Below, piece by piece: positions 1 through 64,000 of a stretch of 64,000 nt of DNA (the first letter of the stretch is position 1; every line of letters begins with the position of its first letter). The notes under the pieces are model-generated. The model was given only the letters and a program-made list of their open reading frames with translations, was not told the origin of the DNA and ran no database searches. The DNA is from Nitrosopumilaceae archaeon (GTDB lineage: Archaea; Thermoproteota; Nitrososphaeria; Nitrososphaerales; Nitrosopumilaceae): contig CBDCCK010000002.1 of assembly GCA_965214835.1 (NCBI GenBank), positions 32,001 to 96,000 on the forward strand. Reading direction: 5' to 3'. The position numbers were made by a program, and so were the translations under genes.

Positions 1-62
1 CAGACCTGGCATCAGATGCCCCATGCAAGCTCTACAAGGAGCACGCAAAGTCGCCGTCTGCA

Positions 63-2348
63 ATGGCATCACTTGCCGCGTCCTCAGACATAAAGACGTA
101 CGAGTCTGACATACGCGCATACGAGAACTATCTGTATGATCACTCTTTGATTTGCGGATGCCACTATAGATTCACCTCCGGCAACAGCAACGGCAGTAAC
201 AGTCACCTCCTCTCACCAGTAGATACCCAGGTTACTCCTGCAATCGGCGACTCCCTTGGCAAGATAATGTCAAATCTGGAATCAGAGCCCAAGCAGTACA
301 GACAGCACATACTGATGTGGGCCAGGCTGCTCAGCGAGTCCGTCCCGGACATGCGCCGCGCTGCAGTCGACATAGAGATCTCGATGGACGGACGACAATC
401 GCCGGACATGGAGGGCGTGCCGCACCGCGTCACGGCAATCGGGATACACGGGAGCGACATTGCCGTATCATACGTGCTTGATCCCGGATGCGATAATAAC
501 AACAGCGGCCGCCGGATCATAACTGAGAATGCCGTAGGTAATGACGGTGACGGCAAGTCTACGGCGCAAGTCATCCGGTATTCCAGCGAGGCGCAGATGA
601 TATCTGATGCAATAGCACGGTTGTCTGAATACCCGATCATACTCACGTACTATGGCGACGAGTTTGACCTGCCGTACCTGTACCGGCGCGCATCAAAGAT
701 CGGGGCGGGTCTTGACGGCCTGCTGGTGCGCTCGGGCGGCAGCACGTGCACCACTGCCAAGTCCATACACCTTGATCTGTACCGCTTTCTCAAGCAGGCA
801 TCAATCCAGAATTACGCGTTCAGCCACAGGTATTCTGAGTTCTCGCTTGATGCAGTGTGTCGCGCGCTTTTAGGCGAGGAGAAGACAGGCAGCGGCTCGC
901 AGACAGACTCGATGGATATAGATACGCTTGCCGCATACTGCCACCATGACGCGTACCTGACTTACAGGCTTACCACGTTTGCAGACAACATACTGCTGCA
1001 GCTGATGGTAATGATATCGCGCATATCAAAGCTGCCGCTTGATATCGTGTGCCGCACCGGAGTCTCCACCTGGATCAAGAGCATGTTGTATTATGAGCAC
1101 AGGCAGACTGGCGCAGTCATCCCGCGCGCCGACGAGCTGCAGGAGCGCGTCGGGGAGACTGCAGACGATGCCATAATGGCAGGCAAAAAGTACCGGGGCG
1201 GGCTGGTCCTGAAACCGGAGCCGGGCGTGCACTTTGGCGTTACGGTAATGGACTTTGCAAGCCTGTATCCCAGTATCATCAAGGTAAAGAACGTCTCGTA
1301 TGAGACAATCCGGTGCGTTCATGAGGAGTGCCGGGGCAACATCGTTCCTGGCACGCACCACTGGTCGTGCACAAAAAAGATGGGGATGCTTGCTGGTCTG
1401 GTCGGCTCACTCAAGGAGTTGCGCGTATCGCACTTCAAGCCGCTTGCCAGTGCTACTGGTAATGATATCACGGAGACTGAGCGCAGCCGCTATGACATCA
1501 TCGCCCAGGCCCTCAAGGTAATACTGAATGCCGCCTCTGGCGCAATGGGGTTCGAGTCGTTTCCGCTTTATTTTCTGCCGACCGCAGAGGTCATAACATC
1601 AAGCGGAAGGCAGGCCATAGCAGACGTTGCAGACAGGTGTCGCGAGCTGGGAGTCGGCGTCCTGTACGGGGATACTGACTCTGTATTTGTGAAATGCTCT
1701 GCCGAAGAGACGCTGATGGAGGTCATGCAGTATGCAGCTGATGCCCACCGCGTCGACCTCGAGATAGACAAGCAGTACAGGTATGTCGTGCTCAGCGACC
1801 GCAAAAAAAATTACTTTGGAGTCACCACGTCAGGAAAGGTCGACGTCAAGGGGCTTGCAGGCAAAAAGTCAAACACGCCGGCATGGGTCCGCTCCGTATT
1901 TTCCGGCATACTTGATACCGTTTCGCGCGTCTCCACACATGAGGAGTTTGATGCCGCAAAATCAGACGTCCAGCAGAAGATACGCGATGCGGTGGGATGC
2001 CTATATGACAATACGGTTCCTGTAGACAGCCTTGCTTACAACGTAAAAATGTCGCGCGCGACCGGCTCGTACACAAAGTCCATGCCGCAGCACGTCCGCG
2101 CGGCAAAAAGGCTGGAGGAGGCCACCGGCACCTCCGTCAGCCCCGGCGACACGATCAGGTACGTAAAGACCCAGACCGGGGAGCACGTCGCGCCCGTCGA
2201 GCTTGCACACATTGCCAGCATAGACCGCGCAAAGTATGTCGAGTGCCTCTCCTCCGTTCTGGCACCGGTCATAGAGCCAATGGATATGGACATGGACGTC
2301 ATACTCGGACATGGTAAACAGATCGCACTGGAGAGGTACTTCCAATGA
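63..2348 (+). CDS. polB: Family B DNA polymerase (archaeal PolB1-like), probably 5'-truncated by the window edge
   Basis: Exo I DIE, exo II YYGDEFDLPYL, exo III YCHHDA, motif A DFASLYPSII, motif B KVILNAASG, motif C YGDTDS, KKNYFG and a C-terminal PIP-like box QIALERYF. The frame stays open upstream to position 3. Confidence 0.97.
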   Translation: MASLAASSDIKTYESDIRAYENYLYDHSLICGCHYRFTSGNSNGSNSHLLSPVDTQVTPAIGDSLGKIMSNLESEPKQYRQHILMWARLLSESVPDMRRAAVDIEISMDGRQSPDMEGVPHRVTAIGIHGSDIAVSYVLDPGCDNNNSGRRIITENAVGNDGDGKSTAQVIRYSSEAQMISDAIARLSEYPIILTYYGDEFDLPYLYRRASKIGAGLDGLLVRSGGSTCTTAKSIHLDLYRFLKQASIQNYAFSHRYSEFSLDAVCRALLGEEKTGSGSQTDSMDIDTLAAYCHHDAYLTYRLTTFADNILLQLMVMISRISKLPLDIVCRTGVSTWIKSMLYYEHRQTGAVIPRADELQERVGETADDAIMAGKKYRGGLVLKPEPGVHFGVTVMDFASLYPSIIKVKNVSYETIRCVHEECRGNIVPGTHHWSCTKKMGMLAGLVGSLKELRVSHFKPLASATGNDITETERSRYDIIAQALKVILNAASGAMGFESFPLYFLPTAEVITSSGRQAIADVADRCRELGVGVLYGDTDSVFVKCSAEETLMEVMQYAADAHRVDLEIDKQYRYVVLSDRKKNYFGVTTSGKVDVKGLAGKKSNTPAWVRSVFSGILDTVSRVSTHEEFDAAKSDVQQKIRDAVGCLYDNTVPVDSLAYNVKMSRATGSYTKSMPQHVRAAKRLEEATGTSVSPGDTIRYVKTQTGEHVAPVELAHIASIDRAKYVECLSSVLAPVIEPMDMDMDVILGHGKQIALERYFQ

Positions 2349-2439
2349 GCCAGTATGTGATCTGCGTCAAAAATCGCAGCAGACTGCCGCATCCTGGACG
2401 CAGCGTGCCTGTCCCGGCTGAACAGGCCACAAGCCCTGG

Positions 2440-3722
2440 AAATGTGGCAATATTGCCACATTTGTGGAGTGGTAAAGTCGTCAGATTCCGTGGAAAATGT
2501 GGCAAATTGCCACATTTGGGTCTGGCCTCCACAAAACCGTGGAAAATGTGGCAATATTGCCACATTTGGGTAGCAATCTCCAGAATGCAGTCCAGAACCC
2601 GCTCTAGGAGGCCAGAAAATGTGGCAATATTGCCACATTCAGACTGTATGGCCACGGTTACGCGCCTTGGCCGCCTGCAAGACGCCAGAAAATGTGGCAA
2701 ATTGCCACATTCAGGGGTCATATCCAAAGCAGGCAAGACCGATACACACAGGAAAATGTGGCAAATTGCCACATTCAGACTGCCTTGCGCCGGAGGTAAA
2801 CTTGTGCCAGAATCGGCAAAAATGTGGCAAATTGCCACATTTGCATCCGGCCTGCCTGCAAGCCTTGAGAAATGTGGCAATATTGCCACATTCTGGCAAA
2901 GTCGCCTTTATCGTTCTGTAAAATGTGGCAAATTGCCACATTCTGACACCGGCGATAGCCTGAAGAATCCCCTAAAATGTGGCAATATTGCCACATTTGC
3001 ATCCGGCCTGCCTGCAAGCCTTGAGAAATGTGGCAAATTGCCACATTCTGACACCGGCGGTAGCCTGAAGAATCCCCTAAAATGTGGCAATATTGCCACA
3101 TTTGCATCCGGCCTGCCTGCAAGCCTTGAGAAATGTGGCAAATTGCCACATTCTGACACCGGCGGTAGCCTGAAGAATCCCCTAAAATGTGGCAATATTG
3201 CCACATTCTGGCAGCCGTTACATGATTGTGAGATCAGGTCGTGTAAAATGTGGCAAATTGCCACATTTGAGAGGCGGCAGGACTGCCCCGGAACCACTGC
3301 GGAATCCTCAAAATGTGGCAATATTGCCACATTCTGGCGGCCTTTGCACCGCCGTAGGCCAATGCCTCCTCAAAGGCTCCGTAAAATGTGGCAATATTGC
3401 CACATTTGGGCTGAGGCGTGCCTGCATTGGAGTCAGACCTCTCCCAGAGGGTCAGAAAATGTGGCAATATTGCCACATTCTGGCAGGCTTGGGAAGGCAT
3501 TCAAAAAATGTGGCAAATTGCCACATTTGCGTCTGGCCTCTCTGAATCCTTGGAAAATGTGGCAATATTGCCACATTCTGGCGGCACTGTCACGGCCCGC
3601 CGCCGGATCCGCCTGCAAAGCGCTGGAAAATGTGGCAATATTGCCACATTCTGGCTGTGGTGAGCCGGCCACCTGGCCAGACACCTTGCAGAGCCTTGAA
3701 AATGTGGCAATATTGCCACATT
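2440..3722. repeat. Array of 22 palindromic repeats AAATGTGGCAA(T)ATTGCCACATT(T/C) with variable 25-50 bp spacers
   Basis: Counted 22 copies directly. The 24-bp form AAATGTGGCAATATTGCCACATTT is a perfect palindrome. Two spacers recur about three times each in a 105-bp unit (about 2840-3200). Confidence 0.97.
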
Positions 3723-3737
3723 CTACCCCCTCCTGCC

Positions 3738-4130
3738 TGTTCCAAAGTTCCAGAGAATCTCAATTCCATTTTCAGGCACAAATGTTCCAAAGTTCCAGAG
3801 AATTCGAATTCCATTTTTGCCTGTTCCAAAGTTCCAGAGGATCCCAATTCCATTTTCAGGCACAAATGTTCCAAAGTTCCAGAGAATTCGAATTCCATTT
3901 TTGCCTGTTCCAAAGTTCCAGAGGATCCCAATTCCATTTTCAGGCACAAATGTTCCAAAGTTCCAGAGAATTCGAATTCCATTTTTGCCTGTTCCAAAGT
4001 TCCAGAGGATCCCAATTCCATTTTCAGGCACAAATGTTCCAAAGTTCCAGAGAATTCGAATTCCATTTTTGCCTGTTCCAAAGTTCCAGAGAATTCGAAT
4101 TCCATTTTGGGGGTGTTCCAAAGTTCCAGA
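3738..4130. repeat. Tandem array of 10 TGTTCCAAAGTTCCAGA motifs in alternating 45/39-bp units (84-bp super-period)
   Basis: Motif starts at 3738, 3783, 3822, 3867, 3906, 3951, 3990, 4035, 4074 and 4114. Confidence 0.97.
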
Positions 4131-4266
4131 TGGGGAGTGCCTGCTTAGGGAGCCGGAGTCATGAACAGGGAAGAGCGAAGGATGATCCGCGAGGAAATCA
4201 GGCATCTCAGGGCGCAGAAAAGGAGATCGAGGCTCATATCAGACGGAAACTGGAGGATCTGAAAAA

Positions 4267-4452
4267 ATGAAATCCGATCTGAAAAAGGCATCAGAAGAAG
4301 TGACCATATCATTGGAGCATATAGCTGGCGCACTGGCATGTATTGACATGGGTGAGTTTCCGAAAATGGATGATCAACTAAAGAAACAACTACTGGAACT
4401 GTCTACGGTGGCTGCTGCGTTGGATACCATATGGGAGGAGAATGAAAAATAA
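4267..4452 (+). CDS. Small hypothetical protein
   Basis: 61-aa ORF with overlapping start/stop coupling on both sides. Confidence 0.6.
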   Translation: MKSDLKKASEEVTISLEHIAGALACIDMGEFPKMDDQLKKQLLELSTVAAALDTIWEENEK

Positions 4453-4628
4453 TGCACATGTGGAAGGTTTTGCGTCTGGACAGTGAAGGAACATGGTATC
4501 CGGACACGTTTGATAACAAGGAAAGCGCGATGAAAGGGCTGGAGCGGGAACTGACCAAGGACTTTATCCGTGTAGAGATACTGGACATAACAGTACCAGA
4601 CGACGAGGAGGTTGATGCCGATGCCTGA
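4452..4628 (+). CDS. Small hypothetical protein (MHMWKVLRLDSEG...)
   Basis: TAATG overlap with the upstream ORF; 58 aa, translated by hand. Confidence 0.55.
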   Translation: MHMWKVLRLDSEGTWYPDTFDNKESAMKGLERELTKDFIRVEILDITVPDDEEVDADA

Positions 4629-4782
4629 TCCCATCTGCGACGGCTGCGGCGAGCGATACCTTCCTGGCACCGGCCGGGAGGGATACTGCGCTGCCTGCAA
4701 GGCCGAGTTTGACCGGGATTTCGAGGCCGACATCTCCCGGGTAAAAAGAGCGATAAAGAAAGAGGTTGATGCCGATGCCTGA
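4621..4782 (+). CDS. Small Zn-finger protein (CDGC...CAAC)
   Basis: Hand translation MPDPICDGCGERYLPGTGREGYCAACKAEF...; preceded by a GAGGT ribosome-binding site. Confidence 0.6.
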   Translation: MPDPICDGCGERYLPGTGREGYCAACKAEFDRDFEADISRVKRAIKKEVDADA

Positions 4783-5980
4783 CATTCCGATTGATGACAT
4801 AGTGATTGGCACGCGCTTTCGCGGCGACGTGGGGGACATCACGCAGCTTGCCGAGTCAATCAGCGATATAGGCCTGCTACACCCAATAGTCCTTGATTCA
4901 GACCACAGACTCATTGCCGGACTGCGCCGCATCGAGGCATACAAGCATCTGGGGCTTGCGAGCATACCATACCATGCCGTCGGCAACAACAAGGACAGCC
5001 CCGAATGTGAAATCCATGAAAACAGCCTCCGAAAATCATTTGGCATAAGCGAGGTCGTCTCGATATTCAACCATGTCAAGGAGTCAAAAAAGCAAAAGCC
5101 TGAAAAGGAAAAAGATGATGCGGTGACTGCCGAAACCCCCGGTGACGCACCGGGTAAAAACGGCAAAAATAACGGCCGCACCCGCGACGTGGTATCTGCC
5201 ATTACAGGATACAGCCCCCGGCAGGTGCAAAAGATGTCGGATCTGGTAAAGCGCGCCGGCCAAAAGCCAGAGTACTGCAAGCTGTTGCAGGACGTCGAAT
5301 CAGGCAAAAAATCAGTAAACACCGCACACAAGATAGCCATGCGCGAGGAGCGCGCGATGCCAAAGGCCGAGATGCCCGACGGCATATACGACGTGATTTT
5401 GTGCGACGTGCCAATCCGGTATGATACCACCACGCGTTCGGACGGGGCTGCCGACCACTATTCCATGATGACAGTCGACGAGTTGTGTGAGCTTCAGGTG
5501 CCGGCTGCGGCCAACGCCGTCATCTTCTTCTGGATGTCTCCATCGATAATGTATGATACCGTCCCCCGGCAGGTTGCCATAACAGACGAGGAGGGCGGCG
5601 GCATGATCCAGGGAACGGTTGATGTCCCCGTGTACAAGGCCATACTGGATTCATGGGGATTCACCCGTGTAAAGGGGGAGTTCAGCTGGGACAAGGAGAA
5701 GATGGGCAGCGGGTATATCGTGCGCGGCCAGCACGAGAACTGCATCATTGCGCACCGCGGCAGGATGCCGGCGCCTGCCGAGTCATTCCCGTCTGTCATC
5801 CGCGCGCCCCGCCGGCAGTTTTCGCGCAAGCCCGACGAGATGTACGGTATCATAGAGAGGATGTATCCGGGCAGGCACAAATATCTGGAGCTGTTTGCGC
5901 GACAGCAGCACAGCCCCGCATGGGACACGTACGGGAACCAGACGGCTCACTTTGAGGAGGGGGGTGCCGGCGATGAGTGA
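4766..5980 (+). CDS. ParB/Srx N-terminal domain fused to an MT-A70-like (N6-adenine) methyltransferase domain
   Basis: ParB box (LAESISDIGLLHPIVL, IAGLRRIEA, ENSLRK). MT-A70 features: YDVILCDVP, HYSMMT, FFW, W.K...G.GY..RGQHE, SRKP, LELFAR. The catalytic DPPW motif reads DVPI. Confidence 0.88.
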   Translation: MMPMPDIPIDDIVIGTRFRGDVGDITQLAESISDIGLLHPIVLDSDHRLIAGLRRIEAYKHLGLASIPYHAVGNNKDSPECEIHENSLRKSFGISEVVSIFNHVKESKKQKPEKEKDDAVTAETPGDAPGKNGKNNGRTRDVVSAITGYSPRQVQKMSDLVKRAGQKPEYCKLLQDVESGKKSVNTAHKIAMREERAMPKAEMPDGIYDVILCDVPIRYDTTTRSDGAADHYSMMTVDELCELQVPAAANAVIFFWMSPSIMYDTVPRQVAITDEEGGGMIQGTVDVPVYKAILDSWGFTRVKGEFSWDKEKMGSGYIVRGQHENCIIAHRGRMPAPAESFPSVIRAPRRQFSRKPDEMYGIIERMYPGRHKYLELFARQQHSPAWDTYGNQTAHFEEGGAGDE

Positions 5981-6917
5981 TCTTGAAGGTGTCGCATCGC
6001 GCATAACAGATGAGACCCCCATGATCTCCCTTGAGCACACCGGCGAGATCCTCGCGTATGTCGACGGCGCATACGTGCCCGGCGGCGAGATCATAGTCGA
6101 GCAGTCCTGCGAGGAGCTGATACCCGACTGCACGACTGAGGCCCGCGAATCCGTCCTGGAGATCGTCCGCCGCGCCACCGTGACCCCGCGCATGTGCTGC
6201 GATCCCCCCGGCCTCCTGGTGTGCTCAAACGGCCTGCTCGATCTGCACACCATGAGCATCGAGTCCCACTCGCCGCTTGTCCGGTGCAGGACAAAGCTTG
6301 ACGTGGAATACGACCCGTGCGCCAGGGCGCCGCAGTACACGGACATGATATACCGGATTCTGCCTGACGGGCCCTCCCGCGAGGCCCTGCACCGGGCCTT
6401 TGGTTCTGCGCTGCTCAGGGCGTCCTGTCCCCCTCCCGCCCCCGCCCTGCTGCTTGGCGGCGCTGCAGGCGTCGAGGGGCACGACCTGGTGCTCGGAATC
6501 ATGGAGCGCGTACTCGGCCCCAGGAATGTCGCGCACCTCAGGCCGTCAGACGTCATGCACCACCCGTACATGAGATCCCAGCTTGACGGCAGGATTGCCA
6601 GCATATCAAGGTATAACACGGTCTCGGAGCTGCTGCACGTCGCACACGGAAGAGGCATCCTTGCCTCGCCTGCGCTTGCCGTGCAGCAAAAGGGCGCAGG
6701 CCAGTACCTCATACCAAACCACGCCCGCCTGTTTCTCTCATGTAATGACCCGCGCCCGCCTGCGCGCATCCTGTCCCATTTTGGCTGCGTGATACGATTT
6801 TCTGACTGCGGCGACTGCGGGGCGGACTCTGATTTGGATTCCCTGCTTGCCGGCCCCGAAAGATCCGGCATATTGAACCTGCTCATCGAGGCGGCCGGCG
6901 GAGGTGCCATACAGTGA
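5973..6917 (+). CDS. Degenerate D5-like SF3 helicase paralogue (Walker A lost)
   Basis: Collinear with the downstream helicase (EILAYVDGAYVPGGE, NGLLDL, NHARLFLSCN), but GEGANGKS is replaced by GAAGVEGHD. Confidence 0.8.
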   Translation: MSDLEGVASRITDETPMISLEHTGEILAYVDGAYVPGGEIIVEQSCEELIPDCTTEARESVLEIVRRATVTPRMCCDPPGLLVCSNGLLDLHTMSIESHSPLVRCRTKLDVEYDPCARAPQYTDMIYRILPDGPSREALHRAFGSALLRASCPPPAPALLLGGAAGVEGHDLVLGIMERVLGPRNVAHLRPSDVMHHPYMRSQLDGRIASISRYNTVSELLHVAHGRGILASPALAVQQKGAGQYLIPNHARLFLSCNDPRPPARILSHFGCVIRFSDCGDCGADSDLDSLLAGPERSGILNLLIEAAGGGAIQ

Positions 6918-9130
6918 GCGGCAGCACGCACGCAGAAAAGTTCGGCTGCACTGCCAGGATGATCGACGACTTTCTGCACAGGTGTGTCAGGCAGAATCAC
7001 GGGATACTGTCAGCCAGGTGCAGCGCCGGGACGCACGACATAGATCCCGAGAGGCCCGCGTACGTCTTTGCCGGCGAGACAGGCAACCTGACTGACTCGT
7101 ACTGCCACATGGCAGAGTGCTTTCTGTCCGTGCTGGATCCTGCGACGATAAGGTCCATGCATGATGGCGGCAACCGCAGTAGTAGTGGTGGTGGTAATAA
7201 CGGCGACAGGAAGACTCCTGCCGCTGCCGCTGCCGCCTCTGCGGCCCGCCGTGGAAGCGCGTCGCCCGTAAAGCGCAGGCGCGTCTCGTACCAGTGCTTT
7301 GACTGCGACAACCGCCGGGGCTCATACAAGGACTTTGAGGAGTGCCGACGCCTCCGGCACGACGTCGTCCCGTACTCGGAGGGCCCTCCGCCCCCGTCGA
7401 CGTCGCCGTCCCCCTCAGGGGATTCGGCTGCGGCAGCCGCAGCGGGTGGTGACAGGACTGCGGCTGCCGCAACAACCGCAGGTGGCGGCGGTAATGGCGA
7501 CAGGCCGACTCATACGGATCACGCGATGGCAATCATGGCAGACTATAATTTTTTGACCCTGAATGACACCCGCGAGATACTCGTGTACCGCGACGGCGTG
7601 TACGTGGCCGGCGGCGACATCGTAATAGAGGAGGAGGCAGAGCGCCGCGTCCCCGACTGCGCTACCGTCATGCGCAAGGAGATCCAGAATACCATACGGG
7701 CGCACACGTACGTTGACAGGAGGCTGTTTGATTCTGATGACTCCAAGCTGGTGGTTGAAAACGGCGTGCTTGACCTGGTTACGGGCAAGCTCGGCGCGCA
7801 CACGCCGCACGAGCCGTGCCGCATAAAGCTCAACGTCGCCTATGATCCGGACGCCCTGTCACCCCACTATGACGAATTTATGAGCCGCGTCGTCCCCGAC
7901 GAGGAGGACCGCCTCACCCTGCACGAGTTATTTGGCGCGGCGCTGTTGCGCAACTCGCCTAATCTGGAAAAGATAACGATGTGCACCGGCGAGGGCGCCA
8001 ACGGAAAGTCGACGCTGCTCGGCGTGTACAACGACATACTTGGAAACCAGAACGTGGCGCACGTCTCCATACACGACCTGATAAACCACAGGTTCATGCG
8101 CTCGAACCTTGACGGCAAGCTGGCAAACATCTATGCGGACATCAGCAACAACGAGCTGGAGCACATGGGAGTGGTAAAGTCGCTTGTCACAGGTGAGACT
8201 GTGACCGTCGAGAAAAAGGGCACCAACAGCTTTGACATTGAGAACCACGCAAAGCTCATCTTCAGTTGCAACCGCCTGCCGGAGATATCAGAAGACAGTG
8301 ATGCCATATTCAGGCGCTTTGTGATAATACCGTTTACCGTCAGGATACCCGAGGATGAGCGCAACCCGGCCCTCAAGGGAGAGCTGCTAAAGGAAAAGTC
8401 GGGGATATTCAACATACTGCTGAAATGCGCGCTGGAAGTCAGGCGCGCCGGCGCGCTGACTCACGGCGGCACAACAATGGAGACGCGCCGCGCCTGGAAG
8501 GGTATGGCCGATCCCGTCGAGGGCTTTTCTGCCGGTCATCTGTCCAGGGAGCCCGGACACAACGAGCCAAAGTCGGCCGTGTACGAGGCGTACGTGGCGT
8601 GGTGCAGCAACGCCGACCTCAAGCCCAAGACCAAGCAGGCCTTCTCTGCGCGCATGGAGCGGCTCAAGTACAGGTGGGGCAAGGCGCGCATTGACGGTAA
8701 GTCAGTCAACGCGTGGCTGGACGTCCGCTTATTTTCCGGCGAGCAGGCAGGCGATCCGACCGTGGCAGGTGGCGGTGGTGGTGATGATGATGGCATCGGT
8801 GGTGGTGATGATATCTTGCGGCCTGCGGCAGGTGGCGGTGGCAGCAGCAGTGGTAGTGGTGATGATGATAGTGGGACTGCTGACGGCAGTAGCAGTGACC
8901 GCCCCGGTGATGATTCAAAGCGATGGTCCGAGATGGTGCCCGAGTCCGAGATGGTGCCCGGCACCACATACTATGAGTGCCGCACGTGCGGCGCCGGCCC
9001 GTACACCGGCGGTGCCACCGGCATCGGCGGGCGCCTCATCTCCGACGTCCACCGCTCCATGGGACACGACTATGGGCCGTGTAAGGATGCAAAAAAGGAC
9101 GGGAAGGAGGATGGTGACGGCGGCACATGA
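6914..9130 (+). CDS. D5/P4-family SF3 DNA helicase with N- and C-terminal Zn-finger-like motifs
   Basis: D5_N region, Walker A GEGANGKST, KLIFSCNRLP, AIFRRF, winged-helix-like C-terminal region, low-complexity Gly/Asp linkers. GTG start overlaps the upstream stop. Confidence 0.93.
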   Translation: MSGSTHAEKFGCTARMIDDFLHRCVRQNHGILSARCSAGTHDIDPERPAYVFAGETGNLTDSYCHMAECFLSVLDPATIRSMHDGGNRSSSGGGNNGDRKTPAAAAAASAARRGSASPVKRRRVSYQCFDCDNRRGSYKDFEECRRLRHDVVPYSEGPPPPSTSPSPSGDSAAAAAAGGDRTAAAATTAGGGGNGDRPTHTDHAMAIMADYNFLTLNDTREILVYRDGVYVAGGDIVIEEEAERRVPDCATVMRKEIQNTIRAHTYVDRRLFDSDDSKLVVENGVLDLVTGKLGAHTPHEPCRIKLNVAYDPDALSPHYDEFMSRVVPDEEDRLTLHELFGAALLRNSPNLEKITMCTGEGANGKSTLLGVYNDILGNQNVAHVSIHDLINHRFMRSNLDGKLANIYADISNNELEHMGVVKSLVTGETVTVEKKGTNSFDIENHAKLIFSCNRLPEISEDSDAIFRRFVIIPFTVRIPEDERNPALKGELLKEKSGIFNILLKCALEVRRAGALTHGGTTMETRRAWKGMADPVEGFSAGHLSREPGHNEPKSAVYEAYVAWCSNADLKPKTKQAFSARMERLKYRWGKARIDGKSVNAWLDVRLFSGEQAGDPTVAGGGGGDDDGIGGGDDILRPAAGGGGSSSGSGDDDSGTADGSSSDRPGDDSKRWSEMVPESEMVPGTTYYECRTCGAGPYTGGATGIGGRLISDVHRSMGHDYGPCKDAKKDGKEDGDGGT

Positions 9131-10791
9131 GTCCTCCTACTCCTGCTACTCCCCCTTCTCCACAGCTTCTCGCCTCGTTTCCCCCCGGACTCTCCCCGCG
9201 TCCGGAGCAAAAACGCATACTTGCAGACATCGGCGAGGCGCTTGCCTCGGGGTACCGCGATATCATACTGTGCGCGCCCACCGGTGTTGGCAAGAGCGCC
9301 GTGGCAGCTGCGGTCGCCCGCTCGATGGGAAGCTCGTTCGTGCTTACCGCCCAGAAGATACTCCAGGATCAGTACTCGCGCGACTTTGGCTCGTGGCTTG
9401 CCCCCGGCAAGGGCAAGGGCAACTTTCCGTGCCGCGCCCTGTACGAGGGGGTCATGTCCCGTGACGAGGCGGCATCCGACCCGTCCGTATCGTGCGCCAA
9501 CGGCGTGTGCTCGTGGCACACGCCGCAGGGAACCGCGCACTGCGAGTACAAGCCCGTCCTGGCCGAGTTCGAGCCCGGCGGTGAGTGTGGTGATGACGAC
9601 AATTGCTGCCACTATTATTCGGCAAAATATACGGCGCTTGCCTCGCCGCACTCTGTATACAACTATGCGGCATACTTTGCAATACGCGGCCAGTTTCTTC
9701 CGGACCGGCTCATCCGGAGGCAGGTCGTCATTTGTGACGAGGCCCACGAGCTTGAGGACGTGCTGGCAGAGCACGTCGGCTGCGAGATAACAAGATCGTA
9801 CCTTGCCGACGCCGACTCTGCGTTTTCCGAGTTTGAGGATGTCGATGCCGTCGAGGGTGTAACCCGCATGGTCTCGCTTCTCTGCGACAGGTACGGTGAG
9901 CGCCTGCGCAGCTCGCCGGACGGGAGGATGCAGTCCCGGCTGGAGCGCCTCTCGCTGTGCAGGTACGAGCTGGCAAACAGCCCGGGCAACGTGTCCGTAC
10001 AGGTCAACCGATATGATGACGGCCACGTGCGGTCCGTCTCTGTCCGGCCCCTGTCCGTGTCGCGGTACGCCGAGAGGTATTTGGACTCGCCGCACCGGAT
10101 CTTCATGTCTGCTACCATCCATCCGGACATGTTCTGCGGCCGCATGGGCATTGACGGGCGCGACTGCTGCTTTGTGGACGTAAAGACCGCCCCCTTTGAG
10201 GCCTCCCGCGCCCCCGTCTCCTTCTGCGACGTGGCCGCCATCAACCGCGATACCGGCGAGGACGAGTACGCCCTGCTATACGATAGGATCGACTCGATAC
10301 TGGACATGCACGGCAACCACAAGGGGTTGATACTGGTGTCTTCGGTGGATCAGTGCCGCAGCATTGCCGCCGGGCTGTCCGAACGCAACCGGGGCAGGCT
10401 GCTGCAGGTATACAACTCGGCGCCGCTTGAGCGCGACGAGACGCTGCGCCTGCATGCCGGCTCCCCCGAGCCGACGGTCCTGATATCGCCGAGCCTGTGG
10501 TACGGCGTTGACCTCCGCGGGATGCTCTCCAGGTTCTGCATAATAGCAAAGTGTCCGTTTCCGTCTCTGGCAGACAGGCGTGTCGGCGCGCTGGCAAAGG
10601 CAAGCCCCGTATGGTACCGGTATCACACACTGTGCAAGATGCTCCAGGGGATGGGGCGCAGCATACGGAGCGAGGACGACTGGGCCGACACGTATGTTCT
10701 GGACTCCAACGCCGGCAAGCTCGTGCGGCAGATGTCCGCATACGTCCCTGACGCATACGGGGAGGCGCTCTCGGAGGTAGGGGGAAGATGA
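9127..10791 (+). CDS. DinG/XPD-like SF2 helicase
   Basis: Q motif RPEQ, APTGVGKS, Cys cluster, DEAH, MSAT, QGMGRSIRSEDD. Confidence 0.93.
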   Translation: MSPPTPATPPSPQLLASFPPGLSPRPEQKRILADIGEALASGYRDIILCAPTGVGKSAVAAAVARSMGSSFVLTAQKILQDQYSRDFGSWLAPGKGKGNFPCRALYEGVMSRDEAASDPSVSCANGVCSWHTPQGTAHCEYKPVLAEFEPGGECGDDDNCCHYYSAKYTALASPHSVYNYAAYFAIRGQFLPDRLIRRQVVICDEAHELEDVLAEHVGCEITRSYLADADSAFSEFEDVDAVEGVTRMVSLLCDRYGERLRSSPDGRMQSRLERLSLCRYELANSPGNVSVQVNRYDDGHVRSVSVRPLSVSRYAERYLDSPHRIFMSATIHPDMFCGRMGIDGRDCCFVDVKTAPFEASRAPVSFCDVAAINRDTGEDEYALLYDRIDSILDMHGNHKGLILVSSVDQCRSIAAGLSERNRGRLLQVYNSAPLERDETLRLHAGSPEPTVLISPSLWYGVDLRGMLSRFCIIAKCPFPSLADRRVGALAKASPVWYRYHTLCKMLQGMGRSIRSEDDWADTYVLDSNAGKLVRQMSAYVPDAYGEALSEVGGR

Positions 10792-11864
10792 GCGGCCTGG
10801 CGCCGGCGGCGGCGGCCGCGGCTGTTTCTGCCAGGAAGCCCCCGTTCCTCCCCGGGGTCATACCCGAGACCCTCGGCAGGGGCGGGCTCACCGTCTCGGA
10901 GCTGCTGCACGGTGCATCCTGTGATGCCGTGCGCCGCGAGGCCGTAAACCGCGTGATATCGGCCGAGACGGGAAGGCAGTACTGCGCGGTAGGCGGCCCC
11001 GTCGTCATGATCGGCGGCATGACATACAGGCAGGACGTGCTGACGTATGTCGTGGCCTCGGCCATTTGTAACGTAAAGGGCGACAGGGTCCTGACAAAAA
11101 AGTTCGCGCTGTCCGAGTCCGTGACTGCCGAGCCCTTTCTTCGCGGCCACCCGAGCCCGGAGGACCTGGTATCCGAGATGGCATCCATAAAGGCGCTGCG
11201 CGACGGCGCTGAATACCGCGTTCCCGTCGCCGACTATCTTCCGCTTGCCTGCCGCATAAGCAGCATGGAATGGAAGCTGGTAAACCAGCGCGTCACCGGT
11301 GGGTACGTCATGCTTGCCAAGAGGAGGATGGTGCGGCTGGTGCGGCACGCCATGGCCGCATACGTCATTGATCAGGTCAACGGTATGTCCCTTGGGAGCA
11401 GGGATGCAGAGGCGCTTGCCGGATATGCGGCCAAGGTGGGGACCACCCACGTGTGGGCCGGCAGGAGGCCTCCTGCAGACGGCGGCCGCCTGCCCCCGTG
11501 CATCGCGCACTGCAGGCAGCAGCTGAAGGAGGGCGAGAACCTGCCCCATGTAGCCCGGTTCCTGCTTGCTTCATACCTGCTCAAGGCAGGTACCCCCGCA
11601 GACGACATTGCAGTCCTGTTTCAGACGGCCCCCGACTATAACGAGGCAGTCACGAAATACCAGATAGGCCAGATAGCGAGATCAGAGTACCTCCCCCCCA
11701 GCTGCGCCAAGGTGGAGACGGCAGGATGGTGCAGGAGGAGCGAGGCCTGTGGGAACATAGCCAACCCGATCCAGTTTGGGAGGCATGACGGCCGCGTCCT
11801 ACAAGAGGACGAAAATGACACGCCCGTCCCTGAAGAAAAAAGCATGGAGGGGGACATCCCCTGA
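10788..11864 (+). CDS. priL: Archaeal-type DNA primase large subunit
   Basis: WKLVNQRV..GYV, LPPCI, H..RFLLASYL, F..APDYNE..T.YQI, Y.PPSC, C...C..I.NP (Fe-S domain cysteines). Confidence 0.9.
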   Translation: MSGLAPAAAAAAVSARKPPFLPGVIPETLGRGGLTVSELLHGASCDAVRREAVNRVISAETGRQYCAVGGPVVMIGGMTYRQDVLTYVVASAICNVKGDRVLTKKFALSESVTAEPFLRGHPSPEDLVSEMASIKALRDGAEYRVPVADYLPLACRISSMEWKLVNQRVTGGYVMLAKRRMVRLVRHAMAAYVIDQVNGMSLGSRDAEALAGYAAKVGTTHVWAGRRPPADGGRLPPCIAHCRQQLKEGENLPHVARFLLASYLLKAGTPADDIAVLFQTAPDYNEAVTKYQIGQIARSEYLPPSCAKVETAGWCRRSEACGNIANPIQFGRHDGRVLQEDENDTPVPEEKSMEGDIP

Positions 11865-11872
11865 GAAAGTGC

Positions 11873-12214
11873 GTGTATTGCGGGGTGTGGCTGTCAGGCG
11901 GCAGCGTGCACCACGGACTTGTTGTGGACCGTGACGGGATCCGGTTCTCACAGCTTCCATCATCGGTCAGCGACGAACCATTCGAGTATTACTGCTGCCA
12001 TGCGTGCTTTACCATGAACCGCGAGAGGGTCATCGCAAGGATAAGCGGTATGGTGGGCGGCACTGCCGGCCGGAAGGGTGCGCCGCGCTGCCAGGTCTGC
12101 CGCAGGAAGATCACGGCGTATGGGCGCCACATCACCTGCTCCAAAAAATGCGCGGAAAAATATTCCGTACGGCTTGGAGGGCATGGCGGCGGCGGGGGGA
12201 GGAATTCCACATGA
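11873..12214 (+). CDS. Cys-rich hypothetical protein (CxxC, TCSKKC)
   Basis: Several CxxC motifs; coupled by ATGA to the next ORF. Confidence 0.55.
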   Translation: MYCGVWLSGGSVHHGLVVDRDGIRFSQLPSSVSDEPFEYYCCHACFTMNRERVIARISGMVGGTAGRKGAPRCQVCRRKITAYGRHITCSKKCAEKYSVRLGGHGGGGGRNST

Positions 12215-12381
12215 GGGTTGCAAAGTCGTGCCGGATCTGCGGCCGGGACCTCCACTGCAGCCAGGGCGCCGGCATGCCGGATCGCCGCCTGGTCACCTGC
12301 TCTGGCAGGTGCTCCTCGGAGTACTCCCGCCTCATGTCACGCGCGCGCCATTCCGCCAAAGGTCCGGAGGACGCGGCATGA
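12211..12381 (+). CDS. Small Zn-finger protein (CRIC...TCSGRC)
   Basis: ATGA overlap; same motif class as its neighbours. Confidence 0.55.
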   Translation: MRVAKSCRICGRDLHCSQGAGMPDRRLVTCSGRCSSEYSRLMSRARHSAKGPEDAA

Positions 12382-12499
12382 GTCCGGGTGATCGTTGCGG
12401 GTGCCTCCACGTATGCCGCAGCTGCCCGGGGTTTTCACATAGTTGGTTGCGTGCCGCGTGCCGGGAGGATGAGGATGAGGATGCCAATAAAGGGGGAAG

Positions 12500-12814
12500 G
12501 TGCCCGTGAGCCGGCAGTGCGCGGCCTGTGACCGGCGCGCAGTAATGACCGTCGGCGCGCAGCACCTCTGCCTGCGGTGCTCCGGGGCCATGGAGGACGA
12601 CCCGTTCAGTTGCAGTCCGGATGTGGGCAGTTGGTATGATCCCGCCGAGTTTGACAGGCAGTGGGAGCGTGCCATGAGTACTGACCTGCGCAGGTGTGAA
12701 TATGGGGGTTGTGAAAGATATGCGTGGTGGAATGTGACTGACCTCGGCTTTGTCCGGTGGTTCTGTAGGATGCACTATGTGGAAAAAACGGGGGAGGAGG
12801 CCTGCGACGCCTGA
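12500..12814 (+). CDS. Cys-rich hypothetical protein
   Basis: CAAC, CLRC, CEYGGC, CRMH motifs; coupled to flanking ORFs. Confidence 0.55.
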   Translation: MPVSRQCAACDRRAVMTVGAQHLCLRCSGAMEDDPFSCSPDVGSWYDPAEFDRQWERAMSTDLRRCEYGGCERYAWWNVTDLGFVRWFCRMHYVEKTGEEACDA

Positions 12815-13020
12815 TGAACTGCCAGAACCGTTGTGAGTATTACAAGATACCCAAGACGCTCCCCCACGCCGACAAGGGGCTGTGCCGCGAGTGCGGCATC
12901 TTCATGTTGTGGGCGGGGTTTTTCTGCCCGTGCTGCGGCACCAAGCTCCGCAAGAAGAGGGTGACGCGTGTGTGCCGCGCGCGCCAGCATAAGATGATGG
13001 GGGTGAAGAGGGAGAAATGA
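12814..13020 (+). CDS. Small Zn-ribbon protein (CREC...CPCCG)
   Basis: TGATG overlap; CxxC and CPCCG.LR motifs. Confidence 0.65.
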   Translation: MNCQNRCEYYKIPKTLPHADKGLCRECGIFMLWAGFFCPCCGTKLRKKRVTRVCRARQHKMMGVKREK

Positions 13021-13328
13021 CACGCCGGGGATTCTGGCGGTTCCTACCGTGTAAGGTGTGTGGTGTCAGGTTCGAGGTCAGAATACATCCAGGAAGAAAG
13101 TGGCACCGCGTCTGCTGCTCGCCTGAGTGCAGCCATGAGAACCGCCGCGCCTCCTGTAAGGAGTATGACAGGAAGATCAGCGGTGCCAGGTCCGTGGTCA
13201 GATGGATATACAGGATGGTTACCGGAAGGCCCCTCATCTGTGGGGTGGCCACAAGACACCTGGTACGCCACAGTATGATAGGGACCGGCGACCCCCGCTC
13301 CCTGAAGGGTTGGGGGTACAAGTCCTGA
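13017..13328 (+). CDS. Small Zn-finger protein (CKVC...CCSPEC)
   Basis: ATGA overlap; CxxC and CSxxC motifs. Confidence 0.55.
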   Translation: MTRRGFWRFLPCKVCGVRFEVRIHPGRKWHRVCCSPECSHENRRASCKEYDRKISGARSVVRWIYRMVTGRPLICGVATRHLVRHSMIGTGDPRSLKGWGYKS

Positions 13329-13588
13329 AGATCACCATGACGAAACGGTGCGCTGTTTGCGGCCATGACCTCCGGTGCAGGCATACAGGCATCATGGAAA
13401 GAAGGACCTATAGCCATGGGTGTAGTGTGATTATGAGCGGATGTGACACCACAGGAGGCGCCTGAAGGAGGAGGAGGGGTGTTATTCCAGGTGATGGTGA
13501 CGGACCGTTTTGGATCCCATATTTTGGAAGGACAGTCCCTGTTTTTACGGGGGTCAAACATTCAAATGTCTCCCGACCGCGCCAAGAG

Positions 13589-14026
13589 TTGATGTTGTTT
13601 GGAAGGAGGAGTAAACCGCGCCTCATCAAAATAAGGGGTTTTGAGCCCCCAACGGCCTCCAATAATCCGGTTGACGGAAAATTGAGACTGAAAAAGGAGG
13701 TTGAAGGAAAGGTTGAAGGCCTAGAGGAGATCAGGGGTTTTTGCCTCGGGAAAAAACTGTCTGTTAACGTGAGGTTTTTCCTGTATGATGGGACCGGTGG
13801 GACTGCACAGCCAGAGGGAAGGACAAGGAAGGATCTTGATAATATGTTGAAGATTGTCGTGGATGTGCTTCCTGAAAAGATGGACAAGGACGGCAAACAT
13901 GACGGATTGGGCCTTATCAGGGGAGATGCAGACGACATGGTATATGAGATAAGGGCTGTAAAGGAGACGGTATCCAATATAGATAAGGAGGGAATGGATA
14001 TCGAGATTTCAGAGTTTAAGGGTTGA
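13589..14026 (+). CDS. RusA-like Holliday junction resolvase
   Basis: DLDNMLKIVVDVL...GLI..D.DD.V matches the RusA catalytic signature. Confidence 0.8.
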   Translation: MMLFGRRSKPRLIKIRGFEPPTASNNPVDGKLRLKKEVEGKVEGLEEIRGFCLGKKLSVNVRFFLYDGTGGTAQPEGRTRKDLDNMLKIVVDVLPEKMDKDGKHDGLGLIRGDADDMVYEIRAVKETVSNIDKEGMDIEISEFKG

Positions 14027-14149
14027 TTTTTTAAAAATGTCTGGTTGGTTGGTTTGGCCAATCTTGATGTTTTTTGGATTGGGTTTTGTGTGATGAAAGA
14101 AGGAATGTTTTGTTGTTTTTGTCGGTGTTGGTGGTGTGTAATGTGATCC

Positions 14150-14660
14150 ATATGTGGCGTAACCTGGCACCCTGCGATCAGAACTTTTAACGGTTGTTCC
14201 AAAGTTCCATTGTTCCAGCGATTCCATACTGCCGTATATTTGGGGAAAATAAGGAAAAATGTCGTCTGCCACACAGCGGTGTAGAAATGCTGGAACACTG
14301 GAACTTTGGAACATTTCTCACGCCTGACGTTTGCCACACAAGGAACCTTCAGAATTTGATCACTTTGCCACAAAACGAGACTGGAACAGATTTTGGCGGA
14401 ATTCATCCCGGATCTCCGAAAAGCGTGCGGATCTCGACGTGGCAAAATACTCGTCGGAATGGATTTTGAAAATTGATCTAAATTTCGGGCTTTTTGGGAA
14501 TTTGATCTGAAATAGCTGGAACAACTCTGGAACATGGTGGAACATCCGGGTGTTTTTGGCGGATTTCGGATCGGTTTTTGCGGAATTTTTCGGAATGGAT
14601 TTGGGGGTCTGATCGCAAAAATCACCTATTTTGAGAAAAACTCTGGAACAATGGAACACA
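14150..14660. repeat. Non-coding region with scattered copies of both upstream array motifs
   Basis: TGTTCCAAAGTTCCA at 14195-14209, its reverse complement at 14299-14313, more TGGAACA copies, and TTGCCACA/GTGGCAA half-sites. Confidence 0.75.
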
Positions 14661-15034
14661 AATATCAAAAAAGTACCGGAAAAGCGATCAGGATTCCCAT
14701 GGGTGTTCTTTGATCGATGTTGGTGTAGTCGGGATGTTATTTCTTGTTTTGCGCAACCTTGATGATGATGACGCAAATATCATGGTAGATATGCTGCAGA
14801 CAAGGACAAACTGTAAAACTTGGGAAGGCGCGACAAACCAAAGATCCGTACGAGGTCACCTACCCCCATCAGTCAGGCATGAATTAGCATGAATGATTGT
14901 AATCTTCGTGCCTAACTAACAAGGGGACGTGACCACATACAAAGATCCAATAGTGTGTGGGAACTGGCCCAGACCTCATCCAAACTGATCAGAAACCCCA
15001 AGATGATCCAAAATCAGAAACCGTGAATACAATC

Positions 15035-18000
15035 CTAAAATCCATCCAATCCCTTCTTACCAAGCGAGTCATCGAACTTTTCCGGTGTAATAAAAATAAC
15101 TCCAACCAACTTTAGTTTGGACTCTGCGGCCATCTCTTCTTTCTTTTCTACTACCTTTACAGGATCCGTCTTTTCCTTGATACCTATCCACTCACTCATT
15201 CTCTTTATTCCGTTTATCAACATCTCAATATCCTGGTCTCTACCGTATTCCAAAACCAATGAGTTGAGGTCGTCGGCCCAGTGCCGTACATGCTCGGACT
15301 TTACAATTTGTATAACCTCCTTTCCCTCATCCTTGACTATCTTACCGTTCAGTATGGCGCCCATCATTATCTTGGAGACCTCGTCGACGTTCCTGTCATG
15401 CTGTCTGTGTCTCTTACCGTGAAGTTCCCTAACATATGAGGATACGGCGTCATTGTTTTCCTTTATGGCCCTTCGCGCCTTTGGATCTATCTTCAGTAAC
15501 AACTCAAACGATTCCTTGCTTGTCGTACCGTCCATCGGTAGATGGATCGGTGTCTCCACAATACATGATGCAAGGCGTATGGCCTCCGAGTCGTCATCAG
15601 GCACCAACACCACATCGGTCTCAAAATCATACTGGACAAAATAGACACGTCTCTCCGAACCCTCTTGCAGGTACGCCAGGACGGCCTTCTGGCTATCACC
15701 CATCTTACCACTGCGACGCCCTATGGGGATGTCCTGGACCGTCTCCATCCCCTTCTCCTTGATGAACCTACCCAACTCGTTGATCGGTGAGAGCGCCGGC
15801 ATGACGTCTGATTCCTTCTCCATCTCCGAGATTACCCTGCCGGCGCTACTACTACTGCCGTCCTCCTGCCGGCCGCCGGCAAGCACCTTGATCCTATGTG
15901 CCGCACCGTTGAACTGTTTGGGGGTTGGGGCCTCTCCCAATATCTCTTCATCTCCCCCTATTACAGTATCAACCACATGTATCTTGTCCAACAACCTACC
16001 CATGAGCCTCAGGATGTCGTCCAACTCCCTGTCCGGGTAGCAGGCCCTGGTACGGATCACGTCATGTTTACTGGTGAGCCTGTCCACCCTGCCAGTCCTC
16101 TGGACTATTCTCATCGGATTCCACGGTAAATCATAGTTTATGACATAGTTGCAGTCCTGGAGGTTCTGTCCCTCTGCTAGCACCTCAGTAGAGACCAACA
16201 TATCAATTTCCCCCAAATCCAGCTTCTCATCCTCGAGCAGGTTTGCCTCCGGGGCAAACCGCCTGATGTGACTCATCCTTGCGTCCGGCTTTGTGCTCCC
16301 CGTAATGCATTCTATGGCATGATTGGGAAACTTTTCCCGCAGTTTTTTGGTGACGTATCTTGCAGTGGCCGTGTATTCGGTAAATATCAGAACTTTTTTG
16401 CTCTCGTTTTCAAGCGCCCGCTCCTTTAGGATGGTTCTAATTACCGCGTCGATCTTTGTGTCAACTGTTATCTTTTTGACCTCCTCTAACAGGCCCTCCA
16501 GTATGGCCATGTCACCTGCCATGTCGCGCTTGAGTGACTCGATGTCATAGTTTTTTCCTATCTTCTCCTTTTGAATCTCCATAATCTCCCTGAGAAAGAA
16601 CCTCATCTTTTCCTCATCATCGTCGTCGTCGGCAGCAGTGCCAGGATCCTCACCAGACTCCACCACGTTCCACTTTGTAATTATCCTGTTAAAGTCGCGG
16701 ACCCGCAGTATCCTACCTTCGTCTAACACACCGCTGATGTGCCGGTACAGGTTTATCTTGTTCTCCAGGCTTATCCTTACGGCCTCAACACTGCTCTCAA
16801 AGCGCTTTAACAACAATATGACCTGGAGGTGACCTATCACCCTGTACCTGCCTCTCTCCTCATCTGACAGGCTTGTGTTGTATCGCTCCATTCCATACGG
16901 CGCCATGGTCAGACGTCCTATATCCTCCAAGATCTTCCGGAATATATTCCCGAACAGGTCTGCAAGGCTGTACTGTATGGGGGAGTACTGGTGTACAGGA
17001 AACCTTATCTCCCTATCGCCTATGCGGTCGTCCCTGTAGACGTCCTTGATGTAGGATCTTGTGCGCCTCACCATCACGACGTCCAGTAACTGCTGTATCT
17101 TTTCGAGTCCCTGCGCCAGATCCTTGTTTGCAGCATCCCTCATATGCCGGTACAGGTCGGGTATGCCAACATGCCGGTAAAAGTAAGAGTCCTCACCCCC
17201 GGTAATTAGGGACAGCTGATAGTACAGATCCATCAACGAGTTGTTGATCGGCGTGGCAGTCAGCATTATAACCTGCTTTCTCTTTCCTATACTCATCAGT
17301 TTCATCAGGTTCTTTCTCCTGTTTGCACCCTTTGAACGAAAGTTCTGCGACTCATCGATGAGCACCAAGTCTATGTTCCTGTATCTTCCCAGCGTCTTGA
17401 TGATGTCCTCTCTTCCCAGGGACTCCATGGTGAGTGTCTCGCGCACGTTGATGTCGACCTCCTTGAGCTTTTCTGCCCACATGCTGTGCAACACCTGGGC
17501 TGGTGCCACAAGCAACACTTTTTTGCCCTCCTTGAGGACCTTCTGGCGCATCATCTCTATTCCCATGTTGGTCTTGCCAAGTCCGGTTGCATCTGCAATG
17601 ATGACTCCGCCAAACTCCGACACTATGAACATTCCGGCGTGCACCGCGTCCTGCTGGAACCGGGTCAGCACCTTGCTTTCCTTACCGGCGTCATGATCTA
17701 TCCTTTCGAGCAGCGGCCTGAACCGCTCAAAGAGCATCTTCATGTATACCTCGTACGGCTCTGCGGGCTGGCCGAACTTTGACTGCGTCAGGACGTCGAT
17801 CAACTGTTGTTTGGTGTCCTTCGCTGTACCCCACATCCTGTCAAACCACGCCCTCGTCTGCTCTGCCACACCAGGCTGGTACAGTCCGGCGTTGAGCTCA
17901 TAGTTTCCAGTCATACCGCCGGCAGTGAAATTGCTGGAGCCGATGAATACAGAGTTGTTTCCCATGATATAACACTTTGAGTGATTGAACCTACTTGCGC

Positions 18001-18385
18001 CAAGTCGCACCTGGATGTTCTCCTGTCTCAACAGGTTGATCAGCGACGTGGTATCGTCCCTTGACTCGGGCGACAGATCCGCATCGTCAAGGTTTGACTT
18101 TAACGACGAGCCCTCTGATGATTCATTGTACTGTCTTGCGTATTTCTCAAAGGAGCCCTCCTGCGGGAATATGGCCTCCCTGCCAAGTAGCAGCCTCATT
18201 GAGAACGACTCGTTGCGGGCCGCATCCTCCAGGGAATCGCGGAGCATCCCGTATCCGGCAACATCAAAGTATCCTGTGGATATGTCGAGGGTTTCGGCCA
18301 CGGGAATCTCAGAGTTGAGTATCTTTTGCATCGTTATGTCATCCTGCGAATTGTCGATGATGTCCTTTTTGATTCTCTTTGTCAT
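15035..18385 (-). CDS. PLD-nuclease domain fused to SNF2-family helicase (defence-associated)
   Basis: HKD-like HSKCY...GSSNFT..G...N.E, ADATGLGKT, DESQ, LTATP, KRFESS, EGQNLQ, YDLPWNP.R..QR.GRVDR. Confidence 0.92.
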   Translation of the reverse strand: MTKRIKKDIIDNSQDDITMQKILNSEIPVAETLDISTGYFDVAGYGMLRDSLEDAARNESFSMRLLLGREAIFPQEGSFEKYARQYNESSEGSSLKSNLDDADLSPESRDDTTSLINLLRQENIQVRLGASRFNHSKCYIMGNNSVFIGSSNFTAGGMTGNYELNAGLYQPGVAEQTRAWFDRMWGTAKDTKQQLIDVLTQSKFGQPAEPYEVYMKMLFERFRPLLERIDHDAGKESKVLTRFQQDAVHAGMFIVSEFGGVIIADATGLGKTNMGIEMMRQKVLKEGKKVLLVAPAQVLHSMWAEKLKEVDINVRETLTMESLGREDIIKTLGRYRNIDLVLIDESQNFRSKGANRRKNLMKLMSIGKRKQVIMLTATPINNSLMDLYYQLSLITGGEDSYFYRHVGIPDLYRHMRDAANKDLAQGLEKIQQLLDVVMVRRTRSYIKDVYRDDRIGDREIRFPVHQYSPIQYSLADLFGNIFRKILEDIGRLTMAPYGMERYNTSLSDEERGRYRVIGHLQVILLLKRFESSVEAVRISLENKINLYRHISGVLDEGRILRVRDFNRIITKWNVVESGEDPGTAADDDDDEEKMRFFLREIMEIQKEKIGKNYDIESLKRDMAGDMAILEGLLEEVKKITVDTKIDAVIRTILKERALENESKKVLIFTEYTATARYVTKKLREKFPNHAIECITGSTKPDARMSHIRRFAPEANLLEDEKLDLGEIDMLVSTEVLAEGQNLQDCNYVINYDLPWNPMRIVQRTGRVDRLTSKHDVIRTRACYPDRELDDILRLMGRLLDKIHVVDTVIGGDEEILGEAPTPKQFNGAAHRIKVLAGGRQEDGSSSSAGRVISEMEKESDVMPALSPINELGRFIKEKGMETVQDIPIGRRSGKMGDSQKAVLAYLQEGSERRVYFVQYDFETDVVLVPDDDSEAIRLASCIVETPIHLPMDGTTSKESFELLLKIDPKARRAIKENNDAVSSYVRELHGKRHRQHDRNVDEVSKIMMGAILNGKIVKDEGKEVIQIVKSEHVRHWADDLNSLVLEYGRDQDIEMLINGIKRMSEWIGIKEKTDPVKVVEKKEEMAAESKLKLVGVIFITPEKFDDSLGKKGLDGF

Positions 18386-21300
18386 GGTGTGGTCTCCTCA
18401 AAGTATTGGATGGCAAGCTCTGCCATCTCCCCGTAGAACTCCTTTAGGTTTTTATCATTCCATGTTATTTCGTTAAGATCGTATAGTTTGGGATTCTTTT
18501 TGAATATATTGAACGTACTGATTACAAACCTGTATTCATCAAGGGCCAGACCGTAGGATAAGGCAACCAATACGTCCAATTCTGCTGCAGTTTCTATTCT
18601 CTGGGCAGGTGAAAGCATATGATTTGAAATCCTCATGGATTCGGCAATCCCTTCAAACTCAGGAGTTCCAACCACTAACTTTACCACAAGATTTGCAATT
18701 CTCTCTTCATGATGAGTCTTGGGCAAGATCAGAGACTTGAATGCTGTGGCTAAATCCATGTTTGTTTTTGCACGTGCCACAAAATCAAAGGTTGTTGAGT
18801 TTATCACGCCGCACAGGTATAGTATTTTCCGATTATATGTCGCGTCTAGGGTAATTTTTTGATCATGTTTTAAGACTAGGCTTATCAGCTTATGAGTGTG
18901 AAATGTGTGCGGCGGTATTATGGTACTTATGGCAGTACGCAAACGCGTAGGATGTGTGACTTCTCTAAACACAAGTCTGTATGAGTTATGAACATCAACA
19001 TGTTTTCCAAGGTAAATTTTCTTTCTGCCCTCCCTCTCCAAACCTTTTCTTCTGTCTACACTAAATGTGGGAGGAGACCATCTGTGATTGTACTGGTGCA
19101 TGTTTTTGCCCTCAAAGAGAGGCCATCCACTACCACCTTCAGAGAACAGATCCGAGTCGTTTGTTTTGTGGAGACCTCTTGATAATTCAACACTCCATCC
19201 GCCATCTAGTTCCATAGGACTGTTGTTTTTTGATATTTTTTCAAGGATTTCGAGACCAGTTCCTGCAGTCTCTGGTATCTGATATGATCTAGGAGACAAT
19301 TCCTTTATCTTTTTGGCGGACAGCATTCCAAACTTCTCTGTTTCCTTGCTATTATCGGTCAACGACATCATATTGTGAAGATAAAATCCAACTGGAAAGT
19401 CTCCAGAATCGGATGAGTTGCGTACACCCATCAACACGAATCGATAACTTGAATCAATAGCAAATATCTTTTTTTTATTATCAAAGACATAAAGAGACAA
19501 TACATTTTTGTCAAGTATCTGTTTTCGTAAATCTATGGCACCAGCACTAGAAACAAACGAGGATGGGATAACGATTGATATTATACCACGGTCTGCCACC
19601 AGATTCAACACACGTTCTAGAACCAGCTTCCAAAGATCCTTGTCGCCCGTACTTTGCATTTGATATGTTGAATAAAAAGCGTTGTTTTCTACAATCTGTG
19701 TCTCATAGGCATTCCATGCTTTTTGTAATACAGGGTCTTTGAGTAACTGTTTTTTCCTTTTTCCTTTTTTGGTCTTTGGTTTCAAAGATTTGAATTCAGG
19801 ATCAACAGGGGTGAAAAAATCATCATCGTCAGGTTTCATTTTCTTCCAGGGTAAATTACCAACGATTACATCAAACCCACTTCTAACATCCGTAAAGGCA
19901 TCCATCATCTCTATCTCCCAGTGAAGGAAACGGTGTCGTTCTGCCAGCTCGTTGACGGTTTTGCGCGCCCGTGCAAGCTCGGCAGTTTCGGTCTTTGAAT
20001 ATCTGCCGAACCTGTGAATGAACTCGCTTGCGCCCTTTTTTGGCAGGATTTTGGGGTCTATCTTGGATGCAGTCAGCGCATCCAGTATTCGCCTTGTCGG
20101 CTCCAGCGACCTCCTGTATTCATGGTACAGATCCTCGCTTGCACGAACCTGCTGTATCGTAATGTCCGGGCTGGACGATATATCGCATATCATCCTGTTT
20201 GACTCGGCGCCCGGTGACCAGTCATCTAACGTGGCATTTTTCTTGTCCTTTAGATCATCCAGAAACGAGCCGATCGTAGAGTCTCCAGTCTTCAGGTGGT
20301 GATCCATGTACGTCAGCGGGACGCCTATGGCAAACGAGTCAAGCCACAGCGACAATTTTGCAAGATCTACTGCCATGGGATTCAGGTCCATGCCGAAGAT
20401 GCAGCGCTTCATTATCTTGCGTTTCAGCAGGACATCGGCAGTAAGAAGGCCCTCGTCGATGGTTATACCCATGTCCCTCTGCCCGTCTATGACAGTCCTT
20501 CTGTCCTGCTCTATTTCAGATAACAGTGGATGATCCACATGCTGCTTTAGGATTCCCGTGGCCCACAGCGTAATCCTGTTGAGTGCCTCGACCAGAAAGT
20601 GCCCGCTCCCCATGGTGGGATCCAACACCTGTATATCCAGAACGCGATCCATACATGTCTGCAGATCCTTCGGACTCCCACTCTTCCTGTACCGTCGTAT
20701 GTCGTCTGCGACCAGCTTTTCGCGCTCTGCAAGTATTGGATCTAACCCCTGTTTTACCAGAAACTTGACGATTTCGTCCGGGGTGTAAAAGCTTGCAGAC
20801 GTCTTGCGGGATATGATCCCTCCCTTTGATGCCAGATACAGGTCGTTTTTCCTGTAGGAATACGTGGCATCCTTTCTCGTTTCTACCTCCCTTACGCCCT
20901 TTGAATCCTCTAGCAGCATGATGTCCTTGTCGGTCTGGCGCGGACTGTACTCCATGAGCGTCTCAAAGATGTTTCCAAGGTGTCTCACACTGAAATCCAC
21001 ATAATCGATTGCAGAGCCGTCATCCTCCAAGAGGCCGTAAAGCGCCCTTACGATAAACTCATTTCTAATAGATATGTTGTCAACTGCAGGATCACTTTTG
21101 AACAGATCCCCGTTGTACTGCGGGAGGTTGTGCTTCTCACTTCCGTTTCTTATCCCTCCAAACAGGACGGCAAGTGCACTCCAGCATTCGTCACCATCAG
21201 GATTACTCTCAAAGGTGTCAAGCTTTTTTCGGATGGTCTGCAGCGATATGGGGCCGTATCTTGCATCCTTTACGGGCAGGAGATTCCGTGACTCTGCGTA

Positions 21301-22359
21301 TGCCAGGAACCATATCCTGTACATTATCTTCAGAGACGTCCGCTTTGCATCCTCCAATTCTGCAGAGGAGAACGTCTTTTTCATGTCGTGTCCGAGCACT
21401 CCCTTTACTATGTCCAGAAACAGCCCGTCAGGACTCATTATTTTGGCAGAAAGGTTCTCCTCTAGAGTCTTGCCGTAATTTTTCCCTTCATCAAAGAAAG
21501 TGTCAACGTCGGCCTTGTTGTCTTTTTGCAGGAATGACTCTGCTCCAAACAGCATGATAAGATATTTCGTAATGCTGTCATGCTCTGGATCCAGCACGAT
21601 CTCAAAATAGTTCGTGCTCGATGACGAGACCCTGGCAGAATACAGCCTCCATTTGCTGCCGTTGGTAAGTATGGCCCACCTGGCAGAGCTCAACGTTGCC
21701 ACTGCCGTATAACTCGGTGATACGTCTGAGTCATTCACCCTGATGCCAAAGTCGTCCTGTCCCGTAATCGTAATCGAGACTGTGCCGTCATGGTAGGAGC
21801 CTGACGTATTTGAGACATCCCATCCAAGCGTCTCCAACATCCTTTTTGTGTCGCCCATCACACTCTTTACACCGTCCAACCTGGCATCGACGTCCTGGCG
21901 CGCATCCTCAAAGATCCTGCTACGCAGATAGTGGGTTGAAAACAGGCCCTTGTTTACAAAGTCGCCCGTGGCGTTTGGAATTTTGTCGATTAGTTTTTTT
22001 ACGGCAAGCTGCAGGTCAATCTCGTCCTTCACCTCTGCCATTTCTGTGGATTTTAGGATGGATGCAATTCGCTGATACTCTGCGTCGTTTTCCAGAACGG
22101 TGATGTGGCTCTCATCCATCGACTTGAAGAAGAGTAGATTCTTCTCCTCAAAGAACACTATACAGGTGCCAAAGTTCTTTGTCTGTTTCTTTATCTCTGC
22201 AATGTTTTTGGGGCCACGTTCGATTAGTATGATCGGGACTTCTTTGGAGGGGTTCTGGTGGTTAAGACTGTAACAGATCCATCCCTCATGCAGTGGCATT
22301 TCCCTTTTTGCATCAAGGCTGACACCCATGGAGGAGAACAGGGCCTCGAGGCGTGCCAA
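18382..22359 (-). CDS. Large Eco57I/type IIG-like N6-adenine DNA methyltransferase with C-terminal target recognition domain
   Basis: WAILTNG..WRLY, YNG.LF, SFYTP, LDPTMGSGHFL, G.D.NP.AV.LAKLSLW, FDVIVGNLPW. TTG start; stop overlaps the SNF2 start. Confidence 0.92.
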   Translation of the reverse strand: MARLEALFSSMGVSLDAKREMPLHEGWICYSLNHQNPSKEVPIILIERGPKNIAEIKKQTKNFGTCIVFFEEKNLLFFKSMDESHITVLENDAEYQRIASILKSTEMAEVKDEIDLQLAVKKLIDKIPNATGDFVNKGLFSTHYLRSRIFEDARQDVDARLDGVKSVMGDTKRMLETLGWDVSNTSGSYHDGTVSITITGQDDFGIRVNDSDVSPSYTAVATLSSARWAILTNGSKWRLYSARVSSSSTNYFEIVLDPEHDSITKYLIMLFGAESFLQKDNKADVDTFFDEGKNYGKTLEENLSAKIMSPDGLFLDIVKGVLGHDMKKTFSSAELEDAKRTSLKIMYRIWFLAYAESRNLLPVKDARYGPISLQTIRKKLDTFESNPDGDECWSALAVLFGGIRNGSEKHNLPQYNGDLFKSDPAVDNISIRNEFIVRALYGLLEDDGSAIDYVDFSVRHLGNIFETLMEYSPRQTDKDIMLLEDSKGVREVETRKDATYSYRKNDLYLASKGGIISRKTSASFYTPDEIVKFLVKQGLDPILAEREKLVADDIRRYRKSGSPKDLQTCMDRVLDIQVLDPTMGSGHFLVEALNRITLWATGILKQHVDHPLLSEIEQDRRTVIDGQRDMGITIDEGLLTADVLLKRKIMKRCIFGMDLNPMAVDLAKLSLWLDSFAIGVPLTYMDHHLKTGDSTIGSFLDDLKDKKNATLDDWSPGAESNRMICDISSSPDITIQQVRASEDLYHEYRRSLEPTRRILDALTASKIDPKILPKKGASEFIHRFGRYSKTETAELARARKTVNELAERHRFLHWEIEMMDAFTDVRSGFDVIVGNLPWKKMKPDDDDFFTPVDPEFKSLKPKTKKGKRKKQLLKDPVLQKAWNAYETQIVENNAFYSTYQMQSTGDKDLWKLVLERVLNLVADRGIISIVIPSSFVSSAGAIDLRKQILDKNVLSLYVFDNKKKIFAIDSSYRFVLMGVRNSSDSGDFPVGFYLHNMMSLTDNSKETEKFGMLSAKKIKELSPRSYQIPETAGTGLEILEKISKNNSPMELDGGWSVELSRGLHKTNDSDLFSEGGSGWPLFEGKNMHQYNHRWSPPTFSVDRRKGLEREGRKKIYLGKHVDVHNSYRLVFREVTHPTRLRTAISTIIPPHTFHTHKLISLVLKHDQKITLDATYNRKILYLCGVINSTTFDFVARAKTNMDLATAFKSLILPKTHHEERIANLVVKLVVGTPEFEGIAESMRISNHMLSPAQRIETAAELDVLVALSYGLALDEYRFVISTFNIFKKNPKLYDLNEITWNDKNLKEFYGEMAELAIQYFEETTP

Positions 22360-22402
22360 TCAGGCCGCCACCAGCGTTAGGATGTGTAATCTGTTATCTA
22401 GG

Positions 22403-22441
22403 GAATGATCTTGAATGATCTTGAATGATCTTGAATGATCT
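22403..22441. repeat. 10-bp tandem repeat GAATGATCTT, about 4 copies, upstream of the N6-MTase gene
   Basis: Read directly from the sequence. Confidence 0.9.
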
Positions 22442-22719
22442 CTCATGCCAACGGGGCTGAACTTAGAACCAATTTTAACGTTCAAGAGCACACATACCGA
22501 TGGCACGAATGCCTTTTAAATATTGTAACACAAACGTCGTGCAAACTCACGTCATGTAGCAGCACGACCAGCATTCATTTCCGAGGTGTCAAGCGCATGC
22601 AAGCAGGCAGTGACAGGATCCAGCCCCCGGTGGATTCTTGCCTTTTGGATTCACAGACGAACCAGGCAGTCTTTACAGGACGCAAGATTGGGAGAATCAC
22701 AAAACTAGAAAAAAACAGG

Positions 22720-23142
22720 TCACGCGCTTTTAGTCATTTTTTGACTTCCGCACGAGCCGCCCTCTTTGACAATTGGCTCGATTAACTGCTCACCGGTACC
22801 TGCATCAAGAACATGTATTATCTTTGCATTGGATTCCGTATAGTCAACCAGCTTCCATACGAGGAAATGCTGGCCAGAGTCGTTTACGGCCTTTGTGAGT
22901 CTGGCCTTCTCAACGTCATATCCCTCCAGTGCCTGCTCTTCTGAGATTGCAAGATCCCGGACATCGTCAATGTCGGCATCCTGTGAAACCTCTATTGTTC
23001 CCTCTGCCTCGCCTATCGGAACGGCCCAGCTTCGTTTGTAGGGCTTGTTCTCCGAGTCGGCCAGCGCAGGAGACACAGAACCAAATACCAAAACTGCCGT
23101 CAGAAGAGACAGCAGGAATACAGGAGCGAGTGCCTTTCCCAT
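22720..23142 (-). CDS. Secreted PepSY-like domain protein
   Basis: N-terminal signal peptide (ALA cleavage site), ISEEQA and V.DAGTGE motifs. Confidence 0.7.
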   Translation of the reverse strand: MGKALAPVFLLSLLTAVLVFGSVSPALADSENKPYKRSWAVPIGEAEGTIEVSQDADIDDVRDLAISEEQALEGYDVEKARLTKAVNDSGQHFLVWKLVDYTESNAKIIHVLDAGTGEQLIEPIVKEGGSCGSQKMTKSA

Positions 23143-23296
23143 GCAAGTGGTTGTTCAAGACTGCATATAAAGAGTACGGATGGCTTGCATGCACCAGTGT
23201 CGGGTAGCAAGTTTACACATCAGGAGACACTATTCACCAGAGTCTTCATCATTACACATACCATGCAAGACAAAGCTGCATCTACAGAACAAACAG

Positions 23297-23611
23297 TCAG
23301 TACGCATCATCGGGCTTTACAAGCGGAGGATACTCCTCTACGGGCAAAAGCCTCGGATGTCCTGCCTTTATCAGCGTCTCGGTCTCGTAGGGAAACTTGC
23401 TCCAGCCGTTGATGGTGTGCAGCTCGCCGGGAAACAGCCAGTGGCGGATGTCAGACGTGATGCACATCCGCTGCCTTATCGTGTTGTGTAAAATGGGATC
23501 CCTTGACTTTTTCATCCTCCAGCCCTCCTCCATCCACTCCTTGAGCTCCTCCTTGCTGGGACGGAGGAAGGTCTTCATCCTCTCCGGGGTGGCAACGGGT
23601 ACGGCAGGCAT
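23297..23611 (-). CDS. Hypothetical protein (host-like)
   Basis: Clean 104-aa ORF with GGAGG upstream. Confidence 0.65.
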   Translation of the reverse strand: MPAVPVATPERMKTFLRPSKEELKEWMEEGWRMKKSRDPILHNTIRQRMCITSDIRHWLFPGELHTINGWSKFPYETETLIKAGHPRLLPVEEYPPLVKPDDAY

Positions 23612-23789
23612 CTAGCAGATCCCTCCGGTCGTATCTCTCATGACTATCTCACGGAACGATTCCTTATAAGGATAAAATCGCCGCAGGCGTGATGCCGTAC
23701 CTGCCGGGAGAGGCGCGCCGGCGGTCACGGTACGGCAGACTGTAACAGTCTACCCTGAATGATTTGCCAACCCGCACCACGGGTGAAGG

Positions 23790-24611
23790 CTACCTGCCGA
23801 ATCCCCTTCTTGACAGATAGTCCGAGACTATCTTCTGCGCAAGCTCGCCAGGCTCCAGATTCTTCTCGCGCGACAATTTGGACAATCCCCTTGCCTGGTT
23901 TTTGGAGAACCTCAAAGAGACGTTCTGCCTTGCACGAAACGAGTTTGCAAGCCGCTGTACTTCAGAATGCTCTGCCGCACTTCCGAGCTGCTCTAATGCG
24001 TCTACATACCTCTTTTTTTGCGCATGATCATATCTGGAGATCCGTTGAATTACATCCAGTGCGTCTGACGGAACCGTAACGACCCTGCATATCCTGATGG
24101 CATCCCTCCTGGATATTGTTTTTGGGACCATCTCCCTTATCTTGTCAGGGACTGCGCCATACCCCAGGTATTCCCGGAACGTTCTGCGGGAGACACCGAG
24201 TGCCCTTGATGCTGCTGCCACCCCCATCTTTTCTGCCAGAAACTCACACGATGCGGCCATCTCGGAGGCAGACATGTCCCTTCTGTGCAGGTTCTCGATT
24301 ACCGATACTGCCTTTGCATCCTCGATATCGTGCGAGCTTTCACGGGAGAGTATCAGGACGGGAATCGTCTTGGAGCCTAACTTTCTGAGTGCCTCAAGTC
24401 GTCTCTGTCCTGCCATGAGCAGGTACGAGTTTGCGCCGTCTCTTTGCACCATCGGGGGATTCTGCAGTCCCTCCTCTCTTATGGAGCGGGCAAGCGAGTC
24501 GATGTCTGCGCGGTCCAGCGTTCTTGACTGTGCCTCCTCCCATACCGTAATGGAATCAATGGGAACCTCCTTCAGCGAGTACGCGATTGGGTTTTCCTTT
24601 ATGCCTTCCAA
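23790..24611 (-). CDS. ParB/Spo0J-like protein with C-terminal ribbon-helix-helix-like domain
   Basis: LARSIREEGLQNPP, AGQRRLEAL, IENLHRRD, central HTH, C-terminal SLRFS...L..L...IVSDYL. Confidence 0.88.
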   Translation of the reverse strand: MEGIKENPIAYSLKEVPIDSITVWEEAQSRTLDRADIDSLARSIREEGLQNPPMVQRDGANSYLLMAGQRRLEALRKLGSKTIPVLILSRESSHDIEDAKAVSVIENLHRRDMSASEMAASCEFLAEKMGVAAASRALGVSRRTFREYLGYGAVPDKIREMVPKTISRRDAIRICRVVTVPSDALDVIQRISRYDHAQKKRYVDALEQLGSAAEHSEVQRLANSFRARQNVSLRFSKNQARGLSKLSREKNLEPGELAQKIVSDYLSRRGFGR

Positions 24612-24658
24612 CGGTCTGTATCATGTGGAGCCTCTCTGATAAACTTTTGTAAATCCAG

Positions 24659-25522
24659 TCACTTGTGGGCCGCAAAAATCATCTGAAAGCCGTTTCCCAT
24701 GTATCCATAAGGCACGCTATAGTATGCCAGCATGTATGCGTCCATGAACGAGGCGTCCTTTAAGAAGTCCAGAAAGTCCCACCCGTAGTCGTAGAATACC
24801 AATTGATCATCCGAGAGCGAATTGGAATGGTGTACTGGAGGCAGGACGTGTCTTAGATGGTTGTTTTCAATCCAGGCCCTTCTGACTGTAGTTGTCTCGC
24901 CGGTGAATGGAACGGAGATTAAGAGGATGCCCCCCCCCCGCAACACCCTGTACGCCTCTGAGAGTGTCCTTCTAATGTCCGGGACATGCTCGAAAACATC
25001 GTTTGATACCATGATGTCAAACGAGTCCTCCGGAAAGCTGAGAGACATAGCGTCCTCATGCCTTATGCCGTCTATCACCTCCCCGGGCTTCTTGTCGTAT
25101 CCCCGAAATTCGCTTCCGATCAGGTTGAAGTTAAAAGATCTCTTGGTGTAGGCAAAGGCGTAGGTTGCCGCCTCATACATGAATACGGACTTTGCATCGC
25201 CGGTCTGTTGCTTCTTTAGAAGGTTGAACATGAAGCGCTGCCTGTTTGTCAGCTTGCAGTACTCGCATGTGAGATGTTCCCGGTAGTTGGGAAGGTCATT
25301 TTTTGAGTTCTCCCAGCACATAGAAAACTTTGTATCCCGTCCGCACAGCTGACAGAATCCTATCTGAAACCACCTATCCTTGTCAGCATTTTCTTTGCCT
25401 ATGCGGGACTCGATCATGGTTCTGGAACGTATGCGCGGTACGTATTTTCGGTATTCCTCGATTGATCTTATCCTAACAAGATCCAGATCTGGCACTTTCA
25501 GATTCTCATAGTTCATCAGCAC
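24659..25522 (-). CDS. Class I SAM-dependent methyltransferase with Zn-ribbon
   Basis: CQLCG...CEYC, LSFPEDSFD, VFEHVPD, EAYRVLR.GG. Confidence 0.85.
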   Translation of the reverse strand: MLMNYENLKVPDLDLVRIRSIEEYRKYVPRIRSRTMIESRIGKENADKDRWFQIGFCQLCGRDTKFSMCWENSKNDLPNYREHLTCEYCKLTNRQRFMFNLLKKQQTGDAKSVFMYEAATYAFAYTKRSFNFNLIGSEFRGYDKKPGEVIDGIRHEDAMSLSFPEDSFDIMVSNDVFEHVPDIRRTLSEAYRVLRGGGILLISVPFTGETTTVRRAWIENNHLRHVLPPVHHSNSLSDDQLVFYDYGWDFLDFLKDASFMDAYMLAYYSVPYGYMGNGFQMIFAAHK

Positions 25523-26000
25523 TGTTGGCGTACATGCTGTATTTATATCAGCAACGGTTCAGCAAGCAATAGGATAGCCCCTAGACGGCGTTTCCTACCA
25601 GCGCGTCCCTTATCATTCCCCTCACATTGCGTCCCTGGGAGGTGATCCGGATTAGAGACCTGGCGCCCCCGTCCGTAGCTGTCCTGCTACCGACCTTCCT
25701 GAGAGAGTCGGTTCGAAATCAGCAGATTCTGATTATCTGTGAACGAATTTGCACAAGACGGCTCAAAACATCGACAAGATGCAAAAAACTATCCGTGAAA
25801 TCACCTGAAAAGTTCGTACGGTCTCTAATTTTAGATCATCTCTGGAAGTATTTCCATGCTTCCTACACAAGAACTGGGGCTTCTACCTATCTGCGTCCTG
25901 CGGATGCTGACTCGCAGGCTGGCTCAGGGCGGCACCCTTGCAAGGTGCCTTCCGGCCCGCCCCCATTTCACCAAGCCGCCCCGAACAGATCCGGGATCTC

Positions 26001-26392
26001 CTACTGTCCGTGCCCGTCGACCGTCCCGAGGTAGGCGTCGACGACCTCGGCGGAGCTGCCCTCGGCCAAGACCTTTCCGCCGTGCAGAAATATGGCCCTG
26101 TCGCAGAGGCGCTTTATCTCGTCGGTGTTGTGGGATACGTAGGTTGTGGTCTTTCCCCTCTCCTTGAACTCCATGAACTTGTTGAAGCTCTTCTCCCTGA
26201 ACCTGACGTCCCCTACGGCCAAGACCTCGTCGACTATCAGGATGTCCGGATCGACCTGGACGGCTATGGAAAAGGCAAGCCTTGCAAGCATGCCCGAGGA
26301 GAAGTTTTTCAGCTTTGTGTTGAGGAATTCCCCCACCTCTGCAAACTCTGCTATGTGCTTTATCTTTCTGCTGATCTCGCGCTTTGTAAACC
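26001..26392 (-). pseudogene. C-terminal fragment of a Wzt/TagH-type ABC transporter ATPase
   Basis: Signature FSSGMLARLAFS, Walker B ILIVDEVLAVGD and VSH are present; the Walker A half is missing. Confidence 0.82.
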
Positions 26393-26557
26393 GGTCTGGA
26401 TTGGCAGCCTGGCGTGTGCTTGTGCTTCTTGGAAGGTGTCCGGGTTCCGACGCTCCGGATTATTTTTTTTCACTTGTCGTTGTCCTCCAGAACCCCGGTT
26501 TTGGTGCCGTCGGCCGGCACAATCCCAGCCTTAAATACGCTGCCAACCCAGTACAGT

Positions 26558-26722
26558 GTGACAAACGTGAGACTCTCATGCCCGAGATGCGGTAATGCCA
26601 TGAGGGTTGAAGGATACTCCCCGACAATCTGGCTGCTGAAACCCAGGTCGTGGTGGATATGCGACTCGTGCAGCCATGCCATCGACGTCAACTCGTACAA
26701 GGAGTCAGTCTGCTGCCCGTGA
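26558..26722 (+). CDS. Small Zn-ribbon protein
   Basis: CPRCG...CDSC; GTG start. Confidence 0.55.
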   Translation: MTNVRLSCPRCGNAMRVEGYSPTIWLLKPRSWWICDSCSHAIDVNSYKESVCCP

Positions 26723-26742
26723 CCGCATACAGGATTGGAGAA

Positions 26743-27099
26743 TCAAAACTCCCAGCCAAATGCAATGTATGCAAGTATGACGGATACCGCCAGTATCGCG
26801 CTGGTCAGAATCCACGATATGACGCCGGAGAGAATGTCTTTTGTTCTCTGGATTATTCGGTGCCGGGTACTCTGGGGGACACGGATGTCGGTGCGTTCTC
26901 CTCTATGATCCCAGGAGAACTCGGATATTACCATGACTAGCATTCCTGCGGCCACCGCACCCATGAGGAATCCCGCCACATCGACTCCCGGGATCGGCCC
27001 GGGCCCGCATATGTCCTCATCACATCCCATGATGCCGGCAATCATGCTGCCGCAGACGCCACCAATGACAGATGTCAGCCCAAGCAGGAACCAGTTCAT
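26743..27099 (-). CDS. Small membrane protein
   Basis: Three hydrophobic segments. Confidence 0.6.
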   Translation of the reverse strand: MNWFLLGLTSVIGGVCGSMIAGIMGCDEDICGPGPIPGVDVAGFLMGAVAAGMLVMVISEFSWDHRGERTDIRVPQSTRHRIIQRTKDILSGVISWILTSAILAVSVILAYIAFGWEF

Positions 27100-27261
27100 A
27101 CAACAAATGACGCATGTCGGGATTTAACACTTGCAACGCGCGGGAACCGGCAACCTGGCGTGTGTCTGTTCTCTCTGGAAAGTGCCACATGCTGGAAATC
27201 CCGGATAAAATACACGCAGCAACACAGGATGACACCTCATGCACCATTGACTGCGGCCGGG

Positions 27262-30165
27262 TTATGCGCCTCTTGGATGACTGCCCTGATGGCGCCTGTC
27301 TGAGCGACACTCCTTACACCACGACTGCGGCCGGGTTATGCCGCTTGTGCGCCTGAATCCGAAGGCCGACATGATCTCCTTTCTGCCAGACGCATGTGCA
27401 CCGCATGACGGACAGGTGGCAACTTGTTTTGGAGCTCCACCCGTGGATTCGGACTGCTTGCTATCCGAGCCAGCCCCGTCCAGTACATCCTTCAACCCCG
27501 CACTATTCCGCACCATCCCACAGTTCACCCATGCCCCATATCCACCATCATTATTCACTGCATCCACCCATTCGTCCAGTGCCTTTTGCTTCCTGCCGGC
27601 CTCCTCCTCTTCGGCACCCTTTACCTCAATCACGGCGGTGACTCCGTTGTCAAGCACGGCCAGAAAGTCCGGATAATAGTCGTGCCACGCGCCTTCAAAA
27701 TGGTATGGTATCCGAAATCCCAGATGTTGATCGTTTTTTACCCACGCCCGCACCAGTGAATTGCGCTCAAACTCGCGCATGGCATCCTTTTCCGGTTCAG
27801 TGTCATACACGCCCACGTTCAGGTGGCACTTTGACACGTCGTCCTCCGGCAACCATCTGCGCCGGGAGTACCATCGCGGCATGGTCTTGGTGGACTTGAC
27901 AGGGTGCGCCGGATCGTCCGGCTTGAAATACGTGCTAGTCGTTTTTTCATATTGGATGCACCCTACCACGTGTTCCACTATGTCGTTTATTTTGGCCTTG
28001 AGTGAACGGGCATATTTTTCCTTCTCGGATCTGTGCACTCCGGCAACCGTGATGCCGCTGCCGCTGACATAGCCCTCAACGGCCCGTATGAGATCTGTGA
28101 TTCTGGCCGGATTCATAGTGCCTGGCCAGATCCTTTTACCCACGTCTAACGAGATCCGAAATACAAGCTCCTGCAGGCGCATTCCATCCACCTTAAGCTC
28201 GGTCTCCGGGCCGATATGCTTGCCTGAAATCAACTGCGCAACTGTCACGCTGGTTGCTATATCGCCACCCTGAATCTCGATGGGAGAGATGCTCACAGGG
28301 CCGAGCCTTTCGCGGTGCTCCATCTTTACCGATCCATCGGGCCAGCCGATCTCATACTCTGACTTGGAGTCTTCCGGATACACGGCGGTCACCGGCTGGC
28401 TGGTCGTCTCACCGGCGTCGTCGCTCCCTTCATGCGGCATGAACGAGAACGGTATTCCGAACACGTTGACGTATTCTGGCAGCAGCAGTCCGGTATCGCA
28501 GTCCACCTCGTACGAGTTGCGGCGCAGACCCCGGCCCACCACCTGCTCACACAGCAGCTGGCTCTCAAACGCCCTGAGGCCCATTATGTGGGTGACGTTG
28601 TGGGCGTCCCACCCCTCCGTAAGCATGTTTACCGATACCACGTGGGTAACGTCCTGTCCGGGCTCGCCTTCCTTGCCGACGGTGTCTATCTTGGTGCGCA
28701 GCTCCCGCGAGCCGTCGTCATCCTTGCTGTCCAGCGCCATCGAGTCTATCTTTTCCATGCCTCCTGCAAGATCCCCGAACCGTCCGCTGTTGGCATTAAA
28801 GTGGTTTACTATCCGGCTGGCAGACTTTGTGTTGTTGCACACCGTTATCATGACGGGCGGTATTGCATACTTGCTGTCCCTCCAGTCTTGCAGCGTCCTT
28901 TTCCAGTCATCGCCCAGGATCTCGTACGCGTCGGAGACCAGCTGGGGGAGAGGATCCGACTCGTTACGCCTCATCCCAAAGTCCCCCCTTACCTGTGGGA
29001 ATATGTGGTGGAACCGGGACGCGCCGTCGTCACCGGTGATGCCACTGTCGTCATACTTTGGCGTCTTTGGCGTCTTTACCAGCCCCGATTCTATGGCGTC
29101 CTCCAGGGAAAAGTCCGAGATCACCCACTTGAACCGCTCCACCTCGCTTACAGAGTGTCCGGTTGGCCGGAACGGCGTGGCCGAAAAATCATAACATGTC
29201 ATGATGCCGCGATCCTGGTGTATCCTGTCCAGGCCCTCCATCCACCGGGTGGCACGCTCCATCTCGTCCTTCGCGTCCTTGCCTGTCCTGCCGACATCGC
29301 CATCTGCCACCGGCCGCCAGGCGTGGTGGGCCTCGTCGTTTATTACCAGTATGTTGCGCGATGTATGGCCCAGCACGTCCTTGGAGAACTTGATGTCAGA
29401 TACGGGAATGTCGCGCATGACGCGCGAGGCCTGTCCTGCCGGCTTTTTCTGTTCGGCCATGTTCATCAGAACGTGCCAGTTGTGTGTGACTATCCTGGCC
29501 CTGTTGAGGGCTTCAAGTCCGTTTCTGTCAACGATTGCAAACTTTTCATAATAGTTATTCGGGTTGCTCGGATCAAGGACTGCCAGCCTCCTCCTGACAG
29601 ATATGCTGGGCGCCACGATCAGTACGTTTCTGGTAAAGCCTGCGCCCCGGTCGTTAAGGTGGTTTAGGACCTGCCAGGCAATCAGCATGGCCATGACAAC
29701 TGTCTTGCCGGTGCCCGTTGCCATCTTGCAGCAGAGCCTTTTGAAACCGCTTCCGTCCCCCTCCAGTTTACGGATGAGGGCGTCGTTTCTACCTATTTCA
29801 TGCGCCCAGATTATCGTCTCTATGGCCTCCAGCTGACAGTAAAAGAGTCGGCTGTCTGGACTGCGCATGCTGACATCCCTCCAGCGCTTCAGCAGTCTTC
29901 GGGTGGTGCCGGTGGCTCCCTCATATCCGCACATCCTCCACTCGGACACCTTTTTTCTTATCCTGTTGATGTGCGGTATCTCCTCAAAGAATCCGGCGTC
30001 ATCCCCCCTTCTGCTTCCATCAGTGGCCCTGGTGTATCCAGCAGGGCGCCTGCCGTTCATTTTTTCATACCGCCCAAGATGCGGGTTGAACCGCCAGTAC
30101 ATGTCCGGCTCCTTGTACGGACTGCATATTATCAGCTTCTTGATCGGCTTTACAGGCTCACTCAA
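27262..30165 (-). CDS. res: Type III restriction endonuclease Res subunit with C-terminal Zn-ribbon extension
   Basis: Q.EAIET, KMATGTGKT, DEAHH, SATP, MLTEGWDA, EQVVGRGLRR, nuclease motif YYPDF...IEVKG. Confidence 0.93.
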   Translation of the reverse strand: MSEPVKPIKKLIICSPYKEPDMYWRFNPHLGRYEKMNGRRPAGYTRATDGSRRGDDAGFFEEIPHINRIRKKVSEWRMCGYEGATGTTRRLLKRWRDVSMRSPDSRLFYCQLEAIETIIWAHEIGRNDALIRKLEGDGSGFKRLCCKMATGTGKTVVMAMLIAWQVLNHLNDRGAGFTRNVLIVAPSISVRRRLAVLDPSNPNNYYEKFAIVDRNGLEALNRARIVTHNWHVLMNMAEQKKPAGQASRVMRDIPVSDIKFSKDVLGHTSRNILVINDEAHHAWRPVADGDVGRTGKDAKDEMERATRWMEGLDRIHQDRGIMTCYDFSATPFRPTGHSVSEVERFKWVISDFSLEDAIESGLVKTPKTPKYDDSGITGDDGASRFHHIFPQVRGDFGMRRNESDPLPQLVSDAYEILGDDWKRTLQDWRDSKYAIPPVMITVCNNTKSASRIVNHFNANSGRFGDLAGGMEKIDSMALDSKDDDGSRELRTKIDTVGKEGEPGQDVTHVVSVNMLTEGWDAHNVTHIMGLRAFESQLLCEQVVGRGLRRNSYEVDCDTGLLLPEYVNVFGIPFSFMPHEGSDDAGETTSQPVTAVYPEDSKSEYEIGWPDGSVKMEHRERLGPVSISPIEIQGGDIATSVTVAQLISGKHIGPETELKVDGMRLQELVFRISLDVGKRIWPGTMNPARITDLIRAVEGYVSGSGITVAGVHRSEKEKYARSLKAKINDIVEHVVGCIQYEKTTSTYFKPDDPAHPVKSTKTMPRWYSRRRWLPEDDVSKCHLNVGVYDTEPEKDAMREFERNSLVRAWVKNDQHLGFRIPYHFEGAWHDYYPDFLAVLDNGVTAVIEVKGAEEEEAGRKQKALDEWVDAVNNDGGYGAWVNCGMVRNSAGLKDVLDGAGSDSKQSESTGGAPKQVATCPSCGAHASGRKEIMSAFGFRRTSGITRPQSWCKECRSDRRHQGSHPRGA

Positions 30166-32866
30166 CGTCCAGTACCCTCATGGTCTCGCGCCCGGCCCAG
30201 TCAATCACCTTTACGGCGATCCTTTTTGATCCGCCGGCGCCGCCCTTTGCCGGGCTGAACGGCAGCGACCGTGTCTGCATGTGCGCCTCCAGCCTGTCGG
30301 CGTTTATGACGGCCTTGAGATCCTTCAGCATGCTACGGTACAGCCTGTCCCCAGAGCTTCCCTGTATGGGAAAGAAGACCTGCCGCGGGTACATGCAGCG
30401 GCCGTCATAATCCGTATCAAGAGACCACATGGCTATGCGGTCCGTGTTTCCAGAATCCATCTTCCCCGTGTTAGGATCCATATAGTCAAACCCCCTGACC
30501 TCCACGACGCATGTGCCATCATCTGCCATTTCCAGTTCCACATCAGGCTGCCCGATCATCCAAAAGGTGGCAGACTTTGGGGATTTGGGAGACTTGAGGT
30601 CATGGTTCATCAGATCCTTGTTTATGTCCACCATGTAGAACTTTTCCGTTATTCCCCTGTTGCCGTTCAGTGTGGATATCTCGTCATGCACGGCGGGATC
30701 AAACTGCATCGCGGCAAAGATCACAATGTCGAATTTTTCTCCCAGCTGTCTGATTTCTTCGCACACGGACTGGATCTGCCTGGTATCCATCGTGCCGTAT
30801 TCCGGCCCAAACGAGACGGCTGCCCTCTTGGAGTCGGCAGTCACGCCTGAGGCATGGATCCATTTTGACGTGGGGTGAGGTGCCATGCTCTCAAACTTTA
30901 TTCTGACCCTTCCGGATATGCCTGCGTGCCGGAGTGCCGTACGCCAGTTGTCCTGAAAGGCTTTTCCTGATAACCTGTTGTCTTCTTGGTTCTCCCTTGC
31001 ATGTATGACGTCAAGCGACTCCACGGATGGCGGCGAGGCCGACTCTACAGTAAACGGTCCGGACACCCTCTTCTTGGCTTTGTCGACAAGCGGCTTGTCG
31101 TAGAGTGTCTCCTGCCTGTGCTCGGACTCGCCGTCTGGATCCTCATCCCCTGCACCCTCATCGGCAACACCCGCTACCGATTTTTTGGTCTTTCTTTCCA
31201 CGGTATCGTACTGGAATCCCCCACATACGCCGTCCTCGTCTGACTTTAGCTTGTAATAATCAAAGACTGCCGACATCAGACGCATCCGCGCAAGGAAGAT
31301 TGCAACCTGTGAGGTGTCCATCGTGATCCACCTGCGTCCGAGCCTCTCTGCCACGAACGCGGTAGTCCCGGATCCGCAGGTGGGATCCAGAACCAGATCA
31401 CCGGGATTCGTGGCCATCAGCATGCACCTCTGCACCACCTTGGACTTGGTCTGTACGACATAGATCTTCTCGGAGGTAAAACCGCCAGCGGTGTCTGTCC
31501 AGACGTTGGTGAACTTTGTCAATGGGAAATCATCGTAATAGAGTTTGTAGCGCAACCTTTTTCCGCTGGGGACAAGACGGCCTTTTTCTGCCAGTGCATC
31601 CATGACTCTGGTAGATACCCTCCACTGCCCGTCACTTGGGGGATTGTACTCCTTACCTTGGAATGTGTATGGCACGGTTCTCGTCTCACTATAATGAGCT
31701 GAATCCATACGATCTAGGTTAAACTGTCTTGCATTCGGATATTGGTCGCGTTTGGAGACTGAAACATGTTTGCCATTACCAATGTCAAGTTTGTCAAATG
31801 TCTTGTCTCTTTCTTCAGGCGTTCTCGCTCGAAACAGGTTGTTGCTCTTAAACAAGCGTTTGTCCTTTGCGTACCATAACAGAATGTCAAACACGCTGGA
31901 AAGGTGTTCCGACGTGCTCTGCGTCGTCTTCTGGAAGCTTATCTGCGATACGAAGTTACCTGCCCCGAATACCTCGTCGAGGATCTCCCTTACGTGGTGC
32001 ACGTTATCATCGCTTATCTGGACGAATATGCTGCCCTCCTCGTGCAGTAGCGTCCTAGACAAATGCAGTCGGTCTCGCATGTACGTCAGATAGGAGTGTA
32101 TCCCGAGCTCCCATGTGTCACGAAACGCCCTTATAGTCTCCGGATCCTTTGACAGATCCTCGTCCTTATCGCCCACCCCCTTCTTGTTGACATCGGACTG
32201 AAAGTTTGACTTGTAATCAATCCCGTACGGGGGATCAAAGTATATCATCTTGACCTTGCCTTCCATCCCCTCCTTTTCTATCAGCGAGTTCATTATGTTC
32301 AGCGAGTCACCTGCAATGAGCCGGTTGGTCCAGTCGTACTCGTGCTCGTAAAAGGATATGGCCTTGGAATATGGAAGCGTCCTCTGTCCGTCGTCGAAAA
32401 AATCCGTCATGCTGGACTGCTCCTGAAGATCCCTTCTTGTAAGGTTCAGAATCAGGGTCATCGGATCCACCTTCTCGTGCATGTGTAGTGGCACGGTATC
32501 CACGTCAAACTCCTGCCGTTCTTCCCTACCTGCCCAGTACAACGCAGGACTCTGGTTGGGGTCGTACCGGTACCGTTGTGGCCTGTCATCATCCTTAAAG
32601 TTTGCAAAAAGCCCGGTTTCAGGAATGTTCTTGCGCTTCTCGTTGCTGTGGACATATCTGCCGGCTTGGACTCTGGTCTTTCCAGCGAGCTTGGATCCAT
32701 CGGATCGTCGGGATTTTTTTCTCTTACCGGATGATCTGCCGTCTGGTGATCCTTTTTGATCAAAAGCTTGGGAATCGGGCGATTTGCCACTTCTACCCGT
32801 TTTTCTAGAATTATAACTGTCTGTTTTTCGCGGTCTGCCACGGCCTCGGTACGAGGTCGTAGCCAT
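30158..32866 (-). CDS. mod: Type III R-M N6-adenine methyltransferase (Mod)
   Basis: NRLIAGDSL, IYFDPPYG, LDPTCGSGTTA; overlaps the res start. Confidence 0.94.
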   Translation of the reverse strand: MATTSYRGRGRPRKTDSYNSRKTGRSGKSPDSQAFDQKGSPDGRSSGKRKKSRRSDGSKLAGKTRVQAGRYVHSNEKRKNIPETGLFANFKDDDRPQRYRYDPNQSPALYWAGREERQEFDVDTVPLHMHEKVDPMTLILNLTRRDLQEQSSMTDFFDDGQRTLPYSKAISFYEHEYDWTNRLIAGDSLNIMNSLIEKEGMEGKVKMIYFDPPYGIDYKSNFQSDVNKKGVGDKDEDLSKDPETIRAFRDTWELGIHSYLTYMRDRLHLSRTLLHEEGSIFVQISDDNVHHVREILDEVFGAGNFVSQISFQKTTQSTSEHLSSVFDILLWYAKDKRLFKSNNLFRARTPEERDKTFDKLDIGNGKHVSVSKRDQYPNARQFNLDRMDSAHYSETRTVPYTFQGKEYNPPSDGQWRVSTRVMDALAEKGRLVPSGKRLRYKLYYDDFPLTKFTNVWTDTAGGFTSEKIYVVQTKSKVVQRCMLMATNPGDLVLDPTCGSGTTAFVAERLGRRWITMDTSQVAIFLARMRLMSAVFDYYKLKSDEDGVCGGFQYDTVERKTKKSVAGVADEGAGDEDPDGESEHRQETLYDKPLVDKAKKRVSGPFTVESASPPSVESLDVIHARENQEDNRLSGKAFQDNWRTALRHAGISGRVRIKFESMAPHPTSKWIHASGVTADSKRAAVSFGPEYGTMDTRQIQSVCEEIRQLGEKFDIVIFAAMQFDPAVHDEISTLNGNRGITEKFYMVDINKDLMNHDLKSPKSPKSATFWMIGQPDVELEMADDGTCVVEVRGFDYMDPNTGKMDSGNTDRIAMWSLDTDYDGRCMYPRQVFFPIQGSSGDRLYRSMLKDLKAVINADRLEAHMQTRSLPFSPAKGGAGGSKRIAVKVIDWAGRETMRVLDVE

Positions 32867-33000
32867 CAGAAACCGGCCTCCTTAGAGGGATGGTGTGAGA
32901 GTTGGGTTTTGGATTCGGATCTTATGCTGGGCGGTATGAGATCAAACGAACTGACTCCATAGGAATGCCTGCATCCGGGACGCATCCAATTTTCTGTATT

Positions 33001-33115
33001 GGAGTCTTGTGGAGTCTTGTGGAGTCTTGTGGAGTCTTGTGGAGTCTTGTGGAGTCTTGTGGAGTCTTGTGGAGTCTTGTGGAGTCTTGTGGAGTCTTGT
33101 GGAGTCTTGTGGAGT
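33001..33115. repeat. 10-bp perfect tandem repeat GGAGTCTTGT x11.5 upstream of mod
   Basis: Read directly from the sequence. Confidence 0.97.
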
Positions 33116-33785
33116 TATCGAGCATACTACAATGGGGGATGAAATTGTCTGACATTTTAATCTTCAAAACCATACATGAACACAACATGTGTGTGTATTA
33201 AAATCTCCCTAGCATGACAGATTACCCTCTCTCACTGCAGTACACTGGTAAATCTTCGTGGTTTTTCAGCAGGGTGTTAAGTTGGGGGTTTATAGCGGGG
33301 AGTAGATTTGAACTACTGATTTGCGGGTTATGAGCCCGCCGGGATGACTTAGCCCAAAAGCGTCTGACTTCCCCACCCCGCTGAATCATCAATTTGTTTG
33401 GGCAGTATATACTTTTTATCAAACCCTGTTATGTTTGTTTTATACAGAAATTTAGTCCAATATTTTGAGAAAAACTAATGAATACTTTGCCCTTTACCAA
33501 TCAAGAAAAACGATGAAAAAAGACCATCCCGCACAATCAGAAACCCATCCAGTGTCTTTCAAACCATTTGCCCTAGTCAACATGTATCAAACAACGTTTC
33601 AGATAAACCTGACGGCTTTTACCGTGTGATCAAGACCGTGATACACGTTGCCGGCGCCTGATTCGATCAGGGTTTTGAGAAAAACGGAGGTGGCGCCTCT
33701 CACATGCGTGCACACCAGCATCCCTCTGCCTGCAAGCGAGTCCGGACATACCTTCCGCATGGAATGAATGATCCTCATGCCATAA

Positions 33786-34508
33786 TCATCTCTTCCGCAT
33801 TACGGTCTCCCACTGCGACCACGTGCCCGTCTTTGGGCCGTCCCGCTCGGTCACCTGCTCGCATGGCGCGACCACGTACTCAAAGTCCGCGCACAGCCAG
33901 TCCAGCTCCCGGCGCGAATAGAAGTGTACGTTAAGCCCCCTCTTCGGGCCGTCCTTATACAGGACAGTAAAGCCCCCCACATCATCCCGCTCTGTCACCT
34001 CGTGATCAAAATAGACGTCCGTGGATGCGGAATTTACGCGCAAAAAGAACAGGCCGCCGGATCTCAGCATTCTTGAGACCTTTTCAAAGTATTCCCGGAC
34101 CTGTGCCCCCGTCCCGTGCTGGAACACCTGTATCGACACTATGTAATCCAGCAGTTTCTCCGGACAGTCTGCAAAGTCCATACAGGACAGCCTGCCTGCC
34201 AGATCCGGTCTCCGTTCGGACAGCTGCCTTATTGCCACAGGCGAGACGTCGATGCCGCGAATTCCCAGTCCAGCGTCGGCAAGAGGGACAAAATTCCTCC
34301 CATTGCCGCATCCCACATACAGTCCGTCTCCACAACCTGGCCCGGCGATGTCCTCGGCGGACCCGCCTACGAGCGTGTCGACTATCCTGTCGGTGAAAGC
34401 TATGCTTGGCACGTCTGAATATTTTCCATCTGCATACTGGGCATCCCATCTCTGCGACACCAAGTCGTCATCCACCACATACACTCTGCCGTGATGACTA
34501 TTTAGCAA
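33786..34508 (-). CDS. Class I SAM-dependent methyltransferase
   Basis: LYVGCGNGRN, GIDVS..AI, L..GG.F; the true start may lie downstream. Confidence 0.82.
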   Translation of the reverse strand: MLNSHHGRVYVVDDDLVSQRWDAQYADGKYSDVPSIAFTDRIVDTLVGGSAEDIAGPGCGDGLYVGCGNGRNFVPLADAGLGIRGIDVSPVAIRQLSERRPDLAGRLSCMDFADCPEKLLDYIVSIQVFQHGTGAQVREYFEKVSRMLRSGGLFFLRVNSASTDVYFDHEVTERDDVGGFTVLYKDGPKRGLNVHFYSRRELDWLCADFEYVVAPCEQVTERDGPKTGTWSQWETVMRKR

Positions 34509-34616
34509 TTACATCCAACAGTCAGCAGGCCAAAACGCAAGCCACTCCCTCGCTCCATGACACGCCATTTCGTCAGGATGCAGTCTGACAGACAAACCGT
34601 CATGATTATGGGTTTG

Positions 34617-34687
34617 TGGACCCCCCGGGAATCGAACCCGGACCTCTCGGGTCTTAATCGAGCGTATTCCCATTATACTAGGGGCCC
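34617..34687 (-). tRNA. tRNA with AAG anticodon and alanine-type acceptor stem (G3:U70, A73)
   Basis: GGGCCCC TA GTAT-AATGGGA-ATAC G CTCGA-TTAAGAC-CCGAG AGGT CCGGG-TTCGATT-CCCGG GGGGTCC A. Full cloverleaf with an A31-C39 mismatch, short variable loop and no encoded CCA. Confidence 0.85.
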
Positions 34688-34689
34688 AC

Positions 34690-34760
34690 AAGGTTTAAAA
34701 TGCAACATTCTCTATAATCCTCGGGTCTTAATCGAGTAGTACAGCATTGTACTAGCCTTT
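34690..34760 (-). pseudogene. Degenerate tandem tRNA-like copy retaining a D-arm and an identical anticodon arm
   Basis: Minus strand TA GTAC-AATGCT-GTAC TA CTCGATTAAGACCCGAG. The 17 bp at 34720-34736 are identical to 34646-34662. Confidence 0.6.
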
Positions 34761-35690
34761 TTTTCTAATTAAAAACAACAGGAAATTCCAGCCAAACCGC
34801 CCCCAAAAGTTCAAGGCATCATACTCCCAAAAACCAGAACGCCAAATCAAGCCACACAGTCGCGGCACAGGTCCAATCCTGCCGGCAGCCATGCAGTTCC
34901 CAAAACACCAGTTCTCCCTCCCCTGGCAGGCCCATACGGTGCACATCCCCCAAACCCGCCCCATAAAATTCAAAACACAAAACCAAAAACCGCGCCGCCC
35001 TGCAAAGCAGAAAACACGCATGACACGCCGCCGTCACGCCTCTGCCATACAAGTTCAAGCTCCAGTCAAAATTCAAAACAAAAAATTAAAAATTCAAAAT
35101 TCAAAAAGGCGGGCCCTGCGCGCAAAATTTCAGCCCGGAATGAAATTAAAATTTCAAATCAAATCAAAATTAAAAAAGGCGGGGCGCTGCGCCGCCAGTC
35201 AGAACGTATTCTGAAAAAGCCAGGGCTGTAACTTTAAGGCATAGGCAATCATACAAAGTCGTAACTTTAAGTCGCAGGCACCGTCTGGCAGAAAAACGGA
35301 ACCTGCCGAAAAATGGCATCCTGATATGGAAGGCTGCAGGAAGTCACAGTCTGGCATCCGGACTGAACGGGCACAAAGTCAAAACAAGACAGGATTAGGC
35401 AGGCCTGAAGCGTCAAATTCACTGCCCGGAATCGACAGATAAAATCAAACTTTTCAATAAAAGTCAGAAATGCGGGGGGCCTCCTCAATAAAATTGTATA
35501 ATAAATTGAATTTGAAGTGAAATTTTTGAAATGAAATTTTTGAAATGAAATTGGAATTTTGAATCTGGACGGGGCGCCTGGGGGCTGCTTCCAGTGCGGT
35601 GAAGTGCATCCCGGTATGAAATCAGCCTGCAGATGCCAGGACTTTCATGCAATCCTGGGAAATAGGGGAAAGGAAAAGTCAGAAATCAAA

Positions 35691-35964
35691 CGGGGGTATA
35701 AAATTAAAAAAAATGAAAGCTGAGGATATTACAATTGTCGCAGGTGAGGCTGAAATCATACGCAATGGAGAAAATTCAAAATCAGGCGGGGGTATAAAAT
35801 TACAAAAAAAATAAAAAAATTCAAAATCAAACGGGGGTATAAAATTGCAAAAAAAATAAAATTTTTCAGAAAAGGCGCGCGGGGCCTGGAATTTTTACGG
35901 GGGTATAAAATTTTGATGCGGTAAAAATTGGAATGGGGGATAATTAAATTGGACGGGGGTATAA
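35691..35964. repeat. Five CGGGGGTATAA(AATT) motifs in an AT-rich, A-tract-rich non-coding region
   Basis: Copies start at 35691, 35787, 35832, 35898 and 35954; includes a ~45-bp tandem duplication at 35771-35860. Confidence 0.85.
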
Positions 35965-35998
35965 CTTGCGGACTATGACAAATTCAGCACCTAAAAAA

Positions 35999-36403
35999 TC
36001 AGGAGGCAGGCACCTGCAGTGTAACACGTCCGGCCTTTATACCGGCCTCTATTTTGTCCCCCCTGCCGGCCCCGAGGGCGCGTATGTACTCCACCGGAAT
36101 GGTCACCCTGGTGGTATAGTAGCTCTGGGTCTTGTAGGTGCGCGTCCTCTTTGTCCTTACGGTTACGGGGACGTATCCTGAGGATGCCGGTGGTTCTGCG
36201 TGCAGCGTGATTGTGCGGCCGCGCAGCACGGCATAGAGCGTCATGTCGTCATGCAGCCGGGCCTGTCCTGCCGTCTCTGACGGTATGGTGACCGTATACG
36301 TATCGTGCGTAAAGACGCCGGCAGGCTCTGTCTTTTTCTTGCGGTGGGCGCACAGCACTGGCATCACACATACGTGAATGCCGCAGGATTTAAGACTCGG
36401 CAT
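35999..36403 (-). CDS. Tandem AbrB/SpoVT-like DNA-binding protein
   Basis: Two VTIP...L...GD-type repeats (VTIPSETAGQARL; RVTIPVEYIRALGAGRGDKI). Confidence 0.7.
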   Translation of the reverse strand: MPSLKSCGIHVCVMPVLCAHRKKKTEPAGVFTHDTYTVTIPSETAGQARLHDDMTLYAVLRGRTITLHAEPPASSGYVPVTVRTKRTRTYKTQSYYTTRVTIPVEYIRALGAGRGDKIEAGIKAGRVTLQVPAS

Positions 36404-36848
36404 GGCAGGGCGGCTCCAGGGCCTCTACGATAATGTCGGTTTTCGTGTCGGCGTAGAGGGATGCCAGTAGCCTGACGTCTCTGATGAGGCGCCTTGCGCA
36501 GGATATGTGTATCCTGGAGGTGCCGGTGCGGCGCTTGAGGAACACGCTGACGGGCGCCCCGGGCATCGCGTCAGACAGGTGCGCCTTGAGGGCCTTGCTC
36601 CTGACTGACAGGTCAAGCGAGGAGACCTCGCCGCGCCTCTCCGGGTACCTGTCCGGAAGCGCCTCCAGGGGCGTCCCGGTCTGCCTTGAGGCGCGCCTCA
36701 TAGCGCGGCTGAGCCTGAAGCTGGCCCTGCCGCAGAACGGAACCTGCACGGCTCCGTTGCGGCTGCCCGCCGGTGCGGGCTGGCTGTGTGCCGTCCCAAG
36801 CTGGACGGTCGTCTGTTGCTGCTGTAGGTTTGATGATGATTTTTTCAT
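36390..36848 (-). CDS. Hypothetical basic protein
   Basis: GGAGG RBS and ATG after a GGCC-GAAA-GGCC hairpin. Confidence 0.55.
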   Translation of the reverse strand: MKKSSSNLQQQQTTVQLGTAHSQPAPAGSRNGAVQVPFCGRASFRLSRAMRRASRQTGTPLEALPDRYPERRGEVSSLDLSVRSKALKAHLSDAMPGAPVSVFLKRRTGTSRIHISCARRLIRDVRLLASLYADTKTDIIVEALEPPCHAES

Positions 36849-36856
36849 ATCATCCT

Positions 36857-37075
36857 CCCGGCCTTTCGGCCTTTTGTCGTCTGGACCGCAGCATATTCTG
36901 CGGCCCTTGCGGGATCCCGCCTACGTATGGTGACGGGATCTGCGGCACGGCGTGATATATGTCATTCCGTGCCCGGTGTGGATCCGGCACGCGGGCCGGA
37001 GATTCCGTGGTGCGTATGGGGGATCGCCCCTGCGGCGCCGGACACTGTATGATGCCGGCGCAGTCTGTCAGGGGT
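36857..37075 (-). ncRNA. Highly structured leader / ncRNA candidate
   Basis: Consecutive hairpins (CCCCTG/CAGGGG, GGCACGG/CCGTGCC, GATCCCG/CGGGATC, CCGCAG/CTGCGG, GGCC-GAAA-GGCC). Confidence 0.5.
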
Positions 37076-37095
37076 GTGATTGCTTTCTTTCTTTT

Positions 37096-37280
37096 TCCCC
37101 GACCATGCGGTCACGTGCCGGAATGATCCGGCACGTGATACGGCGTGCACGGGTGCCTCCGCATGGAGGAATCACCGCGTGTACGCGCATGCATGGTTTC
37201 GGCAAGACCCTCAAGGGATCAAGCCAACCCGGCAGCCTGAGGCAGCCGAGCTTCCGGAATATCCGGAATCATCAGGAGGA
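37096..37280 (-). ncRNA. Hammerhead-like ribozyme, type I topology, copy 1
   Basis: UCCUC-CUGAUGA...GGC/GCC-GAAAC-CAUGC...GCAUG-GUC-GGGGA. Stem I is 5 bp and stem III is 7 bp; the GUC triplet is at 37103-37101. Confidence 0.72.
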
Positions 37281-37386
37281 TTTGTTCCTGTGACACAGGG
37301 GCTTGCACCCTGCAGCGGCCGGAACCTGGCAGTGTCCGGCCTGTTTGCGAGAAAAGACAACGTTGTACTTTTTGACGCTTCTCTTT

Positions 37387-37554
37387 TCCCCGACCATGCC
37401 GTTTCTGCCCGAATGAGATCCGGACAGAAAACGACCGCGCCGTCCCAGTAGGAGCGGTGCAGTCTGCATGGTTTCGGCAAGACCCTCAAGGGATCAAGCC
37501 ACCCGGCAGCCTGAGGCAGCCGAGCTTCCGGAATATCCGGAATCATCAGGAGGA
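37387..37554 (-). ncRNA. Hammerhead-like ribozyme, type I topology, copy 2
   Basis: Same core and stems as copy 1 with a different stem III insertion; the GUC triplet is at 37394-37392. Confidence 0.72.
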
Positions 37555-37849
37555 TTTGTTCCTGTGACACAGCGATGAATCGCTGCAATGCCGGCAAGTG
37601 CCGGCACAAGGTGGGGAGAGGCTAGTCTGCCATCCCCAAAAGGTATGAAGTACGGGATCATACCGCAGCCACGGTGGCGCGGATCATCCGTACAGTTGGT
37701 TTGTCGTATGCGACCAAGTTGCCATCAGGGTCAGCGACACAGGACTCCTACTCTGGGAGCGCGTCGCCGATGCCGTTCTGTATTGATACGGCATCAATCA
37801 GTGACGGCATCATCCAAACCAGAGTGGCCGCCATGTCCCACGTGTGCGT

Positions 37850-38134
37850 CTAAAGGTCGGACTCATTTGCCTCTAATGCCTTGGCAAGACGGTCGCCCAT
37901 GTCCATCACAGACCAGATCATTACAAGTCCAACTCCCCAGAGGGTGAGAAGGATGGATCCGCCCACTGCAAATGAGGGGTCGATACGGGAGAGGGACATC
38001 AGCATGACAGCCCCCGCAATGCCGATCACCACAAAGATGGCATTCCGTAGTCTGACAGTAGAGTCCCTGCCACTTTTTTCCGCCTTGCTTCCGGCTGCAT
38101 CATTCTTTGATTCTTGAGGCATTAGGTCATTCAC
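37850..38134 (-). CDS. Small two-TM membrane protein, multicopy family
   Basis: RN.IF..I...VGLVM.W..MD.GD.L motif shared with neighbours; GTG start. Confidence 0.6.
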   Translation of the reverse strand: MNDLMPQESKNDAAGSKAEKSGRDSTVRLRNAIFVVIGIAGAVMLMSLSRIDPSFAVGGSILLTLWGVGLVMIWSVMDMGDRLAKALEANESDL

Positions 38135-38389
38135 ACTCCAACATGCTTCCGGCTACAACTTGGCCTCTATCCTCTTGAGGATGGAGGTCATCTCAGTCAG
38201 CGACGACTTCATCTCAGCTTGAGAGGCCACTATCTCCTTTAGATACTTTCGGCTTTTGCGGCCATCTTTGAGTACTGACTTTTTGAGCTGGTTGCCTACA
38301 TCCATCGTCGTCCAGGACATTACAAGTCATACACATGCGATGGTAATAAGGGGTTTGAGACCATGAAAAAGATAGATAACGGCCGGTAT

Positions 38390-38878
38390 TTACTTTCGAA
38401 GCAGGTCTCTGATGTCCTTCAGCGTCGAGGTCATCTCGCCCTGCGACGACTCTAGGTTCTTCAGCGTCGAGGTCATCTCGCCCTGCGACGACTCTAGGTT
38501 CTTCAGCGTCGAGGTCATCTCGCCCTGCGACGACTCTAGGTTCTTCAGCGTCGAGGTCATCTCGCCCTGCGAGGCAGCTATGGCCTTTAGGTACACCTCG
38601 TTCTTCAGGCCGACCCTCTCGACTGTCTCCATGAGCTTGTCACCTATATCCATCGTAGTCCAGGACATTACAAGTCCTACGCCACCGATGATAATAAAGG
38701 CTATTCCCTCGACTACGAGGAATTGGTTGCCAAGCCAGCCAATCCCCAGCATGGCAAACCCTGCACCGACGATCACCGAAAAGATCACGTTCTGGCGCCG
38801 GATGGCGTACTCCCTGATCCTTTCCTTCGTTTCCTGTCTCATTGCATCATCCTCCGTGATATCCTGCGTGTGCTGCAC
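38390..38878 (-). CDS. Two-TM membrane protein with 14-aa coiled-coil repeats (SSQGEMTSTLKNLE)
   Basis: 42-bp tandem repeats at about 38418-38572; two hydrophobic helices. Confidence 0.72.
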   Translation of the reverse strand: MQHTQDITEDDAMRQETKERIREYAIRRQNVIFSVIVGAGFAMLGIGWLGNQFLVVEGIAFIIIGGVGLVMSWTTMDIGDKLMETVERVGLKNEVYLKAIAASQGEMTSTLKNLESSQGEMTSTLKNLESSQGEMTSTLKNLESSQGEMTSTLKDIRDLLRK

Positions 38879-38902
38879 GGCCGGAACCCGGCGACCGAGG
38901 CA

Positions 38903-39454
38903 TCAGTTTGCAGCCTCCGTCCCTTCTTCCTCCTTTTGGTCCATGTATTCGGCCATCTCATACTCGATGACCTCGTGAAACGACTCCCACAGGGACTCGG
39001 AATCATACAGGGCCTCCAGGCAGACGTCGAATATGGCAGACAGCTCGTCCTCTGTCGGGGCGCGATCGTAGGCGCGTCTGAACTTTTCGTCGATGTTCTC
39101 CCAGTACAGCCTCATTACGGGCCTTGATTCTGGCTTTCTCGTGCCGTCCTTTCCGATCTCCTTTTTACCTCCCCTTCCGGCAATGCCGCCTGCATCCATC
39201 GTAACCCATGATACCACGAGTCCTGCGACGCCGACTGCACTGCCGAAGATCCCCGCGATCATGGGCACGGGGCTGGAGGCATGGGGGGTCAGGGCCAGCA
39301 GGGCAATGCTGGCCGCGAGGGTGAATCCATAGAGGACGTTGCGGCCCCTGGTAACGTATGCCCTGACCCTTTCCTGAAGGCCAGGCACCGCCTCGTCGTT
39401 ACTGCCGGCAGTCAACAGCGTATGATGCGCGGCCCGACGCCGGTTCCCAGGCAC
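38903..39454 (-). CDS. Two-TM family domain fused to an acidic PTEDE-family domain
   Basis: The N-terminal half resembles 38390-38878; the C-terminal half resembles 62400-63671. Confidence 0.55.
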   Translation of the reverse strand: MPGNRRRAAHHTLLTAGSNDEAVPGLQERVRAYVTRGRNVLYGFTLAASIALLALTPHASSPVPMIAGIFGSAVGVAGLVVSWVTMDAGGIAGRGGKKEIGKDGTRKPESRPVMRLYWENIDEKFRRAYDRAPTEDELSAIFDVCLEALYDSESLWESFHEVIEYEMAEYMDQKEEEGTEAAN

Positions 39455-40032
39455 ATCGCGCAGTCCTTGCCTTCTATCATGTCATCGTCGCCTGACACCT
39501 CGCAGTGGACGCATCCGGCCTGGTCGCCGTCGCACCGCGCGCACCGCTTGAACATCCCGTCACCAAGGCAGTTGGGACACGGCTCAAGCGGGCCGCCTGC
39601 AAATTCCGTGTGCTCAAGGCTGAACACCTCGGTTATCTTCTGGCGGCACCGGAGGCACGTGTACGTCTTGGTCATGATGTCATGCGTGCGGCTCCGCGTC
39701 CCGTCGTCGTCGGCAAAGTGGATTCCGGCGCGCAGTGCGTCTGCAGGCGAGTTGTAGCTGACCGTCTGACTGCGAGAGTCATACTCGTGGTTTTCCCCGC
39801 CATGGCACTGAGCGGGATCGTCGTTGTCAGGAAAGACGTACAGCGGGTCGTCGATGCCAAGCGCGGAGTTGATGTGCTCGTCGTTGGCATACCTGTCAAG
39901 GATTTCCCTGACTTCAGACGACAGGCCGCCGTAGCTGCACAGCTCCGAGTTGGAGTCCAGCAGCTCGGCCAGCAGCCGCGATCTCTCCGCGACGGTCATG
40001 TCGTTCCATCTGTCCTGAAGGCGGGCATCCAT
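39412..40032 (-). CDS. Hypothetical protein with DnaJ-like CxxCxGxG repeats
   Basis: CPNCLGDG, CARCDG, CVHC, CAMCLGTG. Confidence 0.6.
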   Translation of the reverse strand: MDARLQDRWNDMTVAERSRLLAELLDSNSELCSYGGLSSEVREILDRYANDEHINSALGIDDPLYVFPDNDDPAQCHGGENHEYDSRSQTVSYNSPADALRAGIHFADDDGTRSRTHDIMTKTYTCLRCRQKITEVFSLEHTEFAGGPLEPCPNCLGDGMFKRCARCDGDQAGCVHCEVSGDDDMIEGKDCAMCLGTGVGPRIIRC

Positions 40033-40173
40033 TACCGGCTGCCCCCTGCGTGTGTTTGTTTGCAATTCATGGTTTTTTCCTCCATTGTATGTGGTGAAAT
40101 GCGCCACCCCACAAGTGGGGGGGGCTCCCGGATGCGGCAGTAGCAGGCACCGATGCATCGATACTGCGGTCCA

Positions 40174-42339
40174 TTACCGGCCTGCATCCCGGCGCCGGGG
40201 CCGGGAGGATATTGCGCGGTCAAGGCCGGAGAACGCCTCACCTAGCGCGCTGCCGGAGAGGCAGGAGCGCACGGCCATGGCGTATGCCGACTGCACGTCC
40301 GCGTCACTGATGGTGCTGCACCAGCGCATGGCAGACGCCTTTTCTGCGGTGAGGGGGTCGTCCGGATCGCAGTGGCGGCTGATCATTCCGACCAGCCTTG
40401 CGCCCTCCACCGCAAGGTCTTCCACGCACAGCCGGTCTGGCACGTGCATGACAGACATGTACAGCTCAAACGAATGCAGGCCCGGGTGCACCGCTATCAC
40501 GCCGTCTTCTATGTGGAGGCCCTCGCACTCCCGAAAGTCCGGCGCGTCAAATATACGCACCCTGAGGCCGGTTTGCAGTATGCCGGTCCCGGAAAGGATT
40601 CCGAGGCTTGTCTCGTACAGTATACGGCCGCACCTCTCCACAAAGTCCGAAAGGGACACGGAGCCTGGAAGCGGCGGGCTGTGCACGCATACGGTATTCC
40701 TCTCAAGGCGGTGGATGTAGCGCCTGTACAGGTCGGGATCCCCGTGGCGGCCTCCCAGGGGGCTAAAGTCATGGTAGCACCATCTGCGCCGCTTCCACGC
40801 ATCCATGATCCACTCAAAGTCGTCCCGCCCGGGTGCGCAGATGACATCGCCGTCTGCCTCGTCATCGTATATGGACATCGCCCGTCTGCCGTCAAGCGCA
40901 TACAGTGCAGTCTTTCGCTGCGCGCGGGCGCTGGACTGGAGGGAGTTCCTCTTGACGTATGCTGACAGGGTCTCAAAGCCTGCCTCGGCCATCAGCAGGT
41001 CGTCGACGAGGCTCCGGTCGTCCGGCCGGAAGACTGGGACTGCGCGATCGTGGAGCTCGACTGCCTTGATCTTGCGGGAGTCAAGCGACTTTGTGAGCAG
41101 CGGCAGCCGCGCGTGGCGGCCGGGGCGGTTGAGCAGTGACGCAAGCGAATGCTGAGAGCCGTCGGCAGTCACGCCATTGCTGATGACGATCTCAGAGAAG
41201 CGCCGGTCGTGTCCTGGAACGTCAATGCCGTTTCTTGTCGCCGTGTCAAGCATCCAGTTTTCCCGCCGGCCTATGTGCTCGGCAAGCGAGGTGGCAGCCA
41301 TCGAGGAGAGCCTGTCTTCAATCATCAAGTCTATGCGCCCGTCGATCATCTTCTCGGTGGATGCGGAAAACCCGTCCCGGGTGGGCAGCGGAGGGATCGC
41401 CCGCTCGTCCTTGATGTGGACGACGACATAGGAGAAGACGTTCTTGTACCTGCCATTGTACTGGTAGTCTATCGGCATCCTTGCAATGAAGGACTTGGGG
41501 CCGCTCTTGTACGATCCGTTGTTGCATGCGGCAACATCCATGAGGCCGTCTGACATGTACAGCATGTGGCCGGGCTCAAACCGGTTATTGTACACGCCGC
41601 CTACGATGCCGCGGGCAATCCCCCTGACGGAGCTGCCGCGCACGTATTTGTCGGTGATGTCTCCGTCAGAGTCGGTGATGATGATCCTTGTCGGAATGCC
41701 GCTGAGCAGCGCGCAGCCCCTTACGTGGAAGGCGATGGGCTCCTTGGCCGCGTCCGGACGCATGGTCATCGTGATGCGCGTGCCGTACGAGTCCAGATCT
41801 GCAGGAGCATCCATGATCTGGAATCCGATCCCGCCCTTGCCCATTATTCCGTATTTCTCGCCGGTCTCGCGGGAATACGAGTCGACGATACACACGTCTG
41901 ATATGGTCATATAGCTGGCAAAGCCCATACCGAACTGGCCGGACTCTGACCCGTCAAAGTTGTCGCTGCGGCCGAGTACGGACACTATCTCAAGGAAGCG
42001 CTCCTGGGATATGCCCATCGAGTCTGTACCGTGAATGACCAGCTGGCGCGTCTGCTCGTTTATACTAATATGTATCTCGGGGCTGGCTCCGTGCTCGCGC
42101 ATTGCCGTCCGGCAGGCGCGCGCCTCGTTTGCGTACAGCTCGCGTATTCCCGACAGTGGTCCGGTGTACAGATCACGCGATATCCTCTGTATTATGACGT
42201 CATTTTCCATGCGGACAGGTATGAGTCCGGTTTTGCCGTCGACGGCATCTGCAAGCCTGCCTGCATACGAGGAGTCGATGTCGGCATCGCACGCGGACTC
42301 GGCGGCAATGACGGGCTTTGATACCCTGATCTTACCCAT
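40174..42339 (-). CDS. GHKL (Hsp90/MORC/rIIA-like) ATPase domain protein, copy A
   Basis: DLY..P.SGIRELYAN, DSMGIS, LGRS.NFDG.ESGQFG.G, GTRITM, P.PTRD. Confidence 0.82.
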   Translation of the reverse strand: MGKIRVSKPVIAAESACDADIDSSYAGRLADAVDGKTGLIPVRMENDVIIQRISRDLYTGPLSGIRELYANEARACRTAMREHGASPEIHISINEQTRQLVIHGTDSMGISQERFLEIVSVLGRSDNFDGSESGQFGMGFASYMTISDVCIVDSYSRETGEKYGIMGKGGIGFQIMDAPADLDSYGTRITMTMRPDAAKEPIAFHVRGCALLSGIPTRIIITDSDGDITDKYVRGSSVRGIARGIVGGVYNNRFEPGHMLYMSDGLMDVAACNNGSYKSGPKSFIARMPIDYQYNGRYKNVFSYVVVHIKDERAIPPLPTRDGFSASTEKMIDGRIDLMIEDRLSSMAATSLAEHIGRRENWMLDTATRNGIDVPGHDRRFSEIVISNGVTADGSQHSLASLLNRPGRHARLPLLTKSLDSRKIKAVELHDRAVPVFRPDDRSLVDDLLMAEAGFETLSAYVKRNSLQSSARAQRKTALYALDGRRAMSIYDDEADGDVICAPGRDDFEWIMDAWKRRRWCYHDFSPLGGRHGDPDLYRRYIHRLERNTVCVHSPPLPGSVSLSDFVERCGRILYETSLGILSGTGILQTGLRVRIFDAPDFRECEGLHIEDGVIAVHPGLHSFELYMSVMHVPDRLCVEDLAVEGARLVGMISRHCDPDDPLTAEKASAMRWCSTISDADVQSAYAMAVRSCLSGSALGEAFSGLDRAISSRPRRRDAGR

Positions 42340-42812
42340 GGTGCAACGTCACGGCAGGTGCAGTGCCGTCAGGCATGATCTCCATCGGGGAGATCACGTC
42401 AAAGGCCGCATCCGGAATCCCGGAGTCATACTGCGCATCAAGGATGCGCATCCCGCACTCGCTGCACAGGCACATGCTTTCGGTGACGATTCCCTCGACA
42501 AGCTGCGGGCAGTCGTCTGAGAACTCCTCGCCGCAGTGCGTACACCTGTCGGCGCTGCTGCCGGCGGCGATGGTGGTGGTGGTGCGCCGCTTCATGCCGT
42601 CGTCGTTTGATGATGATGATGATGACGTCATGTGCCTATCCCGTGCATGCAAGGCACGTGCAGCCGTGGCCGCATCGGCCGGTGCATATCGGAAGCATGC
42701 CCGCAGTCCTGGCAAACGAGCATTCTGGATGGTTACAGAACGCGGCGCTGCTGTGCGCCATCTCTATTCCACATTTTTTACATTTCATGGTATTCCTCCG
42801 TTTGTTGTTGTT

Positions 42813-45137
42813 TCACGGCGTCTGCCGCGCGGTAGCATCATCAGCGGCATCAGCAGAAGCCGGACTGCCGCCGACTGTGATGGCAGCATCAAGCCGCCTG
42901 ATTATGTGCATCATCTCGATGCGGTCTGACACAGATGCGCCGCCGAGTCTGGAGTCCATCTCCATCAGCGCCCTCTTGCTGCCGCTGTTACTCACGGCAG
43001 ACAGCGCCGATATCAACTCCTGCAGGTACCGGCGGTCAAGATTGGCCCATCCGGCACGCCTGAAAAGGTGTGACGGAATCGCCGCCCTGCACTTTGCGTC
43101 CAGATCGGCCTTTGCGACGGGCTCAAGACTGCACGCGGCACCTGTCCTGAGGGACGCATATATCACGTACATGTCCTGCTCGCACACAACATCGCTGTCT
43201 CCTCTACGGTGCATATCCCTTCCAATGCCAGTCGATGTGCGGTCATACAGGACTAGAACCCGGTCTGAAAATATGCCGGCATCATGCCACGTCCCGTCAC
43301 CTTCCCCGTCAAGGTACGCGCCGCCTGCCCTTACTGGCCGCCCGTCAGCAAGCATGTCGCGGCCGCTGACAAGCCCGGCACTGGTGTGGTACATGTGATC
43401 TCCAAGTCGCTCGATCCACTGCTCAAGCGGGATCCCGACGCGCCCGTCAAGGCCGCCGGCACGCGCGCACAGGATCGTGCTGATCAGGTGCAGGCCCGAC
43501 AGCGCATCCCTGAATCTCTTCCAGGACTCCTTGGAAACGATCACCGTTCCCTGGGTGACGCGGGTGGAGGGAGCCGTATACTGCTTCTTCCAGCGGCCAA
43601 ACCGGCATCCGTGGACTGCGACGCTCCTTGCAGGCGCAGTCACGCTGCCCCCGGGTGGCCGTGCAAGGCGGTTCTGCCTTGCGTATTTGCCAAGAGTCTG
43701 GACTCCGAGCCTCTCATAATCGCCAACGAGGCGCACGTCATCTGGCCGGAACACGATGATCGACGGGTCATGCTTGTAGACGCGCATGACGAGGTCTGCG
43801 GTGAGCCTTTTGGTCACGAGTATGGGATGGTAGGAATCCTCGATCATGTGTGTGACGGGAAAGATGTATGGCTGGCCGGTAAAGCAGTTCATCTGCGTCC
43901 CGCGCGCCAGTGCCAGATCCATTACCTCGGCGTTGTGGGGCGATACCGGCATCATGACCGGCCCGCCGTGAGCACTCCGGCTGCACCGGCGGTACATGTC
44001 ATATATCACCATGGATCCCGGGCTTGCAAAGAACTCCGGAATGTCCATGTCTGGCAGCGAGAAGAGGCGCCTGTCTATTGCGGCATCTATCCGCGTGTCA
44101 AGCAGGTCAGACCCCGCATCGGACATCCTCTCCCTGTCAGGCGTCGGCTTGTACCTGCGCTCGTCAAGTATGTTGGCGTATATGTTCAGTGAACATCCGG
44201 CGTATTTGCCGCCATACATGTAGTTTATGGGGATCCCGCACAGGTATGACCTGGAGGGCGGGCATTCGTTGCCAGGCGCATAGGTCACGACCACGTCGAC
44301 GTCGGCGTCGCTGATCTCCATGACATAGCAGTCGCCAAACGTCTCGTCTGTTATCTTGCGCGAGTCATCTATTTGGCGGTTCTCGCGCGTCCAGTCGTTG
44401 TAGGTCGCAATGTCGAGGAGATCCTCTGCGCCGACCTTCGAGTAGCCGTCACTGCCACAGTCTCTGCCTGTCACCTTTACGTATGTCGGCACGCCGCTCA
44501 GCCTTGCACAGTCCTTGATCATCCCTATGATGTGGGACCCGGCATTCACGTCCTTTCTGTATGTCATGGTTATGCGCGTCCCGTAAAAGTCCATCTTCGG
44601 CTCAGGCAGGCCGGTCTGGAATCCCAGTCCGCCCTTGCCCATGACCGCATAGCAGTCGCCGCCGCGCGTCCTGGTCTCCAGGATCATGACGTCGGATATG
44701 CACGTATATGCGGCGCGCCCGAATCCGAACTGGCCGGACTCTTTTCCGTCAAAGTTCGTAGAGCGGCCAAGCACGCAGTATACGTCACGGAAGACCTCCC
44801 AGGACATGCCCAGGCTGTCACGGCCCTCAAGCACGATCCTACGCTCGTCAGTATCCACCGAAAGGAATATCTCAGGTGCGGCACCGTGCTCCCTTCTTGC
44901 GGTGCGGCACGCGCGGGCCTCGTTGGCATACAGCTCGCGAATTCCGGACGCAGGGCTGGCATACAGATCCCTGGATATCCTCTGTGCTACGACGTCGCTC
45001 TCAAGCGACGTGTCGATGAACCCGTCGCGTGTTCCTGGAGGGAGTGCTCCTCCGGCGTTTCCGGGGGCCTCCATGGCGACGGGGCCCTCGGTCGCGATTA
45101 CAGGGGTGTAGTATTTCTTCTTCTTCTTCTTGCTCAT
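42813..45137 (-). CDS. GHKL (Hsp90/MORC/rIIA-like) ATPase domain protein, copy B
   Basis: Same motif series as copy A (GIRELYANEARACRTA, ESGQFGFG, PTPDRER). Confidence 0.82.
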   Translation of the reverse strand: MSKKKKKKYYTPVIATEGPVAMEAPGNAGGALPPGTRDGFIDTSLESDVVAQRISRDLYASPASGIRELYANEARACRTARREHGAAPEIFLSVDTDERRIVLEGRDSLGMSWEVFRDVYCVLGRSTNFDGKESGQFGFGRAAYTCISDVMILETRTRGGDCYAVMGKGGLGFQTGLPEPKMDFYGTRITMTYRKDVNAGSHIIGMIKDCARLSGVPTYVKVTGRDCGSDGYSKVGAEDLLDIATYNDWTRENRQIDDSRKITDETFGDCYVMEISDADVDVVVTYAPGNECPPSRSYLCGIPINYMYGGKYAGCSLNIYANILDERRYKPTPDRERMSDAGSDLLDTRIDAAIDRRLFSLPDMDIPEFFASPGSMVIYDMYRRCSRSAHGGPVMMPVSPHNAEVMDLALARGTQMNCFTGQPYIFPVTHMIEDSYHPILVTKRLTADLVMRVYKHDPSIIVFRPDDVRLVGDYERLGVQTLGKYARQNRLARPPGGSVTAPARSVAVHGCRFGRWKKQYTAPSTRVTQGTVIVSKESWKRFRDALSGLHLISTILCARAGGLDGRVGIPLEQWIERLGDHMYHTSAGLVSGRDMLADGRPVRAGGAYLDGEGDGTWHDAGIFSDRVLVLYDRTSTGIGRDMHRRGDSDVVCEQDMYVIYASLRTGAACSLEPVAKADLDAKCRAAIPSHLFRRAGWANLDRRYLQELISALSAVSNSGSKRALMEMDSRLGGASVSDRIEMMHIIRRLDAAITVGGSPASADAADDATARQTP

Positions 45138-45304
45138 CGTGTATGCGGTTCCTCCATGTCTGTGTCTCTATGTATCGTCATCCGGAAAGGGTGCGGCGGC
45201 GGGTGCAGGCCCCGGCCATGCAGGTACGGGTCAGACACCATATCCGGACTTGCCGCAAGGCATGCAGGCAGCGGCAGAAGCTGGTCCCGGCCATGCCGGT
45301 GCAG

Positions 45305-47443
45305 TCAGGGCTTTTCAAGCTCGGCCAGCACGTCTGCGACGAACCGCCTTATCTTGGAGGAGTCCAGCCTCTTGCCCATAAACTCGCCGGAGAATACAAA
45401 GTCCGGATCAGGACGCCTGTCCATGGTGTTATAGTTTACAGCCTCCCAGTTGCCGGGACCGCGCCGGTGCCACGCAACATCGTAACTGCCACGTATCGCA
45501 TCAGCGCATGCATCTGCCAGAAGGTTTATGGATTGTTCGAGTACCTCAGGCATCTTTTTCAGTCATCCCGCTTTTCATCCCGCACTTGTCGCATATTTCC
45601 ATGGTGTGGGGGATGCCGGCGTCTGTATAGCTGTATGTGGTTATGTCGGCACCGCAGCATTCGGACTTCCATGCCGGCGGAAGCCGGATGCCGCAGTCTA
45701 TCGGCTTTATCCTGTCAAGATCGGTGGCCATTGCTTTTCCTTCTTCTTTCCTTCAGTCCTCATCAGTCCTCATCCTCCTCTTTTTCCAGATATATGTGGA
45801 ATCCGTCATCCTTCTTTGTCGCGCCACGGACAAGCCAGCCTGGCACGTCAGGGAGACATTTGACAGGCTCGGGACCCTCAGAATGCCTTACGATCAGCGT
45901 CACGCGGCTCCGGCAACTGTCGTTTTTCACTGCCAGCAGTCTGTCCTGGAATGCCTTCAGGTACGCCTTTTGCACGTCTTCCAGTTCCCTCTTTGTCATC
46001 TTGGGGGTCACGACATCCTCCTCATCAAGTCCTTCCAGCCACATCTCAGGGTGATCACGAGATCCTCGCCGTCCGGCTTTACATCCGCATCCTTGACTGC
46101 ATCTGCCGGAAGTTTTACCCCGGCCTTCTTGATTGATTCCCAGATGATCCCCGGCAATACTACGGGCATCTCATCAGTCATTGCTTTCCAGCGCCTCCGC
46201 ACGCCTGCAGAATTTCAGATGCTGGTTGGGGCATGCCGGGTTTGCGCAGATGTTCAGGATTTCGGCATTTGCGCGATACGTGCCAGGCAGTGTCTTTTCC
46301 GTGCCGCATTCGACGCACTTGAAGACCGTGTCTGTCTCCCCGTCATTTTGCTTCATTCTTCAGCGGTCCCCCTGACCTTTCTTCCAGCCACCTTCTGCAA
46401 AAACAGCAGACAGAATGGCTGCATTATCCCCGGCGTGTCTCCAGATTCCAGTGCCGCACATAGTCGGTGCGGACAGACGGATTCCATCAGTCAATACTGT
46501 CAAGGTACACCATGACGGTTCCGGCATCGTGCCACTCAAAGTGCGCGTGGTGCCTTGCCAGAAGCTTGTTGATCTCCTCGGAGCCGTCATACAGGCTGTA
46601 ATAGTCCCACACGGGAACACCGTCCCTCAGGTTGCCGCCCTCTCCGGACATCCAGAGGCCGGAATACTCCTCCTCGTACCCGTAGAACTCGTCGATGGTC
46701 CCGGCTATATTGGGCTTTTCGAGGAACTTTTCCAGGTCGTCCCGGAGCCGGTCAAGTCTCTCCTCCATGGAGGCACATGCAAGATCGGACATTACCGGTC
46801 TCCGTCGGAAACAGTAGTAGTCGCCGCCACCGTCATGGCAGGGGACACCAAGGCGGCCGCCGGTACGACAATCCAGTTGCCGCCGCAGGGGATGCCTGCA
46901 ATCTCCCTTACTACGACGGGATACTCGTCAGGGGATCTCTCCCTTATGAGATATCTCTTTCCATGTTCTGTGTTGCCTGTCATGCACAGGACGACGGCGC
47001 AGCTCTGCCTGTCGTTTATCGCAAGTATCAGCCCGCGGTGCCCGGTTCCGTCAGGGCCGATGAACTTGTTGAGCTTCATGCCAAAGGCATCTACCGGATC
47101 GGATTCCGGCCTTTCTCCTATTCGAATCATTATATCATCACTCCTCCATGGGGTGTCTGTCGTTTTTTCTGACCACGAGATAGGTGCCGGTCCTGCCGTG
47201 CAGGACAAACCCCCTTGCGTATGCGCGGTCTCCATTGCCGTCGAGGCTGATCTCTGTGTATGCCTGTCCGTCGATCTCGTGTGCAAACTCGGCGGCGCCC
47301 ATGAGAGGATTCTTGTAATCACGCGGCATGAACCGGCGGGATACCATCCATCTGGAATCCTCGGAATCCTCGAGTGTCATCCTCTCAGGGTATGTCCAGC
47401 TTTCCATCACGCTGGAACCGGCGTACCGGTAGCTGACAGTCAA
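45305..47443 (-). CDS. Run of small coupled hypothetical ORFs (45305-45553, 45546-45731, 45763-46044, 46174-46356, 46487-46792, 47138-47443)
   Basis: Short acidic or Cys-containing ORFs with GGAG RBS and overlapping start/stop codons. Confidence 0.55.
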
Positions 47444-47451
47444 TTATGCCG

Positions 47452-47715
47452 CTATCCGCCGGCGACTGCGGGAATGCCGCATACCTGGCCGGACTTGTCG
47501 CGGACAAGCTCTGCGTCTTCTGGGACAAGCTGTCCTAGCAGGCAGCCGTACACCTCTCCGCCATATTTGACGAATACTGCGGCGGTGTTCTTTTTGAGTG
47601 TTGTACAATCCCCCGTCTTTAGGAGGGATGCGGCCTTTACGGTCCTGGCCGCCCCTGGAATCGACGTTCCGTCAAGGAACCTTCCGTCGTATTTTGCTAC
47701 TGTTTTCTGGGTCAT
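47452..47715 (-). CDS. 87-aa hypothetical protein, paralogue of 56557-56820
   Basis: FLDGT.IP...KNTAAVFV.Y.GEVYGCLL.QLVPE.AELVRD.SGQVCGIPAVAGG is shared. Confidence 0.75.
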   Translation of the reverse strand: MTQKTVAKYDGRFLDGTSIPGAARTVKAASLLKTGDCTTLKKNTAAVFVKYGGEVYGCLLGQLVPEDAELVRDKSGQVCGIPAVAGG

Positions 47716-47719
47716 TTTA

Positions 47720-48397
47720 TCATTCTCCCTTTCTGTCTTTTTTGCCGCGCATGCGCATGACGTCCCTGATGCGTCCGCTAGCAAGCATGCGCATCTCGTC
47801 ATCGGATATGACGGCATGATGCGAGTACAGGTACGCCGGCATCAGCCGCATGCCGTACCTGCGCGCAGCAGTCGCCCTGTGGCGTCCCTCGTGGCCGAAT
47901 ATGCGCCCGTCCTCGTCCATCATGAGGTACGGCGTGTCTATCGTCTGGCAGGCGCTCATCCTCTTGTAGAGCCTCTCGATGGTATGCTCGCGAAGGCTGG
48001 CAGTCCCGTGCGGATCGGCAAGCGATAAAAAGTCGCCGGGGCCGATGAGCATCACTGCGGCGCGCCCCTTGTAGGCGTCTGTCACAAAGCCCATGTTGTG
48101 GTCATCAAAGACCGTATACGGCGGGCCGCCTGCGATAAACGGCGAGAGCCACTGCCATCTTCCGGGCGTCCTCCCGGCGCGCCACCTGATCAGCGTCCGG
48201 ATGTTTCCGGCGCACATGGCGGCCATCCGCTGGACGGTATCATACTCGTCCAGGACGTCCTGTGCCGCAAGGCCTTGCCGGCCATAGTCGCCGTGGACAC
48301 CCTCCTCCTCCTCCATGCGGAGGATCTCGCGTATCACGGCCATTCCGTCCCGGCGCAGCACGGCAGGTGCCTGCATCGTAGATACCTGGCGCGTCAT
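47720..48397 (-). CDS. Protein with divergent ParB/Srx-like domain
   Basis: PYL..D...I.GHEGRHRA.AA...G...MP motif. Confidence 0.65.
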   Translation of the reverse strand: MTRQVSTMQAPAVLRRDGMAVIREILRMEEEEGVHGDYGRQGLAAQDVLDEYDTVQRMAAMCAGNIRTLIRWRAGRTPGRWQWLSPFIAGGPPYTVFDDHNMGFVTDAYKGRAAVMLIGPGDFLSLADPHGTASLREHTIERLYKRMSACQTIDTPYLMMDEDGRIFGHEGRHRATAARRYGMRLMPAYLYSHHAVISDDEMRMLASGRIRDVMRMRGKKDRKGE

Positions 48398-48812
48398 GGG
48401 GCCTCCGCCGCGGATTTCAGCTCTTCTGCCTCCGTCGTCTTGCCGTCGTTGAGGCGCTGTGCCATCGCGTCAAACCGCTCGCACAGCCCGTTGTATGGCT
48501 GGCTTCCAAGCCGCACGGAGTCGCTGGCCTTTACGGACTTTGAGCTCCTGATGCAGCCGGCAGTCCCCCTCATGAGGACAAGGCGGTAATAGTCCCGCCC
48601 CTCAAACCGGTAGTCAAACTCTGCCGATACATAGTATTTGCCGGGCGAGGATCTCATAGTCCCGCCGGCATCATGCTTTGTCTGGTTCATTGTGTCATCT
48701 CCTGTTTCTTGTTTTGTCCCGCCGGATGTGGTGATGGCGGGCCGGGTCCCCGGAGGCAGCCCGGCCGGGCGGCACTGCGGGATCCCCTGTCTGACGGTCA
48801 TGCCCGTCAATT

Positions 48813-50228
48813 CAGTAGTTCCTCGATGTACTTTTGCAGGCACGATAATTACGCAATTTGCCGAGATTTTTTGACCATCATACTATAGATCAGGCGGTGT
48901 GCCAACCATCATCATGATACCAACACAAAACGACGTGTTTGCACACCAGTTTGACATAACATCGAGACAGTTTAAAACATTGCGACGGCGGTTTCCCAAG
49001 CTCGGGCTGGCCGTCTCAAAGAGTCGCAACGCAGTGTATGACCACATCGACGCACTGCGCGTTCTATATTTCATGTCTGAGAGGAGGATGTTTGCAGAAT
49101 CTGCCGTGACGCACCTTCGCAGGCGGGCCTCAAAATGCAGCAGGCAGCAGCATGACGACGGGGCTGCCTCCAAGGGCGGCGCGTATAGTTGCCGTACGCC
49201 TAGTCCGGACTGGATCCTAAAGGCGATCCGGGGCGTCAGCCTGGATGATGCGCAAAAGTGGTGCAGCTCCATGCTGCAGCATACGGTAAGGTGCGCCCGC
49301 AGGTCAGGCATGCTGCACAACACGGACGTCGTGGCAGTGGACGTTACCGACGTGGAATACTATGGCAAGGGCCTGGAGGATATCGCCAGAAAGTCAAAGC
49401 CCAAGAACGGCACGTCGACGTTTCTCTCGCACATTACCATGCACGGAATAGGATCAGATGACGGGTCTGACCTCGTGCTTTCCTCGCTGCAGCTTCCAAA
49501 AGAGGCAAAACTGGCCGATTTCGTGCCTAAAATGATCCGCAAGGCGTCCAGATCAGGGATGAGGATCAAGACGTTCCTGTATGACCGCGGGTTCTTTAAC
49601 GTGGACTGCATGAGGGCTGCAGAAACAAGCACGGGCAGCTACATCATGCCTGCCGTCAAGAACAGGAGGATAGTGGCGGCAATAGAGGAGCATGACCGCG
49701 GAGAACGCGGTGCGGTATCAAAATATACAATGACCAACAAGGACGGCAAGAGCGCCACATTCAGGCTAGTCATTGTGGAAAAGGACGAGGTAGAAAAGGA
49801 CGGCACGGCAGCAGCAAAGAAGGACAAGGCAGAAGAGACCATAGCCGACAGGTATCTGGTCTTTGCCACCAACATGTCTGCTAAAAGTGCAGAGGCAGTC
49901 ATTGAGCAGATACCGGAGGAGTACCGCAGTCGGTGGGGAATCGAGACCGGGTTCAGGGTGATCAAGGGGATAATGGGCAAGACGTGCAGCAATTCCCCGG
50001 TCGTCAGGCTGCTGCTGTTCTATATGTCTGTCATACTGTACAACCTGTGGAGGACTGCCGTGTTCATAGACGTGGAATCCAAGTGGGACGGATTTGCAGG
50101 AGGGAAGGGGTTTACCATGATGCTGTTTGTCGCGTGCATTGTCGATGCGGCCGACTCGTTTGTAAACGATCGCGGAAAGTAGCGGAGGTGCCGTGTCGGG
50201 TCTGCAAAAGTACATCTAGGAAGTACTG
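48813..50228 (+). mobile_element. ISH3/IS4-type insertion sequence
   Basis: Imperfect ~33-bp terminal inverted repeats (CAGTA.TTCCT.GATGTACTTTTGCAG..) and a 4-bp AATT target duplication at 48809-48812 and 50229-50232. Confidence 0.92.
48899..50182 (+). CDS. tnp: DDE transposase (ISH3/IS4 family)
   Basis: VAVDVT...YYG, YDRGFF, YIMPA, FATN, Y..RWGIETGFR..K, LYNLW. Confidence 0.93.
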   Translation: MPTIIMIPTQNDVFAHQFDITSRQFKTLRRRFPKLGLAVSKSRNAVYDHIDALRVLYFMSERRMFAESAVTHLRRRASKCSRQQHDDGAASKGGAYSCRTPSPDWILKAIRGVSLDDAQKWCSSMLQHTVRCARRSGMLHNTDVVAVDVTDVEYYGKGLEDIARKSKPKNGTSTFLSHITMHGIGSDDGSDLVLSSLQLPKEAKLADFVPKMIRKASRSGMRIKTFLYDRGFFNVDCMRAAETSTGSYIMPAVKNRRIVAAIEEHDRGERGAVSKYTMTNKDGKSATFRLVIVEKDEVEKDGTAAAKKDKAEETIADRYLVFATNMSAKSAEAVIEQIPEEYRSRWGIETGFRVIKGIMGKTCSNSPVVRLLLFYMSVILYNLWRTAVFIDVESKWDGFAGGKGFTMMLFVACIVDAADSFVNDRGK

Positions 50229-50688
50229 AATTGGCGTATGTCTCATAGTACAGCTCCTGGGCGTCATGAATCTCGTCCTCTACAAAGTTCATGGTACGGA
50301 GGATGTCGGTGTTTGGTATGATCACCGCCCTGGCATCCTCCCTGAGCCCTGCTGCTAGCTTTTCCTCAGGCGATGCCGGGACGTACCCTGCAAACGCATC
50401 CTCCTCTTCCTTGCCGCCGCCGCCGGAGGTGATCTCGTGGATTACCTCGTATTTGCCGCAGGCGCGGCTGTTCTCCAGGTGATCCCCAAAGGAGAACCTG
50501 TCGCAGTCGATCTTGAAGAGGCGCGTGGTGCCGGGTATGGCATCATCAGGCCCAAAGAACACCGAGAGCCAGACGCGCCTCCCGTCGGTCTCCACGCACC
50601 GGAATCCGGTTCCGCCGTGCGCCAGATCGTCATATATCCCGCGTATCAGGGTGTCGATCTGCGAGTTTATCTCCACGATGTCGCTCAT
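50229..50688 (-). CDS. Acidic hypothetical protein whose stop codon was separated by the IS
   Basis: Removing the IS restores TAC GCC AAT TGA. Confidence 0.6.
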
Positions 50689-51867
50689 GGTGCGAGGCCT
50701 CCTGCCGGGCACGCCTCGGCGGCATCCTGCAGCGGCAGGCCGTCGCGGGGGGCAAAGACTGCCGAGGCGTACGCGTTGAGGTACGCATACTGCAGTCTCC
50801 TTGTGGGAAGGGCGTCCCTCACGCTGTCAGTCGCGACCAGCGCGTCGCGGAAGCTCTGCCTGTCGGCACCCGTCTCGCGTACCAGCCTCCTCAGCGTCTC
50901 CATCTGAGGCCTTGTGGGGGTGCGGTTGACGCGTATATCCCCGTCTAGGTCGACGACTGTCATGCGCGTCTGGTTCTCCGCAATCCAGGTGTTGCTCACG
51001 CCGAACTCGCGCCGCGCGCGTGCAAGGGCGCGGACGTTCATGGATGCCATGCGCCAGGCCCCGCCGAATATGCGGTCGGTGTTTTTTCCGGCGCGTATGA
51101 TGGAGCCGTCGGGCATCAGGATGAACCTCCGCGCGCTTCTGGCAGGCAGCCCCCTGCGTGCGGCGTACACTGCCACGGCGTCGGTGAGGTTGTCGGCATA
51201 GTTTGAGAGCGAGTCGTTTGCCCCCTCGATTTCCACAAAGTCCAGCGCCATGCTGTCGGGAAACTCGCCATTGCACGGCTGCCAGTCCAGGCCGAGCATC
51301 CGCGACATGCCGAACCTGGCCGCAAACCACAGGAACGACGGATCCCTTGCCGGGGTCCTGTCGCTTCCGCCAGAGTACATGGCCCTGACGTGCTCCGAGT
51401 TGACGTCCTCGGGCCCGCGCCAGAAGCCAGGTGGCCGCCTTTCGGCCATGTCCGCGGTCTCATAGCCCTCTATGTCGGCCATGCGCTCCACGTGATCAGG
51501 CGGGGAGTCACCCACGGGATCCGGAACATAGTCGTCGGTGTATCCCATCCTGGGCCACGCGCGGCTGCCGGATCTGAGATCCTTGCCGGTTATCGCGGCG
51601 TACCCGTCGTACATCTCCTCGGTCCAGTCGCCAATGCTGCCAACAACGAATGCGACCCCGCCACCGCCGCCGGTGCTGCGCCTCGTGACTATCCAGTCGT
51701 GGTGGTACCTGTGGTCCGCCTCGTCCCTGACATATACGGCGCCGCCGTACCTGCGGCTCCACCGCAGCGCGTTGGACATGTTGCAAAAGTGCAGCAGGTC
51801 GTCGCGGCCGTACAGCTGACAGTCGGACATCCTTGCCGGCAGGGAGCCCGTCTGAATCGCGCTCATT
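50685..51867 (-). CDS. Hypothetical protein
   Basis: Long ORF in the dominant strand, overlapping its neighbours. Confidence 0.55.
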
Positions 51868-51898
51868 CCGGCAGGCAGGCCGGCCATGGATGCCGGGC

Positions 51899-52270
51899 TC
51901 AAAGCCTGTCCATGCCGCGTACCGGTGACGGGGAGTCGGTATGCGTCTCGGGTATCTCGCCATCGGGCCACTCCCTCCGGGCCTTCTTGGCATCGATGAA
52001 CGCCAGGGCGTCGCAGTCCTCCTCCAGGTATGCATAGCCGCCGCTGCGGTAGCTGCACACGGACATCTTGTCACGGATGCCGAGCCTGTCAAGCTCGGCC
52101 AGCGGGACTCTGAGCCAGCCGTGTCCGGGATCCGTATACCAGATGTATCTGACGTCGTCCGGAGCCGTTTCCTCTTGGCGTACATTGGGTGCCCAGTCGT
52201 ACGGCGACAGATTGGTGCGGGTTATGACGAATCCGGAATCCCGGATCTGGCCGGGTGCAGGATCGGTCAT
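51899..52270 (-). CDS. Conserved phage/plasmid-type hypothetical protein
   Basis: DPGHGWL.V...L..LGI...S..SY....AYLEEDCDA motif, recognised from mobile elements. Confidence 0.7.
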   Translation of the reverse strand: MTDPAPGQIRDSGFVITRTNLSPYDWAPNVRQEETAPDDVRYIWYTDPGHGWLRVPLAELDRLGIRDKMSVCSYRSGGYAYLEEDCDALAFIDAKKARREWPDGEIPETHTDSPSPVRGMDRL

Positions 52271-52809
52271 TTCAGTTCCTCCAGGACAAAGCCGGCACCG
52301 TACCCCAGAAAGTGCTGGCACAGGAGCATTGCATCCTGCCAGTCATCCATGCCGCCGTCAGAGCCTATGCTGATGGCGTCTCCGAGATGGCGGTCTGCTA
52401 TTATCAGGCAGACCTTGACTGCAATGTCGTACGGCCGGCGTGCGGTCTTGCAGAACCTGAAGATCCTGCCGTTGTCGAGGCGCCTGGGATCTGACACGTC
52501 AGTCTTTTGCGCAAGCGCAAACGTCTCGTACGAGAGGTCGCCGTCACAGTCAGACTCCAGTATGCATCCGGCAGCCGTTCCCGGCCTTGGGGGCTCGTGT
52601 GGATGGACGCGCCGCCTGCTGCGCCCGTTGAACAGTACCTGCCCGCCTTGCCCGCCTCTTATGACAGGCCCGCCTTGCCCGTCGCCGCCGGCAAGATCAA
52701 CGCCGAGGTGCTCGATGGGGGCGGCCATGTCCTCAAAGTCGGCGGCAATCCTTGCAAACGCCGCCGGATCAAGCTCCGGCGCCACGCGCCAGTAGTGCGT
52801 GTATGCCAT
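52267..52809 (-). CDS. Conserved phage-type hypothetical protein
   Basis: M.YTHYW...FNG...ETF...FCKTAR.PYD.AV...SDG...W motif. Confidence 0.7.
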   Translation of the reverse strand: MAYTHYWRVAPELDPAAFARIAADFEDMAAPIEHLGVDLAGGDGQGGPVIRGGQGGQVLFNGRSRRRVHPHEPPRPGTAAGCILESDCDGDLSYETFALAQKTDVSDPRRLDNGRIFRFCKTARRPYDIAVKVCLIIADRHLGDAISIGSDGGMDDWQDAMLLCQHFLGYGAGFVLEELK

Positions 52810-53165
52810 GCCTATGACCGCCGTCCGGCAGTCGTGGCGGCAGTCGCTGCAATGTAGTGCAGGTACCACCTGCGCGCAGCTCCGATATCGTGGCCGCTGA
52901 TATAACAGCAGTCGTACGGTCTTTCCATTTCGTTGTGAATCATAGTTTGATCCTCCATTGTATGTTCCCATGTATCGCAGGCGGACATGTTCCTAGGCCC
53001 TCCTGCTCCTGTTCTTGCACCTGTTGCAGATGTTCATGCAGTGCGGCAGGCCGCCGTCGACGTATTCGTATTCCGTCATGCCGGCACCGCAGCATTCGGA
53101 CTTCCAGTCTGACGGGAGCCGCACGCTGCGGTCTACCGGCTGTATCTTCTCTAAATCAGTCGTCA

Positions 53166-55666
53166 TCAGTCACCGGCCTCCTCATCCAGCGAGACGTAGA
53201 CCAGCAGGATCATCGCAAGGATGCCGCCATCCGCTGGGGAATATACCCCGCTCTGCTGTACCGATATGATTTCTGACGGCATTATCTTTTTATTTTTCAA
53301 AAATTCATCAAGTTCTTCCACGGCTGACACTTCTACCCCGTCCCGGAACTGGATGGCGTGTGTGCGCTCTCTGGTGACCATCAGCAGTCTGCCTCCGGTA
53401 CGTCTGCAAACATTCGCAGGAGATCCTTGACGGGATCTTCCAGGATGTCAAAGTTGCATAATTCGATGTTCTCGATTATGCCTTCCAGGAGTTCGTATTT
53501 GGCAGTTGACGTCATGCCGTTCCAGTATTCAGCAAGCCTGTCAGTCAATCTCGGTCGTCCTGCTCCAAGGCTTCTGCCTGCATTACCTCACGTTGTGCAG
53601 CTTCCTGCGCAAGGGCTTCCCTCCGCGCCTCTTTTTCGCGCAGCGTTCGTACGTACTTTATCGTATTGTCTTCTGCCCTGACGTAATCTTTGATCTTGTG
53701 ATAAAGTACCTTGGCTTTACGGAATTCGCCGTTTGCTACCAGTCTTTCGAACCTCCTTCCCATCTCTGCGACGTCCGGGTATCTGCCCATCAGTTTGTAG
53801 TCTGCGCCGTCCTCCATCTCGAGGATCTCGCCGACTGCGCATGTCTCCCACTCCTCGGCCAGGCGGACGGCGTCACTGTATTCGCCAAATCCCTCCTTGC
53901 CATAGTCGGAGTCAGTCAGTCTCTCCAGTCTCTCCAGTCTTTGAATCCATTTCATTTCTCATCTCTCCTGTTCTCGTCAATCACCATTCGTCCGGTCTGC
54001 AGGGATCCGGCATTCTCAGGGACACGCGAGCATGCCACATGCCTTGGATCGGACATCAGTTGTCTACCGCCTTGTAGATTATGCATGCCTTGGATTTCCA
54101 GCCATTAACCCCGTGGATCCTCCAGCCGGGGATAGCGTCGGGTATGCGCGTGGACTCTGCCATGACGGTTACCGTGTCGTCGTTGATCATGGAGACCTTG
54201 GCGCCAGGGAATGCCGTGGCAAAGACTGCCTCAGTCGCGCGGTACTGCTCCTCTGCTTTTGCCTCTTCCTCCTGTTCTAGAAGGCCCGTGCAGTCGGGAA
54301 AGAATACCGTGGGCTGGCCGCCGGTGATCCTCGCGATTCTTTCCTTCGGTGTGGGATGATCCGGTACCATGTCTGCGGCAGCAGCAGCAGTAGTAGTAGC
54401 AGCAGTAGTAGTAGCATCATCCTTCTGTCCGTCACATGGTGCCTTTGCAACGTCGATGTCGTATCTTCCGCGGGCAAGCATGTCAACGACGATCGCGTTT
54501 GCCTCCTCCTCGGTGTACGCACAGACTGGAGGCAGGATTATTTTGACATTCCACTTTCTGTGACTCATGGCGTTATCAGCTCCCGTAGTTTCTGTCTTCT
54601 TTTGCAGGCATGGTACAGCTCAACTGTTGTCAACCTTGTACCCTTCCAGCTTTACGACCCAGTATATTCCGGTACGGTTCACAAGCCGCAGTCCGCGTGA
54701 GTATAGCGTGCCGTCGCCCTTATCGTCATCAGAATCCACCTGCGTATAGATCTGCCCGCCGGTCTTTTTGGCAAACTTTAGTACATCACGCGCAATCTCG
54801 TCATTGTGCCTGGGATCATCAAGGCCGAACTGATCGTCTGCGGTCCAGCTGATCGAGTCAAACTCGGAGATGGTAAGCTCGACTGGATACTCCTTGAGGG
54901 AGCCAGTCAGCGCCTTTATCGCAGAGTCCGCATCAGGATATGATTCTGCGATCTCGTCCTCGCCTTTCTGAAACCTGTCCTCTTTTAGTATTTTTGTCAT
55001 TTTTTCCATTTACCTCTTGCTACGTTCTCGGGAATCCTGCGGTCCTGCCGGATTGCCCAGCTTATCTGCAGGTCCGGATCCCACATTGCGGGATTTATGT
55101 TATACCAGTCCTGCGGAATCTCTACGTCCTTGTTGCAGTGCTGGCATCTCACACCGTGTATGATACCTGTGGCCCTGCCGTCGTACTCCTCAGAGTCTGC
55201 AATGTGGTCGCCGACGCTGCCGTCGGAATCCAGATGATAGTCATGCTCCTCTATATGGTACGTGTGCATGACAAACGAGGGCTCCCAGACGTCGCGGCCC
55301 GGGCATTCCTCGTTGTTGCACTGCAGCCTTGCGTTATTGGACATTTTTATGCCGTCCCTATGCGAGGTCTGCCTTCTCTGCAAGCGTCACCGGCTGGAAC
55401 AGCTCAGAGTCCGGCGGACAGTACTCCTTGCAGTGTTCTGCAAGGGACTCGGGACTCTCGATGACGGGCCTTTTGAGCTCGATAAAGTCGATCGAGGCAA
55501 ACTGGTCGTTGGTGGCCCTGGCCAGCGCATATGCCTGGCATACGGTAACCTTGAGGCACATCTTGCATGACTTGTGGTGCGATTTGCCGGGATTCACGTC
55601 TGCCATCTTGATATCTGTGGAAGGCATGTTACGCGCCCCTCCTGCCGTGGGCGGCAAATATGGCAT
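53166..55666 (-). CDS. Run of small hypothetical ORFs (53166-53381, 53545-53955, 54056-54568, 54620-55009, 54997-55383, 55358-55666)
   Basis: Same-strand short ORFs, several with RBS and coupled junctions. Confidence 0.5.
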
Positions 55667-56543
55667 CGACGCGCCTCATCTGCTCCATGGTGGAGCCAAA
55701 GCTTCCGCTGCCATGCGAGATGGCCTGCGTCAAATCGTTGAACACCTTCCACTGCGAGACCTTTTGCGTTATGGCTACCTTGTTGTTTTCCGGGTCGACT
55801 TCTATGTAGGGCAGCTTGCCATAGACGCGCTTTGGCATGTGGCTTACGACCTTTGCTGCCTGTTTTTCGAGAAGCTCGGCCTTTTTCATGGCGCGGTAGC
55901 TGCGGATGACGGCATCAGCAGACTTTATGACCTGCTTGATTGCCGGCAGGACGGTCTTCGTGTTCAGGGACTTTGTGTGTCTCTTGGAGACGGATGCCAG
56001 TGTCTGCGTCTTGTTCAGCCCGAGGTTTGCAGTTATCTTCTCGCCGTTTACCACCTTGAGCATTTTTTCAGAGTGGAGGTGCAGCATAAAGTTGCTGCAT
56101 ACCTCCCTGAAGGTAAAGATGGCAACACTGAAGGATCTCGAGCCGTCGATCGCGTTTCCGACGCTGTATCCCAGGTTCACGCGGTCGCCCTCGCCGGTTA
56201 TGTCCACGCCCTCGCGGAACGTGTACAGCGCCGACATGCTTGCAAGGTTCTTGCTTGCAAGGACGTGATCGTGTACCTCGTACCTTGAGAACCACTGGCG
56301 GTCATCAAAGACAAACGGTTTGGCGTCAAGCTTTTCTGCCATGCGGTCTGCCTTTTCTATGACCAGCTCGTTTGGAAGCACCTGGTACTTGTCTGAGAGA
56401 ATGGCGATGGGCTCGCCCTTTCTCTCTATAAACTGGTATTTGCCCCAGTCCTTGCCGTTTGCATGTATGCCGTACGTCTTGATTCCGTACTTGCGGAAGC
56501 TCTCCCTCCTCTTGATGGAGAGCCTGCTTCGTGTCTGTGACAT
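55629..56543 (-). CDS. DUF932-like phage/plasmid protein
   Basis: S.KY..LPN, N..DGS.SF, R.VCSN, RHT, W..FN.LT...SH pattern. Confidence 0.75.
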   Translation of the reverse strand: MSQTRSRLSIKRRESFRKYGIKTYGIHANGKDWGKYQFIERKGEPIAILSDKYQVLPNELVIEKADRMAEKLDAKPFVFDDRQWFSRYEVHDHVLASKNLASMSALYTFREGVDITGEGDRVNLGYSVGNAIDGSRSFSVAIFTFREVCSNFMLHLHSEKMLKVVNGEKITANLGLNKTQTLASVSKRHTKSLNTKTVLPAIKQVIKSADAVIRSYRAMKKAELLEKQAAKVVSHMPKRVYGKLPYIEVDPENNKVAITQKVSQWKVFNDLTQAISHGSGSFGSTMEQMRRVDAIFAAHGRRGA

Positions 56544-56556
56544 GCCTACAGGAGGG

Positions 56557-56820
56557 TTATCCGCCGGCAACTGCGGGAATCCCGCATACCTGGCCGGAAT
56601 CGTCCCGGACAAGCTCCGCATTCTCCGGGACAAGCTGTCTTAGCAGGCAGCCGTACACCTCTCCGCTGTATCTTACGAAGACGGCAGCCGTGTTTTTTCT
56701 GAGTGACTCTTCCTTCTTTTGCAGAAGAGAGTCTGCCCTGACCGTTCTTACGGTCTGGGGGATTGTCGTTCCGTCAAGGAAACTTTTGTTGTATCTTGAT
56801 ATGGTTTTTTGTTGGATCAT
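56557..56820 (-). CDS. 87-aa hypothetical protein, paralogue of 47452-47715
   Basis: High similarity, including the upstream GGAGAATGATAAAATGA leader. Confidence 0.75.
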   Translation of the reverse strand: MIQQKTISRYNKSFLDGTTIPQTVRTVRADSLLQKKEESLRKNTAAVFVRYSGEVYGCLLRQLVPENAELVRDDSGQVCGIPAVAGG

Positions 56821-56844
56821 TTTATCATTCTCCTTTTTGTCTCT

Positions 56845-57240
56845 GTCTTCTGGACCGCACGGTTCCCGTGCGGCCGTACATCACGGATCTGAACTTCCGG
56901 TGCGTCCGGATGCAGATCCGATAGGCCCTCTTGGTGGCCTCGTCGTTCGTATGCAGCATTGCCAGTATGATATGCACGCATCCAAGGCTTGCCAAAACAT
57001 GCAGTATACGAACCATTATGGACACCTTGACTGCGTACGCGCCGGAGGGCGGGGCTGGCCCCAGTCCGTCAAGCGTGCAGCGCGTCGAGTCTTTGGCATG
57101 CATATATGACTCGCGGCCCCTGAATCCGGCCTTTAAGTAAAGACGCCTCAGAAGCGGCACGCGGCCGGCTGCCGCAAGCGCGTCAAGTATGCTGGCAATC
57201 AGGATGGCAGGCAGCGCCATCTATGACGCGCCTCCGAGTC
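56845..57240 (-). ncRNA. Large structured RNA candidate (~400 nt)
   Basis: At least eight stems plus long-range complementarity between 56958-56968 and 57189-57199. Confidence 0.55.
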
Positions 57241-57254
57241 TGGCAGCGAACCTG

Positions 57255-57926
57255 TTATGCATCACGGGATGCCGGGGCCTCGCGGGCCAGGTGGATGACG
57301 TGCTTTGCGCACATGCCGTCAAGCTGGCCCATGAACACGCCGTCTTTGGGATCCGGGTTGAGAAGGAACATCATCTTTGCGATGATGGTCATCGTTACCG
57401 CGTTTATCTTGACGTTAGTGCCATCTGCAAGCCCGATCCGGTTCTGCGCGCCATCGGTCCTGGCCACGAGGCACAGGTGGAGCCACGCGCTCCCGTCCCT
57501 GCGCCAGGACACGCCGTGGGAATCGACGCGGAACAGGTCGTCTATCTCGTAGCCGTCGCCGACGTGGTTGACGCGCCCCGGAAACGATCTGGCAACGATA
57601 TCTATGACTTCGGCCTGCATCTTGGCGTCGTACCACTTCTCAAACAGGTCGGCATACTGCTCGGAGCCGCCGGACTGGATTGCCCGGGCGATGCCGTCGC
57701 CGTCGGCTATCTGTATCTGCCGGCCGTGCAGCCAGCAGTTGAACACGCCGTCGTCATACGTCTCCTTTACGGCCCCGACCCCAAAGTCATAGAATATCCT
57801 GTTCCCCGAATAGTGCCTTATGCGGAGAACGTGGTATGCGGTCTTTGGGATTGTTGTAACGCCATTACTGTCCTGGATTATGAGGAGGTCGTCGCGCTCC
57901 TCAAGGATTACGGTGTTACAGTCCAA
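57255..57926 (-). CDS. Hypothetical protein
   Basis: 223-aa ORF abutting the upstream gene. Confidence 0.6.
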   Translation of the reverse strand: MDCNTVILEERDDLLIIQDSNGVTTIPKTAYHVLRIRHYSGNRIFYDFGVGAVKETYDDGVFNCWLHGRQIQIADGDGIARAIQSGGSEQYADLFEKWYDAKMQAEVIDIVARSFPGRVNHVGDGYEIDDLFRVDSHGVSWRRDGSAWLHLCLVARTDGAQNRIGLADGTNVKINAVTMTIIAKMMFLLNPDPKDGVFMGQLDGMCAKHVIHLAREAPASRDA

Positions 57927-58343
57927 CTATTTCACCACAAAGGCGCCGCCGTCAGGAGCACTATTCTCTGCAGGGCACCGGGCAGGCGAGTCGACAGTAT
58001 CCTTCTTGTGCAGGACTATCCGGTCGTCGGTGGCAGTGCACCTGGTGCAGACGTCATAGTAGCAGCCCCCGGGGCCGCCGGACTTTATCCTTTGTAGCAG
58101 GGCAATCAGGCCGTCAATGTCTTGTGCCGACAGGCTGAATCCCTTGGTCTTGCGTATCCCGACGTCGTTTTTGCCGGTGCGCTTGTCGCTTCCAAGGCGG
58201 TAGGTCGTATTGATATAGTACTGCCTGCCGTCTATCTTGGGGCCGGTCATCTCCGAGACGGTAAGAACCGTGTCTGCAAGATGCCGGAGGCCCATTATCT
58301 CTCGTATTGCGAATCTATAGTCTTCCATCGCGTATACCTCCAA
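57927..58343 (-). CDS. Possible PC4/YdbC-like ssDNA-binding protein
   Basis: KGFSLS...IDGLI.LL motif after a beta-rich segment. Confidence 0.45.
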   Translation of the reverse strand: MEVYAMEDYRFAIREIMGLRHLADTVLTVSEMTGPKIDGRQYYINTTYRLGSDKRTGKNDVGIRKTKGFSLSAQDIDGLIALLQRIKSGGPGGCYYDVCTRCTATDDRIVLHKKDTVDSPARCPAENSAPDGGAFVVK

Positions 58344-58841
58344 TCATTCTGGTCTGTATTTAAGCCTGGGACGGGCCACGGGTGCTATAGTCGCCATCCG
58401 TGATGATGAGGATGACGGCGACTGCATCTGCCGCAGACAGCGTACAGGCATCATTTCTGCAGGGATCAGGCGCCCTGCCGTTCCATTGGGTTCGGTTGTA
58501 GTAGTCATCACTACTGGTATGGACTCAGGCCGTCAGAGGCCGAGACGTGTCTTGCAAAGACGTCCTCCAGCCGGAACATGCCGGAGTGGCACGACTCGTT
58601 CCACCGGTGGCAGGCCACGTCACCGACAAACTCCTTGAGGGTGCGGCCGGTCTTTTCGGCGGCAGCCGACACGTCCCCGGGCTCTGCGCATGCGACAAAC
58701 AGCTCCCGGCGGCTCCGGAAGCATCCGGTATTCCACGCCCTGATGATGTCGTCCATCCCGCACTTGCCGACCATGAGCCGGATGCCGCATATCTTGCGCA
58801 TGACGGGATCGCGCAGATAGTCAGCATTGCAGGGATCAGTG

Positions 58842-59264
58842 TCACTCGTGTGGAAAACCATCAGAGTATTCCCTCCAGAGAAGTGGCCCGAACTTTCTGC
58901 CGGCCGAGTCTGCTGCGCGCCTTAAGGCATTCTTGATCCTGATGCCTGCCCAGGCGGTTCCCCGTTCGATGCGGTCCCCTATTGCGAGCGTCGGATCCAC
59001 GACCCTTGTGCCTCTGACCAGAAACGCGTGATCTATGGGAATCCCGAGTGATGGAACCATCACCAACCCCTCATAGTAGTCAAGCCCGCCGAACTCGTTT
59101 CTTGCGCAGTTGGCATAGCACTGTTGCATCTTGCACAAGCGCGCCAGGCGGCTGCTCTCCTCGGAGTCGACCTCGGTGAATACCGTGGCGCGCTCCTCAA
59201 ACCACCGTCTGTAGTCGTCCCTCATTGGAAGGGGTCCGAACAGCTCGCCGATTGTCGCAGTCAT
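58842..59264 (-). CDS. Transglutaminase/papain-like small protein
   Basis: QCY.N...YYEG...PI.HA....VVDPT, a Cys-His-Asp arrangement. Confidence 0.55.
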   Translation of the reverse strand: MTATIGELFGPLPMRDDYRRWFEERATVFTEVDSEESSRLARLCKMQQCYANCARNEFGGLDYYEGLVMVPSLGIPIDHAFLVRGTRVVDPTLAIGDRIERGTAWAGIRIKNALRRAADSAGRKFGPLLWREYSDGFPHE

Positions 59265-59429
59265 TGGGACATGCCAAACGCGACGCGGTCGCCGCACCCG
59301 GAACACCTGGCCCACGACTCCGGGAACGCACCGCCGGCGCCAAACTCCATGGACGTCAGCTCACCTGCCCTCACGTACACGCTCCCACATTCACACGAGG
59401 CAAAGGTCTCGGTCACAGAATCCAGCATG

Positions 59430-60206
59430 CTAGTGCTGATGCATGTCAAACCAGACACGCTCGCCGCACTCTGTACATACGGCATTCCTGCCGTCCCGGA
59501 TCCATGACTCTGGGAACCCGTCCTCCTCAAGGTCATCGGACTCCAGGCAGCCGGAATACAGGTATACTGTTCCACACCTGCATCCTGCGGAGGCAGAGTC
59601 CATGGCCGACAGGAAGCAGTCCATGTCATTTACGCGGAACGCCCTGGGCCTCGTGTATCCGGCGCGCAGGTCGCACCCGCCGTGGTACTGCAGCAGTATG
59701 CCCGTCTCGCCGTCCTCGTCGGTGAACCGGACAAACTGCACGACATCCATGAGGCTGTGCTCGTCGTTGCAGGTGTTGCACACGCCGTACTCCGAATCAA
59801 CAGAGTCGGCAAACTCCTCCATGGATTCCAGCCACGCCTTCTGGTTGTCGGGATCAGTCCTGGCGCACCAGCGCATGAACCGCTTCTGAAGCGCGTCGTC
59901 ATAGTCCAGATAGTCGCAGAGCAGCGCAAACGTGTTTACGCATATTCCGTCGATTTTCCCGTCGTGATCAAACGACGGCCAGGCGTTCGGGGCAGTATCA
60001 AACCCGTTCTTGCGGTTTGACTGCCACTTTCTGCCATAGTATTCTCCAGAGTCCAGGAGTGATGCCCCGGTGCTCTCCGTCATCATGTTGAATACCACCC
60101 TGGCCGTTCCCTTGTGGGGGTTGTACGGCCTGGGGTGGGAGGACTCATGCCGTCCCTCCAGCATGGAGTCTCCAATCTGCATCAGCAGTTTTACATTTTC
60201 TTTCAT
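59430..60206 (-). CDS. Conserved virus-type hypothetical protein
   Basis: M.TE.TG...LDSG..YGR.WQ.N and HGGCD.R.GYT.P motifs. Confidence 0.7.
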   Translation of the reverse strand: MKENVKLLMQIGDSMLEGRHESSHPRPYNPHKGTARVVFNMMTESTGASLLDSGEYYGRKWQSNRKNGFDTAPNAWPSFDHDGKIDGICVNTFALLCDYLDYDDALQKRFMRWCARTDPDNQKAWLESMEEFADSVDSEYGVCNTCNDEHSLMDVVQFVRFTDEDGETGILLQYHGGCDLRAGYTRPRAFRVNDMDCFLSAMDSASAGCRCGTVYLYSGCLESDDLEEDGFPESWIRDGRNAVCTECGERVWFDMHQH

Positions 60207-60572
60207 AGTATCTCCTCCGGTTGTGTCATGTTTTTTCGCGCCGCGTGTTCGGTCAGGCGCAACGATTGGATGTCAGGCAGGGGCCTCATTTGCGGGCCTC
60301 TGGCCGGACTTTTTCTTTCTTCTCCACTGCGCTGCCAGCCTTTCGGCCCTTTCGATGTATTTTATTTTGGACTGGCAGGTCTTGTAGGCGGCAAGGCGCC
60401 TCCTGCAGTCGGGGTGTCTGCAGGTGACAAGGTGCTGCGCGTTGATCCACAGCTGGCCCTCCCTCTGCTTTCCGGGCTCCATGGGTACGCCGCCAAGACA
60501 GAACGTCCATATGTTACACACCATGTGTGATCAGCCTCCCTTCTTCCCATACCGGGATGTTTTTCCGGCCCA

Positions 60573-60917
60573 TCAGAGCTTTTTCTCTATCCTTTCCAGA
60601 ACGCCCATCATCTCACCGTGGTTTCGATTCATGGATGATGTCATTTCCTTGAGGATTTCGGTGTGGGATTTCAGCGTATCGTCAAGCTTGTCAAAGCGCT
60701 CGTAGATCTTCTGTGCCACATCAGATGTCGTAAACATCATGTATATTGCTACGGCACCGGCGATAATAAACGTCGCCCCGACGGCCACCTGTATCTCGGT
60801 GTACGGAGCCGCAACTCCAATGGCAAGAAGGAACACTCCTGAGATGACCAGCGCAATCAGGAAGCGGCTGGCAACTATCCTTCCTTTCCAGCTTTCAGTG
60901 TCTACCTTCAAGCCCAC
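60573..60917 (-). CDS. Two-TM protein with coiled-coil tail (related to the 37.8-39.4 kb family)
   Basis: Two hydrophobic helices followed by a heptad-like tail ending L.RIE.KL. Confidence 0.6.
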   Translation of the reverse strand: MGLKVDTESWKGRIVASRFLIALVISGVFLLAIGVAAPYTEIQVAVGATFIIAGAVAIYMMFTTSDVAQKIYERFDKLDDTLKSHTEILKEMTSSMNRNHGEMMGVLERIEKKL

Positions 60918-61016
60918 GGTGCGGCGCCCTTCCTCACGCTGTCTGATGAGTACAGTCCGGCTAGGCGCTCTGCGGCGGAGATGATGACTGCCATCCCTGT
61001 TGCGTCAACGACCATC

Positions 61017-61640
61017 TCACACCTCGTCGCTTTCTGTGAACCCGGTCTCCTCAAGTATGTCCTCGATGCCATAAAAGCCGGCACACGAGTCCATCGAGAT
61101 TTCAGTCAACAGCTGGCCGCAGCCGCATGGCTCCTCCTTTGTGACCTCATAGCTGTACACCTCGCCGTTGAGGTACTGCGAGTATGTCTTGATCTCGGAT
61201 TTCAGGTGCCTGTCAATCTCCTCGTCGGCGGGGACATCATCATCGCCGTAGATCTCCCTGATCTTCTCGTCGGTCGTGAAGATATAGCCAACAAAGGACG
61301 TGTCCCATCCCTGCGGGTCAAGCCACAACTCCTCCTTCCTGGTGCTCAGTGCCACGCCGGAATGCTCGTACATGTACACGTGGTGTATGTTGCGCGCGCC
61401 GCGCAGCCATTCGGGCACGAACCTCTCGCACTCGCAGTCGCACTTGTACATGTCGCAGTTTGCGCACAGCGGGTGGGCAGCCGAGTTACGGTCAAGCTCG
61501 ACGTCGCCAAGGTTGTAGTCCGGGTGGTAGCACACCATCACTCCGAGGTTGCTCCAATCCCTCGGGGACTCGGCGCACTCGTCATGGAATACTGAGAGCT
61601 TTTCCCCCTTTTTGTTTACGTATGTTGCTATTGCTTCCAT
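61017..61640 (-). CDS. Conserved phage-type acidic hypothetical protein
   Basis: ESPR.W.NLG.M.C.H..Y.LGD, Y.YEHSG, WD...VG, YLNGEVY.Y, DSC.GFYG. Confidence 0.72.
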   Translation of the reverse strand: MEAIATYVNKKGEKLSVFHDECAESPRDWSNLGVMVCYHPDYNLGDVELDRNSAAHPLCANCDMYKCDCECERFVPEWLRGARNIHHVYMYEHSGVALSTRKEELWLDPQGWDTSFVGYIFTTDEKIREIYGDDDVPADEEIDRHLKSEIKTYSQYLNGEVYSYEVTKEEPCGCGQLLTEISMDSCAGFYGIEDILEETGFTESDEV

Positions 61641-61655
61641 TGTATCTGCCTCCTC

Positions 61656-63898
61656 TTATTTTGGGATTTCAAGGGCGCCGCAGCCCTCGACATACTGGAC
61701 TATGGCCTCCGGATCCCACGATCCGTCTTCGTCAAGTCCTGCATTCTTTGCTATGTGGTTTGCCGAATCGCCCTGTGTAAAAAAGTCCATGTCCAGATCA
61801 GGATGCGATATGCCAAAGTAGCTCAGCGACTCGTTGTACACTATCTCGTATTTGTGTCCGCACACGGTGACTGCAAGCGTGTTCTCAGGCGGCGTCATGA
61901 TGACTGTGCCTGCACTGCAAACTCGGCATACTGGTCACGGAGGCGAATTCCGTCCCAGCCTTCGATCCTCACGGGATGAGCGGCTATCCCCTTCATGGAA
62001 TTGTCATAGAACTGGACGCTCACCCAGACGTGACGATCCGAGTCGGGTTTTACGCGGTGATCCAGGAATCCGAACACGTCGCCGTGCACGTCCCATTTGC
62101 ACAGTGCCAGGCATTTCTCCACGGTAGCCGCAAAGTCGTCTGCAAATGCCTGGGCAGGCGACCCGGCATGCGGGCCGTAAAAAAGTCTCGTGCTCATTGT
62201 GCAGCAGGTATGCCCTCGGCGCACGCCATGCACATGCAGTTGTGGTGTTTCCTCTCAAGGCATACCGCAGGCTGCCCGGCCGGCCTTGCCGACGAGCATT
62301 TTGGATGCGCGCAGAACACAGCAAAGTGATGCGTCACGTCTGTCTTGCATTTTATACATTCCATTTGTTTTCCTCCCTGTTTGTCGGATTCGCCGGTCGT
62401 TATGGGAATGGGGACCATTCCTTCTCGACCTTCATTTGGTTCCACCCGATGGCCTCAAGGACAAGCTGGCTAAGCAGGCGCTGGAATTGATCATTGTCAC
62501 TTCCATCGTCAAATCCATTGGCGGCGTGTTCGAACGCCGTCTTGACCTCGTCTTCAGTCGGCTTTCTTCTAAGCCGTTCCATCAGGTGCGCATAAACGTC
62601 CTCGCGACGCAGCCAGAAGGCCGCCCTAGGTTCCATTTGGTTTTCAAGTTTGCTCATTTTCTTCCTCCGTTGGTTTCTTTCAGTATGTCAGCGGCATGGT
62701 GCGCCCTGACATTTCACTTGGGCCTCAGGCAGCGTGCAATCGCAGTCTGCCTCGTCATAGTAGAGGATGATGCAGTCGCGACTCCTGCTGACTATGATGC
62801 CTCCAAGCTCGTATCCGCCAAGCTTCCTGTGCGGCGGCACAGAGTTGACGGTCTTGATGTCCAGATCCACGCGGACGCTGATGCGGTGTATGCCGTCGAC
62901 ATATCCGTAGTGGTCGCGTGCCACTATGTTCTGCGCGCCGGATCCAAACGCCTTTTTGAAGACCTCCTCGATCTCGTCGGCCTCCCTTGTCTTGTATTTG
63001 TCAGTCAGGCTCAATCCCGCAATCCCCCTGTTCTGGTCCAGCCGTCATCCTCAAGGCAGGCAGGACACCTGCGGTGGTGGTCTGTAGGTGATTCTATGGG
63101 AACAGAGTGGCCGCAGTTATCGCACATGAGGCTGCCGTACGTATCCGAACTCAATCCTCGTCATCCTCGGGATTAAAGTCGGCCGCCCTGTCTCCTATTA
63201 TATCCCAGAATACCTCGTGCAGGTACTCGTTGTCTTTGATGGACTTTTTGCAGTCATCGAACACCTCGATTATCTCCTCCCGCGTGGGCATCCTGTTCAG
63301 CCGGCCGCCGAGCTTGAGCACGACGTCCTCCCAGGACAGCTTGAGGACACAGGCGGGCTCGGGCATGTCCCTGTACTTTGAATCGTCTCCTCCGCTGATC
63401 CACAGGTCGACCCAGTCGGGATCCTTGCGTGTGTGGGAGTCCTTGTCCTTCATTTTCTTTCCTCCGGCATTTTATCCCACACGAACTGGTCTACGGCAAT
63501 GCGCAGGTCAACCCCATAGTGCTCGGTGAAATAGTCGTCCTTGAGACAGTCTTTGCAGTAGCCAAACGCCCGGATGATCTCCTCCCGCGAGGGCTCGCGG
63601 TCCAGCATGTCCCTCAGCTTTTCCTCCACGTCCTCCCAGGAAAGCGTCAGGACGCATACGGGCTTTGGCATGTTTTGGTGCTTCAATCCGAATGCTCCTG
63701 GCAGCACACCAGTGTGATGTAGACGTTGTCTGCCTCGACGTCCCAGACATGCAGTCCTGCCTGTCCTATGAGGATCAGATCGCCGGGAGTGATACCCTCC
63801 CCGATGGGGGCGCTGAACGCGTACCTTCCCCCTTCCCGGGGTGTCATCGTACAGGATTCCAGCTGGCACTCCAGGTCGGAGATCACAGTCAGAGACAT
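61656..63898 (-). CDS. Run of small acidic hypothetical ORFs (61656-61898, 61895-62233, 62400-62657, 62688-63014, 63151-63453, 63450-63671, 63683-63898)
   Basis: Same-strand, RBS-preceded ORFs; three share an L.W/R.ED....L.R.P(T/S)..E motif. Confidence 0.55.
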
Positions 63899-64000
63899 GT
63901 CATATTCTCCCGGGACGGTTCCCCGCGTTGATCACGATCCTCCATGGAAGGCGCCAGGGCGTACACCGGCTCCGGCATGTCTGTGAGGCTCAAGATGCTA

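Follow-up and report, generated by a model that had tools for sequence, protein, structure and literature searches.

The end of a family B DNA polymerase gene in a Nitrosopumilaceae archaeon is followed by 22 exact palindromes set apart by spacers of unequal length, which raises the question of whether this array is a CRISPR-type locus, a bank of protein-binding sites, a series of hairpins, part of a gene or a functionless satellite. The window analyzed here is a stretch of 64,000 nucleotides from contig C2 of the 3.22-Mb genome. The features needed for the argument are as follows (window positions).

1–2348, plus strand: family B DNA polymerase gene polB, starting 213 nt before the window
2345–4270, plus strand: open frame of 641 codons that spans arrays A and B
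2441–3722, no strand assigned: array A, made up of 13 palindromes of 22 bp and 9 of 21 bp, all exact, with spacers of 27 to 51 nt
2921–3235, no strand assigned: higher-order unit of 105 bp in the middle of array A, present three times (100%, 99% and 77% identity)
3734–4130, plus strand: array B, 4.5 copies of an 84-bp period made of two subunits of about 42 bp
4267–4782, plus strand: three orphan genes for small products (61, 58 and 55 aa), the third zinc-ribbon-like
4766–5980, plus strand: MT-A70 methyltransferase with an N-terminal ParB_N-like stretch (below threshold)
5964–11864, plus strand: four replication genes, encoding a D5_N protein, a D5-type SF3 primase-helicase, an XPD-like helicase and PriL
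6914–9130, plus strand: the D5-type SF3 primase-helicase
9127–10791, plus strand: the XPD-like helicase
10788–11864, plus strand: the primase large subunit PriL
23790–24611, minus strand: canonical ParB/Noc-like protein of 273 aa with N-terminal domain and HTH, a candidate binder

The genome has a second polB, to which this additional copy is 48% identical; with its end at 2348 it adjoins the array, as the initial annotation of this DNA had stated. The first two small orphans (61 and 58 aa) have no relative in 300 genomes of the family, and Pfam, PHROGs and Atlas assigned no function to the small orphan genes or to the large minus-strand genes. For the boundaries of the element, no convincing att repeat was found, and an "integrase" match scored below threshold (23.8 bits versus a Pfam cut-off of 27.1 bits). 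As part of the operon, the array region is probably transcribed and perhaps translated.

Thirteen of the 22 palindromes in array A read AATGTGGCAATATTGCCACATT, which is perfect over 22 bp, and the other nine read AATGTGGCAAATTGCCACATT, of 21 bp, with A as the central base on the plus strand in all nine. A length of 23 to 24 bp had been proposed; the palindrome is perfect at 22 bp in the 13 longer copies, but the full 24 bp is found only in 5 copies, which are followed by T. The base at -1 is A in 22 of 22 copies, the base to the right is T in 9 and C in 13, and an A-run lies directly 5' of every copy. Shuffled sequence gave no palindrome match, compared with 22 exact copies in the real sequence, and all 22 sites found genome-wide lie within array A.

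The spacers are interrelated and some are duplicated. Each 105-bp unit consists of one 21-bp site and one 22-bp site, and the two ends of the array (2494–2580 and 3505–3591) are direct copies with 85% identity. Array A has clearly expanded through the duplication of blocks of several repeats. Homologous spacers (families D4 and D10) are only 60 to 85% alike while all 22 palindromes are exact, indicating that sequence constraint acts on the palindrome alone.

The start-to-start distances reported initially (55, 49, 73, 73, 64, 66, 50, 51, 54, 51, 54, 51, 54, 61, 65, 73, 73, 49, 49, 73 and 72 bp) were reproduced exactly for the 22 repeats, and the three clusters into which they had been sorted are present. 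Two arguments for a binding platform had been built on them; of these, helical phasing proved weak and mirror symmetry found no support. At 10.5 bp, the 21 successive distances gave a mean resultant R of 0.41. The best R within 10 to 11 bp was matched by 4.6% of random spacing sets when all 21 distances were used, and this fraction rose to 32% for the 11 distinct distances left after duplicated units were collapsed, a set on which the phasing is not significant. For absolute positions, the peak at 8.15 bp (R 0.65) was higher than the one at 10.5 bp (R 0.59). The series of distances correlated with its own reverse at -0.29 (permutation P = 0.82), and the array ends are direct duplicates instead of mirror images.

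The array was not found elsewhere. In the genome contig collection the same palindrome occurred in 61 stretches, with at most four dispersed sites per stretch and no array; in the viral contig collection it occurred in 5 stretches, with a single site each and no array; and in metagenome contigs it occurred in 113 stretches, with one site apiece among the 80 listed. Neither distant blastn of 2400–4200 against phage and plasmid collections nor megablast of window positions 1–12000 against phages and plasmids gave a match. The comparison of copy number and spacing in related contigs that the initial annotation had suggested came to nothing, since a homologous array turned up in none of the collections searched. 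The outer bases of the palindrome resemble a bacterial CRP site and its core an NFI site, resemblances that we take to be coincidence.

A short palindromic repeat interspersed with spacers that differ and look non-repetitive is what array A has in common with CRISPR arrays, and some of its units share a 73-bp period with the CRISPR of the host. This period was rejected as a coincidence. The true CRISPR of the host has 148 repeats of 36 nt, 145 of its 147 spacings follow a period of 71 to 77 bp (the other two are 62 and 87 bp), and the array A repeat is unrelated to that 36-nt repeat. The spacers of array A are not near-uniform (27 to 51 nt), and they are paralogous: three are duplicated, the 105-bp unit is triplicated and the array ends are direct duplicates. 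As had been noted, no cas gene is seen near the array, the sole Cas1 match (C2:2480729) lying 2.45 Mb away beside the 148-repeat array, and no AT-rich leader, the sequence upstream of array A being the GC-rich end of polB. Rfam gave no CRISPR-DR family match. A search of the spacers against host and virus sequences, also proposed initially, returned chance-level matches of 15 to 19 nt in the genome and none in the phage and plasmid collections. Judged by its sequence, array A thus differs from CRISPR arrays in spacer uniformity, spacer independence, cas and leader association and repeat identity with the host system. The reading as a CRISPR or virus-borne mini-CRISPR is already contradicted on four defining features, in agreement with the initial view that this is not a CRISPR-type array, and we give it almost no credence.

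Array B, which directly adjoins array A, has 10 direct copies of a GTTCCA-AA-GTTCCA doublet, GTTCCAAAGTTCCA, at 3739–4128. The pattern GTTCCA-N1-4-GTTCCA occurs 17 times in the 3.22-Mb genome, compared with 3 matches for the reversed control pattern, and 16 of the 17 are in the element: 10 in array B and 6 at C2:46196–46657 (window 14196–14657). The latter region contains the following features.

14195–14313, no strand assigned: origin-like inverted repeat with 41-nt arms, 83% complementary and 37 nt apart
14267–14445, no strand assigned: array A half-sites, TGCCACA at 14267, TTGCCACA at 14331 and 14365, and GTGGCAA (reversed) at 14439
14528–14657, minus strand: two more GTTCCA doublets, reversed (14528–14543 and 14644–14657), in the same non-coding region

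Each arm of the inverted repeat has three GTTCCA hexamers, and the repeat sits in a 1-kb non-coding stretch of lower GC, 10 kb downstream of the arrays. Outside array A, TTGCCACA occurs three times in the window, twice inside the 470-bp origin-like region (binomial estimate, about 2e-4), which was delimited by the GTTCCA motif and not by the palindrome half-site. A cluster of three TTGCCACA at C2:2233243 looked like ordinary coding sequence and was discarded.

Related loci have ParB-like, D5, polB, XPD and PriL genes in common. One genome of the same genus (G001) has two doublets, which face each other as an inverted pair in the interval from the D5 helicase gene to polB. Another (G004) has 12, of which 3 occupy the D5 helicase/polB intergenic position and 5 belong to another copy of this intergenic sequence, so that motif and position beside D5/polB are conserved in both genomes. 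A third (G067) has the same architecture with a different motif. Three elements of one genus thus have inverted GTTCCA doublets, which makes these a candidate origin. Within our element, an accessory cluster that shares its motif with the origin-like region is seen in array B and, in part, in array A. The palindrome has no copy in the related elements, and viral contigs held no relatives of the locus by D5 helicase or by polB. The array had initially been proposed as a binding platform for a dimeric protein ("centromere or origin"). The GTTCCA-doublet array, its counterparts at 14.2 kb and in related elements, and the open 641-codon frame had been overlooked.

The best-ranked reading is that of a protein-binding platform tied to replication or maintenance, as first proposed. 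What the sequence establishes is the anatomy of the region, the fact that array A is unique, the motifs that the origin-like region has in common with the arrays, and an iteron conserved in related elements. We tentatively regard array A as a candidate accessory replication-control or maintenance platform bound by proteins of the element, to which we give slightly less than an even chance; protein binding, the identity of the binders and the physiological effect are what we infer from the sequence. The two arrays would make up a cis-acting repeat region of 1.7 kb, with array A as its larger half, set in the replication operon of a large integrated mobile element of an ammonia-oxidizing archaeon. 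The iterons banked in array B would be those of which the probable origin 10 kb downstream is composed, and the D5-type primase-helicase would be their probable reader. [quoted passage not shown] Array A may then offer 22 high-affinity sites for a second, probably dimeric, DNA-binding protein encoded by the element, with a half-site also in the origin. Both banks together could form an accessory replication-control or maintenance locus, which might titrate or pair with origin-bound proteins, enhance or limit initiation, or hold or segregate the excised element.

Some observations run against this platform. The 1-bp difference between the 21- and 22-bp forms shifts the half-site geometry, which a rigid dimer tolerates poorly and a hairpin easily. 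Related elements replicate without such an array, indicating that the array is not essential to this replicon type. Probable transcription, and perhaps translation, is unusual for a binding platform, the helical phasing is not significant once duplicates are collapsed, the half-site link to the origin consists of two to four short matches, and no homologous array was found with which spacing and copy number could be compared.

Array A could also be a satellite, selfish or neutral, whose palindromes promoted its expansion through unequal crossing-over and which does nothing for the element. A simple k-mer scan found 40 interspersed or tandem arrays in the genome, many of them perfect, and array A grew by block duplication and is confined to one element. 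We consider this improbable: no substitution is found in the 22 palindromes, whereas co-duplicated spacers are at 60 to 85% identity; the array stands in a non-random place, inside a replication operon and next to an iteron bank; its half-site is found again in the origin-like region; and the frame is preserved. A similarly low probability is given to a canonical ParABS-type centromere bound by one of the two proteins that the initial annotation had named, the ParB at 23.8 kb and the ParB_N-MT-A70 protein. The former is a replicon-encoded ParB with HTH (23790–24611), and its N-terminal and HTH domains align to solved ParB/Noc structures with E-values of 1e-13 to 1e-8. The sopC locus of the F plasmid is also an array of inverted repeats bound by SopB, as outlined in PMC3177203, and the two TFIIB-like genes in the element recall the TFIIB that is often beside ParB in Thaumarchaeal integrated elements, as outlined in PMC6563490. 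However, this ParB gene is 20 kb from the array and not adjacent to it. A search with PF13614 alone found no ParA in the examined part of the element and two matches in the genome (C2:237736 and C2:2648576). The other seven ParB_N loci of the genome have no perfect palindrome (arms of at least 9 bp, at least 18 bp in total) within 4 kb, and relatives with ParB-like genes have no array. The link to the MT-A70 protein is weak, its ParB_N match being below the Pfam cut-off (22.9 versus 26.3 bits; 25.4 bits in a second run, also below) and its solved relatives being METTL3-type methyltransferases.

Alternatively, array A may act through hairpins instead of duplex sites, as a recognized, processed or structural signal that works without Cas; this is unlikely, though less so than a satellite or a canonical centromere. 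Each site would form a 9-bp stem with a loop of 3 or 4 nt, either as RNA transcribed from the operon or as DNA that is single-stranded while being replicated, and the 21- and 22-bp forms share the stem and differ only in the loop. Predicted energies are -11.5 and -12.3 kcal/mol for RNA (z-scores, -3.75 and -4.55) and -8.9 kcal/mol for DNA in both forms. The units are polar, in both the central A and the preceding A-run, and the array is co-directional with a tight operon in which no promoter or terminator signal stands out. Yet the palindrome folds alike on both strands, so that RNA is not singled out, and the polarity can be explained by inheritance through unit duplication. Rfam, searched over array A with gathering and E-value thresholds, gave nothing real: no family was above threshold, and the only hits were long-hairpin miRNA models (14 to 28 bits versus gathering thresholds of 65 to 197). 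The fold of the whole array as RNA was uninformative, the palindromes pairing among themselves. The openness of the 641-codon frame is not explained by the preferred platform reading. The frame overlaps its neighbors at both ends, with polB through ATGA, in which its own ATG meets the polB stop, and with the next gene through that gene's start and its own stop. The Shine-Dalgarno-like GGAGAGGT precedes the ATG by 8 nt, where other genes of the operon have GGAGG. The frame could be a genuine gene, either with a functional, repetitive 641-aa product or with translation itself being needed, as it would be if ribosomes have to stay on the operon mRNA and melt the hairpins. This is doubtful, about as much as a satellite. 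In its favor are the two overlaps and the GGAGAGGT before the ATG; moreover, all 30 plus-strand stop triplets of array A avoid one frame, and the chance of any plus frame being open across array A is 0.002 to 0.006 with duplicated units collapsed. A unit permutation gave P = 0.0002, a value inflated by the duplicates. The open reading frame is also listed as a predicted protein in a protein collection. On the other side, the palindrome is read in all three frames (NVAILPH, KCG.. and KMWQ..), with exact conservation on the DNA and not on the peptide level, and the codon-usage log-odds of the spacers is -0.05 per codon versus +0.31 to +0.35 in the neighbors. The gene model used here did not call the frame, Pfam gave no match, and the near-length band of 5.8 billion protein clusters held no homologue but itself.

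A bolder combination of these elements is an oriP-like split replicon, with a dyad replicator at 14.2 kb and a bank of 22 palindromes and 10 doublets 10 kb away, inside a stop-free open reading frame kept by selection. We regard it as speculative and give it about the same low standing as the hairpins. The stop-free frame would let ribosomes cross 32 protein-binding or hairpin-forming sites in the replication operon, and a cis-element array and a translated "bridging" frame would occupy the same DNA. We know of no description of such an overlap in archaeal mobile elements.

To our knowledge, where thaumarchaeal mobile elements start replication and what maintains them is essentially uncharted, and genetic tools for ammonia-oxidizing archaea are currently lacking. 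The locus offers a candidate origin, a candidate accessory bank of the same iterons and a unique 22-site array with an exactly defined site. If binding is demonstrated, the locus would be a compact model in which to study the control or maintenance of the excised form of an archaeal integrated element, and its parts (origin, initiator and maintenance array) could serve in vectors for ammonia-oxidizing archaea. A further question, prompted by the open frame, is whether operons use translation as a means of getting across structured cis-elements.

Several known systems resemble parts of this locus. The lambda origin has four iterons inside the O gene, which encodes a conserved functional protein. 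As in lambda, where the frame is translated, cis-acting binding sites lie here inside an open frame of a replication operon; unlike in lambda, 32 sites fill a 641-codon frame that has neither gene-like codon usage nor, in the near-length band, a homologue. According to PMC3177203, sopC has 12 repeats, each 43 bp long, and SopB binds a 16-bp inverted repeat within every one of them. Array A is likewise a tandem many-site array (22 versus 12) of short inverted repeats, and the mobile replicon that bears it codes for a protein of the ParB family. The sopC repeats, however, are uniform 43-bp direct repeats beside sopAB, whereas array A has spacers of 27 to 51 nt, a ParB 20 kb off and no PF13614 ParA, and its palindrome is unrelated to the sopC sequence and has two lengths.

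In the oriP of EBV, as summarized in PMC2654434, a family of repeats (FR) and a dyad symmetry element (DS) are both bound by EBNA1. The large bank of palindromic sites is a maintenance element and a barrier to forks or transcription, and the separate small dyad with the same site is the replicator. This two-part layout is matched by the 22 sites of array A and the 2 to 4 half-sites at the 14.2-kb dyad. The oriP parts are about 1 kb apart. The replicon of a eukaryotic virus, oriP involves tethering to host chromatin, whereas the element here is archaeal with parts 10 kb apart, and its dyad region has half-sites only and no full palindrome; the analogy is one of working and not of homology.

Second iteron clusters serve as control loci in P1, where incA acts by handcuffing, and in P4, where ori and crr are bound by the alpha primase-helicase. 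A winged-helix domain and kinship with D5/SF3 proteins are outlined for P4 alpha in PMC2777425. The comparison applies to array B, the sites of array A being palindromes and not direct iterons. Compared with P1 and P4, the element here is archaeal, carries PolB and PriL and has more copies, and what it has in common with those systems is a replication gene block for a D5-type SF3 primase-helicase with a cluster of one and the same iteron on either side, here array B and the origin-like region.

The window, positions 32001-96000, lies on a 3.21-Mb contig (C2; GC 52.6%) of a two-contig genome whose completeness is given as 99.95%. Its palindrome array (array A, 2441 to 3722) contains 22 copies, all exact, in two forms.

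22-bp form, AATGTGGCAATATTGCCACATT, 13 copies in array A
21-bp form, AATGTGGCAAATTGCCACATT, 9 copies in array A

A whole-genome search found no copy outside array A, and 100 shuffles gave no match. The start-to-start distances in the initial annotation were reproduced exactly. The palindrome of 23 to 24 bp that it described reaches 24 bp in 5 copies, but the others stop short of that length. The preceding base is A in every copy and the following base is T in 9 and C in 13, and the central base of the 21-mers is A on the + strand in 9/9, indicating that the array has polarity despite its palindromic core.

Array A has expanded through direct duplication. It contains three copies of a 105-bp unit (identities of 100%, 99% and 77%) and six 73-bp units that are 60 to 77% alike, and positions 2494 to 2580 are 85% identical to 3505 to 3591. 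None of the 22 palindromes carries a substitution, whereas the co-duplicated spacers have diverged, which argues for constraint or for palindrome-specific homogenisation. The three length classes of the spacing do exist, and since the array grew by direct duplication, they largely mirror descent. The helical phasing read into them is possible, with a weak signal. Taken over the 21 successive distances between centres, the mean resultant R was 0.41 at 10.5 bp; of the random spacing sets, 4.6% attained the best value within 10 to 11 bp, 0.45, and the corresponding fraction was 32% when only the 11 distinct distances were used. With absolute positions, R was higher at 8.15 bp (0.65) than at 10.5 bp (0.59). 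The supposed mirror symmetry was not supported when the series was compared with its own reverse (r = -0.29, permutation p 0.82).

Two CRISPR arrays are present elsewhere in the genome.

C2:2482178-2492954, true CRISPR array, 148 repeats of 36 nt, period 71 to 77 bp (about 73) in all but two spacings
C2:135893-136367, second CRISPR array, 7 copies of a variant repeat, orientation opposite to the 148-repeat array

The initial annotation's view that array A is not a CRISPR was borne out. Its spacers, 27 to 51 nt long, are paralogous and partly duplicated, and had no significant match in the genome, 50,697 phage records or 72,556 plasmid records when the proposed check against host and virus sequences was run. 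A search of array A with Rfam returned nothing real, and the sole Cas1 match of the genome (C2:2480729) lies directly upstream of the 148-repeat array. A CRISPR identity is contradicted on these grounds. The 147 true CRISPR spacers gave one 17-nt chance match to the element and nothing more. Because the spacer at C2:2485136 matches the other contig, C1 (13,188 bp), at about 6366 to 6401 in 36/36 bases, C1 is probably an extrachromosomal plasmid or virus targeted by the host's own CRISPR.

The host encodes an archaeal AmoA (E 1.4e-115), and matches of the D5-type helicase include Nitrosopumilaceae spindle-shaped viruses (28 to 31% identity), from which we infer that the host is an ammonia-oxidising archaeon. 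Array A lies in a tightly packed operon of co-directional genes, ordered here from a codon-usage gene model and Pfam.

1 to 3, + strand, ribonucleotide reductase, two TFIIB-like genes, polB
4, + strand, 1.9-kb gap without a called gene, holding array A and the adjoining iteron array (array B)
5 to 6, + strand, three small orphan genes, then MT-A70 with a sub-threshold ParB_N match
7 to 10, + strand, D5_N protein, D5/SF3 primase-helicase, XPD-like helicase, PriL

The operon is followed by about 1 kb of non-coding DNA (14.0 to 15.0 kb) and a long run of minus-strand genes, including restriction-modification systems and a canonical ParB at 23.8 kb. PolB was found in 59/61 genomes searched; the element carries an additional copy, which is 48% identical to the genome's other polB and to the best matches in relatives. 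A tyrosine-recombinase match upstream was weak (23.8 bits, cut-off 27.1), and an att-repeat search found no element boundaries. Integrated elements of thaumarchaea that carry PolB, and also TFIIB adjoining ParB, are already described (PMC6563490). The comparison with related loci proposed in the initial annotation found no palindrome array, and single palindromes at most, at chance frequency; two small genes tested just downstream of the arrays had no relative in 300 family genomes. Array A and these two orphan genes are thus specific to this element.

A zinc-ribbon ORF of 55/56 aa and the MT-A70 gene share the start MMPMPD (sites 4612-4782 and 4766-4790), and the ORFs preceding them both end with EVDADA, indicating that a short segment was duplicated at these gene junctions. 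The first members of two large minus-strand gene pairs (40174-45137, 721+774 aa; C2:101100-107124, 715+740 aa) match one PHROG of unknown function (phrog_23723), which suggests a duplicated module. A further, incomplete copy of a tRNA segment, CTCGGGTCTTAATCGAG, follows tRNA-Leu(aag) at a distance of about 50 nt (34616-34760) and resembles an att-type remnant. Next to it are 1.3 kb of A-rich sequence (GC 0.47, AT skew +0.21) with several tandem repeats (35066-35964), and the region is possibly a junction of two integrated elements. ARAGORN called two unusually long tRNA-Thr genes, possibly intron-bearing (33293-33382, 90 nt; 55939-56034, 96 nt); Rfam at the gathering threshold confirmed only tRNA-Leu at 34617-34687 and neither tRNA-Thr call. 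Perfect tandem repeats occur at 33000-33115 (TGGAGTCTTG x 11.6) and, within the minus-strand gene 38390-38878, at 38417-38572 (42-bp unit, a multiple of 3, x 3.7); the whole genome has about 40 such arrays.

Array B directly adjoins array A (3734-4130; 84-bp period x 4.5, 98% matches) and contains 10 direct copies of GTTCCAAAGTTCCA. Of 17 GTTCCA-N1-4-GTTCCA doublets genome-wide, 10 are in array B, 6 at 14196-14657 and 1 elsewhere; the reversed pattern, used as a control, gave 3 matches. The doublets at 14195-14313 make a 41-nt inverted repeat (83% complementary, arms 37 nt apart) with a folding z of -6.8 as single-stranded DNA.

Related replication modules were sought with the D5 helicase, which had a match at E <= 1e-10 in 25/301 family genomes, and three (G001, G004 and G067) were examined. 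They have ParB-like, D5, polB, XPD and PriL genes in common, in the order D5, intergenic region, polB. Both genomic doublets of G001 (2/2) form an inverted pair in this intergenic region, adjoining a tandem array of the same motif (17 bp x 4.2). In G004, 3/12 doublets are in the intergenic region, as inverted pairs flanking an AT-rich stretch, and 5/12 are in a second copy of the origin-like sequence. This nearly identical copy (G004:C1:346947-347231) includes the 3' end of the D5 gene, and tblastn found no replication protein gene within 10 kb of it. G067 shows the same architecture with GGACATAG as its motif; the doublet count of a further genome, G003, was at control level. Another G004 contig carries a 1-kb interspersed array (G004:C4, locus L224:6760-7830) of ACTAAA(A)C runs alternating with spacers of about 15 to 20 nt. 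This array, which is unexplained and non-CRISPR and comes from the same genus, has two blocks that differ in their spacer families.

Residues 601-738, the C-terminal region of D5, show recognisable conservation with G001 (E 1e-8) and G004 (E 7e-7) but barely any with G067 (E 0.02), although the G067 helicase core is the most similar (51%), which lends weak support to a C-terminus that reads the iteron. Iteron reading by winged-helix domains is proposed for P4 alpha and pRN1 ORF904 (PMC2777425), and PMC4234260 places the pRN1 origin 3' of its replication gene. With the shared doublets and the related elements, these points mark the 14.2-kb region, on comparative grounds, as a probable origin, and array B may be read as a second bank of its iterons.

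Array A also has a possible counterpart there. Its 8-mer half-site TTGCCACA occurs outside the array 3 times in the window (about 2 expected), and 2/3 of these copies, at 14331 and 14365, are in the origin-like region, which was delimited independently by the GTTCCA motif. A binomial estimate puts the chance of 2/3 falling within 470 of about 62,700 bp at about 2e-4. Nearby are TGCCACA at 14267 and the reverse GTGGCAA at 14439.

A 641-codon frame (2345-4270) covers both arrays, overlapping the polB stop with its ATG and, with its own stop, the start of the next gene, which carries its own GGAGGA; GGAGAGGT, 8 nt upstream of the ATG, resembles the GGAGG preceding most operon genes. All + strand stop triplets in array A (30/30) avoid this frame. 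With duplicated units collapsed, the chance of any open + frame across array A was 0.002 (spacer-jitter simulation) or 0.006 (analytical); unit permutation gave 0.0002 but treats duplicates as independent. The palindrome is read in all three frames, codon usage of the spacers scored -0.05 per codon versus +0.31 to +0.35 in neighbouring genes, and the ORF had no Pfam family and no homologue among protein clusters in a near-length band. Selection for translation across the arrays is possible; it is unlikely that the 641-aa product itself is the point.

We tentatively favour the arrays as a binding platform on duplex DNA, in which a dimeric protein of the element would occupy array A and the initiator array B, and which, together with the origin, would serve for accessory control or maintenance. 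The main rival, a function of array A through hairpins, is consistent with the 9-bp stem shared by the 21-bp and 22-bp forms, which differ in loop size only; we consider it rather unlikely. A strict ParABS centromere is more doubtful still, as a PF13614 search found no ParA in the element and the ParB gene, at 23.8 kb, is distant from array A. In its working, the duplex-DNA platform would resemble P1 incA and P4 crr. It may likewise be likened to F sopC (PMC3177203) and to EBV FR/DS (PMC2654434).

What the first reader, a model, noticed from the sequence alone, without database searches (positions are those of the whole stretch)
37096..37554. Tandem branched hammerhead-like ribozymes that could release a 291-nt (circularisable) RNA
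Seen: on the minus strand two copies carry the complete hammerhead core in type I order. The elements are UCCUC-CUGAUGA, stem II (GGC/GCC, UU/UU loop, GAUCC/GGGUC), GAAA, stem III (ACCAUGC/GCAUGGU) and GUC followed by GGGGA, which pairs back to UCCUC. There are two unusual features. About 42-43 nt forming two hairpins are inserted between A9 and G10.1. Stem III also carries a long multi-hairpin insert that differs completely between the copies, while the stem III/cleavage block (ttttccccgaccatgc on +) is conserved. The predicted cleavage sites (after 37392 and 37101) are 291 nt apart. Established: tandem hammerheads generate unit-length and circular RNAs in viroids and retrozymes, and single-nucleotide insertions at A9/G10.1 are tolerated in some natural hammerheads. 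Inference: this is a new hammerhead variant in an archaeal mobile element. It may produce a small circRNA or process the long minus-strand transcript just ahead of an AbrB-like regulator.
Basis: partly seen in the sequence, partly recalled or inferred. Interest (0 to 1): 0.93.

Follow-up and report, generated by a model that had tools for sequence, protein, structure and literature searches.

The report
Branched hammerhead ribozyme variant in archaea
Two neighbouring copies of a conserved folded RNA in an ammonia-oxidising archaeon carry every catalytic letter of the hammerhead self-cutting RNA but have two extra hairpins wedged into its core, which would be a new shape for this classic ribozyme if it cuts.

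Summary
On the minus strand, 37554-37387 and 37280-37096 each read: stem I, CUGAUGA, two hairpins (42-43 nt), G-C-closed stem II, GAAA, stem III, GUC, stem I. Predicted cuts lie after 37392 and 37101, 291 nt apart.

It is a conserved RNA family, not chance. I parsed 28 distinct full elements from 12 related genomes and marine and soil metagenomes. All keep the core. Only N7 varies (U 26, G 1, A 1) and H17 (A 10, C 9, U 9, G 0), the two free positions of the hammerhead consensus. All five helices covary. A model without the CUGANGA box found a new member that carries CUGAAGA.

No Rfam family matches. The library searches found no description.

The host encodes archaeal AmoA. The element occurs sporadically, in mobile or defence-island contexts. 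It usually lies upstream of a double AbrB-domain gene.

A second genome has a 307-nt tandem pair.

Cleavage, transcription and circles are untested because no RNA data were available.

Verdict: most likely an active five-way-junction hammerhead that processes mobile-element transcripts. It is a new variant of a known kind.

The parts
37387..37554 (-). Ribozyme copy A. Order: stem I 5' strand, CUGAUGA, hairpin 1, hairpin 2, stem II, GAAA, stem III with a 2-hairpin insert, U16.1, C17 (37392), stem I 3' strand.
   Evidence: Sequence. MFE fold z -6.25. Model R1 hit at 37382-37526, 58.1 bits, E 1e-10.
37096..37280 (-). Ribozyme copy B. Same layout as copy A, with one extra linker U (37226), a different stem III insert, and C17 at 37101.
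   Evidence: Sequence. MFE fold z -6.55. Model R1 hit at 37091-37252, 65.6 bits, E 2.4e-12.
37101..37391 (-). The 291-nt RNA that cleavage at both sites would release. It holds the spacer with a hairpin plus nearly all of ribozyme B.
   Evidence: Derived from the two C17 positions. Linear and circular MFE folds keep the helices of ribozyme B. Its release has not been shown.
37543..37549 (-). Core box C3-A9 (CUGAUGA) of copy A.
   Evidence: The box is CUGANGA in 28 of 28 family members.
37269..37275 (-). Core box C3-A9 (CUGAUGA) of copy B.
37501..37542 (-). The 42-nt insert of copy A between A9 and G10.1: hairpin 1 (37542-37526) and hairpin 2 (37525-37501).
   Evidence: Both hairpins covary across the family.
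37226..37268 (-). The 43-nt insert of copy B between A9 and G10.1.
37561..37572 (-). Short palindrome or hairpin (CUGUGUCACAGG) just upstream of copy A. It lies inside the 100%-identical repeat block. The same sequence precedes copy B at 37287-37298.
   Evidence: Analogous upstream hairpins of different sequence occur in the soil, G313 and some marine members (by eye).
36390..36848 (-). First ORF downstream (152 aa), with no known family. Its homologues lie immediately upstream of the ribozyme in marine loci.
   Evidence: cluster of 5. No Pfam or PHROG hit.
35999..36403 (-). Conserved double SpoVT/AbrB-domain gene (134 aa), downstream of the ribozyme.
   Evidence: - A homologue lies downstream in 12 of 16 loci.
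- Alignment A2 shows two Y..TIP repeats.
- 7 of 8 members match PF04014, best E 7.5e-8; the window protein itself scores 21.1 bits, below the 24.7 cut-off.
- There are weak PDB profile hits to AbrB N-domains for both halves.

Best explanation
Each copy is a self-cleaving hammerhead ribozyme of type I order (stem I open) with an expanded core junction.

Structure. Two hairpins are inserted into the strand between A9 and G10.1 with 0-1 unpaired nucleotides. The usual three-way junction becomes a five-way junction. I infer three things:
- The G-C-closed helix next to G12 still acts as stem II and stacks under the G8-A13 and A9-G12 pairs.
- The two extra hairpins stack on each other beside it, as in a four-way junction.
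- They replace the loop-loop contacts that canonical hammerheads use to hold stem I, which here is only 4-5 bp followed by a conserved A-rich tail.

Action. The RNA is transcribed with the flanking same-strand genes of an integrated mobile element. It cuts itself 3' of H17. This would separate the upstream RNA, which ends in the compact ribozyme with a 2',3'-cyclic phosphate, from a downstream mRNA that starts with a 5'-OH at GGGGAAAAA. That mRNA encodes, among others, a double AbrB-domain regulator.

In this genome the element is duplicated in tandem, so a double cut would also release a 291-nt RNA.

Shown: the sequence, the fold, conservation, covariation, and the hammerhead-specific pattern of invariant and free positions. 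Inferred: catalysis, the stacking scheme, transcription and the effect on the mRNAs.
For: - Exact core and layout in both copies. MFE folds give the five-way architecture without constraints.
- 28 distinct full elements come from G000, 11 further genomes of the same family and 15 metagenome loci. Every covariance-model hit I inspected carries the core. One further element (L155) fails my parser only through an A-A mismatch in stem I.
- C3, U4, G5, A6, G8, A9, G12, A13, A14, A15.1 and U16.1 are invariant. N7 is U 26, G 1, A 1. H17 is A 10, C 9, U 9, G 0.
- Independent test of the box: model R1 excludes stem I, CUGANGA and hairpin 1. It found G187, which the pattern had missed. CUGAAGA sits at the expected place there.
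- Helix counts in 23 distinct elements:
  - stem I positions 1-5 are paired in 22-23 of 23;
  - hairpin 1 pairs 1-5 are paired in 22-23 of 23, with 1-6 pair types each (one type at pair 2);
  - stem III pairs 1-4 are paired in 22-23 of 23;
  - sliding the partner by one drops hairpin 1 to 75 of 184 cells and stem III to 69 of 161.
- On the model alignment A4 (24 distinct rows), 93.1% of cells are paired, against 44% when slid by one. 15 of 29 pairs change on both sides. 0 of 500 shuffles reach this for four of five measures; 96 of 500 reach it for further pair types.
- Invariant G-U and U-G pairs in hairpin 2 and stem II would be A-C on the other strand. This fixes the minus strand as the RNA strand.
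- Flanking ORFs are co-directional, and the AbrB-type gene recurs downstream.
- The literature passages I read fit this setting. Prokaryotic hammerheads often lie near integrases or prophages (PMC3088659, passages) and flank small unknown ORFs (PMC6155905, passages).
Against: - There is no experimental or RNA-level evidence. No RNA run was listed, and the laid contigs only break at the repeat.
- From my own knowledge: A9 and G10.1 are contiguous in every hammerhead I know, and together form a divalent-metal site. A 42-106-nt insert there could abolish catalysis.
- Perreault 2011 (passages) reports that even 1-2-nt core insertions usually lower activity.
- No Rfam hammerhead model scores the element.
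- Stem I is short (4-5 bp) and no loop-loop tertiary contact can be identified.
- The core invariance is partly ascertained. The collection patterns required GCCGAAAC, and my parser required CUGANGA, GAAA and U-N-GGG. Against this, no homologue recognised by hairpin 2 and stem II lacked them.
- The alignment used was fitted to the model's structure.
- Many sequences are close relatives, so the counts overstate the number of independent events.
Confidence: 0.68

Rival explanations
1. A hammerhead-derived but catalytically dead structured RNA. The fold would be kept for another role, such as a protein-binding or stabilising leader or 3' end of mobile-element transcripts, and the core letters retained for structure only.
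For: - The insert sits at the A9/G10.1 step, where (from my own knowledge) the canonical metal site lies.
- Small core insertions usually impair activity (PMC3088659, passages).
- Hairpin 2 has four invariant closing pairs, including G-U and U-G. One subgroup of hairpin 1 has a conserved internal loop. Both features could be protein or tertiary sites unrelated to catalysis.
- No Rfam hammerhead hit.
Against: - A purely structural role does not explain why exactly the eleven catalytic-core letters are invariant while only N7 and H17 vary.
- Nor does it explain why position 17 is A, C or U but never G in 28 elements.
- Nor why the G10.1-C11.1-type closing pair is invariant.
Confidence: 0.15
2. 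The tandem pair is the functional unit. It would make a roughly 300-nt unit-length RNA that the host RtcB ligase or the ribozyme itself circularises. This would be an archaeal analogue of retrozymes and satellite-DNA hammerheads, and possibly a small mobile or regulatory circular RNA.
For: - Cuts 291 nt apart in G000.
- A second genome, G672, has two copies 307 nt apart, also in a mobile or defence context.
- G313 has two copies 1648 nt apart.
- The genome encodes RtcB at 584 bits. From my own knowledge, RtcB joins 2',3'-cyclic phosphate ends to 5'-OH ends.
- Type I hammerheads in animal satellite DNA occur as close tandem copies (PMC6155905, passages).
- The circular fold of the 291-mer keeps the helices of ribozyme B.
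Against: - 9 of the 12 genomes with the element have only single or dispersed copies.
- There are only two units, not arrays.
- The spacers of G000 and G672 share no similarity (by eye).
- In the MFE fold, the 5' end of the 291-mer pairs with a nearby CUUUUCUC rather than with stem I.
- No RNA data.
- Tandem duplication is a common neutral event.
Confidence: 0.12
3. An unrelated RNA class, such as a riboswitch-like leader or sRNA, whose junction resembles the hammerhead core by chance.
For: - The five-way junction is unlike any described hammerhead.
- No Rfam match.
Against: By my rough estimate, not a tool result, a chance match has a probability below about 1e-6. It would need CUGANGA, GAA, an A-U pair and an unpaired H all in the right strands of one junction. 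It would also need the conservation pattern to mirror the hammerhead consensus exactly.
Confidence: 0.03
4. Not an RNA element at all: a DNA-level repeat (operator or recombination sites) or part of a protein-coding gene.
For: - ORFs of 113-132 aa overlap the region on both strands.
- A 13-bp palindrome precedes each copy.
Against: - Helices covary with G-U pairs on one strand only.
- Helix lengths vary by numbers that are not multiples of three.
- In one search the only shared ORFs over the element are 6 clusters of 2-3: 5 between near-identical G313 or G286 copies, and a 64-aa ORF starting in stem III in three close marine loci.
Confidence: 0.02

Closest known systems
Type I hammerhead ribozymes (Rfam RF00163), including the tandem copies in newt, Schistosoma and cricket satellite DNA
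   Same: - Order of elements: stem I open, then CUGANGA, stem II, GAAA, stem III, UH.
- All core letters, and an A15.1-U16.1 pair.
- In G000 and G672, close tandem copies about 300 nt apart, as described for satellite hammerheads (PMC6155905, passages).
   Different: - Two hairpins (42-106 nt) lie between A9 and G10.1, giving a five-way junction.
- Stem I is only 4-5 bp, with no recognisable loop for a stem I / stem II contact.
- RF00163 does not score it.
- The host is an archaeon, with two units rather than arrays.
Prokaryotic and phage hammerheads (types I-III; Perreault et al. 2011)
   Same: - Intergenic position between co-directional small ORFs of unknown function, in integrated mobile elements.
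- Sporadic distribution (PMC3088659 passages; PMC6155905 passages).
   Different: - In the passages I read, those ribozymes have the canonical three-way junction, many with a pseudoknot.
- The core changes reported there are single substitutions or 1-2-nt insertions (after A6, U13a, 2a/2b), not helices.
CChMVd hammerhead with one extra nucleotide in the core (De la Pena and Flores 2001)
   Same: As I recall it, the extra residue lies between A9 and G10.1, the same step as the insert here, and it is tolerated.
   Different: One nucleotide there, against two complete hairpins here. I saw only the title of this paper, in the reference list of PMC6155905. The position of the extra nucleotide is recalled.
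Retrozymes and viroid-like circular RNAs with hammerheads
   Same: Two hammerheads in direct repeat would excise a unit-length RNA whose ends are suited to ligation.
   Different: - Retrozymes are 600-1000-nt plant or animal retroelements with type III or type I canonical hammerheads (abstracts of PMC4918200 and PMC5680766; PMC6155905 passages).
- Here there is no evidence of circles or of RNA-mediated spread.
- Most copies here are single.

Membership tests
Hammerhead ribozyme | Conserved core letters C3 U4 G5 A6 N7 G8 A9 / G12 A13 A14 / A15.1-U16.1 / H17 (consensus recalled from established knowledge) | tested here: met
   28 of 28 distinct elements. N7 is U 26, G 1, A 1. H17 is A 10, C 9, U 9, G 0. 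One member was found by a model that lacks the box, so this is not due to ascertainment alone.
Hammerhead ribozyme | Three helices (I, II, III) meeting at the core in the right strand order | tested here: met
   Stem I, stem II and stem III are present and covary. The order is type I. Two extra helices also enter the junction.
Hammerhead ribozyme | A9 directly followed by the stem II closing pair G10.1-C11.1 (three-way junction) | tested here: not met
   The G-C closing pair is invariant in 24 of 24 distinct rows. However, 42-106 nt forming two hairpins separate A9 from G10.1 in 28 of 28 elements.
Hammerhead ribozyme | Tertiary contact between stem I and stem II loops, or a pseudoknot | tested here: inconclusive
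   Stem I is 4-5 bp with no internal or terminal loop. The stem II loop is variable. A conserved A-rich 3' tail and invariant wobble pairs in hairpin 2 could substitute for the contact. That is inference only.
Hammerhead ribozyme | Match to a curated covariance model (RF00163, RF00008, RF02275-RF02277) | tested here: not met
   - No hammerhead family at E<=10 in 36800-37900.
- None at the gathering score in the window.
- None at E<=1 in 18 homologous loci.
- RF00163 and RF02276 give nothing at E<=1 in the genome.
Hammerhead ribozyme | Site-specific self-cleavage 3' of H17 giving 2',3'-cyclic phosphate and 5'-OH ends | not testable with these tools
   No RNA run was listed. Contigs carry no information on RNA ends.
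Retrozyme / viroid-like circular RNA | A unit-length circular RNA exists | not testable with these tools
   Only DNA or unknown-kind contigs were available.
Retrozyme / viroid-like circular RNA | Ribozymes in direct repeat flanking the unit, in many genomic copies | tested here: inconclusive
   Direct repeats at 291 nt (G000), 307 nt (G672) and 1648 nt (G313). There are only two units per locus, only 2 copies in G000, and single copies in the other 9 genomes.

The most novel reading that the evidence does not exclude
Ammonia-oxidising archaea carry a previously unrecognised architectural class of hammerhead: a five-way junction with two helices inserted at the A9/G10.1 metal-site step. Where it is duplicated in tandem (G000, G672), it would excise roughly 300-nt RNAs that RtcB or the ribozyme circularises. 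That would be a prokaryotic, DNA-encoded counterpart of retrozymes and satellite hammerhead circles, acting within mobile elements.
Probability: 0.12. Interest if true: 0.92.

Novelty: new variant of a known kind. Interest (0 to 1): 0.8.

Why it matters
The hammerhead is the textbook small ribozyme, and its three-way junction with A9 stacked on G10.1 is treated as fixed.

A natural family that keeps every catalytic letter but threads two helices through that step would have several consequences if it is active:
- The core would be shown to tolerate a radically different junction topology.
- Structural biology would gain a new scaffold in which peripheral helices replace the loop-loop contacts.
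- Motif and covariance searches that assume a contiguous core would be shown to miss real ribozymes.
- It would be a hammerhead-type ribozyme family in ammonia-oxidising archaea, which the library searches did not find described. It is tied to a conserved AbrB-type regulator gene in their poorly known mobile elements.
- It would give a testable case of ribozyme-mediated operon processing, and possibly circular-RNA formation, in archaea.

Tried and rejected
- Genome-contig scan with a 17-letter gapped pattern. The pattern was too loose.
- Viral contigs. The gapped pattern gave 1 chance hit without a core. Two exact 5'-flank motifs gave 0 hits. One search held a mistyped extra W, so it covered only one subtype; one search was the corrected form. 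The element was not found in that collection with these exact patterns. This is not proof of absence.
- phages collection. No match to a marine member by blastn, and none to the AbrB-type protein by tblastn.
- The search for homologous proteins with the 134-aa protein returned only the window's own protein.
- Sequencing runs. No RNA holder was listed. Laying 4 runs of contigs gave only contigs that break at the repeat, plus strain variants. No joints and no ends were reported. Nothing about expression follows from this.
- Order-level and phylum-level searches with model R1. These found only G000 and G187 among 151 genomes, and only G000 among 151. The element was not found outside the family in those samples. 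The hosts of the soil and peat metagenome members remain unknown.
- K-turn or C/D-box reading of CUGAUGA...GA. I considered it by eye and rejected it. The D-box CUGA partner and the three-nucleotide bulge geometry do not fit, whereas U16.1, H17 and stem I fit a hammerhead.
- An alternative type III or type II reading that uses the upstream GGGAAU. I rejected it because position 16.1 would be C in most members, and stem III is closed by a hairpin in all of them.
- A C/D-box sRNA downstream of marine members. The boxes are not conserved between loci, and there is no Rfam hit.
- An att-like repeat of the tRNA at 34617-34687. No exact match of 14 nt or more occurs elsewhere in the window.
- Literature. 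The library searches found 0 papers for hammerhead + Nitrosopumilus, self-cleaving + Nitrosopumil and hammerhead + Nitrososphaer. Hammerhead ribozyme + Thaumarchaeota gave 2 papers, both unrelated. Searches for four-way or five-way junction variants returned nothing relevant. A 2026 preprint on new ribozyme classes had no relevant passage. These searches cover only the held open-access library. Supplementary alignments, such as those of Perreault 2011, and the ZWD collection could not be seen and might hold this motif.
No earlier findings were used.
Full report
OBSERVATION

Copy A runs as follows:
- UCCUC (37554-37550)
- CUGAUGA (37549-37543)
- hairpin 1 (37542-37526)
- hairpin 2 (37525-37501)
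- stem II GGC-UU-GAUCC/GGGUC-UU-GCC (37500-37476)
- GAAA (37475-37472)
- stem III CCAUGC...GCAUGG (37471-37394)
- U, then C17 (37392), then GGGGA (37391-37387)

Copy B has the same order from 37280 to 37096. It has one extra U at 37226, and C17 lies at 37101.

The two predicted cleavage sites are 291 nt apart.

The repeat finder shows that the two 5' domains are 100% (72 nt) and 98% (40 nt) identical and the cleavage block is 95% identical. The interiors of stem III are unrelated.

Unconstrained MFE folding returns the proposed architecture for both copies: stem I, an unpaired CUGAUGA, three consecutive hairpins, an unpaired GAAA, and a branched stem III. The z-scores against dinucleotide shuffles are -6.25 and -6.55.

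The genome holds only these two copies.

IS IT A REAL, CONSERVED ELEMENT?

Yes. The sources of homologues were these:
- BLAST over 401 genomes of the order found weak matches in three genomes of the same family. On inspection these have the same layout.
- A gapped pattern taken from hairpin 2 and stem II returned 50 metagenome loci. Of these, 15 are true members (11 marine, 4 soil or peat). The rest are chance hits in coding sequence.
- The same kind of pattern hit 8 of 401 genomes of the family. Its reversed control hit 0.
- A covariance model (R1) built only from hairpin 2, stem II, GAAA, stem III, UH and GGGG added G187, and G703, G340 and two copies in G672.

In all I parsed 28 distinct full-length elements of 128-221 nt. 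One further element (L155) differs only by an A-A mismatch in stem I.

THE HAMMERHEAD SIGNATURE

- In 28 of 28 elements the box is CUGANGA. N7 is U 26, G 1, A 1.
- GAAA is invariant.
- Stem III starts with A15.1-U16.1.
- The unpaired residue before the stem I 3' strand is A 10, C 9, U 9 and never G.

As I recall the hammerhead consensus, N7 and H17 are its two free core positions, and G17 is the disfavoured residue.

Part of this invariance comes from my patterns and parser. Two results argue against pure ascertainment:
- Every sequence recognisable as a homologue by hairpin 2 and stem II had the full core.
- G187 was found by a model that does not contain the box, and it carries CUGAAGA at the expected place.

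The closing pair next to G12 is G-C in 24 of 24 distinct rows.

COVARIATION

Counts anchored at the junction over 23 distinct elements gave:
- stem I positions 1-5 paired in 22-23 of 23
- hairpin 1 pairs 1-5 paired in 22-23 of 23, with one to six pair types per position
- hairpin 2 with four invariant pairs (G-U, C-G, U-G, C-G) followed by covarying pairs
- stem III pairs 1-4 paired in 22-23 of 23

Sliding the 3' partner by one lowers paired cells from 155 to 75 of 184 in hairpin 1, from 189 to 90 of 207 in hairpin 2, and from 144 to 69 of 161 in stem III.

On the model-based alignment A4 (27 hits, 24 distinct rows), 93.1% of 634 cells are paired, against 44% when slid by one. 15 of 29 pairs change on both sides. 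0 of 500 shuffles reach the observed values for four of five measures; 96 of 500 reach it for further pair types.

Caveats: that alignment was fitted to the structure, and many rows are close relatives.

The invariant G-U pairs fix the minus strand as the RNA strand.

WHAT IS UNUSUAL

In all members, 42-106 nt forming two hairpins lie between A9 and G10.1, with 0-1 unpaired nucleotides. G000 has the shortest insert.

Stem I is only 4-5 bp and is followed by a conserved A-rich tail (GGGGAAAAAU in most members).

No Rfam 15 family matches:
- the window at gathering score, apart from a tRNA at 34617-34687
- the region at E<=10
- 18 homologous loci at E<=1
- the whole genome for the type I and type II hammerhead models at E<=1

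HOST AND CONTEXT

The genome encodes an archaeal AmoA at 384 bits, with none in the 14 control genomes. It also gives a full-length match to the archaeal SSU model. The host is therefore an ammonia-oxidising archaeon.

The element is sporadic. It occurs in at least 11 of the 401 family genomes: 8 by pattern, plus G187, G340 and G672 by the model. It also occurs in G703. It was not found outside the family in samples of 151 genomes of the order and 151 of the phylum.

Flanking ORFs run in the same direction as the RNA.

A gene of about 130 aa recurs downstream in 12 of 16 loci.
- It has two Y..TIP repeats.
- 7 of 8 members match PF04014 (SpoVT/AbrB type), best E 7.5e-8. The window's own protein stays below the Pfam cut-off.
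- Both halves weakly match solved AbrB N-domains.
- Full-length copies occur in 10 genomes, and all 10 also have the ribozyme. The distance is 0.4-6 kb in most of these, and 27 kb in G640.

The 152-aa ORF at 36390-36848 has homologues immediately upstream of the ribozyme in marine loci, so the module is rearranged.

The window around the element holds ORFans of 721 and 774 aa, restriction-modification genes, a ParB-like gene and a DDE transposase. In G672 the tandem ribozymes sit between an ArdC-N-like gene and a Type ISP restriction enzyme. This fits integrated mobile elements with defence cargo. The type of element is not established, and the viral and phage collections gave nothing.

TANDEM COPIES

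G672 has two nearly identical copies 307 nt apart. G313 has two copies 1648 nt apart and a third about 18 kb away. G286 has two dispersed copies. The other genomes have one.

Close tandem pairs are therefore recurrent but not the rule.

In G000 the 5' domains are identical while the stem III inserts are unrelated. This mosaic suggests conversion or module exchange rather than a simple recent duplication.

The genome encodes RtcB, so a ligase for the expected ends is present. In the MFE fold, the 5' end of the 291-mer pairs with a nearby CUUUUCUC.

No RNA data could be obtained.

MECHANISM

I propose, at about 0.68 confidence, an active hammerhead whose stem II helix is reached through a four-way-junction-like crossover. 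The two extra hairpins stack beside it and take over the role of the missing loop-loop contacts. The ribozyme cuts the mobile-element transcript upstream of the AbrB-type regulator.

Conservation and structure are shown. Catalysis, stacking and the effect on expression are inferred.

Rivals:
- a catalytically dead derivative (0.15)
- a dedicated generator of roughly 300-nt circles (0.12; compatible with the main reading)
- chance resemblance (0.03)
- a DNA-level or coding feature (0.02)

COMPARISON AND NOVELTY

The element works like a type I hammerhead and shares the genomic habits of prokaryotic hammerheads (PMC3088659 and PMC6155905, passages). It fails two membership criteria: contiguity of A9 with G10.1, and a match to a curated model.

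The nearest precedent I know is the single extra nucleotide at that step in a viroid hammerhead. I saw only that paper's title; its position detail is recalled.

Searches of the held library found no description of a hammerhead in these archaea or of a five-way-junction hammerhead. Supplements and specialised motif databases could not be checked.

I rate it a new variant of a known kind, with interest 0.8.

Noticed in passing
window 37561-37572 and 37287-37298 (minus strand); L135, L004, L136: Each copy is preceded by a short palindrome or hairpin (CUGUGUCACAGG). Soil, G313 and some marine members have a hairpin of different sequence at the same place, separated from stem I by a short A-rich linker. 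It may be a sixth, covarying helix (P0) or a protein-binding site.
   Followed up: partly
L005, L170, L176, L180, L185, L186, L193, L226, L227 (20-35 nt upstream of the CUGAUGA box): One marine subgroup has an A/T-rich TATA-like box (for example UAUAAAAAA) about 10 nt before AGGGAAUCCCC. The ribozyme may therefore sit at the very 5' end of a transcript, where cleavage would remove a triphosphate leader of about 170 nt. Seen by eye; no promoter model was applied.
   Followed up: no
L136:7193-7600, L141:46-453 and relatives: In the other marine subgroup the upstream ORF (a homologue of window 36390-36848) runs about 27 nt into the parsed element, so its stop codon lies in or just after the CUGAUGA box. 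Gene end and ribozyme start overlap.
   Followed up: partly
window 37103-37196 versus 37394-37471: The two copies are 98-100% identical in the 5' domain but have completely different branched stem III inserts and different spacers. Related strains in public runs also differ mainly in these peripheral parts and in the stem II loop at 37211-37212.
   Followed up: partly
window 37037-37059 and 37318-37340: A similar GC-rich hairpin (GCCGGACACUG...) follows each ribozyme about 50-60 nt after the cleavage site. The duplicated unit was therefore once longer than the ribozyme (inverted repeat I1).
   Followed up: no
window 37345-37391 (minus strand): In the MFE fold, the 5' end of the predicted 291-nt product (GGGGAAAAGAGA) pairs with CUUUUCUC about 30 nt downstream. 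This could trap the product after cleavage, or compete with stem I before it.
   Followed up: partly
L233 (G672:C1:1720000-1739999), local 9991-10450: This is a second genome with tandem ribozymes (307-nt period). Hairpin 2 reads GCUU instead of GCUC, stem II reads GGCC and there is no linker U. The neighbours include an ArdC-N-like protein and a 1292-aa Type ISP restriction-modification enzyme.
   Followed up: partly
window 13408-34508: A lower-GC stretch (0.43-0.55, against about 0.6 elsewhere) carries several restriction-modification genes: an Eco57I/MmeI-type 1325-aa gene, a ResIII helicase, and an N6_N4 methylase of 902 aa. It also carries a ParB-N protein and SAM methyltransferases. It looks like a defence island next to the ribozyme module.
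   Followed up: partly
window 48899-50182: DDE transposase (PF01609, E 2e-11) on the plus strand, about 11 kb upstream of the ribozymes.
   Followed up: no
hairpin 1 of L005, L170, L176, L180, L185-L187, L193, L226-L228: One subgroup shares a conserved asymmetric internal loop in hairpin 1 (AAAUGAUCC... / ...GGUGUUA). I could not fit it to a standard k-turn. It may be a tertiary or protein contact.
   Followed up: no
L155:912-1078: A soil or peat variant has A instead of U at stem I position 1.4, giving an A-A mismatch, while the core is intact. It is the only model hit that failed my full-length parser.
   Followed up: yes
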